In this document: piece after piece, positions 1-32,000 of the stretch
How the letters are laid out: every line of letters starts with the position of its first letter
How positions within the stretch are numbered: position 1 is the stretch's first letter
Assembly: GCA_025839675.1 (NCBI GenBank)
Contig: CP104013.1
Coordinates: 2,280,001 to 2,312,000, forward strand
Source of the DNA: Candidatus Lokiarchaeum ossiferum
GTDB taxonomy: Archaea; Asgardarchaeota; Lokiarchaeia; Sigyniarchaeales; Promethearchaeaceae
DNA length: 32,000 bases
Direction of reading: 5' to 3'
Notes under the pieces: generated by a model
Database searches by the model: none
Seen by the model: only the letters and a program-made list of their open reading frames with translations
Told to the model about the DNA's origin: nothing
Program-made: the position numbers and the translations under genes

Positions 1-332
1 GTGGGACAAGATTGAAACGAATAATAACAAACAGGACAGTGTTTCAGATAACCCAATAATTGAGTTTGCGGGTGAGTAATCTCCAATTCAGCCTTTTTAC
101 AAACAGGACACTTTTCCGAAGGAAAAGGATAATCAACAGGATACTTCATCGCTTTACGGTATGGATTATTTAAGTTAATGGCTTCTAAAGTGAAGGCTGA
201 TAGGGCATCTGGTAAGGACCTATACTCCCCTTGATCAACCAAAGATTGCATATATTCAATTGTTTGATCTGGTAAAGAAAATTTAAGTTCAGTCCCATCT
301 TTAGGAAAGGAAATGTTAACTATTTTTGGCAA
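1..332 (-). CDS. Partial CDS whose 3' end runs off the window: ribbon-helix-helix-like N-terminus plus C-terminal CPVC...CPVC zinc ribbon
   Basis: Not in the supplied ORF track. Manual minus-strand translation from TTG (332..330) gives (M/L)PKIVNISFPKDGTELKFSLPDQTIEYMQSLVDQGEYRSLPDALSAFTLEAINLNNPYRKAMKYPVDYPFPSEKCPVCKKAELEITHPQTQLLGYLKHCPVCYYSFQSCP, open to position 1. FSLPDQ..YMQSLV..GEYRSLPDALSAFTLEAI fits the CopG/Arc RHH pattern. An in-frame TGA just upstream leaves only TTG/CTG starts or the internal ATG (MQSLV). Confidence 0.4.
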   Translation of the reverse strand, partial: MPKIVNISFPKDGTELKFSLPDQTIEYMQSLVDQGEYRSLPDALSAFTLEAINLNNPYRKAMKYPVDYPFPSEKCPVCKKAELEITHPQTQLLGYLKHCPVCYYSFQSCP

Positions 333-440
333 ATTATTGATCCCCAGAATTCATCGATATCTTTCATCGAGATGATATTATGGGTAATACCCAACAGACT
401 AAAAATGGTCATTTTAAGAAATATTCTAAAACTATTGAAT

Positions 441-449
441 AAAAAAAAA
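441..449 (-). terminator. Oligo-T tract (T9 on minus strand) 15 nt past the stop of the 464..1996 gene
   Basis: A9 on the plus strand at 441-449. Archaeal RNA polymerase terminates at oligo-T tracts. Confidence 0.45.
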
Positions 450-463
450 CTGTATTTGACTTA

Positions 464-1996
464 TTATTTTTTTGAAATGCGCACGGAATCAGCTTTCAAT
501 TGAAGATTTGTAAATTCAACATCATAAGTGCTTCCATCTGAAGAAGTTAAAGTAATCGTTGCATTTTTGAAATGGAGAGGGGTTTTTTTTTGTAGGAGAA
601 GATCTTGGATCATTTGTATATCCAATGTATCAATATTTTCAACATTATTTTTTTCAGAACCCGTGTAATTTGAATCTAATTCAACCAATGGTTTTAAACC
701 AGGAAGTTCATTAATGGACTTGGTCTGAATTTCGGTTAAAATAGGAGATAAATCTACTTGTTCTAATTCAGCTTTGAGAACATCCAAAAGTGTAGAGTTC
801 ATCCAAACAATCTTCGATAGAAGCAAATCAGGAGATTGGCTGAGACGAGTCTGTAATTCTACTTGTGATAAGACTTGAAATTGTGGATATTGATGACCTT
901 CGGCATATTGTTCTTTCAATTTAGGATAAGAGAGCTTTTGGAAAATTTTGTTAATATAAGACGAATTGAGAACCCCCAACCCATGATGTTCTGGAATAGG
1001 GAAGATTATTACATCCGAATTAATACTCCCCGGTAATGGATATTCAAGACCAAACAATTCTACTCGCAGTATGGATTGAAAAGATAATTGGGCAAAATAA
1101 GAATTAATCCCTCTAAATTCACCAGTAACCGAATTAAGCAATTCTCCTAATGGATGAAATATGATTCCGTACTTGGTAAGCAAATCTTTAGGAAAATGTG
1201 TGGGTGAAAAATCAGAATAAAAGAGATAGCCGGCAGGATCACAAGTCCAAGGAGTAAGAATTATGGCTGCATAGGGTGCAATAGATTGATCAAATGTGAA
1301 TGCAAGAAAGTGAGAGCCTTTATCAGTACTTGGAGAATAGGGTATAACTTTTTGGGTAGCACTCTTTCGTTTTTCCACTATAACGGATTCTGCCTCTTGT
1401 CTCGTTTTTTGTACAGAAAATGACCCAACTTTTAATACAATATCAATGTGATCTATCTCTGAGAATTTGGATTTCATTGAAATTATTAAATGTTGAAAAA
1501 GGTGAGTTAATTTGGACGAGAGAGAGTCCATAGATAATTGACTATGAAGACGAAGAGTGGGAAGATAATTGTAAGATTGAAATTCCACTCCTTCAATTTG
1601 ATTTAAAATTGAAATTACATGCCGATATAGCCACCCTTCTTGAAAAGAGCTGAATCGGGTGGAACTAATCTTGCATTGGAATCCAAATTCAATACTTTTT
1701 TTTTTGGATTGTAGGATAGAAATTTGTTCTTGATCCGTTAGGGATGGATCAAGAGTGATACTAATATTATCTTCTGGGATTGAATCTTTAGGAGTAATTT
1801 CAAGGAAAGAATAGCTAAGGTGGGTACTAATGTATGCATCTGGTGATTCATCTTTGGATTTTGGCCCATTTAGCAGAAATGAATCTATTTTGTAAATATC
1901 ACTTCTTACACCCCCCAGTTCAACCCAAAGGTCTTTGGATTCTATTTTTTGAGCAGAATATTGATGGCCACTTCTGACTGAAGTATGATTTAGCAT
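464..1996 (-). CDS. Hypothetical protein (about 510 aa), no recognisable motif
   Basis: Long uninterrupted ORF (track 464..2134). Start trimmed to ATG at 1996 (MLNHTSVRSG...) because the upstream 46 codons are antisense to the family-conserved N-terminus of the divergent hydrolase-like gene and read like AT-rich noise. Confidence 0.6.
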   Translation of the reverse strand: MLNHTSVRSGHQYSAQKIESKDLWVELGGVRSDIYKIDSFLLNGPKSKDESPDAYISTHLSYSFLEITPKDSIPEDNISITLDPSLTDQEQISILQSKKKSIEFGFQCKISSTRFSSFQEGWLYRHVISILNQIEGVEFQSYNYLPTLRLHSQLSMDSLSSKLTHLFQHLIISMKSKFSEIDHIDIVLKVGSFSVQKTRQEAESVIVEKRKSATQKVIPYSPSTDKGSHFLAFTFDQSIAPYAAIILTPWTCDPAGYLFYSDFSPTHFPKDLLTKYGIIFHPLGELLNSVTGEFRGINSYFAQLSFQSILRVELFGLEYPLPGSINSDVIIFPIPEHHGLGVLNSSYINKIFQKLSYPKLKEQYAEGHQYPQFQVLSQVELQTRLSQSPDLLLSKIVWMNSTLLDVLKAELEQVDLSPILTEIQTKSINELPGLKPLVELDSNYTGSEKNNVENIDTLDIQMIQDLLLQKKTPLHFKNATITLTSSDGSTYDVEFTNLQLKADSVRISKK

Positions 1997-2030
1997 CGTT
2001 CTTATATTGGAAAATGTATAATCATTATTT

Positions 2031-2861
2031 ATGTTTCGGAAAAATACAACGAAAGGCTTTGGAGTTGGCCATCGACTAGATATTATCCATTCAATATATA
2101 GGACGATCGGAGATCTTAAAATGTTACGCCACATTGGATTGAGAGATATGATAACATCAATGGTTCTCCCCTTAAATCCATCTAGTGCGAAATCTTATCG
2201 AGATTTTTTTGAATGGAATATTCAAGATGTGAAACGATGTGCTAAATTCAATATTAATTTACACGTTGTCATTGGAATTCCAGCTGTTGCGAAAATTAAT
2301 CCAAAAGTCTTAGATGAGGCTTTGATGTTTATGGAAGACTATATTCGAGAGAAGAAGGTAGTTGGAATTGGTGAAATTGGAATGGGAAAAGGAACAAAGG
2401 ATGAATATACAACGATGAAACGTCAGTTGGCACTTGCGAGCAAATATAACTTACCAGTGATTATTGCAGCGCCAAAACGAGATAAGGTCGCGAATACATC
2501 CATAATTTTAAAAGAACTGAAAAAAGCGAATATTTCAAGGGCTATAATTGATCATTGTGATGAGGAAACTTTGCAACTCGTTTTACGGTCGCATGATGAT
2601 GATATTAAAGCAGGAATTACAGTAGGACAACAAGCTGTAGCACCTGAAAAAGCACTACGAATATATAAGAACTATTCATACGCTGATCGAATCATCTTCG
2701 ACAGCGGGTTGGGATTACAAGAAAGTTCCTTATTCGGATTAAGTAATACTTTTGAATTATTCGAAGAAGAAATGAACGAAGATGTCCTCCGAAAAATGTT
2801 TTATAGTAATTTTGTTGATGTATTTCCAACGATCTCATCAGAAATTAAATTAACATTATAA
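2031..2861 (+). CDS. TatD-related / COG1099-like TIM-barrel metal-dependent hydrolase homologue, possibly catalytically degenerate
   Basis: VVGIGEIGMG, LPVIIAAPKRDK, IIDHCDEET and FDSGLG follow the order of TatD/COG1099 motifs as I remember them. N-terminal RTIGDLKMLRHIGLRDMITS aligns with the family N-terminus, supporting the 2031 start. The expected D-x-H-x-H reads LDIIHSI and the expected H-T-P reads AAP. Confidence 0.6.
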   Translation: MFRKNTTKGFGVGHRLDIIHSIYRTIGDLKMLRHIGLRDMITSMVLPLNPSSAKSYRDFFEWNIQDVKRCAKFNINLHVVIGIPAVAKINPKVLDEALMFMEDYIREKKVVGIGEIGMGKGTKDEYTTMKRQLALASKYNLPVIIAAPKRDKVANTSIILKELKKANISRAIIDHCDEETLQLVLRSHDDDIKAGITVGQQAVAPEKALRIYKNYSYADRIIFDSGLGLQESSLFGLSNTFELFEEEMNEDVLRKMFYSNFVDVFPTISSEIKLTL

Positions 2862-2862
2862 T

Positions 2863-3528
2863 TTACAACTGCAGCTTCAAAAGAGAAAGAACCGCTGCAA
2901 AAACGGAGAGATTGGCTTTTTGAGGGGTATTTCCACCTCCAATGAGTACCAAATCATTTTTTTTTATGCCTTTAATATTTAGTCCTTGAATATTGGGAGA
3001 AAAATGATCTTTTCCAGGAAATATAAGTTTTTTACCGTCAAAAGTTAAACATGTGGCACCAGTGCCACCAATCTTAATAGCTTCATCTCTTTGTTGAATT
3101 CCTATAGAATAGTCTTCTTTTAAATAGGCACATTTAATAATTGTATAACTTGCACACTTCCCAACAACATAATTATTATCACGATTTTCAAGTGGTTCGG
3201 GAAAATGAAACATTGAATTTAGTCGATTAGAAAGAATGCGACCAGAATCAGTCAAAACATGCCCTTTTTGGCGTTGAACTTCAACCTTAATGACCGTTTC
3301 ATCCCTTAATCGATTAAGCAGAGTTTTCATTGCCCCTTCACCCAACCCTACTTCATCTTTTATACGATAACGCCCAATACCCTTTTCTTGATTTCCCAGA
3401 AACATGATTGTATATATTATATGTGAGGTTTTGTATGATGGAGCAATCGTTTTACTTTCATACAGTTTTTTTATCACTTTGGTTAAATTAATTTCATTTT
3501 CCTCTGCCATTATAGCAATATAAATCAT
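2863..3528 (-). CDS. Putative winged-helix DNA-binding protein with Gly-rich C-terminal domain (archaeal uncharacterised regulator family)
   Basis: N-terminal IIYTIMFLGNQEKGIGRYRIKDEVGLGEGAMKTLLNRLRDETVIKV looks like a wHTH. C-terminal IKIGGTGATCLTFDG...LVLIGGGN is a separate Gly-rich domain. Alternative start at ATG 3510 (MAEENE). Confidence 0.5.
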   Translation of the reverse strand: MIYIAIMAEENEINLTKVIKKLYESKTIAPSYKTSHIIYTIMFLGNQEKGIGRYRIKDEVGLGEGAMKTLLNRLRDETVIKVEVQRQKGHVLTDSGRILSNRLNSMFHFPEPLENRDNNYVVGKCASYTIIKCAYLKEDYSIGIQQRDEAIKIGGTGATCLTFDGKKLIFPGKDHFSPNIQGLNIKGIKKNDLVLIGGGNTPQKANLSVFAAVLSLLKLQL

Positions 3529-3622
3529 TTATCAATAAAACATTGTTTATTTAAGGGAATTGATGATATATATAGATTAGAGAAAATAATTACGTTTTTG
3601 TCGAGCTTAAGAGAGGGAAAAT

Positions 3623-4873
3623 ATGGACAATTTTGGAGATTTATCCATTGCAGCGTATATCGCAAAATATATGTTGAGTCACAAACGATTGAGTTTGGAA
3701 ATTTTGAAGGACGAATTTAAACTTGATGATCAACAAGTTAGACAAGCAATAATCCGGTTATATTATCAAGGAAAAATCTTCGGGTTTCTAAAAGCGAGTG
3801 AAACCGGCTCAATTTTTCTGAACTTTAGTAGTTCTGATAATGAAATAAATCTTCAAGATTGTTCAATTCAAGAAATTATGGATTGGGATGTTTCCAAATT
3901 TAACTTAGACGAATTACGGAAAAGTGCTGAATCCGCTCTGGAAAATGATAATGATTTTCAAGATACTGATAGTAATCCCGCCTATTCACGAGTTAAAGAA
4001 ACAAATCAAAAAGATTTGATTTCAGTGGAAATGTATTTTGATATTGCTTGTGAAAAAGTAGCACTTCACGTCCATATTAACAATATTTCCCCTGAATTAA
4101 TAGAAGCAGTTATATTACGTATCAATTTCGAGAATTATTTTCATATCTCCGGAATTCAACCAGATATTCCATTAAAAATTGAAGAAAATTATTGTGAAGT
4201 GGAATTAGGGACAATTAAAAAAGCACTTCAAAAAAAAATCATTATCTTTTTTGATTTTGGTAAGAGGATGAATGAATTGAGTGTTAATGGTTATATGCGT
4301 TATAAGAATTTTGAAGGATATGCTCGATTTATTCGCCTGGAGAACATCAATGTAGATCAAACATTACCAGTTTTCACTCCCGAGAAATGTGATCCAAAAA
4401 TGGTAAAGACATTTATGAAATCCAAACATGTGAATCGACGAATTCAATCGTTTGGAATCACCAATTTTGCTGATACTAATCTTGCTTTCCAAAATATGAT
4501 CGAGGTGTCTAAAGAAATGGGATTCGAGCTCATTTCAAAAGTGGAGAAGGACCAGTCTCAAATGGTATTTTTCTTTGCTAAATTTCACAATCCATCCCAA
4601 GAAGCATATAGAATTTTGTTAGTTCCGCAGTGTAAAAATAATGTCTTGGCATTCTATTGTTGTGCCATATATGAAACCATTGTTGCCAATTTAATTCGAA
4701 AATTATGTTTTAATTTGGTCGGCAAATTGCGCTCTAAACGTTTAATCACGGATCAGGACCAACTCATCGACATGAATTGTATACGCTGTAAAAAAATGAT
4801 GAATATTTTTCCTCCAAAGGGAGATGTTATTGCTTGTAGTTCATGTCAATTATTACAAACTCCTTGGAAATGA
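3623..4873 (+). CDS. Hypothetical multi-domain protein: N-terminal winged-helix-like region, central beta-rich region, C-terminal CxxC...CxxC zinc ribbon
   Basis: 416-codon ORF. The ATG is preceded by GAGAGGGA (3609-3616). C-terminus is CIRCKKMMNIFPPKGDVIACSSCQ (two CxxC pairs). No catalytic motif recognised. Confidence 0.6.
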   Translation: MDNFGDLSIAAYIAKYMLSHKRLSLEILKDEFKLDDQQVRQAIIRLYYQGKIFGFLKASETGSIFLNFSSSDNEINLQDCSIQEIMDWDVSKFNLDELRKSAESALENDNDFQDTDSNPAYSRVKETNQKDLISVEMYFDIACEKVALHVHINNISPELIEAVILRINFENYFHISGIQPDIPLKIEENYCEVELGTIKKALQKKIIIFFDFGKRMNELSVNGYMRYKNFEGYARFIRLENINVDQTLPVFTPEKCDPKMVKTFMKSKHVNRRIQSFGITNFADTNLAFQNMIEVSKEMGFELISKVEKDQSQMVFFFAKFHNPSQEAYRILLVPQCKNNVLAFYCCAIYETIVANLIRKLCFNLVGKLRSKRLITDQDQLIDMNCIRCKKMMNIFPPKGDVIACSSCQLLQTPWK

Positions 4874-4981
4874 TGAAAATGATCATATTTCAAAAAACGG
4901 TTGGAAGGATTTTTATTACAGATCCAACTAACTAATGTATATTATTTTTACTATTGATACAAGGTAAAGGATAAGTTTCAA

Positions 4982-5251
4982 ATGACTCCACCCGTAGCAG
5001 CACATGATCCAATTTCCACTTTGGGAAAATCGCTTGGAAAAACAATTTTAATTAAGTGTAAACGCCAAAAGGTATTCAAAGGACAATTAAAATCCTATGA
5101 TTCCCATCTCAACGTTCTTCTTGAAAAAGTTCACTATACATATAACGTTAGATTAGATGATGAAGAAAAAACTTTAGAGGAAAAAAGTGAAGATTTAGAC
5201 CGGATTATCCTTCGGGGAGACTCCATTGTTTTTATCGGCTTATCTGCTTAA
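4982..5251 (+). CDS. Sm-like (LSm/SmAP) RNA-binding protein
   Basis: Sm1 motif KVFKGQLKSYDSHLNVLLEKV and Sm2 motif RIILRGDSIVFI, at a typical small size (89 aa). Confidence 0.9.
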   Translation: MTPPVAAHDPISTLGKSLGKTILIKCKRQKVFKGQLKSYDSHLNVLLEKVHYTYNVRLDDEEKTLEEKSEDLDRIILRGDSIVFIGLSA

Positions 5252-5268
5252 AACACTAAACTTAAGCC

Positions 5269-5286
5269 TTTTTTTGATGTATTTTT
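5269..5286 (+). terminator. Oligo-T tracts (T7 then T5) downstream of the Sm gene
   Basis: ccTTTTTTTgatgtaTTTTTa begins 18 nt after the stop codon. Confidence 0.5.
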
Positions 5287-5305
5287 ACACCTTATGAAGA
5301 AAAGG

Positions 5306-5311
5306 AAAAAA
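5306..5311 (-). terminator. Oligo-T tract (T6 on minus strand) just past the TFB stop
   Basis: A6 on the plus strand, 7 nt from the TFB stop codon (5318-5320). Confidence 0.35.
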
Positions 5312-5317
5312 CAACTG

Positions 5318-6682
5318 TTATTTTACTTTTCGTATGAATTTTTGCATTTCACGCAACCGGTTGCGTAAAGTAACTTCAGTTATTCCCACTGTGCGCGAAA
5401 TCTTTGTTTGGCTGACTTTAATTTTATTGTGTTGAGCAGCGACGTATAATGCGGCTGCCACTAACCCCTTTGGATCTTTCCCACTTAATGAATAGACTTT
5501 TTCATATTTGATCAAAATTTTTTGGGCAAGTACTTCCACTTGATGATTCAATTCTAATTCAGCGATGTATTTGCTAACCAATAAACCCGGTTTAATTGTT
5601 GGACTCTGTAAATTAAGTTCTTTGATTAAAGATTGATAACACTTTGTAATTTGATGGAAAGTCGAATCACTGCAATTCACAATATTTTGCAAAGTGCGAG
5701 GGACTTGTTCAGCTCCACAAGCGTAATAAATCGATGCAGCAACCATGGCACGAATACTTCGCCCTTTTAGCAATCCAAGTTGAAAAGCTTTCCGATAAAG
5801 TTGAATAGCATATACCTTCACATGATTTGGTAAATTTAATAACTCTCCAATTCGTTTGATTTCACTGGTTGCTTGTATCATATTTCTTTGTTTCCAAGAA
5901 TAACGACTATCCCACTTAACCGCTTTTCGGAGTACTTCCGGCATCGGAGCTTTTTTGTCAATCATTGTCGCCATTTGTAGATCAGGAATCAAAGGATTCA
6001 CGGGCGAACCATGTGTTTGACGTTTATCTTGTTCAGATTTGGAAAACGCACGAGAACCACTATAGGCCATGGAAATAATTCTCTCTTGAACAATTAGTCC
6101 ACACTTCGAACATAAGCGTTCACTTCGTTCTTGATCAAAAATTATTTCGTGGAGAGTTCCATCAACACAATAATCTTCAGCATTATTAACCAAAGTACCA
6201 GCTTCATTTAATATGATATCATCTGGTCGAGTTGTTATAGGTACGGTAATTCGAATGATAGTAGATTTTATATAATTTTGTTCTTCAAAAGGAAAGGGAT
6301 GTTCAATATTATTTCGCAAAACGTAGAATGATATTCCTGAATGCTCCACCCAAAAATATTGGGAACCATCAGCAGTCAACCAATTTTCTCGCCCATAGAT
6401 TTTAAAAACATCATCCATGGTGCTTCTATTTAATATTATTCCATCTTCTGTTTTTCCTTGAAAAGGATGAACAAAACCAAGAGTTATTATTGGAGGATCA
6501 TCAACTTCGGCATTTTCTTGATAGTAGAAACATTTCCCTAAAGAAGTATACTTCATTTGAGTGGAGTAATTTTTGTGAAGGATTAATTCATCGGGTTCTC
6601 CATATCTTTGTATTACTATGTTTTTGGTGAGTTTACTTTCACGAAATTCACCTAAGCCGTATGCTGGAAAGATTGTTTTCAT
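5318..6682 (-). CDS. tfb: Transcription initiation factor B (TFB/TFIIB) paralogue with a roughly 165-aa N-terminal extension
   Basis: C-terminal two cyclin-fold repeats (AIQLYRKAF...GRSIRAMVAASIYYACG; GKDPKGLVAAALYVAAQ...VGITEVTLRNRLREM). Ribbon/B-reader region LCSKCGLIVQERIISMAYSGSRAFS. At 454 aa it is longer than the usual roughly 300-330. Confidence 0.9.
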   Translation of the reverse strand: MKTIFPAYGLGEFRESKLTKNIVIQRYGEPDELILHKNYSTQMKYTSLGKCFYYQENAEVDDPPIITLGFVHPFQGKTEDGIILNRSTMDDVFKIYGRENWLTADGSQYFWVEHSGISFYVLRNNIEHPFPFEEQNYIKSTIIRITVPITTRPDDIILNEAGTLVNNAEDYCVDGTLHEIIFDQERSERLCSKCGLIVQERIISMAYSGSRAFSKSEQDKRQTHGSPVNPLIPDLQMATMIDKKAPMPEVLRKAVKWDSRYSWKQRNMIQATSEIKRIGELLNLPNHVKVYAIQLYRKAFQLGLLKGRSIRAMVAASIYYACGAEQVPRTLQNIVNCSDSTFHQITKCYQSLIKELNLQSPTIKPGLLVSKYIAELELNHQVEVLAQKILIKYEKVYSLSGKDPKGLVAAALYVAAQHNKIKVSQTKISRTVGITEVTLRNRLREMQKFIRKVK

Positions 6683-6858
6683 ATTTGATTATTCCTAGTT
6701 TGAAGTTTTACAAGTTCAAGAAATGCTTTATCCTTTATCTATTTAAAAGAAATTGAAATCATAAGAACTGATTTAGCTTTCGATAAACAAATTAGGCAAT
6801 ATTATTGTTTTTAAGGTTTTTTCTTATAAGGTTATTGTTTTGGAAAAAATAGATTCGA

Positions 6859-8223
6859 TTAAGTTTCTTGATTCTTTTTATCTGATCCATTTTCTTGGGG
6901 ATCTGCCCAAGTACCTTTTAAATAATCTCCAGCACGGTTTTGAGCGATTTTAAAGAATTCTGTATCACTAATTCCCGCCCGTATTTTTTCAACCAATACT
7001 TTTGTTTGGTGAAATAGCTCCCGTTTTTCTTCCTTGGAAGAATCTTCTTGCAGATTTTTGACATCTCTTAGGATTGCACTAATAATTTCCTTAGGAAGGT
7101 GGATATCACTCATTTTAAGCTTTGTTTCAAGCGCATTCACAATAGAACTGGAACCAGAAAATTTCCCAAGATAAATACGTCGTTGTTGACCAACCCATTT
7201 TGGATTAATTGGTTCGTAAGAAGCAGGATGGGCTAACATAGCATTGATATGTAACCCACTTTCATGACTAAAAGCATTGCTTCCTACTATGGCCTTATGA
7301 GCACTTAAAGGCAACACAAACTTTTCTTCGACTAATTTTGATAATTCAGTGAGTTTTTCAATTTTTATACCAGTATCTATCCCCATTCCCTCGAGATTCA
7401 TAACAACTTCTTCGAAAGCAGCATTTCCAGCCCGTTCACCATATCCATTCACACAAACATGAGGTAATGTGGCTCCATGATAAACAGCAGTTAAAGTGTT
7501 GGAAACGGCTTGTCCAAAATCATTGTGAGTGTGAATACCAAGTTCAGTTGTATCAAAGGGCCACCCTAAATCTTTTTTCAACCATTCAATTAAATATCTT
7601 GTAGTGTCGGGTTGTAAAATACCTACTGTATCTCCAATAATTATGGATTCTGCATTATTTAATAATGCTAACTGTCCTATTTTAAGTAAGTGATGAGGTT
7701 GGGCCCGTGTCCCATCTTCTGAAACCCAATTGAATTTCAACCCATGATCTCTAGCATAATCGAAAGCCTCTTGGATAAGATAAATTTGCTCCTTCTGGGT
7801 CAACTTGAAAATTTTTAGATGTAAATCACTGATGGGCATGAAAATAACAATTTCTTCTAAATCACACCGCATACATGCATCAATATCAGAATTTTTTGGA
7901 CGGGCAATTCCTAAAACGGTTGAAGTTGAAAACCCTTGAGCATTTATATTCTTTACAATATTTTCTTCGGATTTTGAAACTGCAGGAAAACCCACAGCCA
8001 TTTTGGCCGTCCCAATCTCATCTAATGCTTGCGCAATAGCTATTTTTTCATCCAGGGTTAGAAATACCCCTGGAGTTTGTTCCCCATCCCGTAAAGTCTC
8101 ATCCCAAATGGAAACTTTTTTTGGACAACTATCAGGAAGAGCTCCCGGTTGTTTATTATAATCGAAAAGAAGCTCATCGAGTTCTTCTTTTGAAAATTGA
8201 TATTTATTGCTTTTTAAAGTCAT
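6859..8223 (-). CDS. 2-isopropylmalate / homocitrate / citramalate synthase family enzyme (HMGL-like aldolase)
   Basis: IWDETLRDGEQTPGV, GIHTHNDFGQAVSNTL, NGYGERAGNAA and HESGLH are hallmark motifs of the LeuA/NifV/CimA family. Substrate specificity cannot be read from the sequence. Confidence 0.9.
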   Translation of the reverse strand: MTLKSNKYQFSKEELDELLFDYNKQPGALPDSCPKKVSIWDETLRDGEQTPGVFLTLDEKIAIAQALDEIGTAKMAVGFPAVSKSEENIVKNINAQGFSTSTVLGIARPKNSDIDACMRCDLEEIVIFMPISDLHLKIFKLTQKEQIYLIQEAFDYARDHGLKFNWVSEDGTRAQPHHLLKIGQLALLNNAESIIIGDTVGILQPDTTRYLIEWLKKDLGWPFDTTELGIHTHNDFGQAVSNTLTAVYHGATLPHVCVNGYGERAGNAAFEEVVMNLEGMGIDTGIKIEKLTELSKLVEEKFVLPLSAHKAIVGSNAFSHESGLHINAMLAHPASYEPINPKWVGQQRRIYLGKFSGSSSIVNALETKLKMSDIHLPKEIISAILRDVKNLQEDSSKEEKRELFHQTKVLVEKIRAGISDTEFFKIAQNRAGDYLKGTWADPQENGSDKKNQET

Positions 8224-8582
8224 GATCGGGATCGCTCAACATTCTAGTGGTGTTCAAATATATCTTTTCATCTCATTTCATTTATACCTTTTTTTCGATT
8301 TCACTCGAAAAGATGGAAAAGACATATTGAGATATCTATTATGGAAAAGAAATGTTAAATATTTGTGAGGAAAGAAAAATTCAAAATTTATCACTTGAAA
8401 ATTTTAAAAATCGTGATATGGGTGAAATTCAAGAAGCAAGAGTGAATTTGGATATGGTTCTTTAAATTTCAATCATATAAAGGGTCTCCTACAAATTGCT
8501 AAATTTCTTTTAAATTATCGAGGCTTCAAAACTTGAAGAATTAAAACAAAAAATTATTTGGAAATGTATCACATGATTATGT

Positions 8583-9362
8583 ATGCTGATACAATATATC
8601 ATTGGTCCAGCAGGATCTGGTAAAACCACCCTTACTAAAGGTTTAATTGACTATTTGCAGAATTACAATAAAGAAATCTCTGTTATTTCCATGAATCTTG
8701 ATCCAGCGGTTCAAAAGTTACCCTACACCCCAGATATTGACATTCAAGACTATATCACCGTCGATGAAGTGGTTCAAGAAACAGGTTTAGGTCCAAATGG
8801 AGCCATGATTGAAGCAACAGATCGAATGACCAAATATATCGCGGACTTAAAATATGAAATCAACCAGTACAATGACCCTGAAATCATTCTGATTGATACT
8901 CCAGGACAAATGGAATTATTCTCATTTCGAAATACTGGCCCTATGATCGCAAATGCTTTGGGTTTTGGAGAAGCAAAGCGTAATATATTATTTTGTTATG
9001 ATAGTAACCTCTGTCAACGACCAAATGGGTTTATTTCAACCGTTTTACTAGCTGCTTCAGTCCAATATCGGTTTTCCAATTTAAGTCAAATTAATTTACT
9101 CACTAAAAAAGATCTCCTCAGCCAAGAACGCTTAGATATGATTTTAGATTGGACTCAAGACGATTACTCCTTAGCAATGGCAACAGAACAAATGGAGAAA
9201 GGGATGCTTCGTGAATTTTCGTTGGCCATCAACCGAGTATTTCAAGAATTTGAAGTGATTTCCAACATGATCCCAGTCTCCGCTAAATATAATGAGGGAG
9301 TCGATGATGTTTGGGGAGCCATTCAAAAAGCATCCAATGATGATACTTCTCCCTATTATTAA
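8583..9362 (+). CDS. GPN-loop GTPase
   Basis: P-loop GPAGSGKTT, the eponymous GLGPNGA motif, DTPGQMELF and LTKKDL (G4). Confidence 0.9.
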   Translation: MLIQYIIGPAGSGKTTLTKGLIDYLQNYNKEISVISMNLDPAVQKLPYTPDIDIQDYITVDEVVQETGLGPNGAMIEATDRMTKYIADLKYEINQYNDPEIILIDTPGQMELFSFRNTGPMIANALGFGEAKRNILFCYDSNLCQRPNGFISTVLLAASVQYRFSNLSQINLLTKKDLLSQERLDMILDWTQDDYSLAMATEQMEKGMLREFSLAINRVFQEFEVISNMIPVSAKYNEGVDDVWGAIQKASNDDTSPYY

Positions 9363-11452
9363 TTGGATATTTCAAAGGACAAATTGAAATCCTTAGAAAA
9401 GATATTTAAGATTTTTTTTCTAAGATCTCCGAGCCATTTTTCATCAATCAAATTAATATCACCGACATTTTCTATCTCTTCTTGAAAAATGGATTCAAGT
9501 TTCTGACGATCTTGGAAAAATGGTTTTAATTTCTCCGAAAAAATTAATGTAAAGAGAAAATATGCTTTTTTATGCTGTCTTTCTTGTTTTTGGGAAGAAT
9601 CATTTAATGTTATCGCAAAAATTAAGGATCGAAGGTTTCGTTGACCAAAGGGCAAAATCCCAAATAATCCTTGATGGTACGTTTGTCCTTGACCCAATGC
9701 AGATGTATAAAGACTCCCACATAAGATTAAATCTTTAAACCAAAGGGGATCTTCTGGATCAAGATTATTTGCTTTCAATACCATCGGTCCCATCACTTCA
9801 TCAACCTTAAACAAAACCATAAAGGTATCTTGTAAATCTTTGAGCGTTATGCTAGATGAATAATGGGAATCAGTAGTTTTCTTGATCTCATCAACAGCTA
9901 ATGCTAAAAAAAGTTGATCAGATTCATCTTTCAGACTATTTTCTTGAGTATATTGTCCTGAAGTTAATGCTAAAAATTCTTCACTAATTCGTTTTAAATT
10001 TTCAAGTGAACTCTCCGAAGAGATTTTTATTGCTTCAGTGAAATTTTGAATCGCTTGTTCCGTTTGCATATTTATATTGTAGAGTGCACCTTGAATAATT
10101 AATAATGTAACATATTTTGGAACTAATCCTTTTGATTTCGAGAAAAATAACGATTCCTCAATATTTTTAGATGCTTTTTGGAGCAATAATTTTTCCTTTG
10201 TCTTCTTATATTGGATTAAATAATTCTGAGCCAGTAATATTTTGGCATTTAATTGGAGACCGTTATGGTGAGTTTTCTCAGATATCCAAAAGGCTCTATT
10301 TAGAGCTAATTCAGCCTCATAATATTGATGCTTTTCAATATTTATTTTTCCTTTCTCTATCAACACCTGAGCAGCACCAACTTCGGAATTACGCCCCCAC
10401 GCATATTTATCTGCTTCAATCAAATATTCAAATGATTTCTTAGAATCCATTAGACCCTGATATACTTGAGCCAAAGAAATTAGAATATTTATACGCTGCT
10501 CCGTCAATTCTGATTTATCAATAGTATCTAAAGCGAGCTTAAGTTGTTTTTTAGCTTCCTCAAAATTTCCACGTAAGATCCAGAAATTTGCAAATTGAGA
10601 ATATAGATCAATTTTTTGTATTTGATATTTAGTCATAGAAAATGTTTTTTCTAACTTCTCAAAAATTTCATGAGCTTCTGCAAATTTACCTTGCTCCGTC
10701 AAATATCCAGCATAGGTTATTTCAATTGAAACATCATGAATATCATTATCATGAGCAACTTGGATACCTTCTAAGAAATAATCTTTAGCTTGATTATGTT
10801 TTCCGAGTAAAATAAGTGATTCGGCAAGATTATTGGAAACAACAACAATTCCCTTATTGAATTTTAATTTTTTGCAAATATCATAGGCAATTTTAAAATA
10901 TTTTGCAGCTTCTTCTATTTTCCCAAGTGAAACGTAGGACATCGAGATATTATTTGAAATCCGTGCTTTTTCATAATCATATTTATCATAACCTTCGAGA
11001 ATTTTTTGATTATCTAAATAATAAGTTAACGATTTTTCAATAGAACCTTTGTTATAGAAAGCATGCGCCAAAGAATTGTTTGCACGAACTTTTAATAAAA
11101 TTTCGTCTTTATTTGTTAATTTTTCGAGAGCGTCATTGCATAAGTTGATACCCGCATCGTTTTCTCCTTGAAAAATCAATATTATTGCTTTCCCAATTAA
11201 GGCTTCAACTAATTCAAGACGATAATTATGATCTTGACAAATCTGAATACTTTTCTCATATTTTTCAGAAGCGAGTTCACTCAAACCTTTATCCCAATCA
11301 ATTTTTGCTAATCCATTCAAACATCTTGATTTGACCAATTGTGATCCAGTTTTACTTAAAATTTCTTCAAATATTAGTTTAGAATTGTCTGGATCTTCCA
11401 AAATTTTACTTTGAGCGAGTTCGATCTTTGTTTGAGTTTCGAAATCTGTCAC
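9359..11452 (-). CDS. TPR-repeat protein with a distinct C-terminal alpha/beta domain (longin/uDENN-like candidate)
   Basis: About 500 aa of degenerate 34-40 aa helical repeats with A/Y/F..G..eeA patterns (e.g. AHAFYNKGSIEKSLTYY, GKIEEAAKYFKIAYDI, GNFEEAKKQLKLAL). GTG start at 11452, with no in-frame ATG nearby. The C-terminal 160 aa are non-TPR. Confidence 0.85.
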   Translation of the reverse strand: MTDFETQTKIELAQSKILEDPDNSKLIFEEILSKTGSQLVKSRCLNGLAKIDWDKGLSELASEKYEKSIQICQDHNYRLELVEALIGKAIILIFQGENDAGINLCNDALEKLTNKDEILLKVRANNSLAHAFYNKGSIEKSLTYYLDNQKILEGYDKYDYEKARISNNISMSYVSLGKIEEAAKYFKIAYDICKKLKFNKGIVVVSNNLAESLILLGKHNQAKDYFLEGIQVAHDNDIHDVSIEITYAGYLTEQGKFAEAHEIFEKLEKTFSMTKYQIQKIDLYSQFANFWILRGNFEEAKKQLKLALDTIDKSELTEQRINILISLAQVYQGLMDSKKSFEYLIEADKYAWGRNSEVGAAQVLIEKGKINIEKHQYYEAELALNRAFWISEKTHHNGLQLNAKILLAQNYLIQYKKTKEKLLLQKASKNIEESLFFSKSKGLVPKYVTLLIIQGALYNINMQTEQAIQNFTEAIKISSESSLENLKRISEEFLALTSGQYTQENSLKDESDQLFLALAVDEIKKTTDSHYSSSITLKDLQDTFMVLFKVDEVMGPMVLKANNLDPEDPLWFKDLILCGSLYTSALGQGQTYHQGLFGILPFGQRNLRSLIFAITLNDSSQKQERQHKKAYFLFTLIFSEKLKPFFQDRQKLESIFQEEIENVGDINLIDEKWLGDLRKKILNIFSKDFNLSFEISN
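9412..9419 (+). terminator. T8 tract 50 nt past the GPN GTPase stop, embedded in the opposing TPR gene's coding sequence
   Basis: gaTTTTTTTTc on the plus strand. The same bases encode Lys codons (..RKKIL..) of the convergent gene. Confidence 0.35.
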
Positions 11453-11653
11453 ATCAGAAACATGTAGTTTTATTCCTAAATAGTTTATCCTTATAAAGAA
11501 ATTAGTATTTGGATAGACATATAATTAAATATAACTTATTCTTTGATCAGATTAGAAAGATCCGAATTTATCTGGAATTTTTCTTCTGAATGCATGTATT
11601 GGTGTTTGATGCTACAAGTGATGGGTTTTTACATAACAACGGTGAAAAGATGA

Positions 11654-12010
11654 ATGGGTGAAGAACATAGAGATACTCGACAACACGATCGAGATAGAAT
11701 AGCGCACAGACGGGAGGATAATGATTGTAGTGTGTATATAGGAAAGCGTCCGACCATGAACTACGTTATGGCGGCGATGGTAATCTTAAACAAGAACGAA
11801 GATTGTACAATTAAAGCACGCGGCAGAGCAATTTCCCATGCAGTCGATGTGGCAGAAATTCTCATCAATAAATTTTATCCGAGTGCTTTTTATAAAGACA
11901 TAAAGATTTCAACGGAACACTTACAGAATGATGACCATAAAGTTTCTAATGTCAGTTCAATGGAAATTGTTTTAGGACCACGCAAACCACAAGAACCAGA
12001 ACAAAATTAG
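11654..12010 (+). CDS. albA: DNA/RNA-binding protein Alba with charged N-terminal extension
   Basis: VYIGKRPTMNYVMAAMVILNK...IKARGRAISHAVDVAEILINKF matches the Alba core. It is preceded by MGEEHRDTRQHDRDRIAHRREDND. Confidence 0.9.
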   Translation: MGEEHRDTRQHDRDRIAHRREDNDCSVYIGKRPTMNYVMAAMVILNKNEDCTIKARGRAISHAVDVAEILINKFYPSAFYKDIKISTEHLQNDDHKVSNVSSMEIVLGPRKPQEPEQN

Positions 12011-12017
12011 ACAATCC

Positions 12018-12046
12018 TTTTTGAATACCAAAAAAAACTCTTTTTT
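12018..12046 (+). terminator. Oligo-T tracts (T5, T6) downstream of Alba
   Basis: ccTTTTTgaatacc...ctcTTTTTTaaa within 40 nt of the stop. Confidence 0.4.
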
Positions 12047-12107
12047 AAATTCTCTTCTTAAATAACTTTAAAATCCTTCAGTTTAAAAAAAACCTCCTTC
12101 TTTTCTT

Positions 12108-13196
12108 ATGATCACTTTTATTACCACCTTTGAAAATAAAAGATACATGGGCGATTTAGATGAAAAACTCGATCAATATTCCCAATATGAAAATTATGCA
12201 ATCATTTCCTCAAAGAATAATCGCTTAATTACTGATCAAAATAAGGTTTTTATCCCATTCCGAGCAGTCTATGAAATTGAAATGTTAGTTTCACTCTATT
12301 TAATCAATTATTCCTATGATTCAATTGAAAAAGGAGCGTTTTCAATGATGGATGTCAACGAATTAAGCAATCTTTTAGGAATCGCTGAAAAAAGCCTTTA
12401 TCGAAATATTGTTGAAAGATTTTTTGTATCCTTTGAAAAAATTAAGCCCATAAGATTAAATGCACGAGATAACAGCGATCGAAAACGAATGGGAAATGTA
12501 AATGCCTATTCTGAATCTCGAATACCTGCTTTTTTTGCTGTAGATCGGCTGAAGGTCAAATTCCTGATCTTAAAGAAAATTCTCACAAAACTGAAAGAAA
12601 ATGATTTTATTCTTCAAAAAATGACTTTATTGCAAATAGAACCAGATACAACCTTGGAAACTGTGGTATTCGAAGAATATTATAAATACCTAACGGAATA
12701 TTTTAATATTATAACCCCAAAAAAGGAGTTTTCTCATTCCAAACATAACGTTCTATATAGTATTGGCACTGAAAAGCTAGAAGAAATCCGCGGATATCTG
12801 AGTCTTGCCAAAAATTCACCATTAAATTATATTATGAGAAGTTTAAAATCTTCTCTTTTTGTGTGTAATTTAATCTTTACTCAAATGGATGTTCCAGATC
12901 CATTTTACCACACTGATGAAACAATCATCGATATTCGCGAAACCATTGCGGATCCCCAATTAATTCCGAGTTTGGTTCAGGAATTAGATGTCGCCTTAAG
13001 AAATAAAAATATCACAATGGCAGAAGAATTGCATGATAAGTTCGAATTATTAGTTAAACGTATTTTGAAAGCCCTTAGCAATGCAATCACAACTGCATCC
13101 AACGGACAGATTCATTTACGAGTAGAAGAGACTCTATATTCCACAGGAAGTATCTTTGAAAATGAAAAAAAGAGGGAAAAATTGGACAAGAAGTAA
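12108..13196 (+). CDS. Hypothetical protein (362 aa), mostly helical by composition, no recognisable motif
   Basis: Uninterrupted ORF with ATG start in a region with no competing long ORF. C-terminal K/E-rich tail. Confidence 0.55.
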   Translation: MITFITTFENKRYMGDLDEKLDQYSQYENYAIISSKNNRLITDQNKVFIPFRAVYEIEMLVSLYLINYSYDSIEKGAFSMMDVNELSNLLGIAEKSLYRNIVERFFVSFEKIKPIRLNARDNSDRKRMGNVNAYSESRIPAFFAVDRLKVKFLILKKILTKLKENDFILQKMTLLQIEPDTTLETVVFEEYYKYLTEYFNIITPKKEFSHSKHNVLYSIGTEKLEEIRGYLSLAKNSPLNYIMRSLKSSLFVCNLIFTQMDVPDPFYHTDETIIDIRETIADPQLIPSLVQELDVALRNKNITMAEELHDKFELLVKRILKALSNAITTASNGQIHLRVEETLYSTGSIFENEKKREKLDKK

Positions 13197-13661
13197 TTAT
13201 TGCAACTTTTTTCGGTAATTCTTGATAAACCTTTCAGATTCATCAGTTTTTACATTTAATATAAAATATTCTTTCCCCCCTGGAGGATGATATTCAACTT
13301 GACTAAGATCCAATTGATAGAGCACAAAATTAGGATCAGTTGATACCGACCAATAATCTTGGAAAAAAGGAATCTCAATCGAGAGATCTTCTCTTATTGC
13401 GGGGTCGTGAATTTCAAGTGCTTTACCAATAGCACGAATATTGTGAAAACCATCTTCATTTTCGGCAACCAAACTAAATTCTACTTTGTTATTTTTCCGG
13501 AGTTGTTCACATTTTGGCCGACCATTGACACTACAAAACCACAACTGTTCTTGATAAGAAATTAATGAAACCATACGTACATGGGGTTGATCGCCCTCAC
13601 AATTTGCAAGATAAATCAAGGGGAAAGATGTAAAAAAGGGTCTAATATTTGAATAGTTCAT
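13197..13661 (-). CDS. Pyridoxamine 5'-phosphate oxidase-like FMN-binding split-barrel protein
   Basis: IYLANCEGDQPHVRMVSLISYQEQLWFCSVNGRPKCEQLRKNNKVEFSL fits the PNPOx-like/general-stress-26 pattern (LAT..dG.P..R.v......l.F.T...s.K...l..N..v). Confidence 0.7.
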   Translation of the reverse strand: MNYSNIRPFFTSFPLIYLANCEGDQPHVRMVSLISYQEQLWFCSVNGRPKCEQLRKNNKVEFSLVAENEDGFHNIRAIGKALEIHDPAIREDLSIEIPFFQDYWSVSTDPNFVLYQLDLSQVEYHPPGGKEYFILNVKTDESERFIKNYRKKLQ

Positions 13662-13750
13662 AGTCGAATTATAGTGATATTAACTTAAGAAAATTTATAT
13701 AAAAAAGGGACATTTTCAAAATACATATACTTAAAACCAAAATTTCACAC

Positions 13751-14218
13751 TCAATTTAGAGTGTCAGTAGCAAGATCATGCAAAGACTTATGAAAAGATT
13801 TAACATTCAAAAGAAACTCGTCAACACTCCCTTCAAGATTAATTTTTTCTAAAAAGATTTGCTTAAATAAAAGAATTCCTTGCGACAAGAAGTTTTCTCT
13901 CTTAGCTTGAGTCAAGTCATAAAATTCTTGATAATTTTTATAACCCAACTCTTTAAAATATCCCGGATCCCCATTCATTGTTCTAGCCCATTCAAATTGA
14001 TAGCGTCTTCCATCTTTCCAACAAATTGAAAGTAGAGGAGTAGATTCCAAGGAACTATCTTGATATAAATTTAAGTGATCAAAAATACGTTGAAGAATTT
14101 TTAGGTGATAAAGAACCTCATATTGGGTTGAATAGATAGATTGCCATAAATTGAAAGTTTCTTCGATGGTAGGAAAGGTTGAAATATTTCTCGCATGTAG
14201 TAAAGTTTCCAAGGTCAT
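13751..14218 (-). CDS. Hypothetical protein (155 aa)
   Basis: Clean ORF with ATG start. No motif recognised. Confidence 0.5.
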   Translation of the reverse strand: MTLETLLHARNISTFPTIEETFNLWQSIYSTQYEVLYHLKILQRIFDHLNLYQDSSLESTPLLSICWKDGRRYQFEWARTMNGDPGYFKELGYKNYQEFYDLTQAKRENFLSQGILLFKQIFLEKINLEGSVDEFLLNVKSFHKSLHDLATDTLN

Positions 14219-14378
14219 TAAAATTTCACTTCAAATCTATGTAAGAATTCCTATCTATATAAGAAAATTGTCATATTATATGCCCCAAAGGCATTTTTTG
14301 GAATTAATAGGAATAATTGCCCACAGATTATATTCATAATAGGAATAATTTTTTAAAGCTTTTTTCTTTTAGTAAATT

Positions 14379-14927
14379 ATGGAAGTTCCGAAGTTAAGCA
14401 ATGTAAGAATCATACGAGAAAAGCTTAAATGGACCCAAAAGCAACTTGCCGATGCAGTTGGGATTGGACAATCCTATATCGCCAAAATTGAATCAAATAA
14501 ACAGATACCCTCCTATGAAATCGCCTCCTTAATCTTTCATGTTTTAAATGAAGAATTGTTGAAACAAGACAAAAATCCACCTATTATTCGAAATATTGCC
14601 ACTAAAAAAAGTAAGTTACGTTCCTTGCATCCTTTAGATACATTGAGCACAGCGTTTAGACAAATAGGAGATGTAGATCAGCTTCCTGTCATTGAAGACG
14701 ACCGTTGTGTAGGAGTAATCACTTCACAAATATTGCTCCGGATGGAAAATACTAAAAAATCAAAAGACACAATGGTAAAAGAAATCATGGAAGGGCCATT
14801 ACCTGCCTTTTCTGAAACCACCCCCATAAGTCAGATGCGAGATCTCATGCGTCATTTTTCTGCCGCAATGGTTTTAGATATGAATGGAAAAGTTTCAGGT
14901 ATTATTACACGGTCAGATTTCTTCTAA
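14379..14927 (+). CDS. XRE-type HTH plus CBS-pair transcriptional regulator
   Basis: IREKLKWTQKQLADAVGIGQSYIAKIESNKQIPS is a Cro/C1 HTH. Two CBS motifs follow (..LPVIEDDRCVGVITSQILL.. and ..AAMVLDMNGKVSGIITRSDFF). Confidence 0.85.
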   Translation: MEVPKLSNVRIIREKLKWTQKQLADAVGIGQSYIAKIESNKQIPSYEIASLIFHVLNEELLKQDKNPPIIRNIATKKSKLRSLHPLDTLSTAFRQIGDVDQLPVIEDDRCVGVITSQILLRMENTKKSKDTMVKEIMEGPLPAFSETTPISQMRDLMRHFSAAMVLDMNGKVSGIITRSDFF

Positions 14928-16302
14928 ACAACCCTTTTTTTCTCATTACAAAAAGACCGATAGAAAGACAAGCAAATCCTCCAAGAATAATATAGAGAAT
15001 TGGAGATTTCCTTTCAGGTTCTGGATTATCATAATTCGCTAAGAAAAATAATCCCCGATAAATCAATGCAGAATTATCAATAACCTTATCAGCTGCAGGA
15101 TTAAAGAAATCCCAAATACCTGTATCGCTATAAATTCCAGTGCTTTCATTGAAGGAAGAACGGTATGCTGATTCATTTCCATAAGTTTCTAAACAATATG
15201 CTAAACGATTTTCGGAATGTTTCCAATACATCCACGGAGCAAATAAACCTGCAGGATTTCTCATAGCTCCAGAATGAAAACCTAGTTTAATCTCCAAAGA
15301 TCGAGTTACATTAAAGTAATTGGATAGATCAAATTTTTCTTTTCCCTTTTGATTTTTAATGTATGGGTAGTATATCGCTTGAATGCCAGAATGCAGTGAA
15401 ACAGCAGTTTTGAAAGAGTGTTTAGAAATGAAATTCTTTAAATTTTTTGTGCAATCTTCGGAAAAGGCATATTCGCCAGAATAGATAAATGAATTTTGAT
15501 CTTTTGAGGAAAAAGAAAGATCTCCAAAACCGTAATTATAATTTCGATTTGGATCCGTTCCTTTCATCACAATATCACCGACAATGGAGTCATTATTCAT
15601 ATCTATACCTTCATAACCAGTAATTGATCCTTCAATTTGATCAGTCTTTGTATAATAGGCTTCAATATACCCATTATTGTTCAAATCTGTTAATTCAAGG
15701 TTGGAAAATTCGTACACATCTTTTGGTAAATTCATCCCACTGGTTGTTTTCCGTTGCCAAGGATTGATACTTATGAGCATCGCTCCATCAATATTTAATG
15801 ACGGGATTATATAAATCTCTCGGGAACTTAAGGTGTGCAACGCATCAAAATCTTGTTGTTGTGCATCAAAAATCAATCTATCCATGAAATACAGGGCGTT
15901 TTCAACAGTGATTTGTTCCCGAGCATGATGTTGAGCCACGATAAGAATTTCTTCTTTGGAATTTACAGACATCTTATCTGTGAGTTTAATCCCATAGATT
16001 TCATGATTTAGATGAGTTTTACCTATAGTAAATACCTCACAATAGTTTGGAAATGAAGATTCAAGATCCGTTAATTTTTCAATAATTTCTGTATAATTGT
16101 GAAATTTCCCGAAGGAAGGTCCAAATTGGAGAATATCATCCCCAGCAATATCACCCGGAGCATCACTAAATTCATCCCAAATATATTCATAGTCCGCAGC
16201 TTGATGAAGATGAGCCGTTAGAGGAATAGTTGAAAAAGTAGAACTAGATAAGTTTAAAGAAAGAAAACTGGGAGATGATAATGAAATTATCAAAAATGTC
16301 AT
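14905..16302 (-). CDS. M14-family zinc carboxypeptidase, secreted with a C-terminal transmembrane anchor
   Basis: Zinc and catalytic motifs QHHAREQIT (HxxE), DPNRNYNYGFG and SLHSGIQAIYYPY. C-terminal hydrophobic ILYIILGGFACLSIGLFV followed by RKKG. The start is placed at ATG 16302 (MTFLIISLSS..., signal-like). The track's extra 74 codons (to 16524) read like AT-rich non-coding sequence. Confidence 0.85.
   Translation of the reverse strand: MTFLIISLSSPSFLSLNLSSSTFSTIPLTAHLHQAADYEYIWDEFSDAPGDIAGDDILQFGPSFGKFHNYTEIIEKLTDLESSFPNYCEVFTIGKTHLNHEIYGIKLTDKMSVNSKEEILIVAQHHAREQITVENALYFMDRLIFDAQQQDFDALHTLSSREIYIIPSLNIDGAMLISINPWQRKTTSGMNLPKDVYEFSNLELTDLNNNGYIEAYYTKTDQIEGSITGYEGIDMNNDSIVGDIVMKGTDPNRNYNYGFGDLSFSSKDQNSFIYSGEYAFSEDCTKNLKNFISKHSFKTAVSLHSGIQAIYYPYIKNQKGKEKFDLSNYFNVTRSLEIKLGFHSGAMRNPAGLFAPWMYWKHSENRLAYCLETYGNESAYRSSFNESTGIYSDTGIWDFFNPAADKVIDNSALIYRGLFFLANYDNPEPERKSPILYIILGGFACLSIGLFVMRKKGLFRRNLTV
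14935..14941 (+). terminator. T7 tract 8 nt past the HTH-CBS gene stop, embedded in the convergent carboxypeptidase coding sequence
   Basis: cccTTTTTTTc. The same bases encode the MRKKG segment of the opposing gene's C-terminal tail. Confidence 0.4.
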
Positions 16303-16670
16303 GAAGAAGTGATATTTAATGATATGTTGATTCACACTAAATAAATAATCTGGTAATATTAAAGGAACACACCTATATTTGGAAAATTGTTCATGAAAAA
16401 ATGTATAGACATTGGATATATAGCTTCGATTCGAATTGCACATTGTAATTTTTTCATTATTTTGATATAAATATTCCAAACCAATTGCATTAATGATCCC
16501 CAATATTTTTAGAAATAAGAACATCCTTTCAGAGATAGCAAATTAAAAATTCATGCGATTTTTTTTTTATTTATCATTAAATGAATTAGAACCTATCAAT
16601 CCGTTGAAATTATATAGATTATACCATTTAATTTATCTAAGCAATTCAATGTATAATTGATGTGACAGTT

Positions 16671-17324
16671 ATGGGTTTTAAAGATAAGTTAAAAAATTCC
16701 TTTGAATCGGTTTCCGATAAACTTCAAACTATGAGTTCAAGTTTGACAAAAGTTATAAAAAGTGCTAAAGATTCAAGTAAATCTCACGAAAAATTAAGTG
16801 AAGATAAAAAAGAAGAAGCAACAGCACTGAAAATCCTGATGGAAGAATCCTCAGAGAAATTTAAGGAAATTTCCAAACCATTTAATGAGATTTTTGCGAA
16901 CATAGAGGCAAAACGGTTAGAAATGACTCAAGAATTGAATGCTCAATTCATTCAACCATTAGAAGGATTAGTACAAGATTGGTTAGCTTTACAAGATGTT
17001 ATTAAAGAGGAAGAAAAGGCTCAAAAAAACCATCTGAAGGCAAAAAACTCTCTCGAGAAAAAACATCAAAAATTTGAAAAAACACCTGAGAAAATGAAAC
17101 CAGGTGAGATTGATAATGCAGCAACAGAAGTAGCAAATTGTTTTGATCAATTAAAAATAAAACAAGAAGAAAAAGAAAAAGTGGCTGCAGAATACGAAAA
17201 GAAGAAAAGTACGATTTTATCGCAAGCTCTATCAGATTCCATAAAAATTCAAGGCAAATTCCATCAAAATGTTGTAGATAACCTTGTTGATGCAAATGAA
17301 ATTTTGGAAACCTTAAATTCTTAG
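16671..17324 (+). CDS. All-helical K/E-rich coiled-coil protein (about 217 aa), BAR-domain-like candidate
   Basis: ORF with ATG at 16671 (track starts at GTG 16662). Heptad-like charged helices throughout. Amphipathic N-terminus MGFKDKLKNSFESVSDKL. See findings for the BAR-like layout. Confidence 0.6.
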   Translation: MGFKDKLKNSFESVSDKLQTMSSSLTKVIKSAKDSSKSHEKLSEDKKEEATALKILMEESSEKFKEISKPFNEIFANIEAKRLEMTQELNAQFIQPLEGLVQDWLALQDVIKEEEKAQKNHLKAKNSLEKKHQKFEKTPEKMKPGEIDNAATEVANCFDQLKIKQEEKEKVAAEYEKKKSTILSQALSDSIKIQGKFHQNVVDNLVDANEILETLNS

Positions 17325-17342
17325 AAAATAATTTTTAAAATC

Positions 17343-17362
17343 TTTTTTTGTCGTTATTTTTT
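17343..17362 (+). terminator. Oligo-T tracts (T7, T6) after the coiled-coil gene
   Basis: tcTTTTTTTgtcgttaTTTTTTcccc, about 20 nt after the stop. Confidence 0.45.
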
Positions 17363-17475
17363 CCCCGCTTTTTCAAGTAATCTAAAAAATAACAAAAGTC
17401 CTTGGTGTTTTTAGTGATTTCTCGTTGTTTATATCTATAGATTACAAAATATGGTTTATCATAAAAGTGAAAAAA

Positions 17476-17769
17476 ATGTTCCTAAAACACGCACCCTATT
17501 ATTCCATGCAATTTCCTCGCCGAAATACAACCATCATCCCTCAAAATGAAGAAGAAATGCAAAAAATTGTCCAAATTCTTTCAAGATCAAACATTTCATA
17601 CGATTCATCGACCAAAGGTCGGATTATTATCAAAATGAAACCAATTGATACTTTATTAAAAATTGATCATTATTTAAAAGAAAATAAAGCAAATGAACTT
17701 TTTAATAGTAAATTAGCTAATATTATCAAAAATGATTTCAAAACCATCTCGTTACTAAAAGCTTTGTAA
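17476..17769 (+). CDS. Hypothetical small protein (97 aa from ATG 17476)
   Basis: ORF bracketed by oligo-T tracts on both sides. The track start is TTG 17425, and I prefer the first ATG. No motif recognised. Confidence 0.4.
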   Translation: MFLKHAPYYSMQFPRRNTTIIPQNEEEMQKIVQILSRSNISYDSSTKGRIIIKMKPIDTLLKIDHYLKENKANELFNSKLANIIKNDFKTISLLKAL

Positions 17770-17797
17770 TATTTTTTAGTTATAAGCCACCTCCGCC

Positions 17798-17816
17798 TTT
17801 TTTATCTTTTTTTTTT
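17798..17816 (+). terminator. Oligo-T tracts (T6, T10) after the small ORF
   Basis: gccTTTTTTatcTTTTTTTTTTaac. Confidence 0.45.
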
Positions 17817-17863
17817 AACAAATAAAATTCATAAGGATCATCGTTCTAGTTAATTTGCAGTTT

Positions 17864-19657
17864 ATGAAATTCCCTACCAAAAAAATGTTTCATAATTTTT
17901 CCTACAAAACGAATCTAATAGTCGCATTTATTTTAGTTCTTATGCCCGTTTTTGTAGCTACTTCAATTTTTGTATATTCCAATAGCAAAAATAGGGCGGA
18001 GGCAGATTTTGAACAGTCGAAAATAAGATGTGAGTATGAAATCACTAGTACAATAAAATTGGTAGATGAAGGTTGGAAAATTTTTGAAAAATCTTTAGAA
18101 CAAAACATGATTGATGCATTTGAAGTGTTTGAAGCTGCATATAATGCATCGGGTTCAAATCCAGCCGAAATGAATTTAACAGCACTCCGGTCGGAAATTG
18201 GATTTAAATACGATTTATATATTATTAATGCTTCGGGAGTTATTATAGCTACAACCTATAAAACAGATCTATATTTGGATTTCTCCAATTTAACCACATT
18301 TTTTGCGATATTAACAGAAATTCGACAAGGTGATCAGTTTGTGTCTGATCGAATCACCACAGAAACACTAACTGGGATATTACGAAAATTTGCTTATATG
18401 CCTACACCGGATCATCAGTATTTATTGGAATTAGGGTTAGTTTCGGATGAATTCTCTTCTACAATTGATGAATTGAATTATTTAAACATTGCAGATAAAT
18501 TAATTCCCTTAGATCCCTACTTAGAAAATATCCGGATCTTCGACCGTTTGGCGTATCAAGAAGGACTTTCGGATTTTCAACCATCTCCAGAATTATTTGA
18601 TATCGTAAGATCTGTCTATGAAACTGGAAACAAATATGAATTTAAAAATGAGACCACAGGTCAATTGATCAAATATATTTTTGTTGACTTGAGTGATCCG
18701 AATTATCCGAGTAATATATCAAAAATCGTAGAAATTACATATAATAACAATTTGATTGAAGAAGAATTATTAGAATTACGGATTCAATTTATTTTCGCCA
18801 ATTTGCTTATAGTAAGTGTGATTTTAATCATAGTAATAGTCATCACAAAAATTTTCACAGCTCCCATTAATGAAATTGTTCAAGGTGTGAATGAAATAGC
18901 CAAGGGAGATCTAAATTATGTTATTGCCACCAAAACTCAAACAGATCTTCAGTCCATAGTAGAAAGTATCAATCTTATGGTTCGAGAACGGAAACGGATT
19001 GATGACGAGTTATTGCAGGAAGGAATAAATTTAAAAAAATCGTTAGAAGACAAGGAAATACTCCTAAAAGAAATTCATCATCGTGTTAAAAATAATTTAC
19101 AAATAATTTCAAGCTTAGCAAGATTGCAAAAAAATAGCGATATATCGACAGATATTATTCAGGCAAACAAAGATTTCCAAAATAGAATTCAAATAATGGC
19201 AATGATCCACGAAATATTATATGGTTCAAACGATATGGAATTTATTAATCTGGATCAGTATGTTACTCAATTAGTTGATTTTCTCTTTCGATCTTTCCAA
19301 ATTTCTAAATCAGAAATTCTTGTTGAAATTGAAATTGATGAAATACGATTAAATTTAGATCAAGGGGTATTATGTGGAATAATTATCAATGAAATTATCA
19401 CAAATGCCTTGAAGTATGCTTTTCCCAAGAAGTCTCTCTCCAATACTATTCATATCAATATCGAAGAACAAAATAACGGAACGATCACAATGGTTTTTAG
19501 CGATAATGGTGTGGGATTACCTTTAGACTTTGATCATGTCACAAGTAAGACTTTGGGAATGCAACTTATATATGGCTTGTCAAAACAGTTAGGAGGATCA
19601 ATATCAGTATACCGAGATAGTGGTCTAAGATATGAAATTAGCTTCAAAAAAATATAA
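17864..19657 (+). CDS. Membrane sensor histidine kinase (periplasmic-type sensor domain, HAMP, HisKA_2, HATPase_c)
   Basis: Two hydrophobic segments ([21 protein letters not shown]; [19 protein letters not shown]) flank a roughly 270-aa loop. HAMP-like [22 protein letters not shown]. Phospho-acceptor box [20 protein letters not shown] (HisKA_2 type). N and G boxes [14 protein letters not shown] and [12 protein letters not shown] 17864 is preferred over TTG 17855. Confidence 0.85.
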
Positions 19658-19678
19658 TTTATCGTGATTGATCGAATA

Positions 19679-19688
19679 GATTATATAC
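19679..19688 (+). promoter_or_regulatory. TATA-like box about 26 nt upstream of the RING-like gene's ATG (leaderless-type spacing)
   Basis: gATTATATAc centred about 26 nt before ATG 19710. Confidence 0.35.
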
Positions 19689-19709
19689 GATATTCGCCCA
19701 TCATTTGTT

Positions 19710-19931
19710 ATGCATAATATTCCTTCCCCGAAACTACCACCATCCCCTCCAACGACAAAAGCGATAAAGAAAGAAAATTTTTGTATGATTCATAAAGGAC
19801 CTATCCAAGGGGAAACTTATACATGTAAATGCGGTGCACAAATGTGTAGAAATTGTGCAACAGAACGGAAGAATAATTCTCAAAACCGATTATGCCCTGT
19901 CTGTTCCTCAGTCATTTTTCTGAAGTCTTGA
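19710..19931 (+). CDS. Small Pro-rich protein with RING-like cross-brace zinc finger
   Basis: C25-x2-H28-x10-C39-x-C41-x4-C46-x2-C49-x12-C62-P-V-C65 provides eight ligands with RING-like spacing and a terminal CPxC. Confidence 0.55.
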   Translation: MHNIPSPKLPPSPPTTKAIKKENFCMIHKGPIQGETYTCKCGAQMCRNCATERKNNSQNRLCPVCSSVIFLKS

Positions 19932-19940
19932 ATGAAAAGC

Positions 19941-21380
19941 TTAAATTCCTAATTTCTTCTTAAGAGCGTTTGCTTTGGTGATCATTTCTAGGATTTGAGA
20001 TTTATTGAGTGTTTCAGTCTCCATGAGGACCTCATGGCAATTAAACTGATCGTAATCTGTATTGATCACGGTAATGCCATATTTTTCAGGATGTAATACT
20101 AGATCAGACCCTGGATAAGGTGTAGTTACGAAGAAATTGACATGATCAATCCCTTTTTCAAATGGTAGCTTCTCGGCAAATTCTAATGTTTGTTGAAATC
20201 GTTCTGGAGTATCCCCGGGCAACCCTATCACAAAATAAGCTTGAATTGCAATTCCAGCGTTTTTCATGATATGAATACCCTCGGCGACTTTATCGGGGTT
20301 TTGAAACTTAAAATTGGTTCGAAGCACTTCAGGAGAAGCAGATTCAATACCCGTAGCAATCAATTTACCATTAGATTGTCTCACTTTATGAGCCTCTTCA
20401 GTAGTAATCACATCCGCTCGGAGTTCAGCCCCCCATGGAAGCATTTTTTCTCGAGTAATTAGCTCATCCAAAAAATAATTAAAGTATTTGTGGTTAATAT
20501 TGATGTTGTCGTAAAAATTAATGAAACGATAGGTGGATCCCGAGAGAATATAATCTACTTCTTGCATAACTTGTTCTACTGATCGAATTCGCATTTTAGG
20601 AAAAAGTTTGGTGCGGGAACAGAAAGAACACTGGTTTGGACATCCACGATTAACGATAATATCGGCAACGGAATATACTCGTGAGATTAGATGTCGAGCG
20701 GGAAGAGGCAATTGATCTAAATTTGTCGGTTCAGGAAACCCAGAATAGATCACTTGCCTTACTCCGTCATCTGTTGGGGATTGATCTAAGAAAGTAATCC
20801 CTTTTGGTTTGGATGGAGTTTGGTTAATCCTTTGAAAAAGCAGTTCTTTTGAATTTAATGATTGTGAGAGCAAATGTGTTTCATTATCATAAACAAAATC
20901 AATATAAGGTTTAATTAAAAGCTGATCTACAACCCAAGGTAAAGAATTTTCAGCTTCTCCCACAAAAATCATATCTACAAATGGATACTTAATAAGAATT
21001 CGCTGATATTCAAAAGATACATGTGGTCCCCCTAAGGTCAAAAATAAATTAGGGTTAGTATTTTTCATTATAGAGGCTAATTCCATAACTGCAGAGAAAG
21101 TATTTGTAAGAGCAGTCAACCCTACAAATCGATATTTCAGTGCTTGATACTTTAAATAGCCAATTGGATCTTCCAAAATAGTACAATCAATTATTTCGAC
21201 CGAATATCCTTTTTTTTCGAGTATTTGAGCTAAGAGCATTAATCCAGTAGGGGGTTCTCGAAGAAATTGATCTACATATTCTAAAATTCCACCCCTATAT
21301 CGAGCGGACTGTTCAAAATTTCTTTGAGCTGAATCTTCTGAAAATTCTGTTTTCCAATTAATCAAAGCAATATCGATCAT
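19941..21380 (-). CDS. B12-binding-domain radical SAM enzyme (class B)
   Basis: CPNQCSFCS is the CxxxCxxC cluster motif. The N-terminal region (LMLLAQILEKKGYSVEIIDC...VGLTALT...LGGPHVS) has a B12-binding Rossmann layout. ATG 21380 (MIDIALINW) is preferred over the track's TTG 21407. Confidence 0.9.
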   Translation of the reverse strand: MIDIALINWKTEFSEDSAQRNFEQSARYRGGILEYVDQFLREPPTGLMLLAQILEKKGYSVEIIDCTILEDPIGYLKYQALKYRFVGLTALTNTFSAVMELASIMKNTNPNLFLTLGGPHVSFEYQRILIKYPFVDMIFVGEAENSLPWVVDQLLIKPYIDFVYDNETHLLSQSLNSKELLFQRINQTPSKPKGITFLDQSPTDDGVRQVIYSGFPEPTNLDQLPLPARHLISRVYSVADIIVNRGCPNQCSFCSRTKLFPKMRIRSVEQVMQEVDYILSGSTYRFINFYDNININHKYFNYFLDELITREKMLPWGAELRADVITTEEAHKVRQSNGKLIATGIESASPEVLRTNFKFQNPDKVAEGIHIMKNAGIAIQAYFVIGLPGDTPERFQQTLEFAEKLPFEKGIDHVNFFVTTPYPGSDLVLHPEKYGITVINTDYDQFNCHEVLMETETLNKSQILEMITKANALKKKLGI

Positions 21381-21383
21381 AGA

Positions 21384-21456
21384 ACTTAAGTAAAAAAAAC
21401 AAACCAAAAAATAAGGATTTTACTTAAGTTAAAAAACAAATCAAAAATAAGAATTT
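21384..21456. repeat. Tandem imperfect direct repeat (37 + 35 nt, period 38), each unit headed by the 8-bp palindrome ACTTAAGT
   Basis: R1 at 21384-21420 is acttaagtaaaaaaaacaaaccaaaaaataaggattt. R2 at 21422-21456 is acttaagttaaaaaacaaatcaaaaataagaattt. R1 starts 4 nt upstream of the radical SAM start codon. Confidence 0.8.
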
Positions 21457-21676
21457 CGCGATATTTTTTTTGCAAAATTTTTGATTTCTATTAAAAGAGA
21501 CATTTTTGGAAAATTTCTATTTTGGTTCATCTCAAATCGGATAACCTAAAAGCAAAATTAGAACACACATTTCTGACACTCGAATCCCATTTATGAAATG
21601 ATCTTGGAAGAATTCCAATAGAGGACCATATATTGCGATTTATGTTTATTTGATACGATACTTAAAGTGAACAATT

Positions 21677-24148
21677 ATGAAATTAAAAATCAATATTAAT
21701 AGCTTTCGAGTTAAAATGCTGCTGATAGCAATAGTAATGCCCGCAATTTTTATGTTAGGTATGAATATTATCAGCGGTTTAACCGTAAGGAATAATATTA
21801 CAGCTTTTGTTGAGAATGAAATTCAATTAAACTCAGAACAGGTGGCTTTATTAGTCGAAGAAGGAGATAAAAATCTGGAGAGAGCGTATTTTAATGCAAA
21901 CGAAAGTTTCGATACTCAAATTCGAGATCAAGTCTATTCACTCTACTCAGACATTGAATTCTATTACAATGAGGTCCAAGAAGGAAGACTGAACACATCA
22001 GAAGCACAAATATTGGCTAAAAATTTAACTAATAATAAGCGATATGGGGAAGATCTGTCTCAATATTTTTGGATTTATAACAGCACTCACCATTCAATTG
22101 CCCATGGAACACATCCAGAACGATATGGATTATCCTATTCGACAAGCCAAACTGCTATCGATTTTGTGGACATGGCTTTAAATTCTAATGATAATGAGGG
22201 ATATGTATTTTATGCCCAAGTAGGAACCGATATCTTGAAAAAAGCATTTGTGAAAGGTTTTGAACCTTGGGGATGGGCAGTTTGTACAGGTACAACATTA
22301 GCGAATATTGAAAATGAATTTGCTGCTTTAAAAAATGAAACTGTTTCAGATCTTAAAACAAATCTAGCTTCCATGGAAGTACTGGACGGAGGATATATTG
22401 CAATTTTAGATAGTAATGAATCCGTAATATATCATCCAGATAAATCGGTTGAGGGAACAACATTTACCGCTTTGGATGAAATCTCAGGGGATCGACTTTC
22501 CAGTAAAATGTTTACAACCGACACCGGTTTTTTGGAATACGGATATCAAGGAGATGTGAAATTGATGTATGTCGCCCACGTAGAAGGAGACTATTTAGAT
22601 TACTATGTATTTTCTGCTGTAACTAAAGATGCAATTACTTCCTCCGTTCGAGCGACCACAAATATTCAATATATTGTTATGGGTGCAGGAATTGCAATTA
22701 TGATTGTCATCGGATTGTTTTTTGCCCAGAGTATGAGTAATCCAATCATTGATTTAACTTCAAAATCAAAAATGATAGCCAACCAAGAATATGTCGAAAA
22801 TGTCCAAAACGATCGGAAAGATGAAATAGGCGAACTTTCTGTAGCTTTAGGAGAAATGGTAAAGAATATACAAAATCAAATAGAATATAACCGAGCAATC
22901 ATCGATACATCTCCTAATCCACAAATATTATTGGATGAAGCTTATAATATTGTTGATGTAAATGTAGAAACAACAAAAATTTTAGGTATTTCAAAAGATC
23001 AGATCATTGGAGAACCAATTAGAATTGTATTTGGAAATTCAGCGGAATATGAAGAAGCAATTGATAAAATTCGAAAAGAAAATAAGCTAAAAGATTATCA
23101 AATGACTCCAAAATCAAAACAAGGCACGCAATATCGCATGCTATCAGATCTTGATATCATGAATGATAAAAAGGGAAATTTTCTAGGTTATTTAATGACT
23201 TTTTCAGACATAACAAGCATAATCACCTTGATTGATAATGTGAAAGGAGTTGCAAATGAAGTTTCTGCCATGGCTCAACAATTAAGTGAATCCTCCAATC
23301 AAATAAATATTTCAATTCAAGAGATCACATCTGGGTCCCAAGATGTAGCCCGAGGGGCCCAACATCAAACACAGTCAGTGAATCAAATTTCTAACGCAGT
23401 CTCCGATGTGCAAAATGAAAGTCAAGTTTTAGTTTCCCGAACATTGAAAATTGCAACAGAATCTAAAGAAGGACAGGAAATGGCCCAAGAAGGAAAAACT
23501 TTGACAAATTCATTAGCAAATCAAATTGAAGAAATTAACAAAGGTGCGGGTTATGTGGCAGAAGTAATGGGATCTTTATCAAAGAAGAGCAGTGCAATAA
23601 ATAAAATCGTTGATGTCATTTCAGGTATTGCAACCGAAACGAATTTGTTAGCTTTGAACGCAGCCATTGAAGCTGCACGAGCAGGAGATGCGGGGAAAGG
23701 ATTTGCCGTAGTTGCAGAACAAGTCCGAAAACTGGCTGAAGATTCCAAGCAAGCAGCAGATCAGATCAACGAATTGATAAGTGCCATCCAAACTGAAGTC
23801 TCACTTGCGGTTAGTGCAACTGATGAAACAGTTTTACAGGTCAAAAATGGAAAAAATGCCTTAGAGGGAACTTCCACAAAATTGGATGCCCTTTTTGAAA
23901 TAATAAATAAAACCGATTTAGGTATTCAAGATGCGATTCAGTCTATTAAAGCAAGTGATGAAAACATTAATGAAATTGCATCCAATGTCCAAAATATTAA
24001 CGCTGTAATTGAGCAATCATCAGGCACAGCCCAAGAACTGTCATCCTCAACAGAAGAAATGGCATCAACGCTCGAAGAAATGAGTGCTGCAGCAGAAGAA
24101 TTAAATGCCGCCGCTGAACGACTATTTATTGAAGTTGATAAAATTTAA
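21677..24148 (+). CDS. Methyl-accepting chemotaxis protein (TM, double Cache-like sensor, TM, HAMP, PAS, MCP signalling domain)
   Basis: Signalling hairpin [36 protein letters not shown]. Cache-like [22 protein letters not shown] and [23 protein letters not shown]-like [25 protein letters not shown]. Two hydrophobic segments. Confidence 0.92.
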
Positions 24149-24154
24149 CCTACC

Positions 24155-24165
24155 TTTTTTTTTTT
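24155..24165 (+). terminator. T11 tract 7 nt after the MCP stop
   Basis: taacctaccTTTTTTTTTTTaatc. Confidence 0.55.
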
Positions 24166-24420
24166 AATCAATTTTGCACTGTTGACACTTCATCTTCAAC
24201 AACCGTTACAGAAACGTATGATTGGTAATAATGCTTTTATAGGTTATTATTTATAGTAATGTTATGAATTTCTTTGTCGTTATTACAGGAAAAATTTTGT
24301 TAATCAAGACAACTTATCCTTTCTGGACAAAGATTTGCCCCTTTTTTACCCATTACTAATTCAAATTGAAGTTATTATTGACATTTTCACCCAAGTAACC
24401 ATAAGCGAAGGAACAATTGA

Positions 24421-25239
24421 ATGAAAGTTACATTATATTACTTTTCAGGCACAGGAAATACGCAATTAATCTGTAATTCTATGAAGGAAGAATTTAAAAA
24501 AGCAAATTACTCCGTCAACTTGATCCCGATTGAGAATGCTAAACCCAATCTATTACCTCAAGCAGATATATACGGAATAGCCTTCCCGATCGCAATTCAT
24601 ACAACTTATCCCTTTGTACGGAGATTTATTGAAGCGCTTCCATTGAATGAAGCACACAGCATTTTTGCACTATCAACAATGGCAGGTACTCGTACAGGGT
24701 TATTTAATTATTTTCTAAATCTCCAGAAAAAGAGAAATTTTCAGATTTTAGGGTTGAAAAATATTAGGATGCCAAACAATTATTTTCCAAAACAGATAAT
24801 TGTTGAAGAAAATGAGAAAAGAATTGAGCGAGGAATAGAATCGGCTGAAAAATTTGCTCAAGATATCATTACCAGAGAAATTTTTAAATACAAAAAAGAT
24901 TTTCTTTCAAGACTTTTTAATCCCGTTGGAAATTCGAAATGGTTATGGACATTAATTAAAAAAATGTATAACTTCAAAATTATTGAAGATAAGTGTCAAA
25001 TCTGTCAAATCTGTATAAAGGAATGCCCCACCAAGAATTTCGAGTTAATCGAAAACCAGGTTTTGCGAAAAAACAATTGCGAATTGTGTCTCCGGTGTCT
25101 CGCCTTGTGTCCAAATAATGCAATCCAAGTTAATAAAAAATCATATGTAATCTACAAACGAAATCGTGAACAATTGATGGCAAATTTTAAAGAGAAGGTA
25201 ATCCTTACATCTTCTGTTATAGATTATGAACATAGATGA
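24421..25239 (+). CDS. EFR1-type flavodoxin-like / 2x[4Fe-4S] ferredoxin fusion protein
   Basis: N-terminal MKVTLYYFSGTGNT (flavodoxin-like phosphate loop). C-terminal CQICQICIKECP and CELCLRCLALCP cluster motifs. Confidence 0.85.
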   Translation: MKVTLYYFSGTGNTQLICNSMKEEFKKANYSVNLIPIENAKPNLLPQADIYGIAFPIAIHTTYPFVRRFIEALPLNEAHSIFALSTMAGTRTGLFNYFLNLQKKRNFQILGLKNIRMPNNYFPKQIIVEENEKRIERGIESAEKFAQDIITREIFKYKKDFLSRLFNPVGNSKWLWTLIKKMYNFKIIEDKCQICQICIKECPTKNFELIENQVLRKNNCELCLRCLALCPNNAIQVNKKSYVIYKRNREQLMANFKEKVILTSSVIDYEHR

Positions 25240-26932
25240 AGCAGTCTTTCAAAAGATAGGTACCCTTTTTTCTTCCTACCAATCTCTACAAGTTCCCGGA
25301 TTTGCAATAGGAATATTGAATGACGTTGGAGAATTAATTCATCATGCAGGTTTTGGTCAAGCAAATTTGGAACTTTTATCCCCAATCACAAAAAACACAG
25401 TATTTGATATCGGCTCCATGGCCAAGCAATTTGTAGGATTTCTTATCGCCATACTAATTGATGAAGGAAAGTTGTCCCCGACTCAGAAACTCTCATCCGT
25501 TTTTCCTTCTTGGCCAAAATTTTATGACAATATTGAAATCCAACATTTACTTTACCATACCAGCGGATTATGGAATTACACTACTTTATGTTATTATATA
25601 ATAGGTTATCATGAAACAGATGCTCCAACCAAAGAGGAAATAATTCAAATTCTACAACGCCAGCCTAAATATAAGTTTCATCCAGGTTCTCAATTTGAAT
25701 ATAACGATTCAAACTATTTCTTATTAGCCCTATTGCTGGAAAGAATTCTCCACAAACCTATTGATTTAATTGCCAAGGAACGGATTTTTGACCCCCTTCA
25801 AATGCACCAAACTCTATTTCGGACAACCCATGCTCAAGTAATTCCTAATCGAGCGGCAAGTTATGTATCTTATCCGATAAAATTCACAAGCCCATATACA
25901 TACGATCGTACTCTAGTTAAGGAAAAAAAATTCTTTACAAAAATCTCTAATTATGAACATGTAGGTGCAGAAGGAGTCTTTAGTTCAGTCAATGATCTAG
26001 CAATTTGGCAAAGAAATCTTCTTAATAACATATTAGGTAAAAATCCAAGCCATGTTTTAGAATTATTTATCTCTCCGGGAGAACTCAATTCTAGGGAATT
26101 AATATCCTATGGATATGGAATAGAAATACACGAATCCCAAGGAAAATCATTTATTGGACATTGTGGAGCGTTTCAAGGCTATACTTCATGCCTTTTAAAT
26201 TATTCAACCGAATTTTTTTCAATAATTGTCTTAGGTAATCATCTCATTGAAAATGCATGGAATGTTCGAGATAAAATCGCTTCAATTCTACGTAGTAATG
26301 AGAATTCAACACAAAAAGAACCTAAATTAAATAATCACGAAAAAATTATCCCAAATTCTCTATCAAGAGGATTTATTGGACGATATCAAAATCCAGACAC
26401 TTCCTCAATTATTTCAATTGAAGAAATTTGCAATAAATTGTGTATGAAAATAAATAGTGAAGTAAGTAAACCATTCCAATATCAAAAAGATGGAAATTTA
26501 TATTTCAATTCAGAAAACTGGGTACAATTTTCTAAATTCGTCAAGAAAATCCCAAAAATTTTGAAATATCATTTGGGATCGAAAATATTATGTTTTGAAA
26601 GATTTGTGAATGAATCATTGTTGCCAGAAAAATTAACAGAATATTTAGGGGAATACCATTGTGAAATTCTGAATACTAGTTTCCAAGTTAGAAATTATGA
26701 AGGAAAATTACTTCTGAAAAACAAAAATCCACATTTTTGTTCTCTTGATTTGCTTTATACCCCTACGATACCAGATTCTTTTGAAAGCTATGATCCCCAT
26801 CCTTATGCTATGTTCATAACTTTTCAAAGAGAAAAATCTATTGAAAAATCCGATAGAAGAAAAATCATAAGTTTTACATATCGAGATTATGATGGAGATA
26901 AAAGAGAAGAATTTGAATTCAAAAAATTATAG
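25226..26932 (+). CDS. Class-C beta-lactamase-family serine hydrolase with a roughly 200-aa C-terminal extension
   Basis: SxxK nucleophile motif in FDIGSMAKQF, plus YHTSGL, YNDSNY (YxN) and GHCGAFQGY. The tail carries two similar G.Y....(beta)-type modules (FIGRYQNPDTS..., YLGEYHCEILN...). The start overlaps the upstream gene by 14 nt. Confidence 0.88.
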   Translation: MNIDEAVFQKIGTLFSSYQSLQVPGFAIGILNDVGELIHHAGFGQANLELLSPITKNTVFDIGSMAKQFVGFLIAILIDEGKLSPTQKLSSVFPSWPKFYDNIEIQHLLYHTSGLWNYTTLCYYIIGYHETDAPTKEEIIQILQRQPKYKFHPGSQFEYNDSNYFLLALLLERILHKPIDLIAKERIFDPLQMHQTLFRTTHAQVIPNRAASYVSYPIKFTSPYTYDRTLVKEKKFFTKISNYEHVGAEGVFSSVNDLAIWQRNLLNNILGKNPSHVLELFISPGELNSRELISYGYGIEIHESQGKSFIGHCGAFQGYTSCLLNYSTEFFSIIVLGNHLIENAWNVRDKIASILRSNENSTQKEPKLNNHEKIIPNSLSRGFIGRYQNPDTSSIISIEEICNKLCMKINSEVSKPFQYQKDGNLYFNSENWVQFSKFVKKIPKILKYHLGSKILCFERFVNESLLPEKLTEYLGEYHCEILNTSFQVRNYEGKLLLKNKNPHFCSLDLLYTPTIPDSFESYDPHPYAMFITFQREKSIEKSDRRKIISFTYRDYDGDKREEFEFKKL

Positions 26933-27523
26933 TTGTTTGGTTTTTATTCCACCAGAATTATTAACATTGCTTTGTTCTTTCCATTTGATAGCCAGTTTTT
27001 TTATTTCTCCAAAGACATCAATACAATCCTTTTCATGTTTTGCTGAAATAGTCATGTGTCCTATAATATTAGCAGATTTGGGTAAAGTTTCTTTTAGAAC
27101 TTCCCATTCACTGATATTGGTTCGAAGCATGTCATCATTAACCAAATCTTTTTTAGAACCCACAATTAAAATAGGAATGGATGGATATTCTGTTTGTAAT
27201 AGAGAAATCCAACTGGGTATATGATATAAAGTACTAATACGGGTCAAATCATACAAAATTATTGCAGCTTTAGCGCCCAATATGAATGCCTTATGGATAA
27301 ATTGAAAACGTTCTTGTCCTCCCAAATCATAAACAAGAATAGAAACATCTTTAGGCTCTGATACGATGTTATAACAATCAAAATCAATACCAATGGTTAA
27401 CTTTTCTTCGGGAGTAAATTTGCCCGCCAATTTGGATTTCAGTAACGACGTTTTTCCAACACCACCATCACCAGCCAAAATTGTCTTATAAATGGGTTTT
27501 AAGGATTTGATCATCATCTTCAC
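26927..27523 (-). CDS. Rab/Ras-like small GTPase
   Basis: G1 GDGGVGKTS, switch I TIGIDF, G3 DLGGQERF, G4 GSKKDL, G5 ISAK. No C-terminal Cys (ends GGIKTKQL). Confidence 0.9.
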   Translation of the reverse strand: MKMMIKSLKPIYKTILAGDGGVGKTSLLKSKLAGKFTPEEKLTIGIDFDCYNIVSEPKDVSILVYDLGGQERFQFIHKAFILGAKAAIILYDLTRISTLYHIPSWISLLQTEYPSIPILIVGSKKDLVNDDMLRTNISEWEVLKETLPKSANIIGHMTISAKHEKDCIDVFGEIKKLAIKWKEQSNVNNSGGIKTKQL

Positions 27524-27678
27524 TCTACTATTATTAGTAAATCTATAAGAAAAAAGCTTTTTATTTCCTTGTTATGGAATGTTTCCAATGAACTCTATAA
27601 TATCTTTGGATATTTCTCATTTATAAAAGAAATAGGAAAACGGTATCTTTTTTTTGAAATTTGCTTTCATTGTGAAAT

Positions 27679-28623
27679 ATGGAATCATCTATTAGTAAAT
27701 TACGGTTGGATTATCTGAATACCTTCAATTTTCTGGTCAAATACAAGAGTTTTTCAGAAACGGCTCGAATTTTGAATAAAACCCAAGGCACTATCTCAAT
27801 GCACATAAAAGAATTGGAACATGCCTTTGGAGGGACAAACCACAAACAATTACTGATAGATAGAAATTCCAAAAACTTCCAATTAACACCTGAAGGATTT
27901 CTGCTGTACTCTGCAACACAAAAAGTTGAAGAAATAATTAATAATGTGTCCAAAAAAATTGATGAATCCATTGGTAAAAAGCAAAAAATAATCGAAATAC
28001 AATCTTCTTCAATCCCGGGGGAATATATCCTTCCCGCCTACATTTTGAAATATAACAGTAAACATACTAACGTTATGATTGAAGCGCTTATTTCAAACTC
28101 ACAAGAAGCATTGAGAAGAATGCGAGAATCTAAATCGACTTTTTGCGCGATTGGAGGATGGTTTGGAGAATTCGAGGCAGATTATGACGTAAAAGTGATT
28201 GGGAAGGATACAATTGTCATAATTGGGAGAGAAAAACACCCGATTTTTGATAAGTTGAAAAAAAGGGGAATAAATTACTCACGAGATGATATGATTAATG
28301 ATTTGAAAGAATATAATTGGATATTCAGAGAATCGGGTTCAGCAACTCTTGATTGGTTTATGAAACATTTTCCAAGATCCCAAGAAATTCAAATCGGATT
28401 GAAATTTCATAATAATTCTTCAATTTTGCACGCATTGGAAAATAGCGACGCTCTAACAGCTCTAAGTTCGTTTGTTGTTCCATCTACTGTGAAAAATTGG
28501 GCTTTGAAAGTCATTAAACATAAAACACTACCCATAATAGAGCGAAACTTGTATTTAATTAAAAGAAAAGGAATTAAACTTCAAGATTTCGAACAGAAAT
28601 TCTGGGATCTTTTTAACCATTAA
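27679..28623 (+). CDS. LysR-family transcriptional regulator
   Basis: N-terminal HTH LNTFNFLVKYKSFSETARILNKTQGTISMHIKELEHAFG...L..R..K.FQLTPEG, followed by a roughly 200-aa periplasmic-binding-protein-like effector domain. Confidence 0.88.
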   Translation: MESSISKLRLDYLNTFNFLVKYKSFSETARILNKTQGTISMHIKELEHAFGGTNHKQLLIDRNSKNFQLTPEGFLLYSATQKVEEIINNVSKKIDESIGKKQKIIEIQSSSIPGEYILPAYILKYNSKHTNVMIEALISNSQEALRRMRESKSTFCAIGGWFGEFEADYDVKVIGKDTIVIIGREKHPIFDKLKKRGINYSRDDMINDLKEYNWIFRESGSATLDWFMKHFPRSQEIQIGLKFHNNSSILHALENSDALTALSSFVVPSTVKNWALKVIKHKTLPIIERNLYLIKRKGIKLQDFEQKFWDLFNH

Positions 28624-28703
28624 CTATTAGAATTTCAAATAATTAACTTAATAATTATAGATGCTATTGGAAAAGGCGATAACTTCAACTAATTCTTCAT
28701 AAT

Positions 28704-28713
28704 TTTTATAAAG
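28704..28713 (+). promoter_or_regulatory. TATA-like box about 26 nt upstream of the first YeeE/YedE gene
   Basis: TTTTTATAAA centred about 26 nt before ATG 28734. Confidence 0.35.
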
Positions 28714-28733
28714 ATTGAGAAAGTTATCAAATT

Positions 28734-29267
28734 ATGGTGTCAGAGGATTCTACATCTAAGTTAAAAAAAATTATCCGAAACCCCATCTTTTTGGGATGTA
28801 TAATTGGATTTTTAGCTGCGGTGACTCAAGCATTGCTAATTGGTGCAGGAGGGCCCGAAGCTTATGGATTTTGTGTTGCGTGTCACACACGAGATTTGGT
28901 GAATGACATAATAAACCTAATTGTTGGAGAACCTGTATTAGGAGTAGCCCCTATTTCACAAAATGCAATTTTTGCAGTATTAACCATTATTGGAGTGATG
29001 ATCGGAGCGTTTATTTCTGCCAAGGTGAATAAAGAATTTAAAATCAAAAAATCTTCCCTAGGATCTTATCTGATCTATCTACTTGGAGGAATATTAGTAT
29101 TGATTTTTGCTTTACTTTTAGGAGCATGTCCATATCGAGCAGCACTTCGTTTTGGTTATGGAGATATGGTTGCATTAATAGGAATATTGGCAATGGCATT
29201 GGGTGTTTTTGTAGGAGTAAAAATAATTTTGAAACGAATGGAAAACCAAATGGAGGAAGAGGCATAA
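28734..29267 (+). CDS. YeeE/YedE-family sulfur(selenium)-compound transporter, N-terminal half
   Basis: Polytopic membrane protein with GFCVACHTRD and LLGACPYRA motifs, which correspond to the conserved Cys re-entrant loops of the Sulf_transp repeat. Confidence 0.8.
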   Translation: MVSEDSTSKLKKIIRNPIFLGCIIGFLAAVTQALLIGAGGPEAYGFCVACHTRDLVNDIINLIVGEPVLGVAPISQNAIFAVLTIIGVMIGAFISAKVNKEFKIKKSSLGSYLIYLLGGILVLIFALLLGACPYRAALRFGYGDMVALIGILAMALGVFVGVKIILKRMENQMEEEA

Positions 29268-29268
29268 A

Positions 29269-29775
29269 ATGGCAGGATGGTTATCAGCTGAAGCAGCATA
29301 TATCGCGGTACCAATTGTAACTTTATTCTTAGGAATACTCATTGGATATTTAGCACAACAATCTGGATTTTGTTCTATTGGAGGAATACGAGATCTATTC
29401 TTATTTAAACATACACGACTTTTCTTTGGATATCTTGCACTTATTGTATCTTCTTTTGTGAGTTATTTGATATTTTCTTTAATATGGTCCGGAGAATTTC
29501 CAAATTTCTTCTGGGCAATTAAGAATGGAATTACAACACCTATTCCAGGAGCACCGGGCGGTTTAGCAAATTGGGCATATATAATCCTTGCAATAATTGG
29601 AGGATTGGGACTGGGAATACTAGGAGTTTTCTTAGGAGGATGTCCGTTACGTCAAACAGTCATGGGTTTTGAAGGAAATATCAAATCAATATTCTTCATA
29701 GTTGGGATGTTGATAGGAGCAGTCGTTTTTCACTTGTGGATAGCAAGTTGGGTAGTAAGCTTATTTGGGGGTTAA
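29269..29775 (+). CDS. YeeE/YedE-family transporter, C-terminal half
   Basis: SGFCSIGGIRD and LGGCPLRQ motifs with four hydrophobic segments. The start codon lies 1 nt after the previous stop. Confidence 0.8.
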   Translation: MAGWLSAEAAYIAVPIVTLFLGILIGYLAQQSGFCSIGGIRDLFLFKHTRLFFGYLALIVSSFVSYLIFSLIWSGEFPNFFWAIKNGITTPIPGAPGGLANWAYIILAIIGGLGLGILGVFLGGCPLRQTVMGFEGNIKSIFFIVGMLIGAVVFHLWIASWVVSLFGG

Positions 29776-29803
29776 TTCTTTTTTTATTTGAAAGGTGAGA
29801 CTA

Positions 29804-30031
29804 ATGACAGAACACAAGATTGATATCACTGGGAAAATTTGTCCGTTTTGCTTATTGTTAATTAAGAAAAAATTGGCTAAAATAGATGAAGGAGATAATT
29901 TGATTGTTACATGTGACCACCCTCCTGCTGCAATCGATACTATCCCTTATGCAATGAAAAAAATTGGGTATCCCGTCGAATCAAAGAAGATTGAATCGGG
30001 AGTATGGGAACTGAAAATCACTAAATCATAG
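29804..30031 (+). CDS. tusA: TusA/SirA-family sulfur carrier protein
   Basis: IDITGKICPFCLLLIKKKLAKIDEGDNLIV matches the TusA pattern (G..CP.P....k..l..l..G..L.v). GGTGA lies 5 nt before ATG 29804, which is preferred over the track's GTG 29795. Confidence 0.85.
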   Translation: MTEHKIDITGKICPFCLLLIKKKLAKIDEGDNLIVTCDHPPAAIDTIPYAMKKIGYPVESKKIESGVWELKITKS

Positions 30032-30039
30032 AGATTATT

Positions 30040-31212
30040 ATGTCGAATTCTCTCTTTTTTTTATTTTCGGAAAAAATATCTCCAGAACGATTGGAGTGGA
30101 TCTCTTTAATTCAAAATTTCTCCAAAAATACACTGACTATTGGAATTACGGGGGATGCCCTATATTCTTTTACAGATCAAAGCTTATTTCCAGAATGGGA
30201 ATCTATAATACGTAACCAAAGATGCAATATTCATCTGGATCAATGGGAGGCAGAAATCCGGGGAATCACGATAAAATCGCTAACAAAAAACTACAAAATT
30301 TCTTCCCTTACAAATATTAAATTATCAAAGAATATCAAAATAGGATTTTGGGATGCCATTCTCCAACTTGAAGAATTTAGAAATTTTAAAGATAATTATA
30401 TGGGATTTCTCCAAATGAAAGGTCCCTATATGAGCCGTAATTCAGTTTATGCAGTTAATTTCTTAGAATCCTCATTAAAGAATAAAAAAAAAGCTCAATT
30501 GTTGTGCTATTTAGATGGAGTTCACACAGGACATATAAATCAAGCACCTTCAGAATTTGAGAATATTGGTAGACTAATTTCCATGTATACAGATCCTCAA
30601 ACGCATAACAATCAGATAATGGAAACTCTGGCATGTTCTCGTTGTTGTATCGCTCGAGGTTATGGAGAAATAAACCAGAATAATGAGGAATACAAAGCAA
30701 AATCAGTAATTGATGGGTTTCGAATTTGCAATTTAAATGAAATTGTGGATCAATTCGAGCGAAGTTCTCCCATTTTTGCACCGAATGTGGGGATGTGGAT
30801 CAATTCCACTGAAAAAAAATTTATTTCTTCCCCCGAAATCTTGTTGATGATGACCCACACCCCATATCAAGAAGAATTTACCTTTGGAGGGTTGTCATTT
30901 GCGATGGCTTGTGCAAATCATGGCATTCATGTCTCTATTTTATTTGTTGAAGATGGAATTTATAATCTTGTTGGAGAACACAAAATCCATTCTCAAGATC
31001 ACGTATTCAACATTCAAGAAATCGTAGATGTCACATGGGAAATGGACAAAATCGACTATTACATATACACACCTTCAATATTGAGGAGAAATGTATCAAT
31101 TAATGGATATTTGAATTTTGTAAACCCACTCTCAACTGAGGAATTACAGTTGTTGATTTCGAAACATACAAACCAAGAAAATTCAAATATGGGGAGAATA
31201 ATATTTTTTTAA
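30040..31212 (+). CDS. Single-chain protein with three DsrE/DsrF/DsrH (TusD/C/B)-like domains
   Basis: Three repeats of the DsrE-fold signature. Domain 1: LTIGITGDALYS...NIHLDQWEAEIRGI. Domain 2: LQMKGPYMSRNSVYAVNFL...LLCYLDGVHTG...LACSRCCIARGYG. Domain 3: MMTHTPYQEEFTFGGLSFAMA...ILFVEDGIYNLV...YYIYTPSILRRNV...GRIIFF. Confidence 0.65.
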   Translation: MSNSLFFLFSEKISPERLEWISLIQNFSKNTLTIGITGDALYSFTDQSLFPEWESIIRNQRCNIHLDQWEAEIRGITIKSLTKNYKISSLTNIKLSKNIKIGFWDAILQLEEFRNFKDNYMGFLQMKGPYMSRNSVYAVNFLESSLKNKKKAQLLCYLDGVHTGHINQAPSEFENIGRLISMYTDPQTHNNQIMETLACSRCCIARGYGEINQNNEEYKAKSVIDGFRICNLNEIVDQFERSSPIFAPNVGMWINSTEKKFISSPEILLMMTHTPYQEEFTFGGLSFAMACANHGIHVSILFVEDGIYNLVGEHKIHSQDHVFNIQEIVDVTWEMDKIDYYIYTPSILRRNVSINGYLNFVNPLSTEELQLLISKHTNQENSNMGRIIFF

Positions 31213-31238
31213 AGGCATTTTCATAAAGGGAAAGAAAA

Positions 31239-31466
31239 ATGGATAAACCTAAAGAAGTTCAAGATTTCACACACTTCACTTGCACAAATCTAATGCTGAA
31301 ACTGAAAATCTTATTAAAAAAATTAAGATCAGGGGAGAATCTACATTTCTTTTCAACTCGAGAACAATATGCTAACATTGAAAAACCGTTCTCCAAAGCT
31401 CCTTATTCCTTTGATGCACAAAAAGTGGAAGATAATACATATCTGATCAAAATTTTTAAGGATTGA
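31239..31466 (+). CDS. Second, divergent TusA-like protein (CPxP motif replaced by CTNL)
   Basis: FTHFTCTNLMLKLKILLKKLRSGENLHFFS...YLIKIFK follows the TusA layout and length (75 aa), but the Cys is not flanked by Pro. Confidence 0.5.
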   Translation: MDKPKEVQDFTHFTCTNLMLKLKILLKKLRSGENLHFFSTREQYANIEKPFSKAPYSFDAQKVEDNTYLIKIFKD

Positions 31467-31522
31467 AAGAAAAATTACAATTAACAATACTGATAAAATA
31501 AAAATCCACAAGATTCACTCGG

Positions 31523-31529
31523 TTTTTTT
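31523..31529 (+). terminator. T7 tract about 57 nt after the last gene of the sulfur-relay operon
   Basis: cggTTTTTTTcc is the first long T tract after 31466. A T7 also sits at 29780-29786 inside the operon. Confidence 0.4.
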
Positions 31530-31551
31530 CCATCACAATCAAGAATACATC

Positions 31552-31863
31552 TTGTTTTCTTTGAAAAACTCCATTAAAGACTTTTTATACTTTCAAAATA
31601 TGGACAAAACTATTCAAGCGCTCTTTTTTGGAGACAATTTCCAGGAAAAAATTCCCCAAATCATGAAAACACCCGATGAAAATTGCATTGAATGTAATCT
31701 CGGACGCAATATAATTGGAGGAATCTCAAAGGATGGTAATGATCAAGTCGATTTTGGTCTACAACCAGAAGATGCAAATCAAATTCTTCATCTTTTAAAG
31801 AAGCATCCTGCCTTAATTAATTTCAAACCAGACAATTTTGATTTAATATCTGAGGATCAATAA
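31552..31863 (+). CDS. Hypothetical small protein (start ambiguous: TTG 31552 or ATG 31600)
   Basis: ORF only. No motif recognised beyond a single CIEC. Confidence 0.4.
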   Translation: MFSLKNSIKDFLYFQNMDKTIQALFFGDNFQEKIPQIMKTPDENCIECNLGRNIIGGISKDGNDQVDFGLQPEDANQILHLLKKHPALINFKPDNFDLISEDQ

Positions 31864-31895
31864 AGATTAAAAAAACCTCCTGCTGATAGACAAAT

Positions 31896-32000
31896 GTGAA
31901 CAATCAAGAAGATTCAACTCAATTTCTTCAAGGTTTTTTAAAAGTTAGTGGTATTCTCGAGATATTCTTTGGGATTGTTATCATTTTTATTGGTCGAATT
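31896..32000 (+). CDS. Possible 5' end of a membrane protein gene (runs off the window)
   Basis: Manual translation from GTG 31896 gives VNNQEDSTQFLQGFLKVSGILEIFFGIVIIFIGRI, open to the window end, with a hydrophobic segment. Confidence 0.3.
   Translation, partial: MNNQEDSTQFLQGFLKVSGILEIFFGIVIIFIGRI

Follow-up and report, generated by a model that had tools for sequence, protein, structure and literature searches.

BAR domains had been noted in Lokiarchaeum by 2016 (PMC4917890), and from the outset it has been a question whether those of Asgard archaea bend membranes. We analyzed a 32,000-nucleotide stretch of the Candidatus Lokiarchaeum ossiferum genome (contig CP104013.1, forward-strand positions 2,280,001 to 2,312,000; here "the window," to whose first letter coordinates refer unless stated otherwise), in which a short gene had been described from its sequence as coding for an all-helical, BAR-like protein. 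Does this gene encode a BAR domain and, if so, of which kind and with what likely role?

The gene and its product

16671..17324, + strand: bar1, encoding a 217-aa stand-alone classical BAR domain, ATG to TAG (GNAMCCOK_01913/UYP45610.1 by position and mass)
17343..17362, + strand: two T-runs past the stop codon, likely an archaeal oligo-T terminator (weak; from sequence)

The 217-aa open reading frame (ORF) of the preliminary description is present, running from the ATG at 16671 to the TAG at 17324, and the segments quoted from it are found in its translation. An alternative GTG start at 16662, 9 nt upstream, would give a 220-aa product. We rejected it, as this form would have a mass of 25.06 kDa (the proteomic value is 24.73 kDa) and homologs with 70 to 86% identity begin at the Met of the ATG. 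Since the mass fits the 217-aa form only (24.731 versus 24.73 kDa), the ATG at 16671 is the right start.

Radler et al. found two BAR-domain proteins in a Lokiactin coimmunoprecipitation (co-IP), neither of them significantly enriched (bioRxiv 10.1101/2025.11.30.690169; Nature PMC13716822), and their supplement gives Bar1 as GNAMCCOK_01913/UYP45610.1 and Bar2 as GNAMCCOK_03871/UYP47554.1. To place our gene among these tags, we interpolated by ORF count between eight anchor genes on the genome (leave-one-out error of at most 13). The expected tags were 1912 for this gene (Bar1, 1913), 3874 for a 451-aa paralog (Bar2, 3871), and 2139 for a third paralog. The monoisotopic masses of the first two, 24.731 and 51.362 kDa, correspond to the tabulated 24.73 (Bar1) and 51.36 kDa (Bar2). 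Because the interpolated tag and the mass agree, we identify this gene as Bar1. The protein is thus already known, since the 2025 preprint gives it this name and the Nature paper of 2026 includes it in its count, which limits novelty here; the available parts of these reports only list it as a BAR-domain protein and give no subfamily, structure, or activity.

According to the published data, Bar1 expression is steady and fairly high: it appears in all 16 proteome columns with a mean of 19.06, at about rank 340 of 3,061 (an estimate from file position). The gene is also covered by metatranscriptome contigs, which add little, as they come from a single study and give neither transcript level nor transcript ends. 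Contigs from two runs of that study stop at 17362/17364, and those of another run go on to 17816. A further run, from sediment and of small share, was left out. A sigma-70 promoter scan stayed at chance level, the sigma-70 model not being applicable to archaea.

An M14 peptidase gene lies divergent from bar1, and a 97-aa ORF followed by a HisKA_2 kinase gene lies downstream. All three are syntenic with bar1 only in relatives at 70 to 86% identity and were absent from the short flanks of distant bar1 homologs, so no functional link with bar1 is inferred. The 97-aa ORF (17476 to 17769, directly 3′ of bar1) has no Pfam match and is kept at 67 to 87% in three close loci, and it is therefore a real orphan gene. 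The M14 carboxypeptidase ORF as listed (14905 to 16524, minus strand) is probably overlong at its 5′ end, one ortholog being called at 512 aa and homology beginning near 16443 or later. Elsewhere in the window, positions 19710 to 19931 encode a 73-aa RING-like zinc finger (weak zf-RING_4 match, E = 0.001) that is 88% identical in close relatives.

Predicted fold and dimer

16671..16730, + strand: residues 1 to 20, amphipathic and weakly basic, candidate H0-like membrane-inserting helix (μH; pLDDT of 47 to 56; outside the predicted interface)
16731..16850, + strand: helix α1, about residues 21 to 60, antiparallel dimer contact (dimer prediction, alignment)
16854..17081, + strand: helix α2, residues 62 to 137, with conserved R82 and kink Pro96 (model, alignment; FAM92A residues from PMC12269497)
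16956..16958, + strand: Pro96, the α2 kink, equivalent to Pro167 of FAM92A; 52 of the 53 aligned domains have Pro here (alignment)
17082..17105, + strand: α2-α3 tip loop, residues 138 to 145, motif P-E-K-x-K-P-G-E with basic K141 and K143 (model, alignment)
17106..17318, + strand: helix α3, residues 146 to 216, with K179, L187, and F197-H198 (model, alignment)

The AlphaFold2 model of Bar1 bears out the all-helical layout, with three long helices (residues 4 to 60, 62 to 137, and 146 to 216; 57, 76, and 71 residues in length). Its mean pLDDT is 91, and only residues 1 to 20 are uncertain. When the model was searched with Foldseek, the first 50 matches all belonged to the BAR superfamily. The TM scores were 0.81 for SNX5, 0.78 for FAM92A (9uhd), and 0.78 for amphiphysin (4atm), with classical BARs spanning 0.72 to 0.81 at a root mean square deviation (rmsd) of 2 to 3.5 Å; in comparison, I-BARs reached 0.49 to 0.55 (rmsd, 6 to 8 Å) and F-BARs mostly 0.27 to 0.49. 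VIA-align gave Z scores of 16.4 for arfaptin, 15.8 for BIN1, and 15.2 for FAM92A1, with SNX5 and ACAP1 also at 15 to 16, where helical bundles can reach a Z of ∼13 by chance. The top BAR matches superposed at an rmsd of 2 to 3 Å over about 190 to 200 residues. A fold search of the ESM Atlas returned nothing above a TM of 0.51, which is evidence neither way. Judged by superposition of the monomer model, the curvature of Bar1 is of the classical type and not that of an I-BAR or F-BAR.

The preliminary description had named an ESCRT-III/PspA-type hairpin as an alternative. The model instead takes the form of a BAR protomer with three long helices. PspA and ESCRT-III chains did not appear among the listed Foldseek and VIA-align matches or among the Pfam matches of family members, an absence from lists that does not amount to exclusion.

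A homodimer prediction for Bar1 scored 0.78 (best control, 0.00). Of 30 solved pairs, 20 attained this level, as did 1 of 23 single chains, and the score of Bar1 may stem from solved BAR dimers that the predictor remembers. The pLDDT was at least 86, and at least 95% of contacts agreed between runs. The predicted contacts are antiparallel, α1-α1′ centered on L42 and α3-α3′ centered on H198, and the interface begins at residues 22 to 24. The predicted two-fold axis of the dimer falls at H198, which corresponds to the F263-H264 region of FAM92A. Of the dimer foreseen in the preliminary description, an antiparallel six-helix α1/α3 arrangement is thus predicted; of the basic residues of a FAM92A-like concave face, Bar1 keeps the distal stripe and tips and two of five in the central patch, at a net charge of −3 (see below).

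A FAM92/CIBAR-like family found mainly in one archaeal order

By itself, Bar1 passes no Pfam cutoff. Its best match, nearly full length, is FAM92 (PF06730) with an E value of 0.26 and 11.1 bits, below the gathering score of 23.6 bits. Its relatives are more informative. A phmmer search of 1.8 billion representatives found 35 of them, and 25 of 61 related genomes had a match; among 27 aligned relatives, 17 matched FAM92, 10 matched BAR_3, and 4 matched BAR, and one relative passes Pfam IMD. A profile built from 53 archaeal family sequences found the crystal structures of the FAM92A/CIBAR1 BAR domain with E values of 1.7e-21 and 2.2e-19; endophilin, IRSp53, and amphiphysin came next, all near 5e-4. 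The family aligns to FAM92A gap-free up to the tip loop and shares with it R82, P96-L97, and the F-H motif. Because relatives match FAM92, BAR_3, and BAR and the profile reaches 1.7e-21, the BAR likeness is more than coiled-coil mimicry. The call of a BAR domain is thereby upheld, profile and fold searches alike returning BAR domains and not generic coiled coils, and on the strength of sequence and model together we regard Bar1 as a classical BAR-domain protein. By profile, FAM92/CIBAR is its closest eukaryotic BAR subfamily; the amphiphysin/Rvs type, with which the preliminary description had compared it, is more distant (about 5e-4 versus 1.7e-21). A feature search of the Atlas placed a Promethearchaeota FAM92/BAR cluster first (0.95), and eukaryotic CIBAR and BIN3 clusters came next. 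Many relatives are already labeled PF06730 or NCBI "BAR domain-containing protein" in the databases.

In the genomes searched, the family was seen largely in one order. Across 301 genomes of the phylum, in a survey that scored nine candidates per genome, the profile matched 26 genomes in the order of L. ossiferum (the window's genome counted) and had one match outside it, which we rejected as a false positive, a long and unrelated coiled-coil protein. Twenty genomes passed the Pfam FAM92 cutoff, every one of them from this order, as against none of 14 control genomes. Some database matches carry the labels Thor-, Hod-, or Hermodarchaeota (as database labels only). The only names returned by a single-protein locus scan were Ca. 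Sigynarchaeum springense and a metagenome-assembled genome of the Promethearchaeota. In an archaeal-only tree, Bar1 falls in a well-supported (100/99), long-branched clade with stand-alone copies from its own taxonomic family. In a sister subclade, the α1-α2 turn is shortened and the tip is 10 residues longer, and several members have a Lys/Thr-rich C-terminal tail. The contig of one relative carries two stand-alone family genes ∼15 kb apart (485 to 1123 and 16140 to 16784). A 483-aa protein from a genome of the same taxonomic family has PBS-lyase HEAT repeats with a BAR domain fused after them (locus positions 721 to 2169). A search for longer fused forms returned none but is uninformative, as it also missed a known 498-aa tandem protein.

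The L. ossiferum genome holds two more family genes, each encoding two BAR repeats in one chain:

Genome position 4484207 onward (locus positions 1501 to 2856): Bar2 (UYP47554.1 by tag position and mass), 451-aa tandem two-BAR protein
Genome positions about 2539650 to 2541290 (locus positions 571 to 2211), minus strand: second tandem two-BAR paralog, ∼530 to 547 aa, with a Lys-rich C-terminal tail

In the Bar2 model (pTM, 0.80), a short flexible linker connects two three-helix units, an arrangement consistent with an internal pseudodimer. In the published Lokiactin co-IP, Bar2 had a log2 value of 1.66 (P = 0.026; adjusted, 0.075). The second tandem paralog has no Pfam match and is not among the two named Bar proteins. 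The C-terminal halves of the tandem proteins all fall in one clade of the archaeal-only tree (99/98). If the tandem proteins do satisfy their interface internally, Bar1 would be left to pair with itself.

Basic residues and divergence of Bar1

Up to the tip loop, mouse FAM92A residue numbers equal Bar1 numbers plus 71, which places the FAM92A concave-face residues K183, K194, R201, and R205 at K112, K123, K130, and K134 of Bar1. These four positions are K/R in 70 to 96% of relatives against a background of 18% (K130, 96%; K134, 89%). They belong to a basic stripe on distal α2 (K112, K116, K119, K123, K130, K134, and K137), and residues 116 to 145 carry a net charge of +7. As a charge periodicity, the α2 stripe is marginal (P = 0.01 to 0.04 at 100°; not significant at 102.9°).

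In FAM92A, most lipid binding is carried by a central α1 patch (R108, K109, R112, R114, and K116), whose mutation removes ∼90% of it (PMC12269497). Bar1 keeps two of these five residues (K37 and K41); the position of FAM92A K116 is D45 in Bar1 and E/D in 85% of the archaeal family. The protein as a whole has a net charge of −3 and a pI of 5.9. A YAxxETPxL motif at the α1-α2 turn, present in most relatives (Y in 39, E in 44, and P in 34 of 53), has been lost in the clade of Bar1, where it is degenerate at residues 56 to 64, and several α1 core positions are polar (S35, S38, and E49). Going by these residues, Bar1 is a divergent family member that has lost YAxxETPxL and three of the five central basic residues and has kept the basic tip cluster.

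Proposed function and alternatives

We favor the following reading, to which we assign a probability of roughly 0.65. Bar1 would be a cytoplasmic, peripheral-membrane classical BAR protein of a Lokiarchaeales FAM92/CIBAR-like family, forming a membrane-docking crescent that senses or stabilizes positive curvature. Two copies would form the crescent homodimer, and its concave face may dock on anionic archaeal lipids, for example, through inositol-phosphate head groups; the inositol-lipid synthesis genes MIPS and PIPS are listed as expressed in the available data of Radler et al. Docking would occur mainly via the lysine stripe and the tip loops at the two ends of the crescent, and the amphipathic N-terminal segment would assist. 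The curvature in question would be positive as seen from the cytoplasm, as it is where protrusions start or branch, at constrictions, or in shallow invaginations. In a cell whose actin-filled protrusions are branched, bases, branch points, or constrictions would be the places to expect Bar1, in preference to the shaft. Bar1 would not line the interior of protrusions, because that needs I-BAR geometry. Any association with Lokiactin would probably be weak or indirect, as Bar1 has no SH3, PH, or WH2 domain. In the published co-IP, it was represented by seven peptides (41% coverage) with a log2 value of 0.94 (P = 0.093; adjusted, 0.18), and it was also found in two of three IgG controls.

One possible variant, compatible with the crescent reading but less probable than it, treats Bar1 as an N-BAR protein in which residues 1 to 20 are a true H0 wedge and bending comes mostly from its insertion instead of from the crescent. 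Residues 1 to 18 have a μH of 0.49 (shuffle P = 0.02) and a net charge of +1, with similar values in most relatives, and residues 1 to 20, which the model leaves poorly ordered, take no part in the predicted dimer interface. The N terminus of FAM92A1, moreover, inserts into bilayers (PMC6314547). The short amphipathic N terminus claimed in the preliminary description is present. In the model, residues 1 to 20 continue α1 without a linker, at low confidence; they align to the α1 start of FAM92A, and FAM92/CIBAR proteins are classical BARs without extra helices (PMC11266426). Amphipathicity alone does not establish an H0, since 13 of 200 other windows of Bar1 score higher, the helices of the bundle being amphipathic anyway.

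The main rival to the crescent reading, which we consider unlikely, accepts the BAR fold and dimer and makes Bar1 mainly a protein-binding scaffold with little bending activity, either arfaptin-like (e.g., for an Arf-type GTPase) or with a FAM92-like partner. The weak central patch and the overall acidity of Bar1 would fit such a role, arfaptin is among the tied top VIA-align matches (Z, 16.4), and FAM92A binds CBY1 through its BAR domain. An Arf GTPase is also significantly enriched in the Lokiactin co-IP, as reported in the available data of Radler et al. A scaffold of this kind explains less well why no surface feature is better conserved than the basic tip residues, counterparts of lipid-binding residues in FAM92A, or why the amphipathic N terminus is conserved, and no partner gene is conserved beside bar1.

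That Bar1 is I-BAR-like, lining and supporting Lokiactin-filled protrusions from inside, seems improbable. L. ossiferum does make actin-filled protrusions (Radler et al.), Bar1 is present in the Lokiactin co-IP, and the profile has weak matches to IRSp53/IBARa (E of about 5e-4) alongside the single relative that passes IMD; against this, classical BARs fit the model far better (TM scores of 0.72 to 0.81 versus 0.49 to 0.55), and the I-BAR matches trail that to FAM92A by 17 orders of magnitude. A generic K/E-rich coiled coil or an ESCRT-III/PspA hairpin that mimics a BAR domain could account for the failure of Bar1 alone to pass a Pfam cutoff and for chance Z scores of ∼13, but is already contradicted, and hardly credible, given the family match to FAM92A with its shared R82, P96-L97, and F-H residues, the 20 genomes passing the FAM92 cutoff against 0 of 14 controls, and helix lengths that misfit the ESCRT-III layout.

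More speculatively, and in our view doubtfully, the Lokiarchaeales BAR family could be a true archaeal sister (ortholog) of FAM92/CIBAR, a subfamily that would then predate eukaryotes, with Bar1 and Bar2 shaping the bases and branch points of actin-driven protrusions. If true, this would foreshadow what FAM92 does at the base of cilia. Because the matches came almost exclusively from a single Asgard order, the family may have descended vertically, been lost in other lineages, or been transferred from eukaryotes.

Bar1 is the only single-domain family member found in a cultured, motile Asgard archaeon, and because it is single-domain, well expressed, small, and soluble, it is the simplest candidate for liposome and localization work. 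In the literature searched, we found no lipid-binding or tubulation experiment on Bar1 and no paper linking Asgard BARs to FAM92/CIBAR, many subscription papers being outside reach.

Comparison with known systems

Proteins of the ESCRT-III/PspA type have a long α1-α2 hairpin followed by short helices α3 to α5, whereas all three helices of Bar1 are long (57, 76, and 71 residues). I-BAR/IMD domains are flat or zeppelin-shaped protomers with a C-terminal fourth helix, whereas Bar1 has only three helices and matches them at a TM of ∼0.5. Amphiphysin/BIN1/endophilin N-BARs (PF03114), arfaptin, SNX-BARs, and the APPL BAR share with Bar1 the classical fold and monomer curvature (TM of 0.7 to 0.8), yet their profile matches are at about 5e-4 or worse, and Bar1 lacks the SH3, PX, or PH domains of this group.

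Other Asgard BARs are known from the literature (PMC4917890; PMC10307638), which, like Bar1, have an Asgard BAR fold and are listed as eukaryotic signature proteins. These include a putative BAR protein of Lokiarchaeum (PMC4917890) and the Asgard Vps5-BAR and the Thorarchaeia Vps5-BAR-Vps28 fusions reported in 2023 (PMC10307638). Bar1 is stand-alone, carries no Vps28 fusion, is not near ESCRT genes, and has FAM92 rather than Vps5/SNX as its best eukaryotic match.

The nearest eukaryotic system is formed by FAM92A/CIBAR1 and FAM92B/CIBAR2 (PF06730; PDB 9UHD and 8CEG). Identity to Bar1 is ∼18% in structural alignment, Bar1 has no C-terminal tail, and the YAxxETPxL turn common to FAM92A and most archaeal relatives is missing from it; FAM92 proteins also work together with CBY1 at cilia and mitochondria, a setting absent from archaea. 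Within these differences, length, colinear alignment, and the three helices are the same, as are the α2 kink proline (Pro167 in FAM92A, P96 in Bar1) and the basic tip and distal α2 residues, and the predicted antiparallel α1 and α3 contacts of Bar1 match interfaces 1 and 2 of FAM92A (PMC12269497). With this likeness to FAM92/CIBAR, the question of the origin of eukaryotic BAR domains becomes more pointed.

Follow-up and report, generated by a model that had tools for sequence, protein, structure and literature searches.

A candidate selenium acquisition and trafficking operon under a LysR_Se/HrsM-like regulator in Candidatus Lokiarchaeum ossiferum

A gene cluster of the Asgard archaeon Candidatus Lokiarchaeum ossiferum, the source of the 32,000-nucleotide stretch of DNA analysed here (the window), is read, with a probability of roughly 0.6, as a selenium acquisition and trafficking operon under a LysR_Se/HrsM-like regulator. 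It is most likely an archaeal variant of the YedE/YedF/LysR_Se selenium system, which was predicted earlier and is still unproven (Lin et al. 2015, PMC5322559; NCBIfam TIGR04112, TIGR03527 and NF040786). Direct observations are the gene content and order, the invariant cysteines, the family or fold assigned to every product, the conservation of the cluster and the linkage to a Sec-encoding selD in 11 related contigs. The features are as follows.

27679..28623, + strand: LysR-type regulator, 314 aa (Pfam and NCBIfam profile matches)
28666..28688, + strand: conserved 23-nt block ATTGGAAAA-N4-ATAACTTCAA, just 5' of the yedE TATA box (recurs in the related locus L012)
28705..28712, + strand: TATA-like box TTTATAAA (direct sequence reading)
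28734..29267, + strand: YedE N-terminal half, 177 aa, membrane protein with GFCVAC and GACPYR (TIGR04112, Pfam Sulf_transp)
29269..29775, + strand: YedE C-terminal half, 168 aa, with SGFCSIGG and GGCPLR (TIGR04112, motifs)
29804..30031, + strand: TusA-fold carrier, 75 aa from ATG, with CPFC (Pfam TusA; alternative start GTG 29795)
30040..31212, + strand: three-domain DsrE-fold fusion, 390 aa (Pfam DsrE, AF2 model, Foldseek)
31239..31466, + strand: divergent TusA-like protein, 75 aa, with TCTN (ortholog Pfam TusA matches, position after the DsrE fusion)
31495..31863, + strand: sixth conserved gene, small CxEC protein (alignment with 19 orthologs)
31523..31529, + strand: T7 tract, read as V-F-F in the conserved frame of the CxEC gene

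The two YedE halves are separated by 1 nt, yedE-C and TusA by 28 nt (to the ATG start), TusA and the DsrE fusion by 8 nt, and the fusion and the 75-aa protein that follows it by 26 nt. These short gaps, the single TATA-like box and the conserved gene order fit a predicted single operon running from yedE-N through the last gene. The centre of the TATA-like box is some 25 nt 5' of the yedE-N ATG at 28734, which would imply a leaderless or near-leaderless yedE transcript. The 19 specified bases of the 23-nt block (N4 spacer excepted) are kept at the same relative place in L012, where the intergenic region has otherwise diverged, and the block is a candidate operator for the regulator.

The initial annotation had described, in an Asgard-like host, a LysR-type regulator upstream on the same strand and five co-directional genes behind a TATA-like box, encoding a split YeeE/YedE, a TusA, a triple-DsrE and a second TusA, each with candidate cysteines (GFCVAC, GACPYR, GFCSIGG, GGCPLR, CPFC, ACSRCCIARG and FTCTN). 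This description has stood up well: the host is an Asgard archaeon, the six ORFs, gaps, box and cysteine motifs were all found at the positions given, and the motifs are nearly invariant over the approximately 57 related loci on which motif counts were taken. Its extent has to be revised, as the module was held to end at 31466 with the T7 tract after it, whereas a sixth conserved gene follows. The tract is not clearly an operon terminator because it lies inside the conserved frame of this gene. The sixth product carries the motif CIECNLG...GGIS.DG (CxEC in 19 of 20 sequences), produced no matches in Pfam, NCBIfam or PDB searches and appears to represent a new, uncharacterised family. The only canonical starts of its gene are TTG 31552 and ATG 31600, with conservation at the protein level from about 31495, and in relatives it is placed between the TusA-like gene and selD.

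The regulator exceeds the cutoffs of both Pfam HTH_1 and LysR_substrate, and on profile scores it appears closest to the selenium-metabolism-associated subfamily (LysR_Se/HrsM-like). NF040786 (LysR_Sec_metab) matches it over positions 3-294 of 298 with 162 bits, 74 bits above the next LysR family (88 bits) but under the curated cutoff of 250 bits; the same model gives 161-162 bits for the co-directional ortholog of L012 and for the divergent ones of L002, L006 and L056. Similarly, TIGR04112 (seleno_YedE) outscores the other models by over 40 bits on each half of the membrane protein and is matched in N-to-C order at positions 4-137 by yedE-N (70.5 bits) and 180-308 by yedE-C (76.4 bits), although the sum of about 147 bits falls short of the cutoff of 200. 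The TsuA/YeeE model NF041049 gave 27.5 and 19.3 bits, respectively, against a cutoff of 645, and Pfam Sulf_transp matched yedE-N above its cutoff (48 bits). The arrangement, with ORFs 1 nt apart, matches the archaeal split form of YedE, in which two adjacent genes encode 4-5 TM each with a conserved Cys (PMC5322559). GFCxAC is found in 54/56 and GxCPYR in 56/56 N-halves, SG[FY]CSIG and GGCPxR each in 57/57 C-halves.

The first carrier matches Pfam PF01206 (TusA) with 57.3 bits (gathering cutoff 28.6), from an ATG that agrees with the N-termini of homologs, and carries the conserved first-helix Cys in a CPxC motif in place of the canonical CPxP; CPxC is present in 22 of 23 orthologs. Curated models do not discriminate between its possible relationships (YedF PRK11018 32 bits, TsuB 29, TusA 25.5), and TIGR03527 (selenium_YedF), which describes a TusA and a DsrE-like part with CGxC in a single chain scoring at least 110 bits, matched in the TusA part only (23 bits, positions 1-68 of 194); here, in contrast to the fused YedF, the DsrE part is encoded on its own and has CxRC. 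The 31239-31466 protein is below the Pfam TusA gathering cutoff (14.9 bits, E=0.024) though 14 of 18 orthologs match that family (best 6e-8), and so it is named TusA-like here and not a curated TusA member. Its gene always comes after the DsrE fusion, and TCTN is present in 58/58 loci.

The DsrE fusion consists of three domains, D1 (residues ~1-118), D2 (119-258) and D3 (259-390), D2 being TusD/DsrE-like with an invariant C199-S-R-C202 (nt 30634-30645) and D3 TusC/DsrF-like. Pfam PF02635 matches D3 at residues 267-353 (38.7 bits, gathering cutoff 22.7), whilst the TusD-like match at 127-240 (TIGR03012, 34.1 against 89 bits) and the TusC-like match at 267-376 (TIGR03010, 31.7 against 94 bits) are below the curated cutoffs. 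An AF2 model (pLDDT 84.9, pTM 0.88) retrieved DsrE (2hy5_A), TusC/TusD (2d1p) and YchN with Foldseek, each at probability 1.0 and a target TM of about 0.73-0.77. At profile level D1 is not significantly similar to either D2 or D3, and it has no detectable sequence similarity to TusB/DsrH. CxRCxxARGY occurs in 57/58 loci, with C199 and C202 invariant. Unfused three-gene versions of the protein also occur.

The gene-neighbourhood comparison across relatives that the initial annotation had proposed found the four-gene core (both YedE halves, DsrE fusion and TusA-like) in the same order in 58/58 non-redundant loci with enough flanking sequence, from two archaeal lineages, Asgard and Methanoregulaceae. 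In 11 related contigs, of which 10 are Asgard-like and one is labelled Bathyarchaeota, selD adjoins the cluster. Ten distinct Asgard-like contigs have it immediately downstream in the same orientation, and one additional contig has it upstream in the opposite orientation. Each of the 11 adjacent genes has an in-frame TGA (Sec) at a G-U-S-C-K motif, and SelD of the relatives scores 185.8 bits with TIGR00476 (cutoff 125). The LysR-type variant of the cluster is present in Ca. Harpocratesius (GCA_021498095), whose genome codes for Sec proteins (PMC11227280); the same study reports Sec use in 85.9% of Lokiarchaeia.

The choice between sulfur and selenium had been left open, and it now leans towards selenium, with the reservation that the curated selenium models all score below their cutoffs. 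Selenium is favoured because the best curated models are selenium ones (NF040786 and TIGR04112), in orthologs also, because the Sec-encoding selD is linked in 11 contigs, because relatives use Sec and because the cysteines are invariant. Earlier work points the same way: YedE co-occurs with SelD, archaeal YedE is split in two genes and LysR_Se is HrsM (PMC5322559), and in bacteria a TusA/SirA plus a DsrE-like protein are found beside selD (PMC2432076). Loci L011, L022 and L023 add support in that their neighbours include an activase, HGD-D, C_GCAxxG_C_C and a class-V aminotransferase, and the activase, dehydratase subunit and aminotransferase have counterparts in bacterial selenium neighbourhoods (PMC5322559, PMC2432076). 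In Methanococcus maripaludis both yedE halves rise by 5.3-5.4 log2 and tusD/tusA by about 4.6 log2 on selenium depletion (PMC11097638). That regulon, comprising HrsM, yedE (MMJJ_13000/13010) and tusD/tusA (MMJJ_07490/07500), has the same three families and a LysR in an archaeon, likened at family level, and transcripts of all three vary with the selenium supply (PMC11097638); the genes are dispersed there and clustered in Lokiarchaeum, and TusD is apparently single-domain.

The YedE/YedF/LysR_Se set and the cluster have several features in common: a membrane protein of the YedE type, divided between two genes as described in archaea, a protein of the TusA/SirA fold together with a DsrE-fold protein bearing a CxxC motif, a LysR of the selenium-linked clade and, in relatives of the cluster, linkage to selD. 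The Lokiarchaeum cluster differs in that its scores are all under the curated cutoffs, in that TusA and DsrE are separate genes where YedF is a fusion, in that its DsrE part has three domains in one chain and CxRC in place of the CGxC of YedF, and in the addition of a second TusA-like (TCTN) and the new CxEC protein; the function of the reference set is itself predicted only. The selenium reading is weakened because TsuA/TsuB, to our knowledge the only biochemically characterised relatives, carry thiosulfate, because each selenium-specific model scores below cutoff (162 against 250; 147 summed against 200) and because the 37 Methanoregulaceae cores have no selD within 10 kb. We know of no Sec use in the Methanoregulaceae. 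SelD among Methanomicrobiales was reported only in Methanoplanus (PMC5322559). A further weakness is that yedE deletion in M. maripaludis gave no clear defect in selenium uptake (PMC11097638).

It is possible, though rather improbable, that the cluster is a sulfur module, in which the split YeeE-like channel imports thiosulfate or other sulfur species and persulfide sulfur is passed along the TusA proteins and the DsrE fusion for use in tRNA thiolation, in cofactor synthesis or in assimilation, as in TsuA/TsuB and TusA/TusBCD. The Pfam families (Sulf_transp, TusA, DsrE), the structural matches (DsrEFH, TusBCD), the 37 cores with no selD nearby, the NIR_SIR sulfite-reductase-like gene and class-V aminotransferase beside L011 and the annotation of one LysR homolog as a cysJI activator (JGI) would all agree with this. 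As in TsuA(YeeE)/TsuB(YeeD) (PDB 6LEO, 8J4C), a membrane protein of the same superfamily, with pore cysteines at equivalent GxC positions, adjoins a TusA-fold cytoplasmic partner, and as in the TusBCD/DsrEFH heterohexamer (PDB 2D1P, 2HY5) there are three DsrE-fold modules, a central module with Cys at the position equivalent to TusD/DsrE Cys78, then ARG, and a TusA-type donor gene alongside. However, the curated TsuA, TsuB, TusD and TusC models score far under their own cutoffs (about one third for TusD and TusC) and under the selenium models, and a phmmer comparison of yedE-N with the TsuA structure 6LEO gave only E=0.06, with the GACP Cys aligned with Cys293. The channel is split in two, its partner has CPxC, the DsrE modules are fused in one chain in place of three subunits, with two Cys (CxRC) at the active site, and the CxxC-type pairs (CPxC, CxRC, CxEC) are unlike the single-Cys persulfide carriers TusA (CPxP) and TusD. 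Genomic linkage is to selD, adjacent in 11 contigs, and not to sulfur assimilation.

More doubtful still is a role in chalcogen or metalloid homeostasis and detoxification, in which selenite, tellurite or arsenic-thiol species are exported or sequestered and SelD is not fed. Some 14 of the 37 Methanoregulaceae cores adjoin an ArsR-type regulator with a CVC motif, ArsP_1 permease, LMWPc (ArsC-like), DGC, DsbD_2 and DUF2703, Harpocratesius-type loci include an AhpD-core CxxC protein that scores best with an arsenosugar-associated model, and YedE has been raised as a possible selenium exporter (PMC5322559). Against this, the linkage in Asgard is directly to selD, an assimilatory enzyme, what induces yedE, tusA and tusD in M. 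maripaludis is selenium starvation and not an excess, and no arsenic genes were found in the L. ossiferum neighbourhood. Chance adjacency of independent units, for which one might cite a possible transcript end at the T7 tract and the distance of 85-133 nt to the next canonical start, is effectively refuted because 58 non-redundant loci from two archaeal lineages keep the gene order, with genes that overlap or lie 1-28 nt apart.

If selenium is indeed the substrate, the two YedE halves would together make up a channel of the YeeE/TsuA kind, with pore cysteines that let selenium species in, and the cytoplasmic TusA (CPxC) would take the chalcogen from it, as YeeD/TsuB does from TsuA, and hand it to the single-chain DsrE trimer. 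Here selenium could be bound by the CxRC of the central domain, which lies where TusD/DsrE have their active site, either as a perselenide or in an S-Se-S bridge, and be given off in reduced form, with the TCTN TusA-like and CxEC proteins as additional carrier or redox partners. The end acceptor would be selenophosphate synthetase SelD, presumably encoded at another site in L. ossiferum, whereas in many relatives its gene comes directly after the cluster, which fits the earlier proposal that the final acceptor is encoded elsewhere. The LysR may tune expression to selenium status, possibly via the 28666-28688 block. The concept of a self-contained, regulated import-plus-relay unit survives in that order conservation fits an operon, but not in its five-gene extent. 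Two further impressions, that a Rab-like GTPase neighbour was unusual and that the gene set and LysR were bacterial in style, are not sustained: the adjacency is not conserved in relatives, the split YedE and LysR_Se (HrsM) were already known from archaea (PMC5322559), the close homologs are all archaeal and the G+C of the cluster agrees with that of its flanks.

The gene cluster at 27679-31863 is best read as a selenium uptake-and-relay operon, a reading to which we assign a probability of roughly 0.6. The initial annotation had proposed an uptake-and-relay operon for sulfur or selenium; that interpretation stands in part, sharpened to probable selenium, whereas the bacterial style and five-gene extent attributed to it do not. 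Product families were tested with Pfam and with curated NCBIfam models, which separate them more finely. The cluster comprises the following (Pfam matches in brackets):

27679-28623, forward strand: LysR-type regulator (HTH_1 and LysR_substrate)
28734-29267, forward strand: YedE-N, N-terminal half of YedE (Sulf_transp, 48 bits)
29269-29775, forward strand: YedE-C, C-terminal half of YedE (Sulf_transp, 26.5 bits)
29804-30031, forward strand: TusA, the first small protein (TusA, 57 bits)
30040-31212, forward strand: triple-DsrE fusion of domains D1, D2 and D3 (DsrE at residues 267-353, 38.7 bits)
31239-31466, forward strand: TusA-like protein with a TCTN motif (TusA, weakly, E=0.024)
about 31495-31863, forward strand: CxEC gene

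The top NCBIfam model for the regulator was NF040786, the selenium-metabolism-associated LysR family, at 162 bits over its full length, with the next family at 88 bits. YedE-N matched positions 4-137 of the seleno_YedE model TIGR04112 (70.5 bits) and YedE-C positions 180-308 (76.4 bits), compared with 27.5 and 19.3 bits respectively on the model for the thiosulfate transporter TsuA, and the TusA protein was not discriminated (YedF 32 bits, TsuB 29 bits, TusA 25.5 bits). The NCBIfam scores of the regulator, both YedE halves and TusA all fall below the curated cutoffs, so that these proteins are nearest to the selenium families rather than certified members of them. YedE, YedF and LysR_Se (HrsM) have been proposed as selenium genes, the archaeal YedE being split into two genes (Lin et al. 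2015, PMC5322559), and next to selD a SirA/TusA-like protein was found whose C-terminus resembles DsrE (Zhang et al. 2008, PMC2432076). Selenium depletion in M. maripaludis raised both yedE genes by 5.3-5.4 log2 and tusD/tusA by about 4.6 log2; deletion of yedE, the sole genetic test of this gene in an archaeon, gave no clear uptake phenotype (Funkner et al. 2024, PMC11097638).

Relatives of the cluster were gathered by exact-protein look-up and by scanning a single genome for each GTDB species, which recovered 58 non-redundant loci, and the window proteins were compared by BLAST with all ORFs of these loci. Wherever the flanking sequence sufficed, YedE-N, YedE-C, the DsrE fusion and the TusA-like protein with TCTN formed one set of constant gene order, so the neighbourhood conservation suggested earlier as a check holds for this four-gene core. 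The loci number 37 from Methanoregulaceae and 21 that are Asgard-like, the latter from Lokiarchaeia/Promethearchaeia, MAGs labelled Hermod or Odin and a few unclassified sources. The cysteine motifs are essentially invariant across loci. The first TusA and one further small protein were found in the Asgard loci, a few Methanoregula loci and locus L011, and were missing from most Methanolinea loci.

Neighbouring genes provide a link with selenium. In 10 distinct Asgard-like contigs (L008, L009, L010, L015, L016, L017, L018, L020, L024 and L066) the gene after CxEC, on its strand, is of the AIRS/AIRS_C type, and in L047 one lies upstream on the opposite strand. On the selD model TIGR00476 (cutoff 125) the L009 copy reaches 185.8 bits, and an in-frame TGA within ...VKIHG-U-SCKLG in 11/11 of these selD genes, U being selenocysteine (Sec), identifies all of them as coding for Sec-containing SelD, the selenophosphate synthetase. 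Five distinct loci carry the LysR gene. In L. ossiferum and L012 it points the same way as the cluster, whereas L002, L006 and L056, which are of Harpocratesius type, have it divergent; selD is adjacent in no locus with LysR, and the LysR and selD arrangements thus look like alternatives. A protein database search with a Lokiarchaeial SelD gave none from the 6.03-Mb L. ossiferum chromosome in the best 120 of 703 matches, and nothing useful was found in the literature on selenium in L. ossiferum. The Harpocratesius genome and that containing L010 encode Sec proteins (PMC11227280 supplement). Two of the cluster-associated selD genes with an in-frame TGA are in MAGs with other labels, at 2104-3075 in an Odin-labelled MAG (GCA_048885285.1; L008/L021) and at 3586-4578 in a Bathyarchaeota-labelled one (L047). 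To our knowledge neither Odinarchaeota nor Bathyarchaeota has been reported to use Sec, and these cases therefore reflect either misbinning or unrecognised Sec use. A HEAT/Adaptin_N-like repeat protein of 970-985 aa is kept directly upstream of the cluster in nine Asgard loci (L009 2524-5475, L010 2660-5575 and seven others), the selD-type L009, L010 and L017 being among them, and downstream of selD the conserved genes are MoCF_biosynth (CinA-like) and an unknown of 185 aa.

A further possibility is that the core handles chalcogen more generally, perhaps with a role in sulfur metabolism or detoxification. This is suggested by the Methanoregulaceae, which are not known as Sec users and in which 0/37 core loci have selD within 10 kb and about 14 of the 37 adjoin genes for an ArsR-type regulator, ArsP_1 permease, DGC, DsbD_2 and LMWPc. 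Set against this is the fact that the unit abuts a Sec-containing selD in many Asgard genomes, and for the L. ossiferum cluster we retain selenium as the probable reading. The Harpocratesius-type loci (L002 8039-8455, L006 and L056) end in an AhpD-core protein with a CEWC motif, whose top NCBIfam model is an arsenosugar-biosynthesis-associated peroxidase-like family; in L. ossiferum the place just past the window is taken instead by an unrelated protein of 138 aa, a putative membrane protein (11857-12273 in the local coordinates of its locus, L001).

The layout originally described was largely borne out. ORF calling reproduced the coordinates of the six ORFs and, with the TusA start at ATG 29804, which agrees with the N-termini of homologs, the intergenic gaps of 1, 28, 8 and 26 nt. 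The TATA-like element TTTATAAA lies at 28705-28712, its centre about 25 nt 5' of the first ATG, and all the quoted cysteine motifs were found. The fusion, of 390 aa, and the LysR protein are each 100% identical to Candidatus Lokiarchaeum ossiferum proteins (NEF87_001908 and NEF87_001904 respectively), the window also codes for TFIIB, Alba, a GPN-loop GTPase and a Ras-family small GTPase, and G+C varies from 0.28 to 0.37 with no step at the cluster; the description of the genome as Asgard-like was therefore correct. Among archaea, the Asgard lineage is the nearest to eukaryotes. The supposed bacterial style did not survive, as close homologs of the fusion and the regulator are all archaeal, and the small-GTPase neighbour, remarked on as unusual, is not kept next to the cluster in other loci. 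Recent transfer from bacteria was rejected, given the uniform composition and nearest bacterial LysR matches only about 29-30% identical, and we regard the locus as a putative archaeal operon of ordinary kind and not as an evident acquisition from elsewhere. A scan for sigma-70 promoters and intrinsic terminators, which does not apply to archaea, gave nothing above shuffles, and Rfam had no match anywhere in the window.

The DsrE fusion is one of two new components of the cluster, which is an archaeal form of the YedE/YedF/LysR_Se set, itself already known but unproven. In an alignment of 26 homologs C199 and C202 are invariant (CSRC..ARGY), as are GPYMSR and YLDGVHxGHxxQxPSEFENI. The AF2 model is confident (pLDDT 84.9, pTM 0.88) and matches DsrE (2hy5_A), TusC and TusD (2d1p) and YchN, each with a probability of 1.0 and target TM of about 0.73-0.77; NCBIfam makes the central domain TusD-like and the C-terminal one TusC-like. 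From the model alignment and the ARG that follows, C199 would occupy the TusD/DsrE active-site position. Profile-profile comparison of the three domains gave E=0.1-0.4, with D1 lacking significant similarity to D2 or D3. A DsrE-like nature for D1 is argued for by its beta-alpha alternation in the AF2 model and by unfused relatives, which have three tandem small DsrE-fold genes, the middle one with the same ACSRCxxARGY. "Triple DsrE" thus seems a fair description, D1 being the least certain domain. Stand-alone D1-like matches from a representative search were rejected, as they proved to be pieces of the fusion, either truncated or chimeric.

The second new component, the CxEC gene, is a sixth conserved gene that follows the TusA-like gene and was overlooked when the cluster was described as having five. 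The called ORF, 31552-31863, is homologous to a 114-127-aa gene at the same place in relatives and carries the invariant motifs C-x-E-C-x-L-G and GG[IV]S.D. Profile searches gave no match in Pfam, NCBIfam or PDB, and a single-sequence structure model was unusable (pLDDT 36). Similarity in L. ossiferum extends 5' of both canonical starts to about 31495 (...KIKIHKIHSVFFHHNQEYILFS...). Over 31447-31600 there is no ATG, GTG or TTG in frame before TTG 31552, and ATT, ATA and ATC codons are present, which suggests that the gene either uses a non-canonical start or is N-terminally shortened in L. ossiferum. The T7 tract reported after the last gene is present (31523-31529) and codes for V-F-F within the conserved stretch; on either option it is not simply intergenic. 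L022, from a Methanoregula MAG, has the CxEC domain and a BcrAD/BadFG-type activase ATPase in a single fused gene (11436-12701), and L023, from another such MAG, has them as neighbouring genes (11438-11875 and 11872-12702). At L011 (8621-9460), HGD-D, C_GCAxxG_C_C and OsmC genes lie close by as well. These associations hint at ATP-driven low-potential reduction tied to the relay.

A more tentative proposal, and less than an even bet, is that these proteins form a complete pathway dedicated to acquiring selenium, running from the channel to TusA (CPxC), the single-chain DsrE trimer (CxRC), the TCTN-TusA and CxEC protein and finally Sec-SelD. Selenium would travel along it on CxxC pairs in the form of S-Se-S adducts, a chemistry unlike that of persulfide relays. 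The cluster bears on how cells take up selenium specifically and hand it safely to selenophosphate synthetase; according to a 2026 review (PMC13188914), prokaryotes have yielded no specific transporter of high affinity for selenium. One conserved unit here gathers all the suspected players (YedE channel, TusA, DsrE and LysR_Se-type regulator) and adds two unstudied ones, the CxRC triple-DsrE fusion and the CxEC protein. As the Asgard host is cultivated, expression of the cluster can be tested against selenium supply, and the size and solubility of the proteins would suit assays of selenium binding and of coupling to SelD.

A 23-nt block, ATTGGAAAA-N4-ATAACTTCAA, lies at 28666-28688, just 5' of the TATA box. 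All of the block but the N4 spacer, 19 bases in total, is kept in L012, where the remaining intergenic spacer has diverged, and on this sequence conservation it is a candidate operator of the LysR regulator. No convincing inverted repeat turned up in a search of the sequence around the LysR gene. A near-copy with two mismatches at 24955-24977, inside the Fer4-protein ORF 24421-25239, is probably due to chance: only 1/100 shuffles gave two block matches, but one of the window's two is the site that defined the pattern. Elsewhere in the window are two bacterial-type signalling proteins, a HAMP/HisKA_2 histidine kinase (17855-19657) and an 823-aa methyl-accepting chemotaxis protein with dCache, HAMP, PAS and MCPsignal domains (21677-24148). 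The TFIIB homolog (5318-6682, reverse strand) has 454 aa, an unusual length for an archaeal TFB, and its zinc ribbon is preceded by about 170 additional residues at the N-terminus. At the left window end (464-2134, reverse strand) there is a divergent CODH/ACS beta-subunit-like protein (CdhC, ACS_CODH_B_C; weak scores).

Follow-up and report, generated by a model that had tools for sequence, protein, structure and literature searches.

DsrEFH and TusBCD are sulfur relays of three subunits, which are encoded in the order E-F-H (D-C-B) and form a ring-shaped trimer and, from it, an α2β2γ2 hexamer. [quoted passage not shown] 2026, PMC13293266; PMC13047784). TusA-type and DsrE-like domains have also been linked to selenium. 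The membrane protein YedE is nearly confined to organisms with the selenophosphate synthetase SelD, and in archaea two genes encode it; its partner YedF, in which a TusA domain is joined to a DsrE-like domain with the motif CGXC, was reported to be missing from archaea (Lin et al. 2015, PMC5322559). When Methanococcus maripaludis is starved of selenium, the transcripts of yedE and tusA/tusD increase by 4.5-5.3 log2, and deletion of yedE gave no clear selenium phenotype in this species; according to the same study from 2024, a selenium-specific transporter is known in no organism (PMC11097638).

Here, a stretch of 32,000 nucleotides from Candidatus Lokiarchaeum ossiferum (the window) was analysed, in which one gene appears to unite all three DsrE-fold units in a single chain:

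30040 to 31212, forward strand: predicted single-chain DsrH-DsrE-DsrF protein NEF87_001908, 390 aa (open reading frame, AF2, Foldseek)

The open reading frame reads without interruption, and every motif that had been quoted from it in the first-pass annotation was found in its place. Pfam PF02635 (DsrE/DsrF-like) matches the whole protein with 38.7 bits, above the gathering threshold of 22.7. The AlphaFold (AF2) model is compact (pLDDT 87.8, pTM 0.90), and in the Foldseek comparison that the annotation had proposed, the top specific matches of the full model are the six DsrEFH and TusBCD chains, with 2hy5_A, 2hy5_B, 2hy5_C, 2d1p_A and 2d1p_B at a probability of 1.00. Judged from its sequence, NEF87_001908 is a genuine fusion of a DsrH-like, a DsrE-like and a DsrF-like domain. 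An antisense ORF of 108 aa (30455-30781) lies wholly within the conserved coding sequence of the fusion.

The chance that sequencing or assembly errors have merged three genes through missed stop codons is negligible. This artefact had been named in the first-pass annotation as the finding that would overturn the fusion, and the conservation of the fusion in more than 100 genomes excludes it. The intact fused ORF recurs in about 50 homologue clusters from independent projects with identities of 30-83%, and 66 representatives (clustered at 50% identity) match with E-values below 1e-30. Confirmed relatives are present in 155 species-level genomes, complete chromosomes included, and were full-length or nearly full-length in all 80 loci examined. 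Nothing was found in favour of an artefact; the fragments and chimeras in the database (P0133 with its downstream ORF, P0051, P0112) are themselves broken fused genes. For instance, P0133 had been considered as a stand-alone N-terminal domain, but it is overlapped by the following ORF, in which the GPYMSR that opens the DsrE domain is missing; P0133 most likely represents a fused gene with a frameshift. The carriers are Asgard lineages and many Methanoregula and Methanolinea, with a majority of Methanoregulaceae; orthologous fusions, whose search in Asgard and other archaea had been recommended, thus exist in both groups. A published description of a single-chain DsrEFH was not found in the literature, in line with the remark in the annotation that no such fusion had come to notice.

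The domains of the protein can be delimited as follows:

30040 to 30393, forward strand: N-terminal domain (aa 1-118), divergent DsrH/TusB-like (hhalign, AF2, Foldseek)
30394 to 30813, forward strand: middle domain (aa 119-258), DsrE/TusD-like (TIGR03012, hhalign, profile match to 2hy5_A)
30634 to 30663, forward strand: putative active-site motif CSRCCIARGY, family consensus CxRCxxARGY (translation, alignment of 123 members)
30814 to 31209, forward strand: C-terminal domain (aa 259-390), DsrF/TusC-like, with a final conserved R-I-x-F-F strand (Pfam, TIGR03010, hhalign)

Three successive DsrE-family domains in the order H-E-F had been proposed, along with profile searches for each segment, and these searches returned DsrE for the middle and DsrF for the C-terminal domain by both HMMER and hhalign, and DsrH as the best family for the N-terminal domain by hhalign alone. 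The middle domain matches TIGR03012 (TusD/DsrE) with an E-value of 2e-8 and 34.1 bits, which is below the equivalog cut-off of 89.25, and DsrE/TusD in hhalign with 99.7-99.8% (E 2e-25 to 4e-28); on Pfam DsrE it scores 16.5 bits by itself, under the gathering threshold of 22.7. The C-terminal domain reaches 27.1 bits on the same Pfam model, above the cut-off of 22.7, and matches TIGR03010 (TusC/DsrF) with E-values of 7e-8 to 1.2e-7 and 31.7 bits, below the equivalog cut-off of 94.15. In hhalign it matches DsrF/TusC with 99.6%, and its profile also matches 2hy5_B and 3mc3_A.

The only conserved cysteines of the fusion family are C199 and C202, both in the DsrE-like domain, and C199 is aligned with the active-site Cys78 of DsrE in the profile match to 2hy5_A. 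In an alignment of 123 members, C199 is conserved in 98%, C202 in 97% and C203 in 1%, and R201, A205, R206, G207 and Y208 are each conserved in at least 90%; both motif cysteines are invariant in 14 unfused relatives. The first-pass annotation had ascribed a Cys-rich CSRCC motif to the middle domain alone. Conserved cysteines are indeed restricted to this domain, and the third one (C203) is peculiar to L. ossiferum. Several database matches start or stop close to position 200 of the profile, from which the suspicion arose that Cys199 is replaced by selenocysteine (UxxC forms) in some relatives. This was rejected: the sequences in question either start at a conserved Met in front of an intact Cys (MLACSRC) or stem from chimeric or broken contigs.

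The N-terminal domain is the most divergent part of the protein. Residues 1-118 form a confidently folded alpha/beta domain (pLDDT 92) in the AF2 model, and no Cys column among them is conserved in more than 37% of the 123 members; the alignment of the N-terminal domain likewise lacks an invariant Cys. Searches of Pfam, NCBIfam and PDB sequences with this domain returned no match; Pfam PF04077 (DsrH-like) matched neither the window protein nor any of 28 homologues of the N-terminal domain at E-values up to 10, and a family search with DsrH as the query gave a single match. A DsrH/TusB profile was built by hand from TusB/DsrH sequences that had been checked against 2d1p_C and 2hy5_C and from DsrH genes of related loci. 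By hhalign, the N-terminal domain matches this profile with 86.5-89.6% (E 2e-6 to 5e-6) over 76-94 columns, as compared to 19-41% for DsrF and 0.1-4% for DsrE, and the hallmarks of DsrH align: LLxxDGVY with FFLTGDALYS, and EDLxARGV with DxxELxLxGL. The best family match of the domain is DsrH/TusB, which becomes visible by profile-profile comparison only.

It could be argued that residues 1-118 form a Rossmann-like domain that is unrelated or arose independently, in which case the protein would contain only two DsrE-family domains and would be no true H-E-F fusion. The missing HMMER-level match to DsrH fits this idea, as do the absence of the final beta-strand of DsrH from the domain and the Foldseek search with the isolated domain, in which E-values were 0.025-0.17 and DsrH/TusB did not appear among the top 50 matches. 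However, the best matches of that same search are all DsrE-fold proteins (2pd2, 2fb6, 1l1s; TM 0.57-0.69, probability 0.91-0.99), the full model is matched by the DsrH chain 2hy5_C with a probability of 1.00, DsrH clearly outscores both the DsrE and the DsrF profile in hhalign, and a bona fide DsrH gene lies exactly upstream of dsrE in unfused relatives. We therefore consider a two-domain protein improbable and retain the three-domain fusion.

The unfused relatives also bear on the origin of the fusion. Archaeal dsrH-dsrE-dsrF(-tusA) operons are present in four loci (L098, L096, L010, L093), in which the stop and start codons overlap. A fused and permuted H-E-F protein had been postulated in the first-pass annotation; the fusion stands, and the permutation is true only in relation to the bacterial dsrEFH/tusDCB order, as the unfused archaeal operons, such as that of a Methanomassiliicoccales MAG (L098, 4672-6010), already show the H-E-F order. 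Given this order and the overlapping codons, plain loss of stop codons explains the fusion. The unfused operons also share with the fusion a DsrE motif of the CxxCxxARGY type, and they carry tusA directly after dsrF, mirroring the TusA-like gene after the fusion. They differ in consisting of three separate, translationally coupled genes, in a DsrH that is recognised by Pfam, and in their surroundings, which lack an adjacent YedE permease and contain DrsE_2/DsrE2-like and DUF169 genes downstream. The ORFs upstream of dsrE in L009 and L094 look DsrH-like by eye and were set aside because profile searches with them gave no significant match.

The fusion is part of a conserved gene cluster with the order two YedE/YeeE half-permeases, TusA, fusion, second TusA-like protein and CxxC protein, which in L. 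ossiferum follows a regulator gene:

27679 to 28623, forward strand: LysR-family regulator (Pfam HTH_1 and LysR_substrate; NF040786)
28734 to 29267, forward strand: first half-size YedE/YeeE-family permease (Pfam Sulf_transp, 1.3e-12)
29269 to 29775, forward strand: second half-size YedE/YeeE-family permease, 1 nt after the first (TIGR04112)
29795 to 30031, forward strand: TusA-family carrier with a CP[FY]C motif (Pfam TusA, 1.4e-15, 57.3 bits, cut-off 28.6)
31239 to 31466, forward strand: divergent TusA-like protein of 75 aa (small75) with Cys15 in TCTNLM (Pfam, hhalign)
31552 to 31863, forward strand: conserved CxxC protein of 103 aa (orf103; conservation)

The best NCBIfam match of the regulator is NF040786 LysR_Sec_metab (1.4e-47; 162 bits with a cut-off of 250), followed by a family with 88 bits; a LysR homologue adjoins the cluster in only 2 of the 80 loci, both of the Loki type. 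On TIGR04112 (seleno_YedE), the two halves of the permease reach 70.5 and 76.4 bits, versus 27.5 and 19.3 on TsuA, and joined together they score 136 bits (cut-off 200) versus 35 (cut-off 645). Conserved cysteines are C47, C50 and C132 in the first half, whose gene occurs in 54 of the 80 loci, and C35 and C125 in the second (56 of 80). The TusA protein, encoded directly upstream of the fusion as had been annotated, has YedF PRK11018 as its best NCBIfam match (6.5e-8); its C16 and C19 are 76% and 90% conserved, and its gene is found in 43 of the 80 loci at a median distance of 47 nt from the fusion. Downstream, small75 matches Pfam TusA weakly (E 0.024) and the family of the first TusA over its full length with 55% (E 1.2e-4, hhalign), its Cys15 being aligned with the TusA Cys. 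This residue is present in 57 of 57 sequences, and the gene, which occurs in 57 of the 80 loci at a median distance of 16 nt, is the sole TusA-like gene in 24 Methanolinea-type loci. No match of orf103 was obtained in Pfam and NCBIfam searches; its C45 and C48 are 96% conserved, and the gene, present in 23 of the 80 loci, directly precedes selD in six Asgard-type loci. Further neighbours are a small NIR_SIR sulfite-reductase-like gene, 1.5-3.6 kb from the fusion in 34 of the 80 loci, and, in Methanoregula-type loci, genes for an acyl-CoA-dehydratase-type activase, a double-cubane reductase and an aminotransferase of the Sec-lyase family. In the flanks of the 80 loci, as in the 32-kb window, neither dsrAB nor dsrC/tusE nor mnmA was detected.

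Several homologues have been named 'tRNA 2-thiouridine synthesizing protein C' by JGI, which would make the fusion an archaeal TusBCD orthologue that supplies sulfur for tRNA 2-thiouridine. The adjacent tusA gene and the weak best matches to the TusD and TusC equivalog models agree with this name. However, these matches lie far below the cut-offs (34 versus 89 and 32 versus 94 bits), the TusB/DsrH model remains unmatched, tusE/dsrC and mnmA are missing from the neighbourhood, and the constant partners are the membrane permease, joined in sister loci by selD or the sulfite-reductase-like protein. This partner pattern suggests a role in uptake and trafficking rather than in tRNA modification, and the tRNA role appears very improbable. 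Archaea form s2U34 by an Ncs6/Urm1-type route. By sequence and neighbourhood, the fusion is not orthologous to DsrEFH/TusBCD: it misses the equivalog cut-offs, has no equivalent of DsrH Cys20 and lies near neither dsrC/tusE nor dsrAB.

The cargo of the relay can be approached through the genomic context. Sulfur had been presumed in the first-pass annotation; a chalcogen relay still fits, and selenium is indicated by the context no less strongly than sulfur, as seen from the best match of the LysR regulator, the split YedE-type permease and the selenocysteine-containing selD in sister loci. Indeed, the regulator, the permease and TusA of L. ossiferum each have a selenium-associated family as their best match, with all these scores below the curated cut-offs (162 versus 250, 136 versus 200 and 32 versus 79). 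Of the 14 Asgard-type loci, 7 have a true selD gene (187 bits on TIGR00476, cut-off 125; 299 on NF010705, cut-off 291) beside the cluster, and six of these genes contain an in-frame TGA at the selenocysteine site KIHG*SCKLG. The 32-kb window has no selD, as the 137 nt that follow orf103 in it are the beginning of a different ORF, and selD is likewise absent from the Methanoregulaceae flanks; a SelD-like match in the Methanolinea locus L084 proved to be HypE. No tRNA-Sec was found in the 14 Asgard-type loci.

Taken together, we slightly favour the view that the fusion is a covalent pseudo-heterotrimer that acts as a cysteine-based chalcogen carrier of an uptake-and-relay operon, with SelD as the likeliest consumer and selenium as the favoured cargo in Asgard archaea. 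The conservation of this operon, which ends in SelD in sister genomes, indicates that sulfur or selenium is probably passed between carrier cysteines. As SelD is the most likely consumer in Asgard archaea, the genomic context makes selenium somewhat more likely there than sulfur. The fusion would work in the cytoplasm, in one operon with the two-piece YedE/YeeE-type permease, TusA, the TusA-like protein and the CxxC protein; in L. ossiferum, this operon is placed behind a LysR regulator of the selenium-associated type. The permease may import a reactive sulfur or selenium species, which the cysteine of TusA would take up and transfer, in persulfide or perselenide form, to Cys199 in the DsrE-like domain. 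Cys202 could then resolve the adduct or hand it on, and the downstream TusA-like and CxxC proteins may deliver the cargo to its consumer. The DsrH-like and DsrF-like domains, devoid of conserved cysteines, would be structural partners that complete a predicted ring of the trimer type characteristic of DsrE-family proteins. More tentatively, the operon might be a previously undescribed archaeal selenium-supply pathway, in which selenium is captured and selenide is handed to the selenoprotein SelD, the fusion with its redox-active CxRC motif being the functional counterpart of bacterial YedF. If true, the archaeal lineage closest to eukaryotes would offer the first candidate for a specific route by which selenium reaches selenophosphate synthetase.

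The same architecture and Cys199 relay could also serve sulfur, in which case the system would be an archaeal equivalent, in fused form, of the bacterial YTD cluster with DsrEFH type II; we regard this as possible, if rather unlikely. A split YeeE-type permease would import thiosulfate, TusA/YeeD would take it as thiosulfonate or persulfide, and the fusion would accept sulfane sulfur for assimilation, with the small sulfite reductase, where present, disposing of sulfite. That sulfite-reductase-like gene, in 34 of the 80 loci, is a simpler fit to sulfur; moreover, the synteny of yeeE, tusA and DsrEFH-like genes defines DsrEFH type II, for which sulfur transfer from TusA to DsrE onto the equivalent Cys has been shown in vitro (PMC13293266; PMC13047784). 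YeeE/YeeD has been reported as a system for thiosulfate uptake and decomposition (PMC11073785), and in an Asgard genome paper a thiosulfate/persulfide route is modelled with TsuA, TusA and DsrE (bioRxiv 10.1101/2025.07.22.663070). Furthermore, most carriers are Methanoregulaceae, for which no report of SelD was found, and within the order Methanomicrobiales a survey found SelD only in Methanoplanus petrolearius (Lin et al. 2015, PMC5322559). Against sulfur stand the permease scores (136 bits on the selenium-linked YedE versus 35 on TsuA), the selenium-associated best match of the regulator, and the selD with its Sec codon beside half of the Asgard-type clusters. In addition, the activase, the double-cubane reductase and the Sec-lyase-family aminotransferase of the Methanoregula-type loci are STRING partners of YedE/YedF in a bacterial selenium locus, and the window is free of dsrAB, dsrC or another sulfur consumer. 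The chalcogen carrier with a selenium preference in Asgard archaea thus remains our preferred reading.

Irrespective of the cargo, the single-chain version would mean that the predicted E-F-H ring, here H-E-F, can be hard-wired in one polypeptide and that a reactive cysteine is needed in only one of its three units. Such a protein would be convenient for structural and mutational work. No dsr genes were found beside the fusion in the 80 loci, so that relays of the DsrEFH type need not go together with dissimilatory sulfur metabolism in the carriers. The operon also offers defined and testable candidates for the uptake of selenium by cells and for its specific delivery to SelD.

Compared with the described systems, the fusion resembles DsrEFH/TusBCD in its three paralogous DsrE-fold units, its TusA partner and the aligned position of the reactive Cys on the DsrE/TusD unit (C199 with Cys78). 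In contrast, it is one H-E-F polypeptide rather than three subunits, has a second Cys (CxRC) and no equivalent of DsrH Cys20, scores far under the equivalog cut-offs, has no dsrC/tusE, dsrAB or mnmA in its context, and resides in Asgard archaea and methanogens. With DsrEFH type II, it shares the position of a DsrEFH-like unit beside tusA and a yeeE/yedE permease gene, a combination present in the window and in 54-56 of 80 related loci, as well as high divergence from type I, a functional Cys on the DsrE unit only and a DsrH-like unit without Cys20. By its published description, type II differs in its three small genes (dsrE-like, chp1, chp2) in E-F-H order and its 33 kDa trimer (Plum-Jensen et al. 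2026, PMC13293266; PMC13047784). Since three syntenic genes were required in the type II survey, a fused gene could not be counted there; surveys that demand three syntenic dsrEFH genes will have overlooked the fusion family.

The homotrimeric DsrE3A/DsrE3-type proteins (PDB 3MC3; DsrE3A-TusA of Metallosphaera cuprina) have the DsrE fold in common with the fusion, as well as, by prediction for the latter, a ring-forming trimer and an exchange with TusA, and 3mc3_A is the best PDB sequence match of the fusion-family profile. However, they consist of three identical chains, each with a Cys, that carry thiosulfonate, whereas the fusion combines three different domains, of which one would be active. 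The YeeE/YeeD (TsuA/TsuB) thiosulfate uptake system likewise has a Sulf_transp-family permease with conserved cysteines followed by a TusA-family protein; it differs in that the permease of the present cluster is encoded by two half-size genes with 35 bits on TsuA (cut-off 645), and in that the classical system has no DsrEFH-like partner. Finally, YedE/YedF (FdhT/FdhU) with its LysR_Se regulator (PMC5322559) is set apart by the architecture of YedF, which joins one TusA domain to one DsrE-like domain with CGXC, whereas TusA is separate here and the H-E-F chain has three domains and a CxRC motif; the YedF model TIGR03527 matches only the separate TusA (model positions 1-68) and not the fusion. 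In both systems, however, a YedE-type permease, encoded here by two genes as reported for archaea, is combined with soluble partners that comprise a TusA/SirA-type domain and a DsrE-like domain with a CxxC-type motif. The activase, reductase and Sec-lyase-family neighbours of the Methanoregula type match the bacterial partner list, and further points of resemblance are the LysR regulator of the selenium-associated type and, in sister loci, the selD gene beside the cluster.

Translation of 30040-31212 (+) yields an uninterrupted frame of 390 aa, in which all motifs quoted in the first-pass annotation were found in place; a database search identified the product as the hypothetical protein NEF87_001908 of Candidatus Lokiarchaeum ossiferum (100% identity). 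About 50 clusters of full-length homologues of this fusion protein, with 30-83% identity, were recovered from independent assemblies. Moreover, when 1.84 billion representative sequences were searched with a profile, 66 proteins matched at E <1e-30, and with each species sampled by one genome, a confirmed relative was present in 155 genomes. Because full-length homologues recur in independent assemblies, a merger of separate genes by assembly error could be ruled out. The best 80 of the 155 genomes comprise Asgard archaea (Promethearchaeota/Lokiarchaeia, Hermod-, Odin- and Harpocratesius members), many Methanomicrobiales (Methanoregula, Methanolinea and others) and a single bin labelled Bathyarchaeota; related fusions, for which a search had been proposed, thus occur in both Asgard archaea and Methanomicrobiales. 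Some genomes carry two copies and several copies lie on complete chromosomes. Two database proteins, P0051 and P0112, are chimeric predictions in which a piece of the fusion is attached to the N-terminal portion of the second YedE half; both stem from short contigs and are probably artefacts of assembly or deletion.

The chain had been read as DsrH-like, DsrE-like and DsrF-like segments in that order, and profile searches of each segment bear this out. The Pfam family PF02635 (DsrE/DsrF-like) exceeded the threshold for the whole fusion and for residues 258-390, matched residues 116-257 below the threshold and did not match residues 1-115. In NCBIfam, residues 127-240 matched TusD/DsrE and residues 267-376 matched TusC/DsrF, in either case with a score far under the equivalog cut-off. 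When a 50-sequence fusion profile was compared with the PDB, the middle domain matched DsrE (2hy5_A) and the C-terminal domain DsrF (2hy5_B) and the DsrE3A-like 3mc3_A. Furthermore, the fusion alignment was split into three domains, and each was set against small profiles built from unfused DsrE, DsrF and DsrH/TusB proteins; for the last of these, TusB and DsrH had been verified against 2d1p_C and 2hy5_C. This profile-profile comparison assigned the middle domain to DsrE (99.7-99.8%), the C-terminal domain to DsrF (99.6%) and the N-terminal domain to DsrH (86.5-89.6%, E 2e-6 to 5e-6); for the N-terminal domain, DsrF reached 19-41% and DsrE 0.1-4%. In the DsrH alignment, FFLTGDALYS falls on LLxxDGVY and DxxELxLxGL on EDLxARGV, and the invariant F103-W104 helix is aligned on the DsrH helix that contains DF. 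The N-terminal sequence is so divergent that HMMER did not detect this domain in any family member.

The whole chain was modelled by AlphaFold2 from the alignment with a pLDDT of 87.8 and a pTM of 0.90, and with a probability of 1.00 (target TM 0.63-0.75) Foldseek matched the full model to chains of DsrE, DsrF, DsrH, TusD and TusC. For residues 1-118 modelled alone (pLDDT 92), the top matches were all DsrE-fold proteins (2pd2, 2fb6, 1l1s), DsrH and TusB being absent from the top 50; the last strand of DsrH is missing from this domain. It is well supported, and in our view very probable, that three DsrE-superfamily domains in H-E-F order form one conserved chain; the weakest link is the derivation of the N-terminal domain from DsrH.

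Among 123 family members, C199 (98%) and C202 (97%) are the only conserved cysteines. Both sit in the motif C-x-R-C-x-x-A-R-G-Y, the first falls on DsrE Cys78 in the profile alignment to 2hy5_A, and all of 14 unfused DsrE relatives retain the pair. Thus, the proposal that only the middle domain keeps a Cys-rich motif holds for C199 and C202, but not for the CSRCC triple, whose third cysteine, C203, is found in 1% of members. No cysteine is conserved in the DsrH-like or the DsrF-like domain of the 123 members, and the equivalent of DsrH Cys20 is therefore missing. DsrE-like selenoproteins with a UxxC motif have been listed (PMC13188914), which suggests that a CxxC of this sort can be redox-active in proteins of the DsrE-like type. 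A search for a Sec form of the fusion family found none.

The nearest unfused relatives show two arrangements. In the first, E-F-(FeS protein)-H or FeS-E-F-H stands behind an ArsR-type regulator; in the second, the unfused genes follow the order H-E-F (L010, L093, L096/L097, L098).

Unfused relatives (locus-relative coordinates)
L007, 4603-7326: DsrE-DsrF-DsrH cluster with ArsR-type regulator and PF04060 'FeS' protein
L011, 874-3233: DsrE-DsrF-DsrH cluster with ArsR-type regulator and PF04060 'FeS' protein
L098, 4672-7315: dsrH-dsrE-dsrF-tusA, then a DsrE2-like (DrsE_2) gene and a DUF169 gene

DsrE of L007 and L011 has the CxRCxxARGY motif as in the fusion, and upstream of the L007 cluster are genes for three thioredoxin-like proteins and an ArsP permease. 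In L098, a Methanomassiliicoccales MAG, the stop of dsrH and the start of dsrE overlap, and dsrF follows dsrE after a single base; DUF169 stands on the published list of YedE partners (PMC5322559). In layout, the L098 operon corresponds to the fusion with its small downstream TusA-like gene. To obtain the fusion, it suffices that two stop codons are lost. Thus, of the description "fused and permuted" the fusion stands, but a permutation event is unnecessary, since unfused archaeal operons already have the order H-E-F.

In the window, all genes of the cluster share a strand, and neighbours are 1-110 nt apart.

Window cluster
27679-28623, +: LysR regulator
28734-29267, +: first half-size YedE/YeeE permease
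29269-29775, +: second half-size YedE/YeeE permease
29795-30031, +: TusA
30040-31212, +: fusion
31239-31466, +: small75, a 75-aa TusA-like protein
31552-31863, +: orf103, a 103-aa CxxC protein

Among the best 80 loci, the permease halves are found with the fusion in 54-56, TusA in 43, small75 on the 3' side in 57 and orf103 in 23. The permease genes are 1 nt apart and each encodes conserved cysteines (GFCVACHTRD and GGCPYR; SGFCSIGG and GGCPLRQ), and their division agrees with the published archaeal YedE split into two neighbouring genes (Lin et al. 2015, PMC5322559). Small75 has no significant family match; it is a divergent TusA-like protein in which one invariant residue, Cys15 (motif TCTNLM), matches the TusA Cys in the alignment, and in 24 Methanolinea-type loci it is the sole TusA-like partner, in place of the upstream TusA. 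Orf103 has no match in Pfam or NCBIfam, and its CxxC motif (C45, C48) is 96% conserved. Directly upstream of the regulator, on the opposite strand, lies a Ras/Roc-family small GTPase gene (26927-27523, -). Elsewhere the window encodes an MCP chemoreceptor, a TFIIB homologue, an Alba protein, a 556-aa ORF (464-2134, -) weakly matching the ACS/CODH beta subunit C-terminal domain (E 7.8e-8) and four ORFs of at least 150 aa without Pfam match (3623-4873, 12108-13196, 13751-14218, 16662-17324).

From homology and synteny we infer a relay centred on Cys199, in which the two-piece permease would feed TusA-type carriers and these would pass the cargo to the fusion. For permease, TusA and regulator alike, the best NCBIfam match is selenium-associated, always under the curated cut-off. 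The permease halves score 70.5 and 76.4 bits on seleno_YedE and 136 when joined (cut-off 200; TsuA joined 35), TusA scores 32 bits on YedF (cut-off 79; runner-up TsuB/YeeD 28.9) and the regulator 162 bits on the selenium-metabolism-associated LysR (cut-off 250; runner-up YeiE 88). YedE is almost confined to SelD-containing organisms; YedF, a TusA/SirA domain joined to a DsrE-like domain with a CGXC motif, is absent from archaea (Lin et al. 2015, PMC5322559). A SelD search of the retrieved loci found selD adjoining the cluster in 7 of 14 Asgard-type loci, and two of the remaining seven have too little downstream flank for a verdict.

selD in Asgard-type loci (locus-relative coordinates)
L016, 6619-7494, +: downstream of orf103
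L017, 7118-7993, +: downstream of orf103
L018, 7024-7869, +: downstream of orf103
L020, 7048-8001, +: downstream of orf103
L021, 2158-3078, +: downstream of orf103
L027, 6994-7866, +: downstream of orf103
L074, 2471-3385, -: upstream

The adjoining genes encode true SelD (TIGR00476 184-187 bits, cut-off 125; NF010705 299, cut-off 291). The six downstream copies, directly behind orf103 on the same strand, have an in-frame TGA at the selenocysteine position of the conserved KIHG*SCKLG, so the ORF calls start about 30-60 codons too late. Moreover, selenium starvation raises the transcripts of the two-gene yedE and of a tusA/tusD pair in Methanococcus maripaludis by 4.5-5.3 log2 (PMC11097638).

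Across the entire family, sulfur or a dual use is a serious alternative. A yedE deletion in M. maripaludis gave no clear selenium phenotype (PMC11097638), and biochemically, TusA/DsrE relays have a precedent only in sulfur transfer. The window itself has no selD, its last 137 nt beginning a different ORF. Most carriers are Methanoregulaceae, and SelD was reported from only one Methanomicrobiales member (Lin et al. 2015, PMC5322559). Furthermore, a small NIR_SIR sulfite-reductase-like protein of about 300 aa is encoded within 1.5-3.6 kb in 34/80 loci, all of Methanoregula type.

Methanoregula-type surroundings (locus-relative coordinates)
L030: 3348-4268, -; 4228-4884, +; 6359-7141, +; 7298-8524, +
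L026: 7520-8791, -

These loci also encode a 190-218-aa conserved protein of no assigned family and a rubredoxin. However, they hold in addition a BcrAD/BadFG-type (acyl-CoA-dehydratase-type) activase, a double-cubane-cluster reductase and a cysteine-desulfurase/Sec-lyase-family aminotransferase, which do not favour sulfur because all three are STRING partners of YedE/YedF in a bacterial selenium locus (PMC5322559). For the Asgard branch, including the window, selenium is somewhat more likely than sulfur, and the operon deserves attention as a candidate supply route for either element.

The first-pass annotation knew of no such fusion, and our literature search likewise found no account of a single-chain DsrEFH. 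Two papers from 2026 describe 'DsrEFH type II', in which DsrE-like, Chp1 and Chp2 are separate, highly divergent proteins whose genes share the YTD cluster with tusA and yeeE in Desulfobacterota and other groups, and for which sulfur transfer from TusA to DsrE(Cys67) has been demonstrated (PMC13293266; PMC13047784). The type II survey demanded three syntenic genes and does not mention fusions, Asgard or methanogen members (PMC13293266). By its published description, type II consists of three proteins, whereas the fusion is one chain. Neither DsrEFH nor TusBCD is orthologous to the fusion, which is a new, apparently undescribed single-chain form of the DsrEFH-like relay theme.
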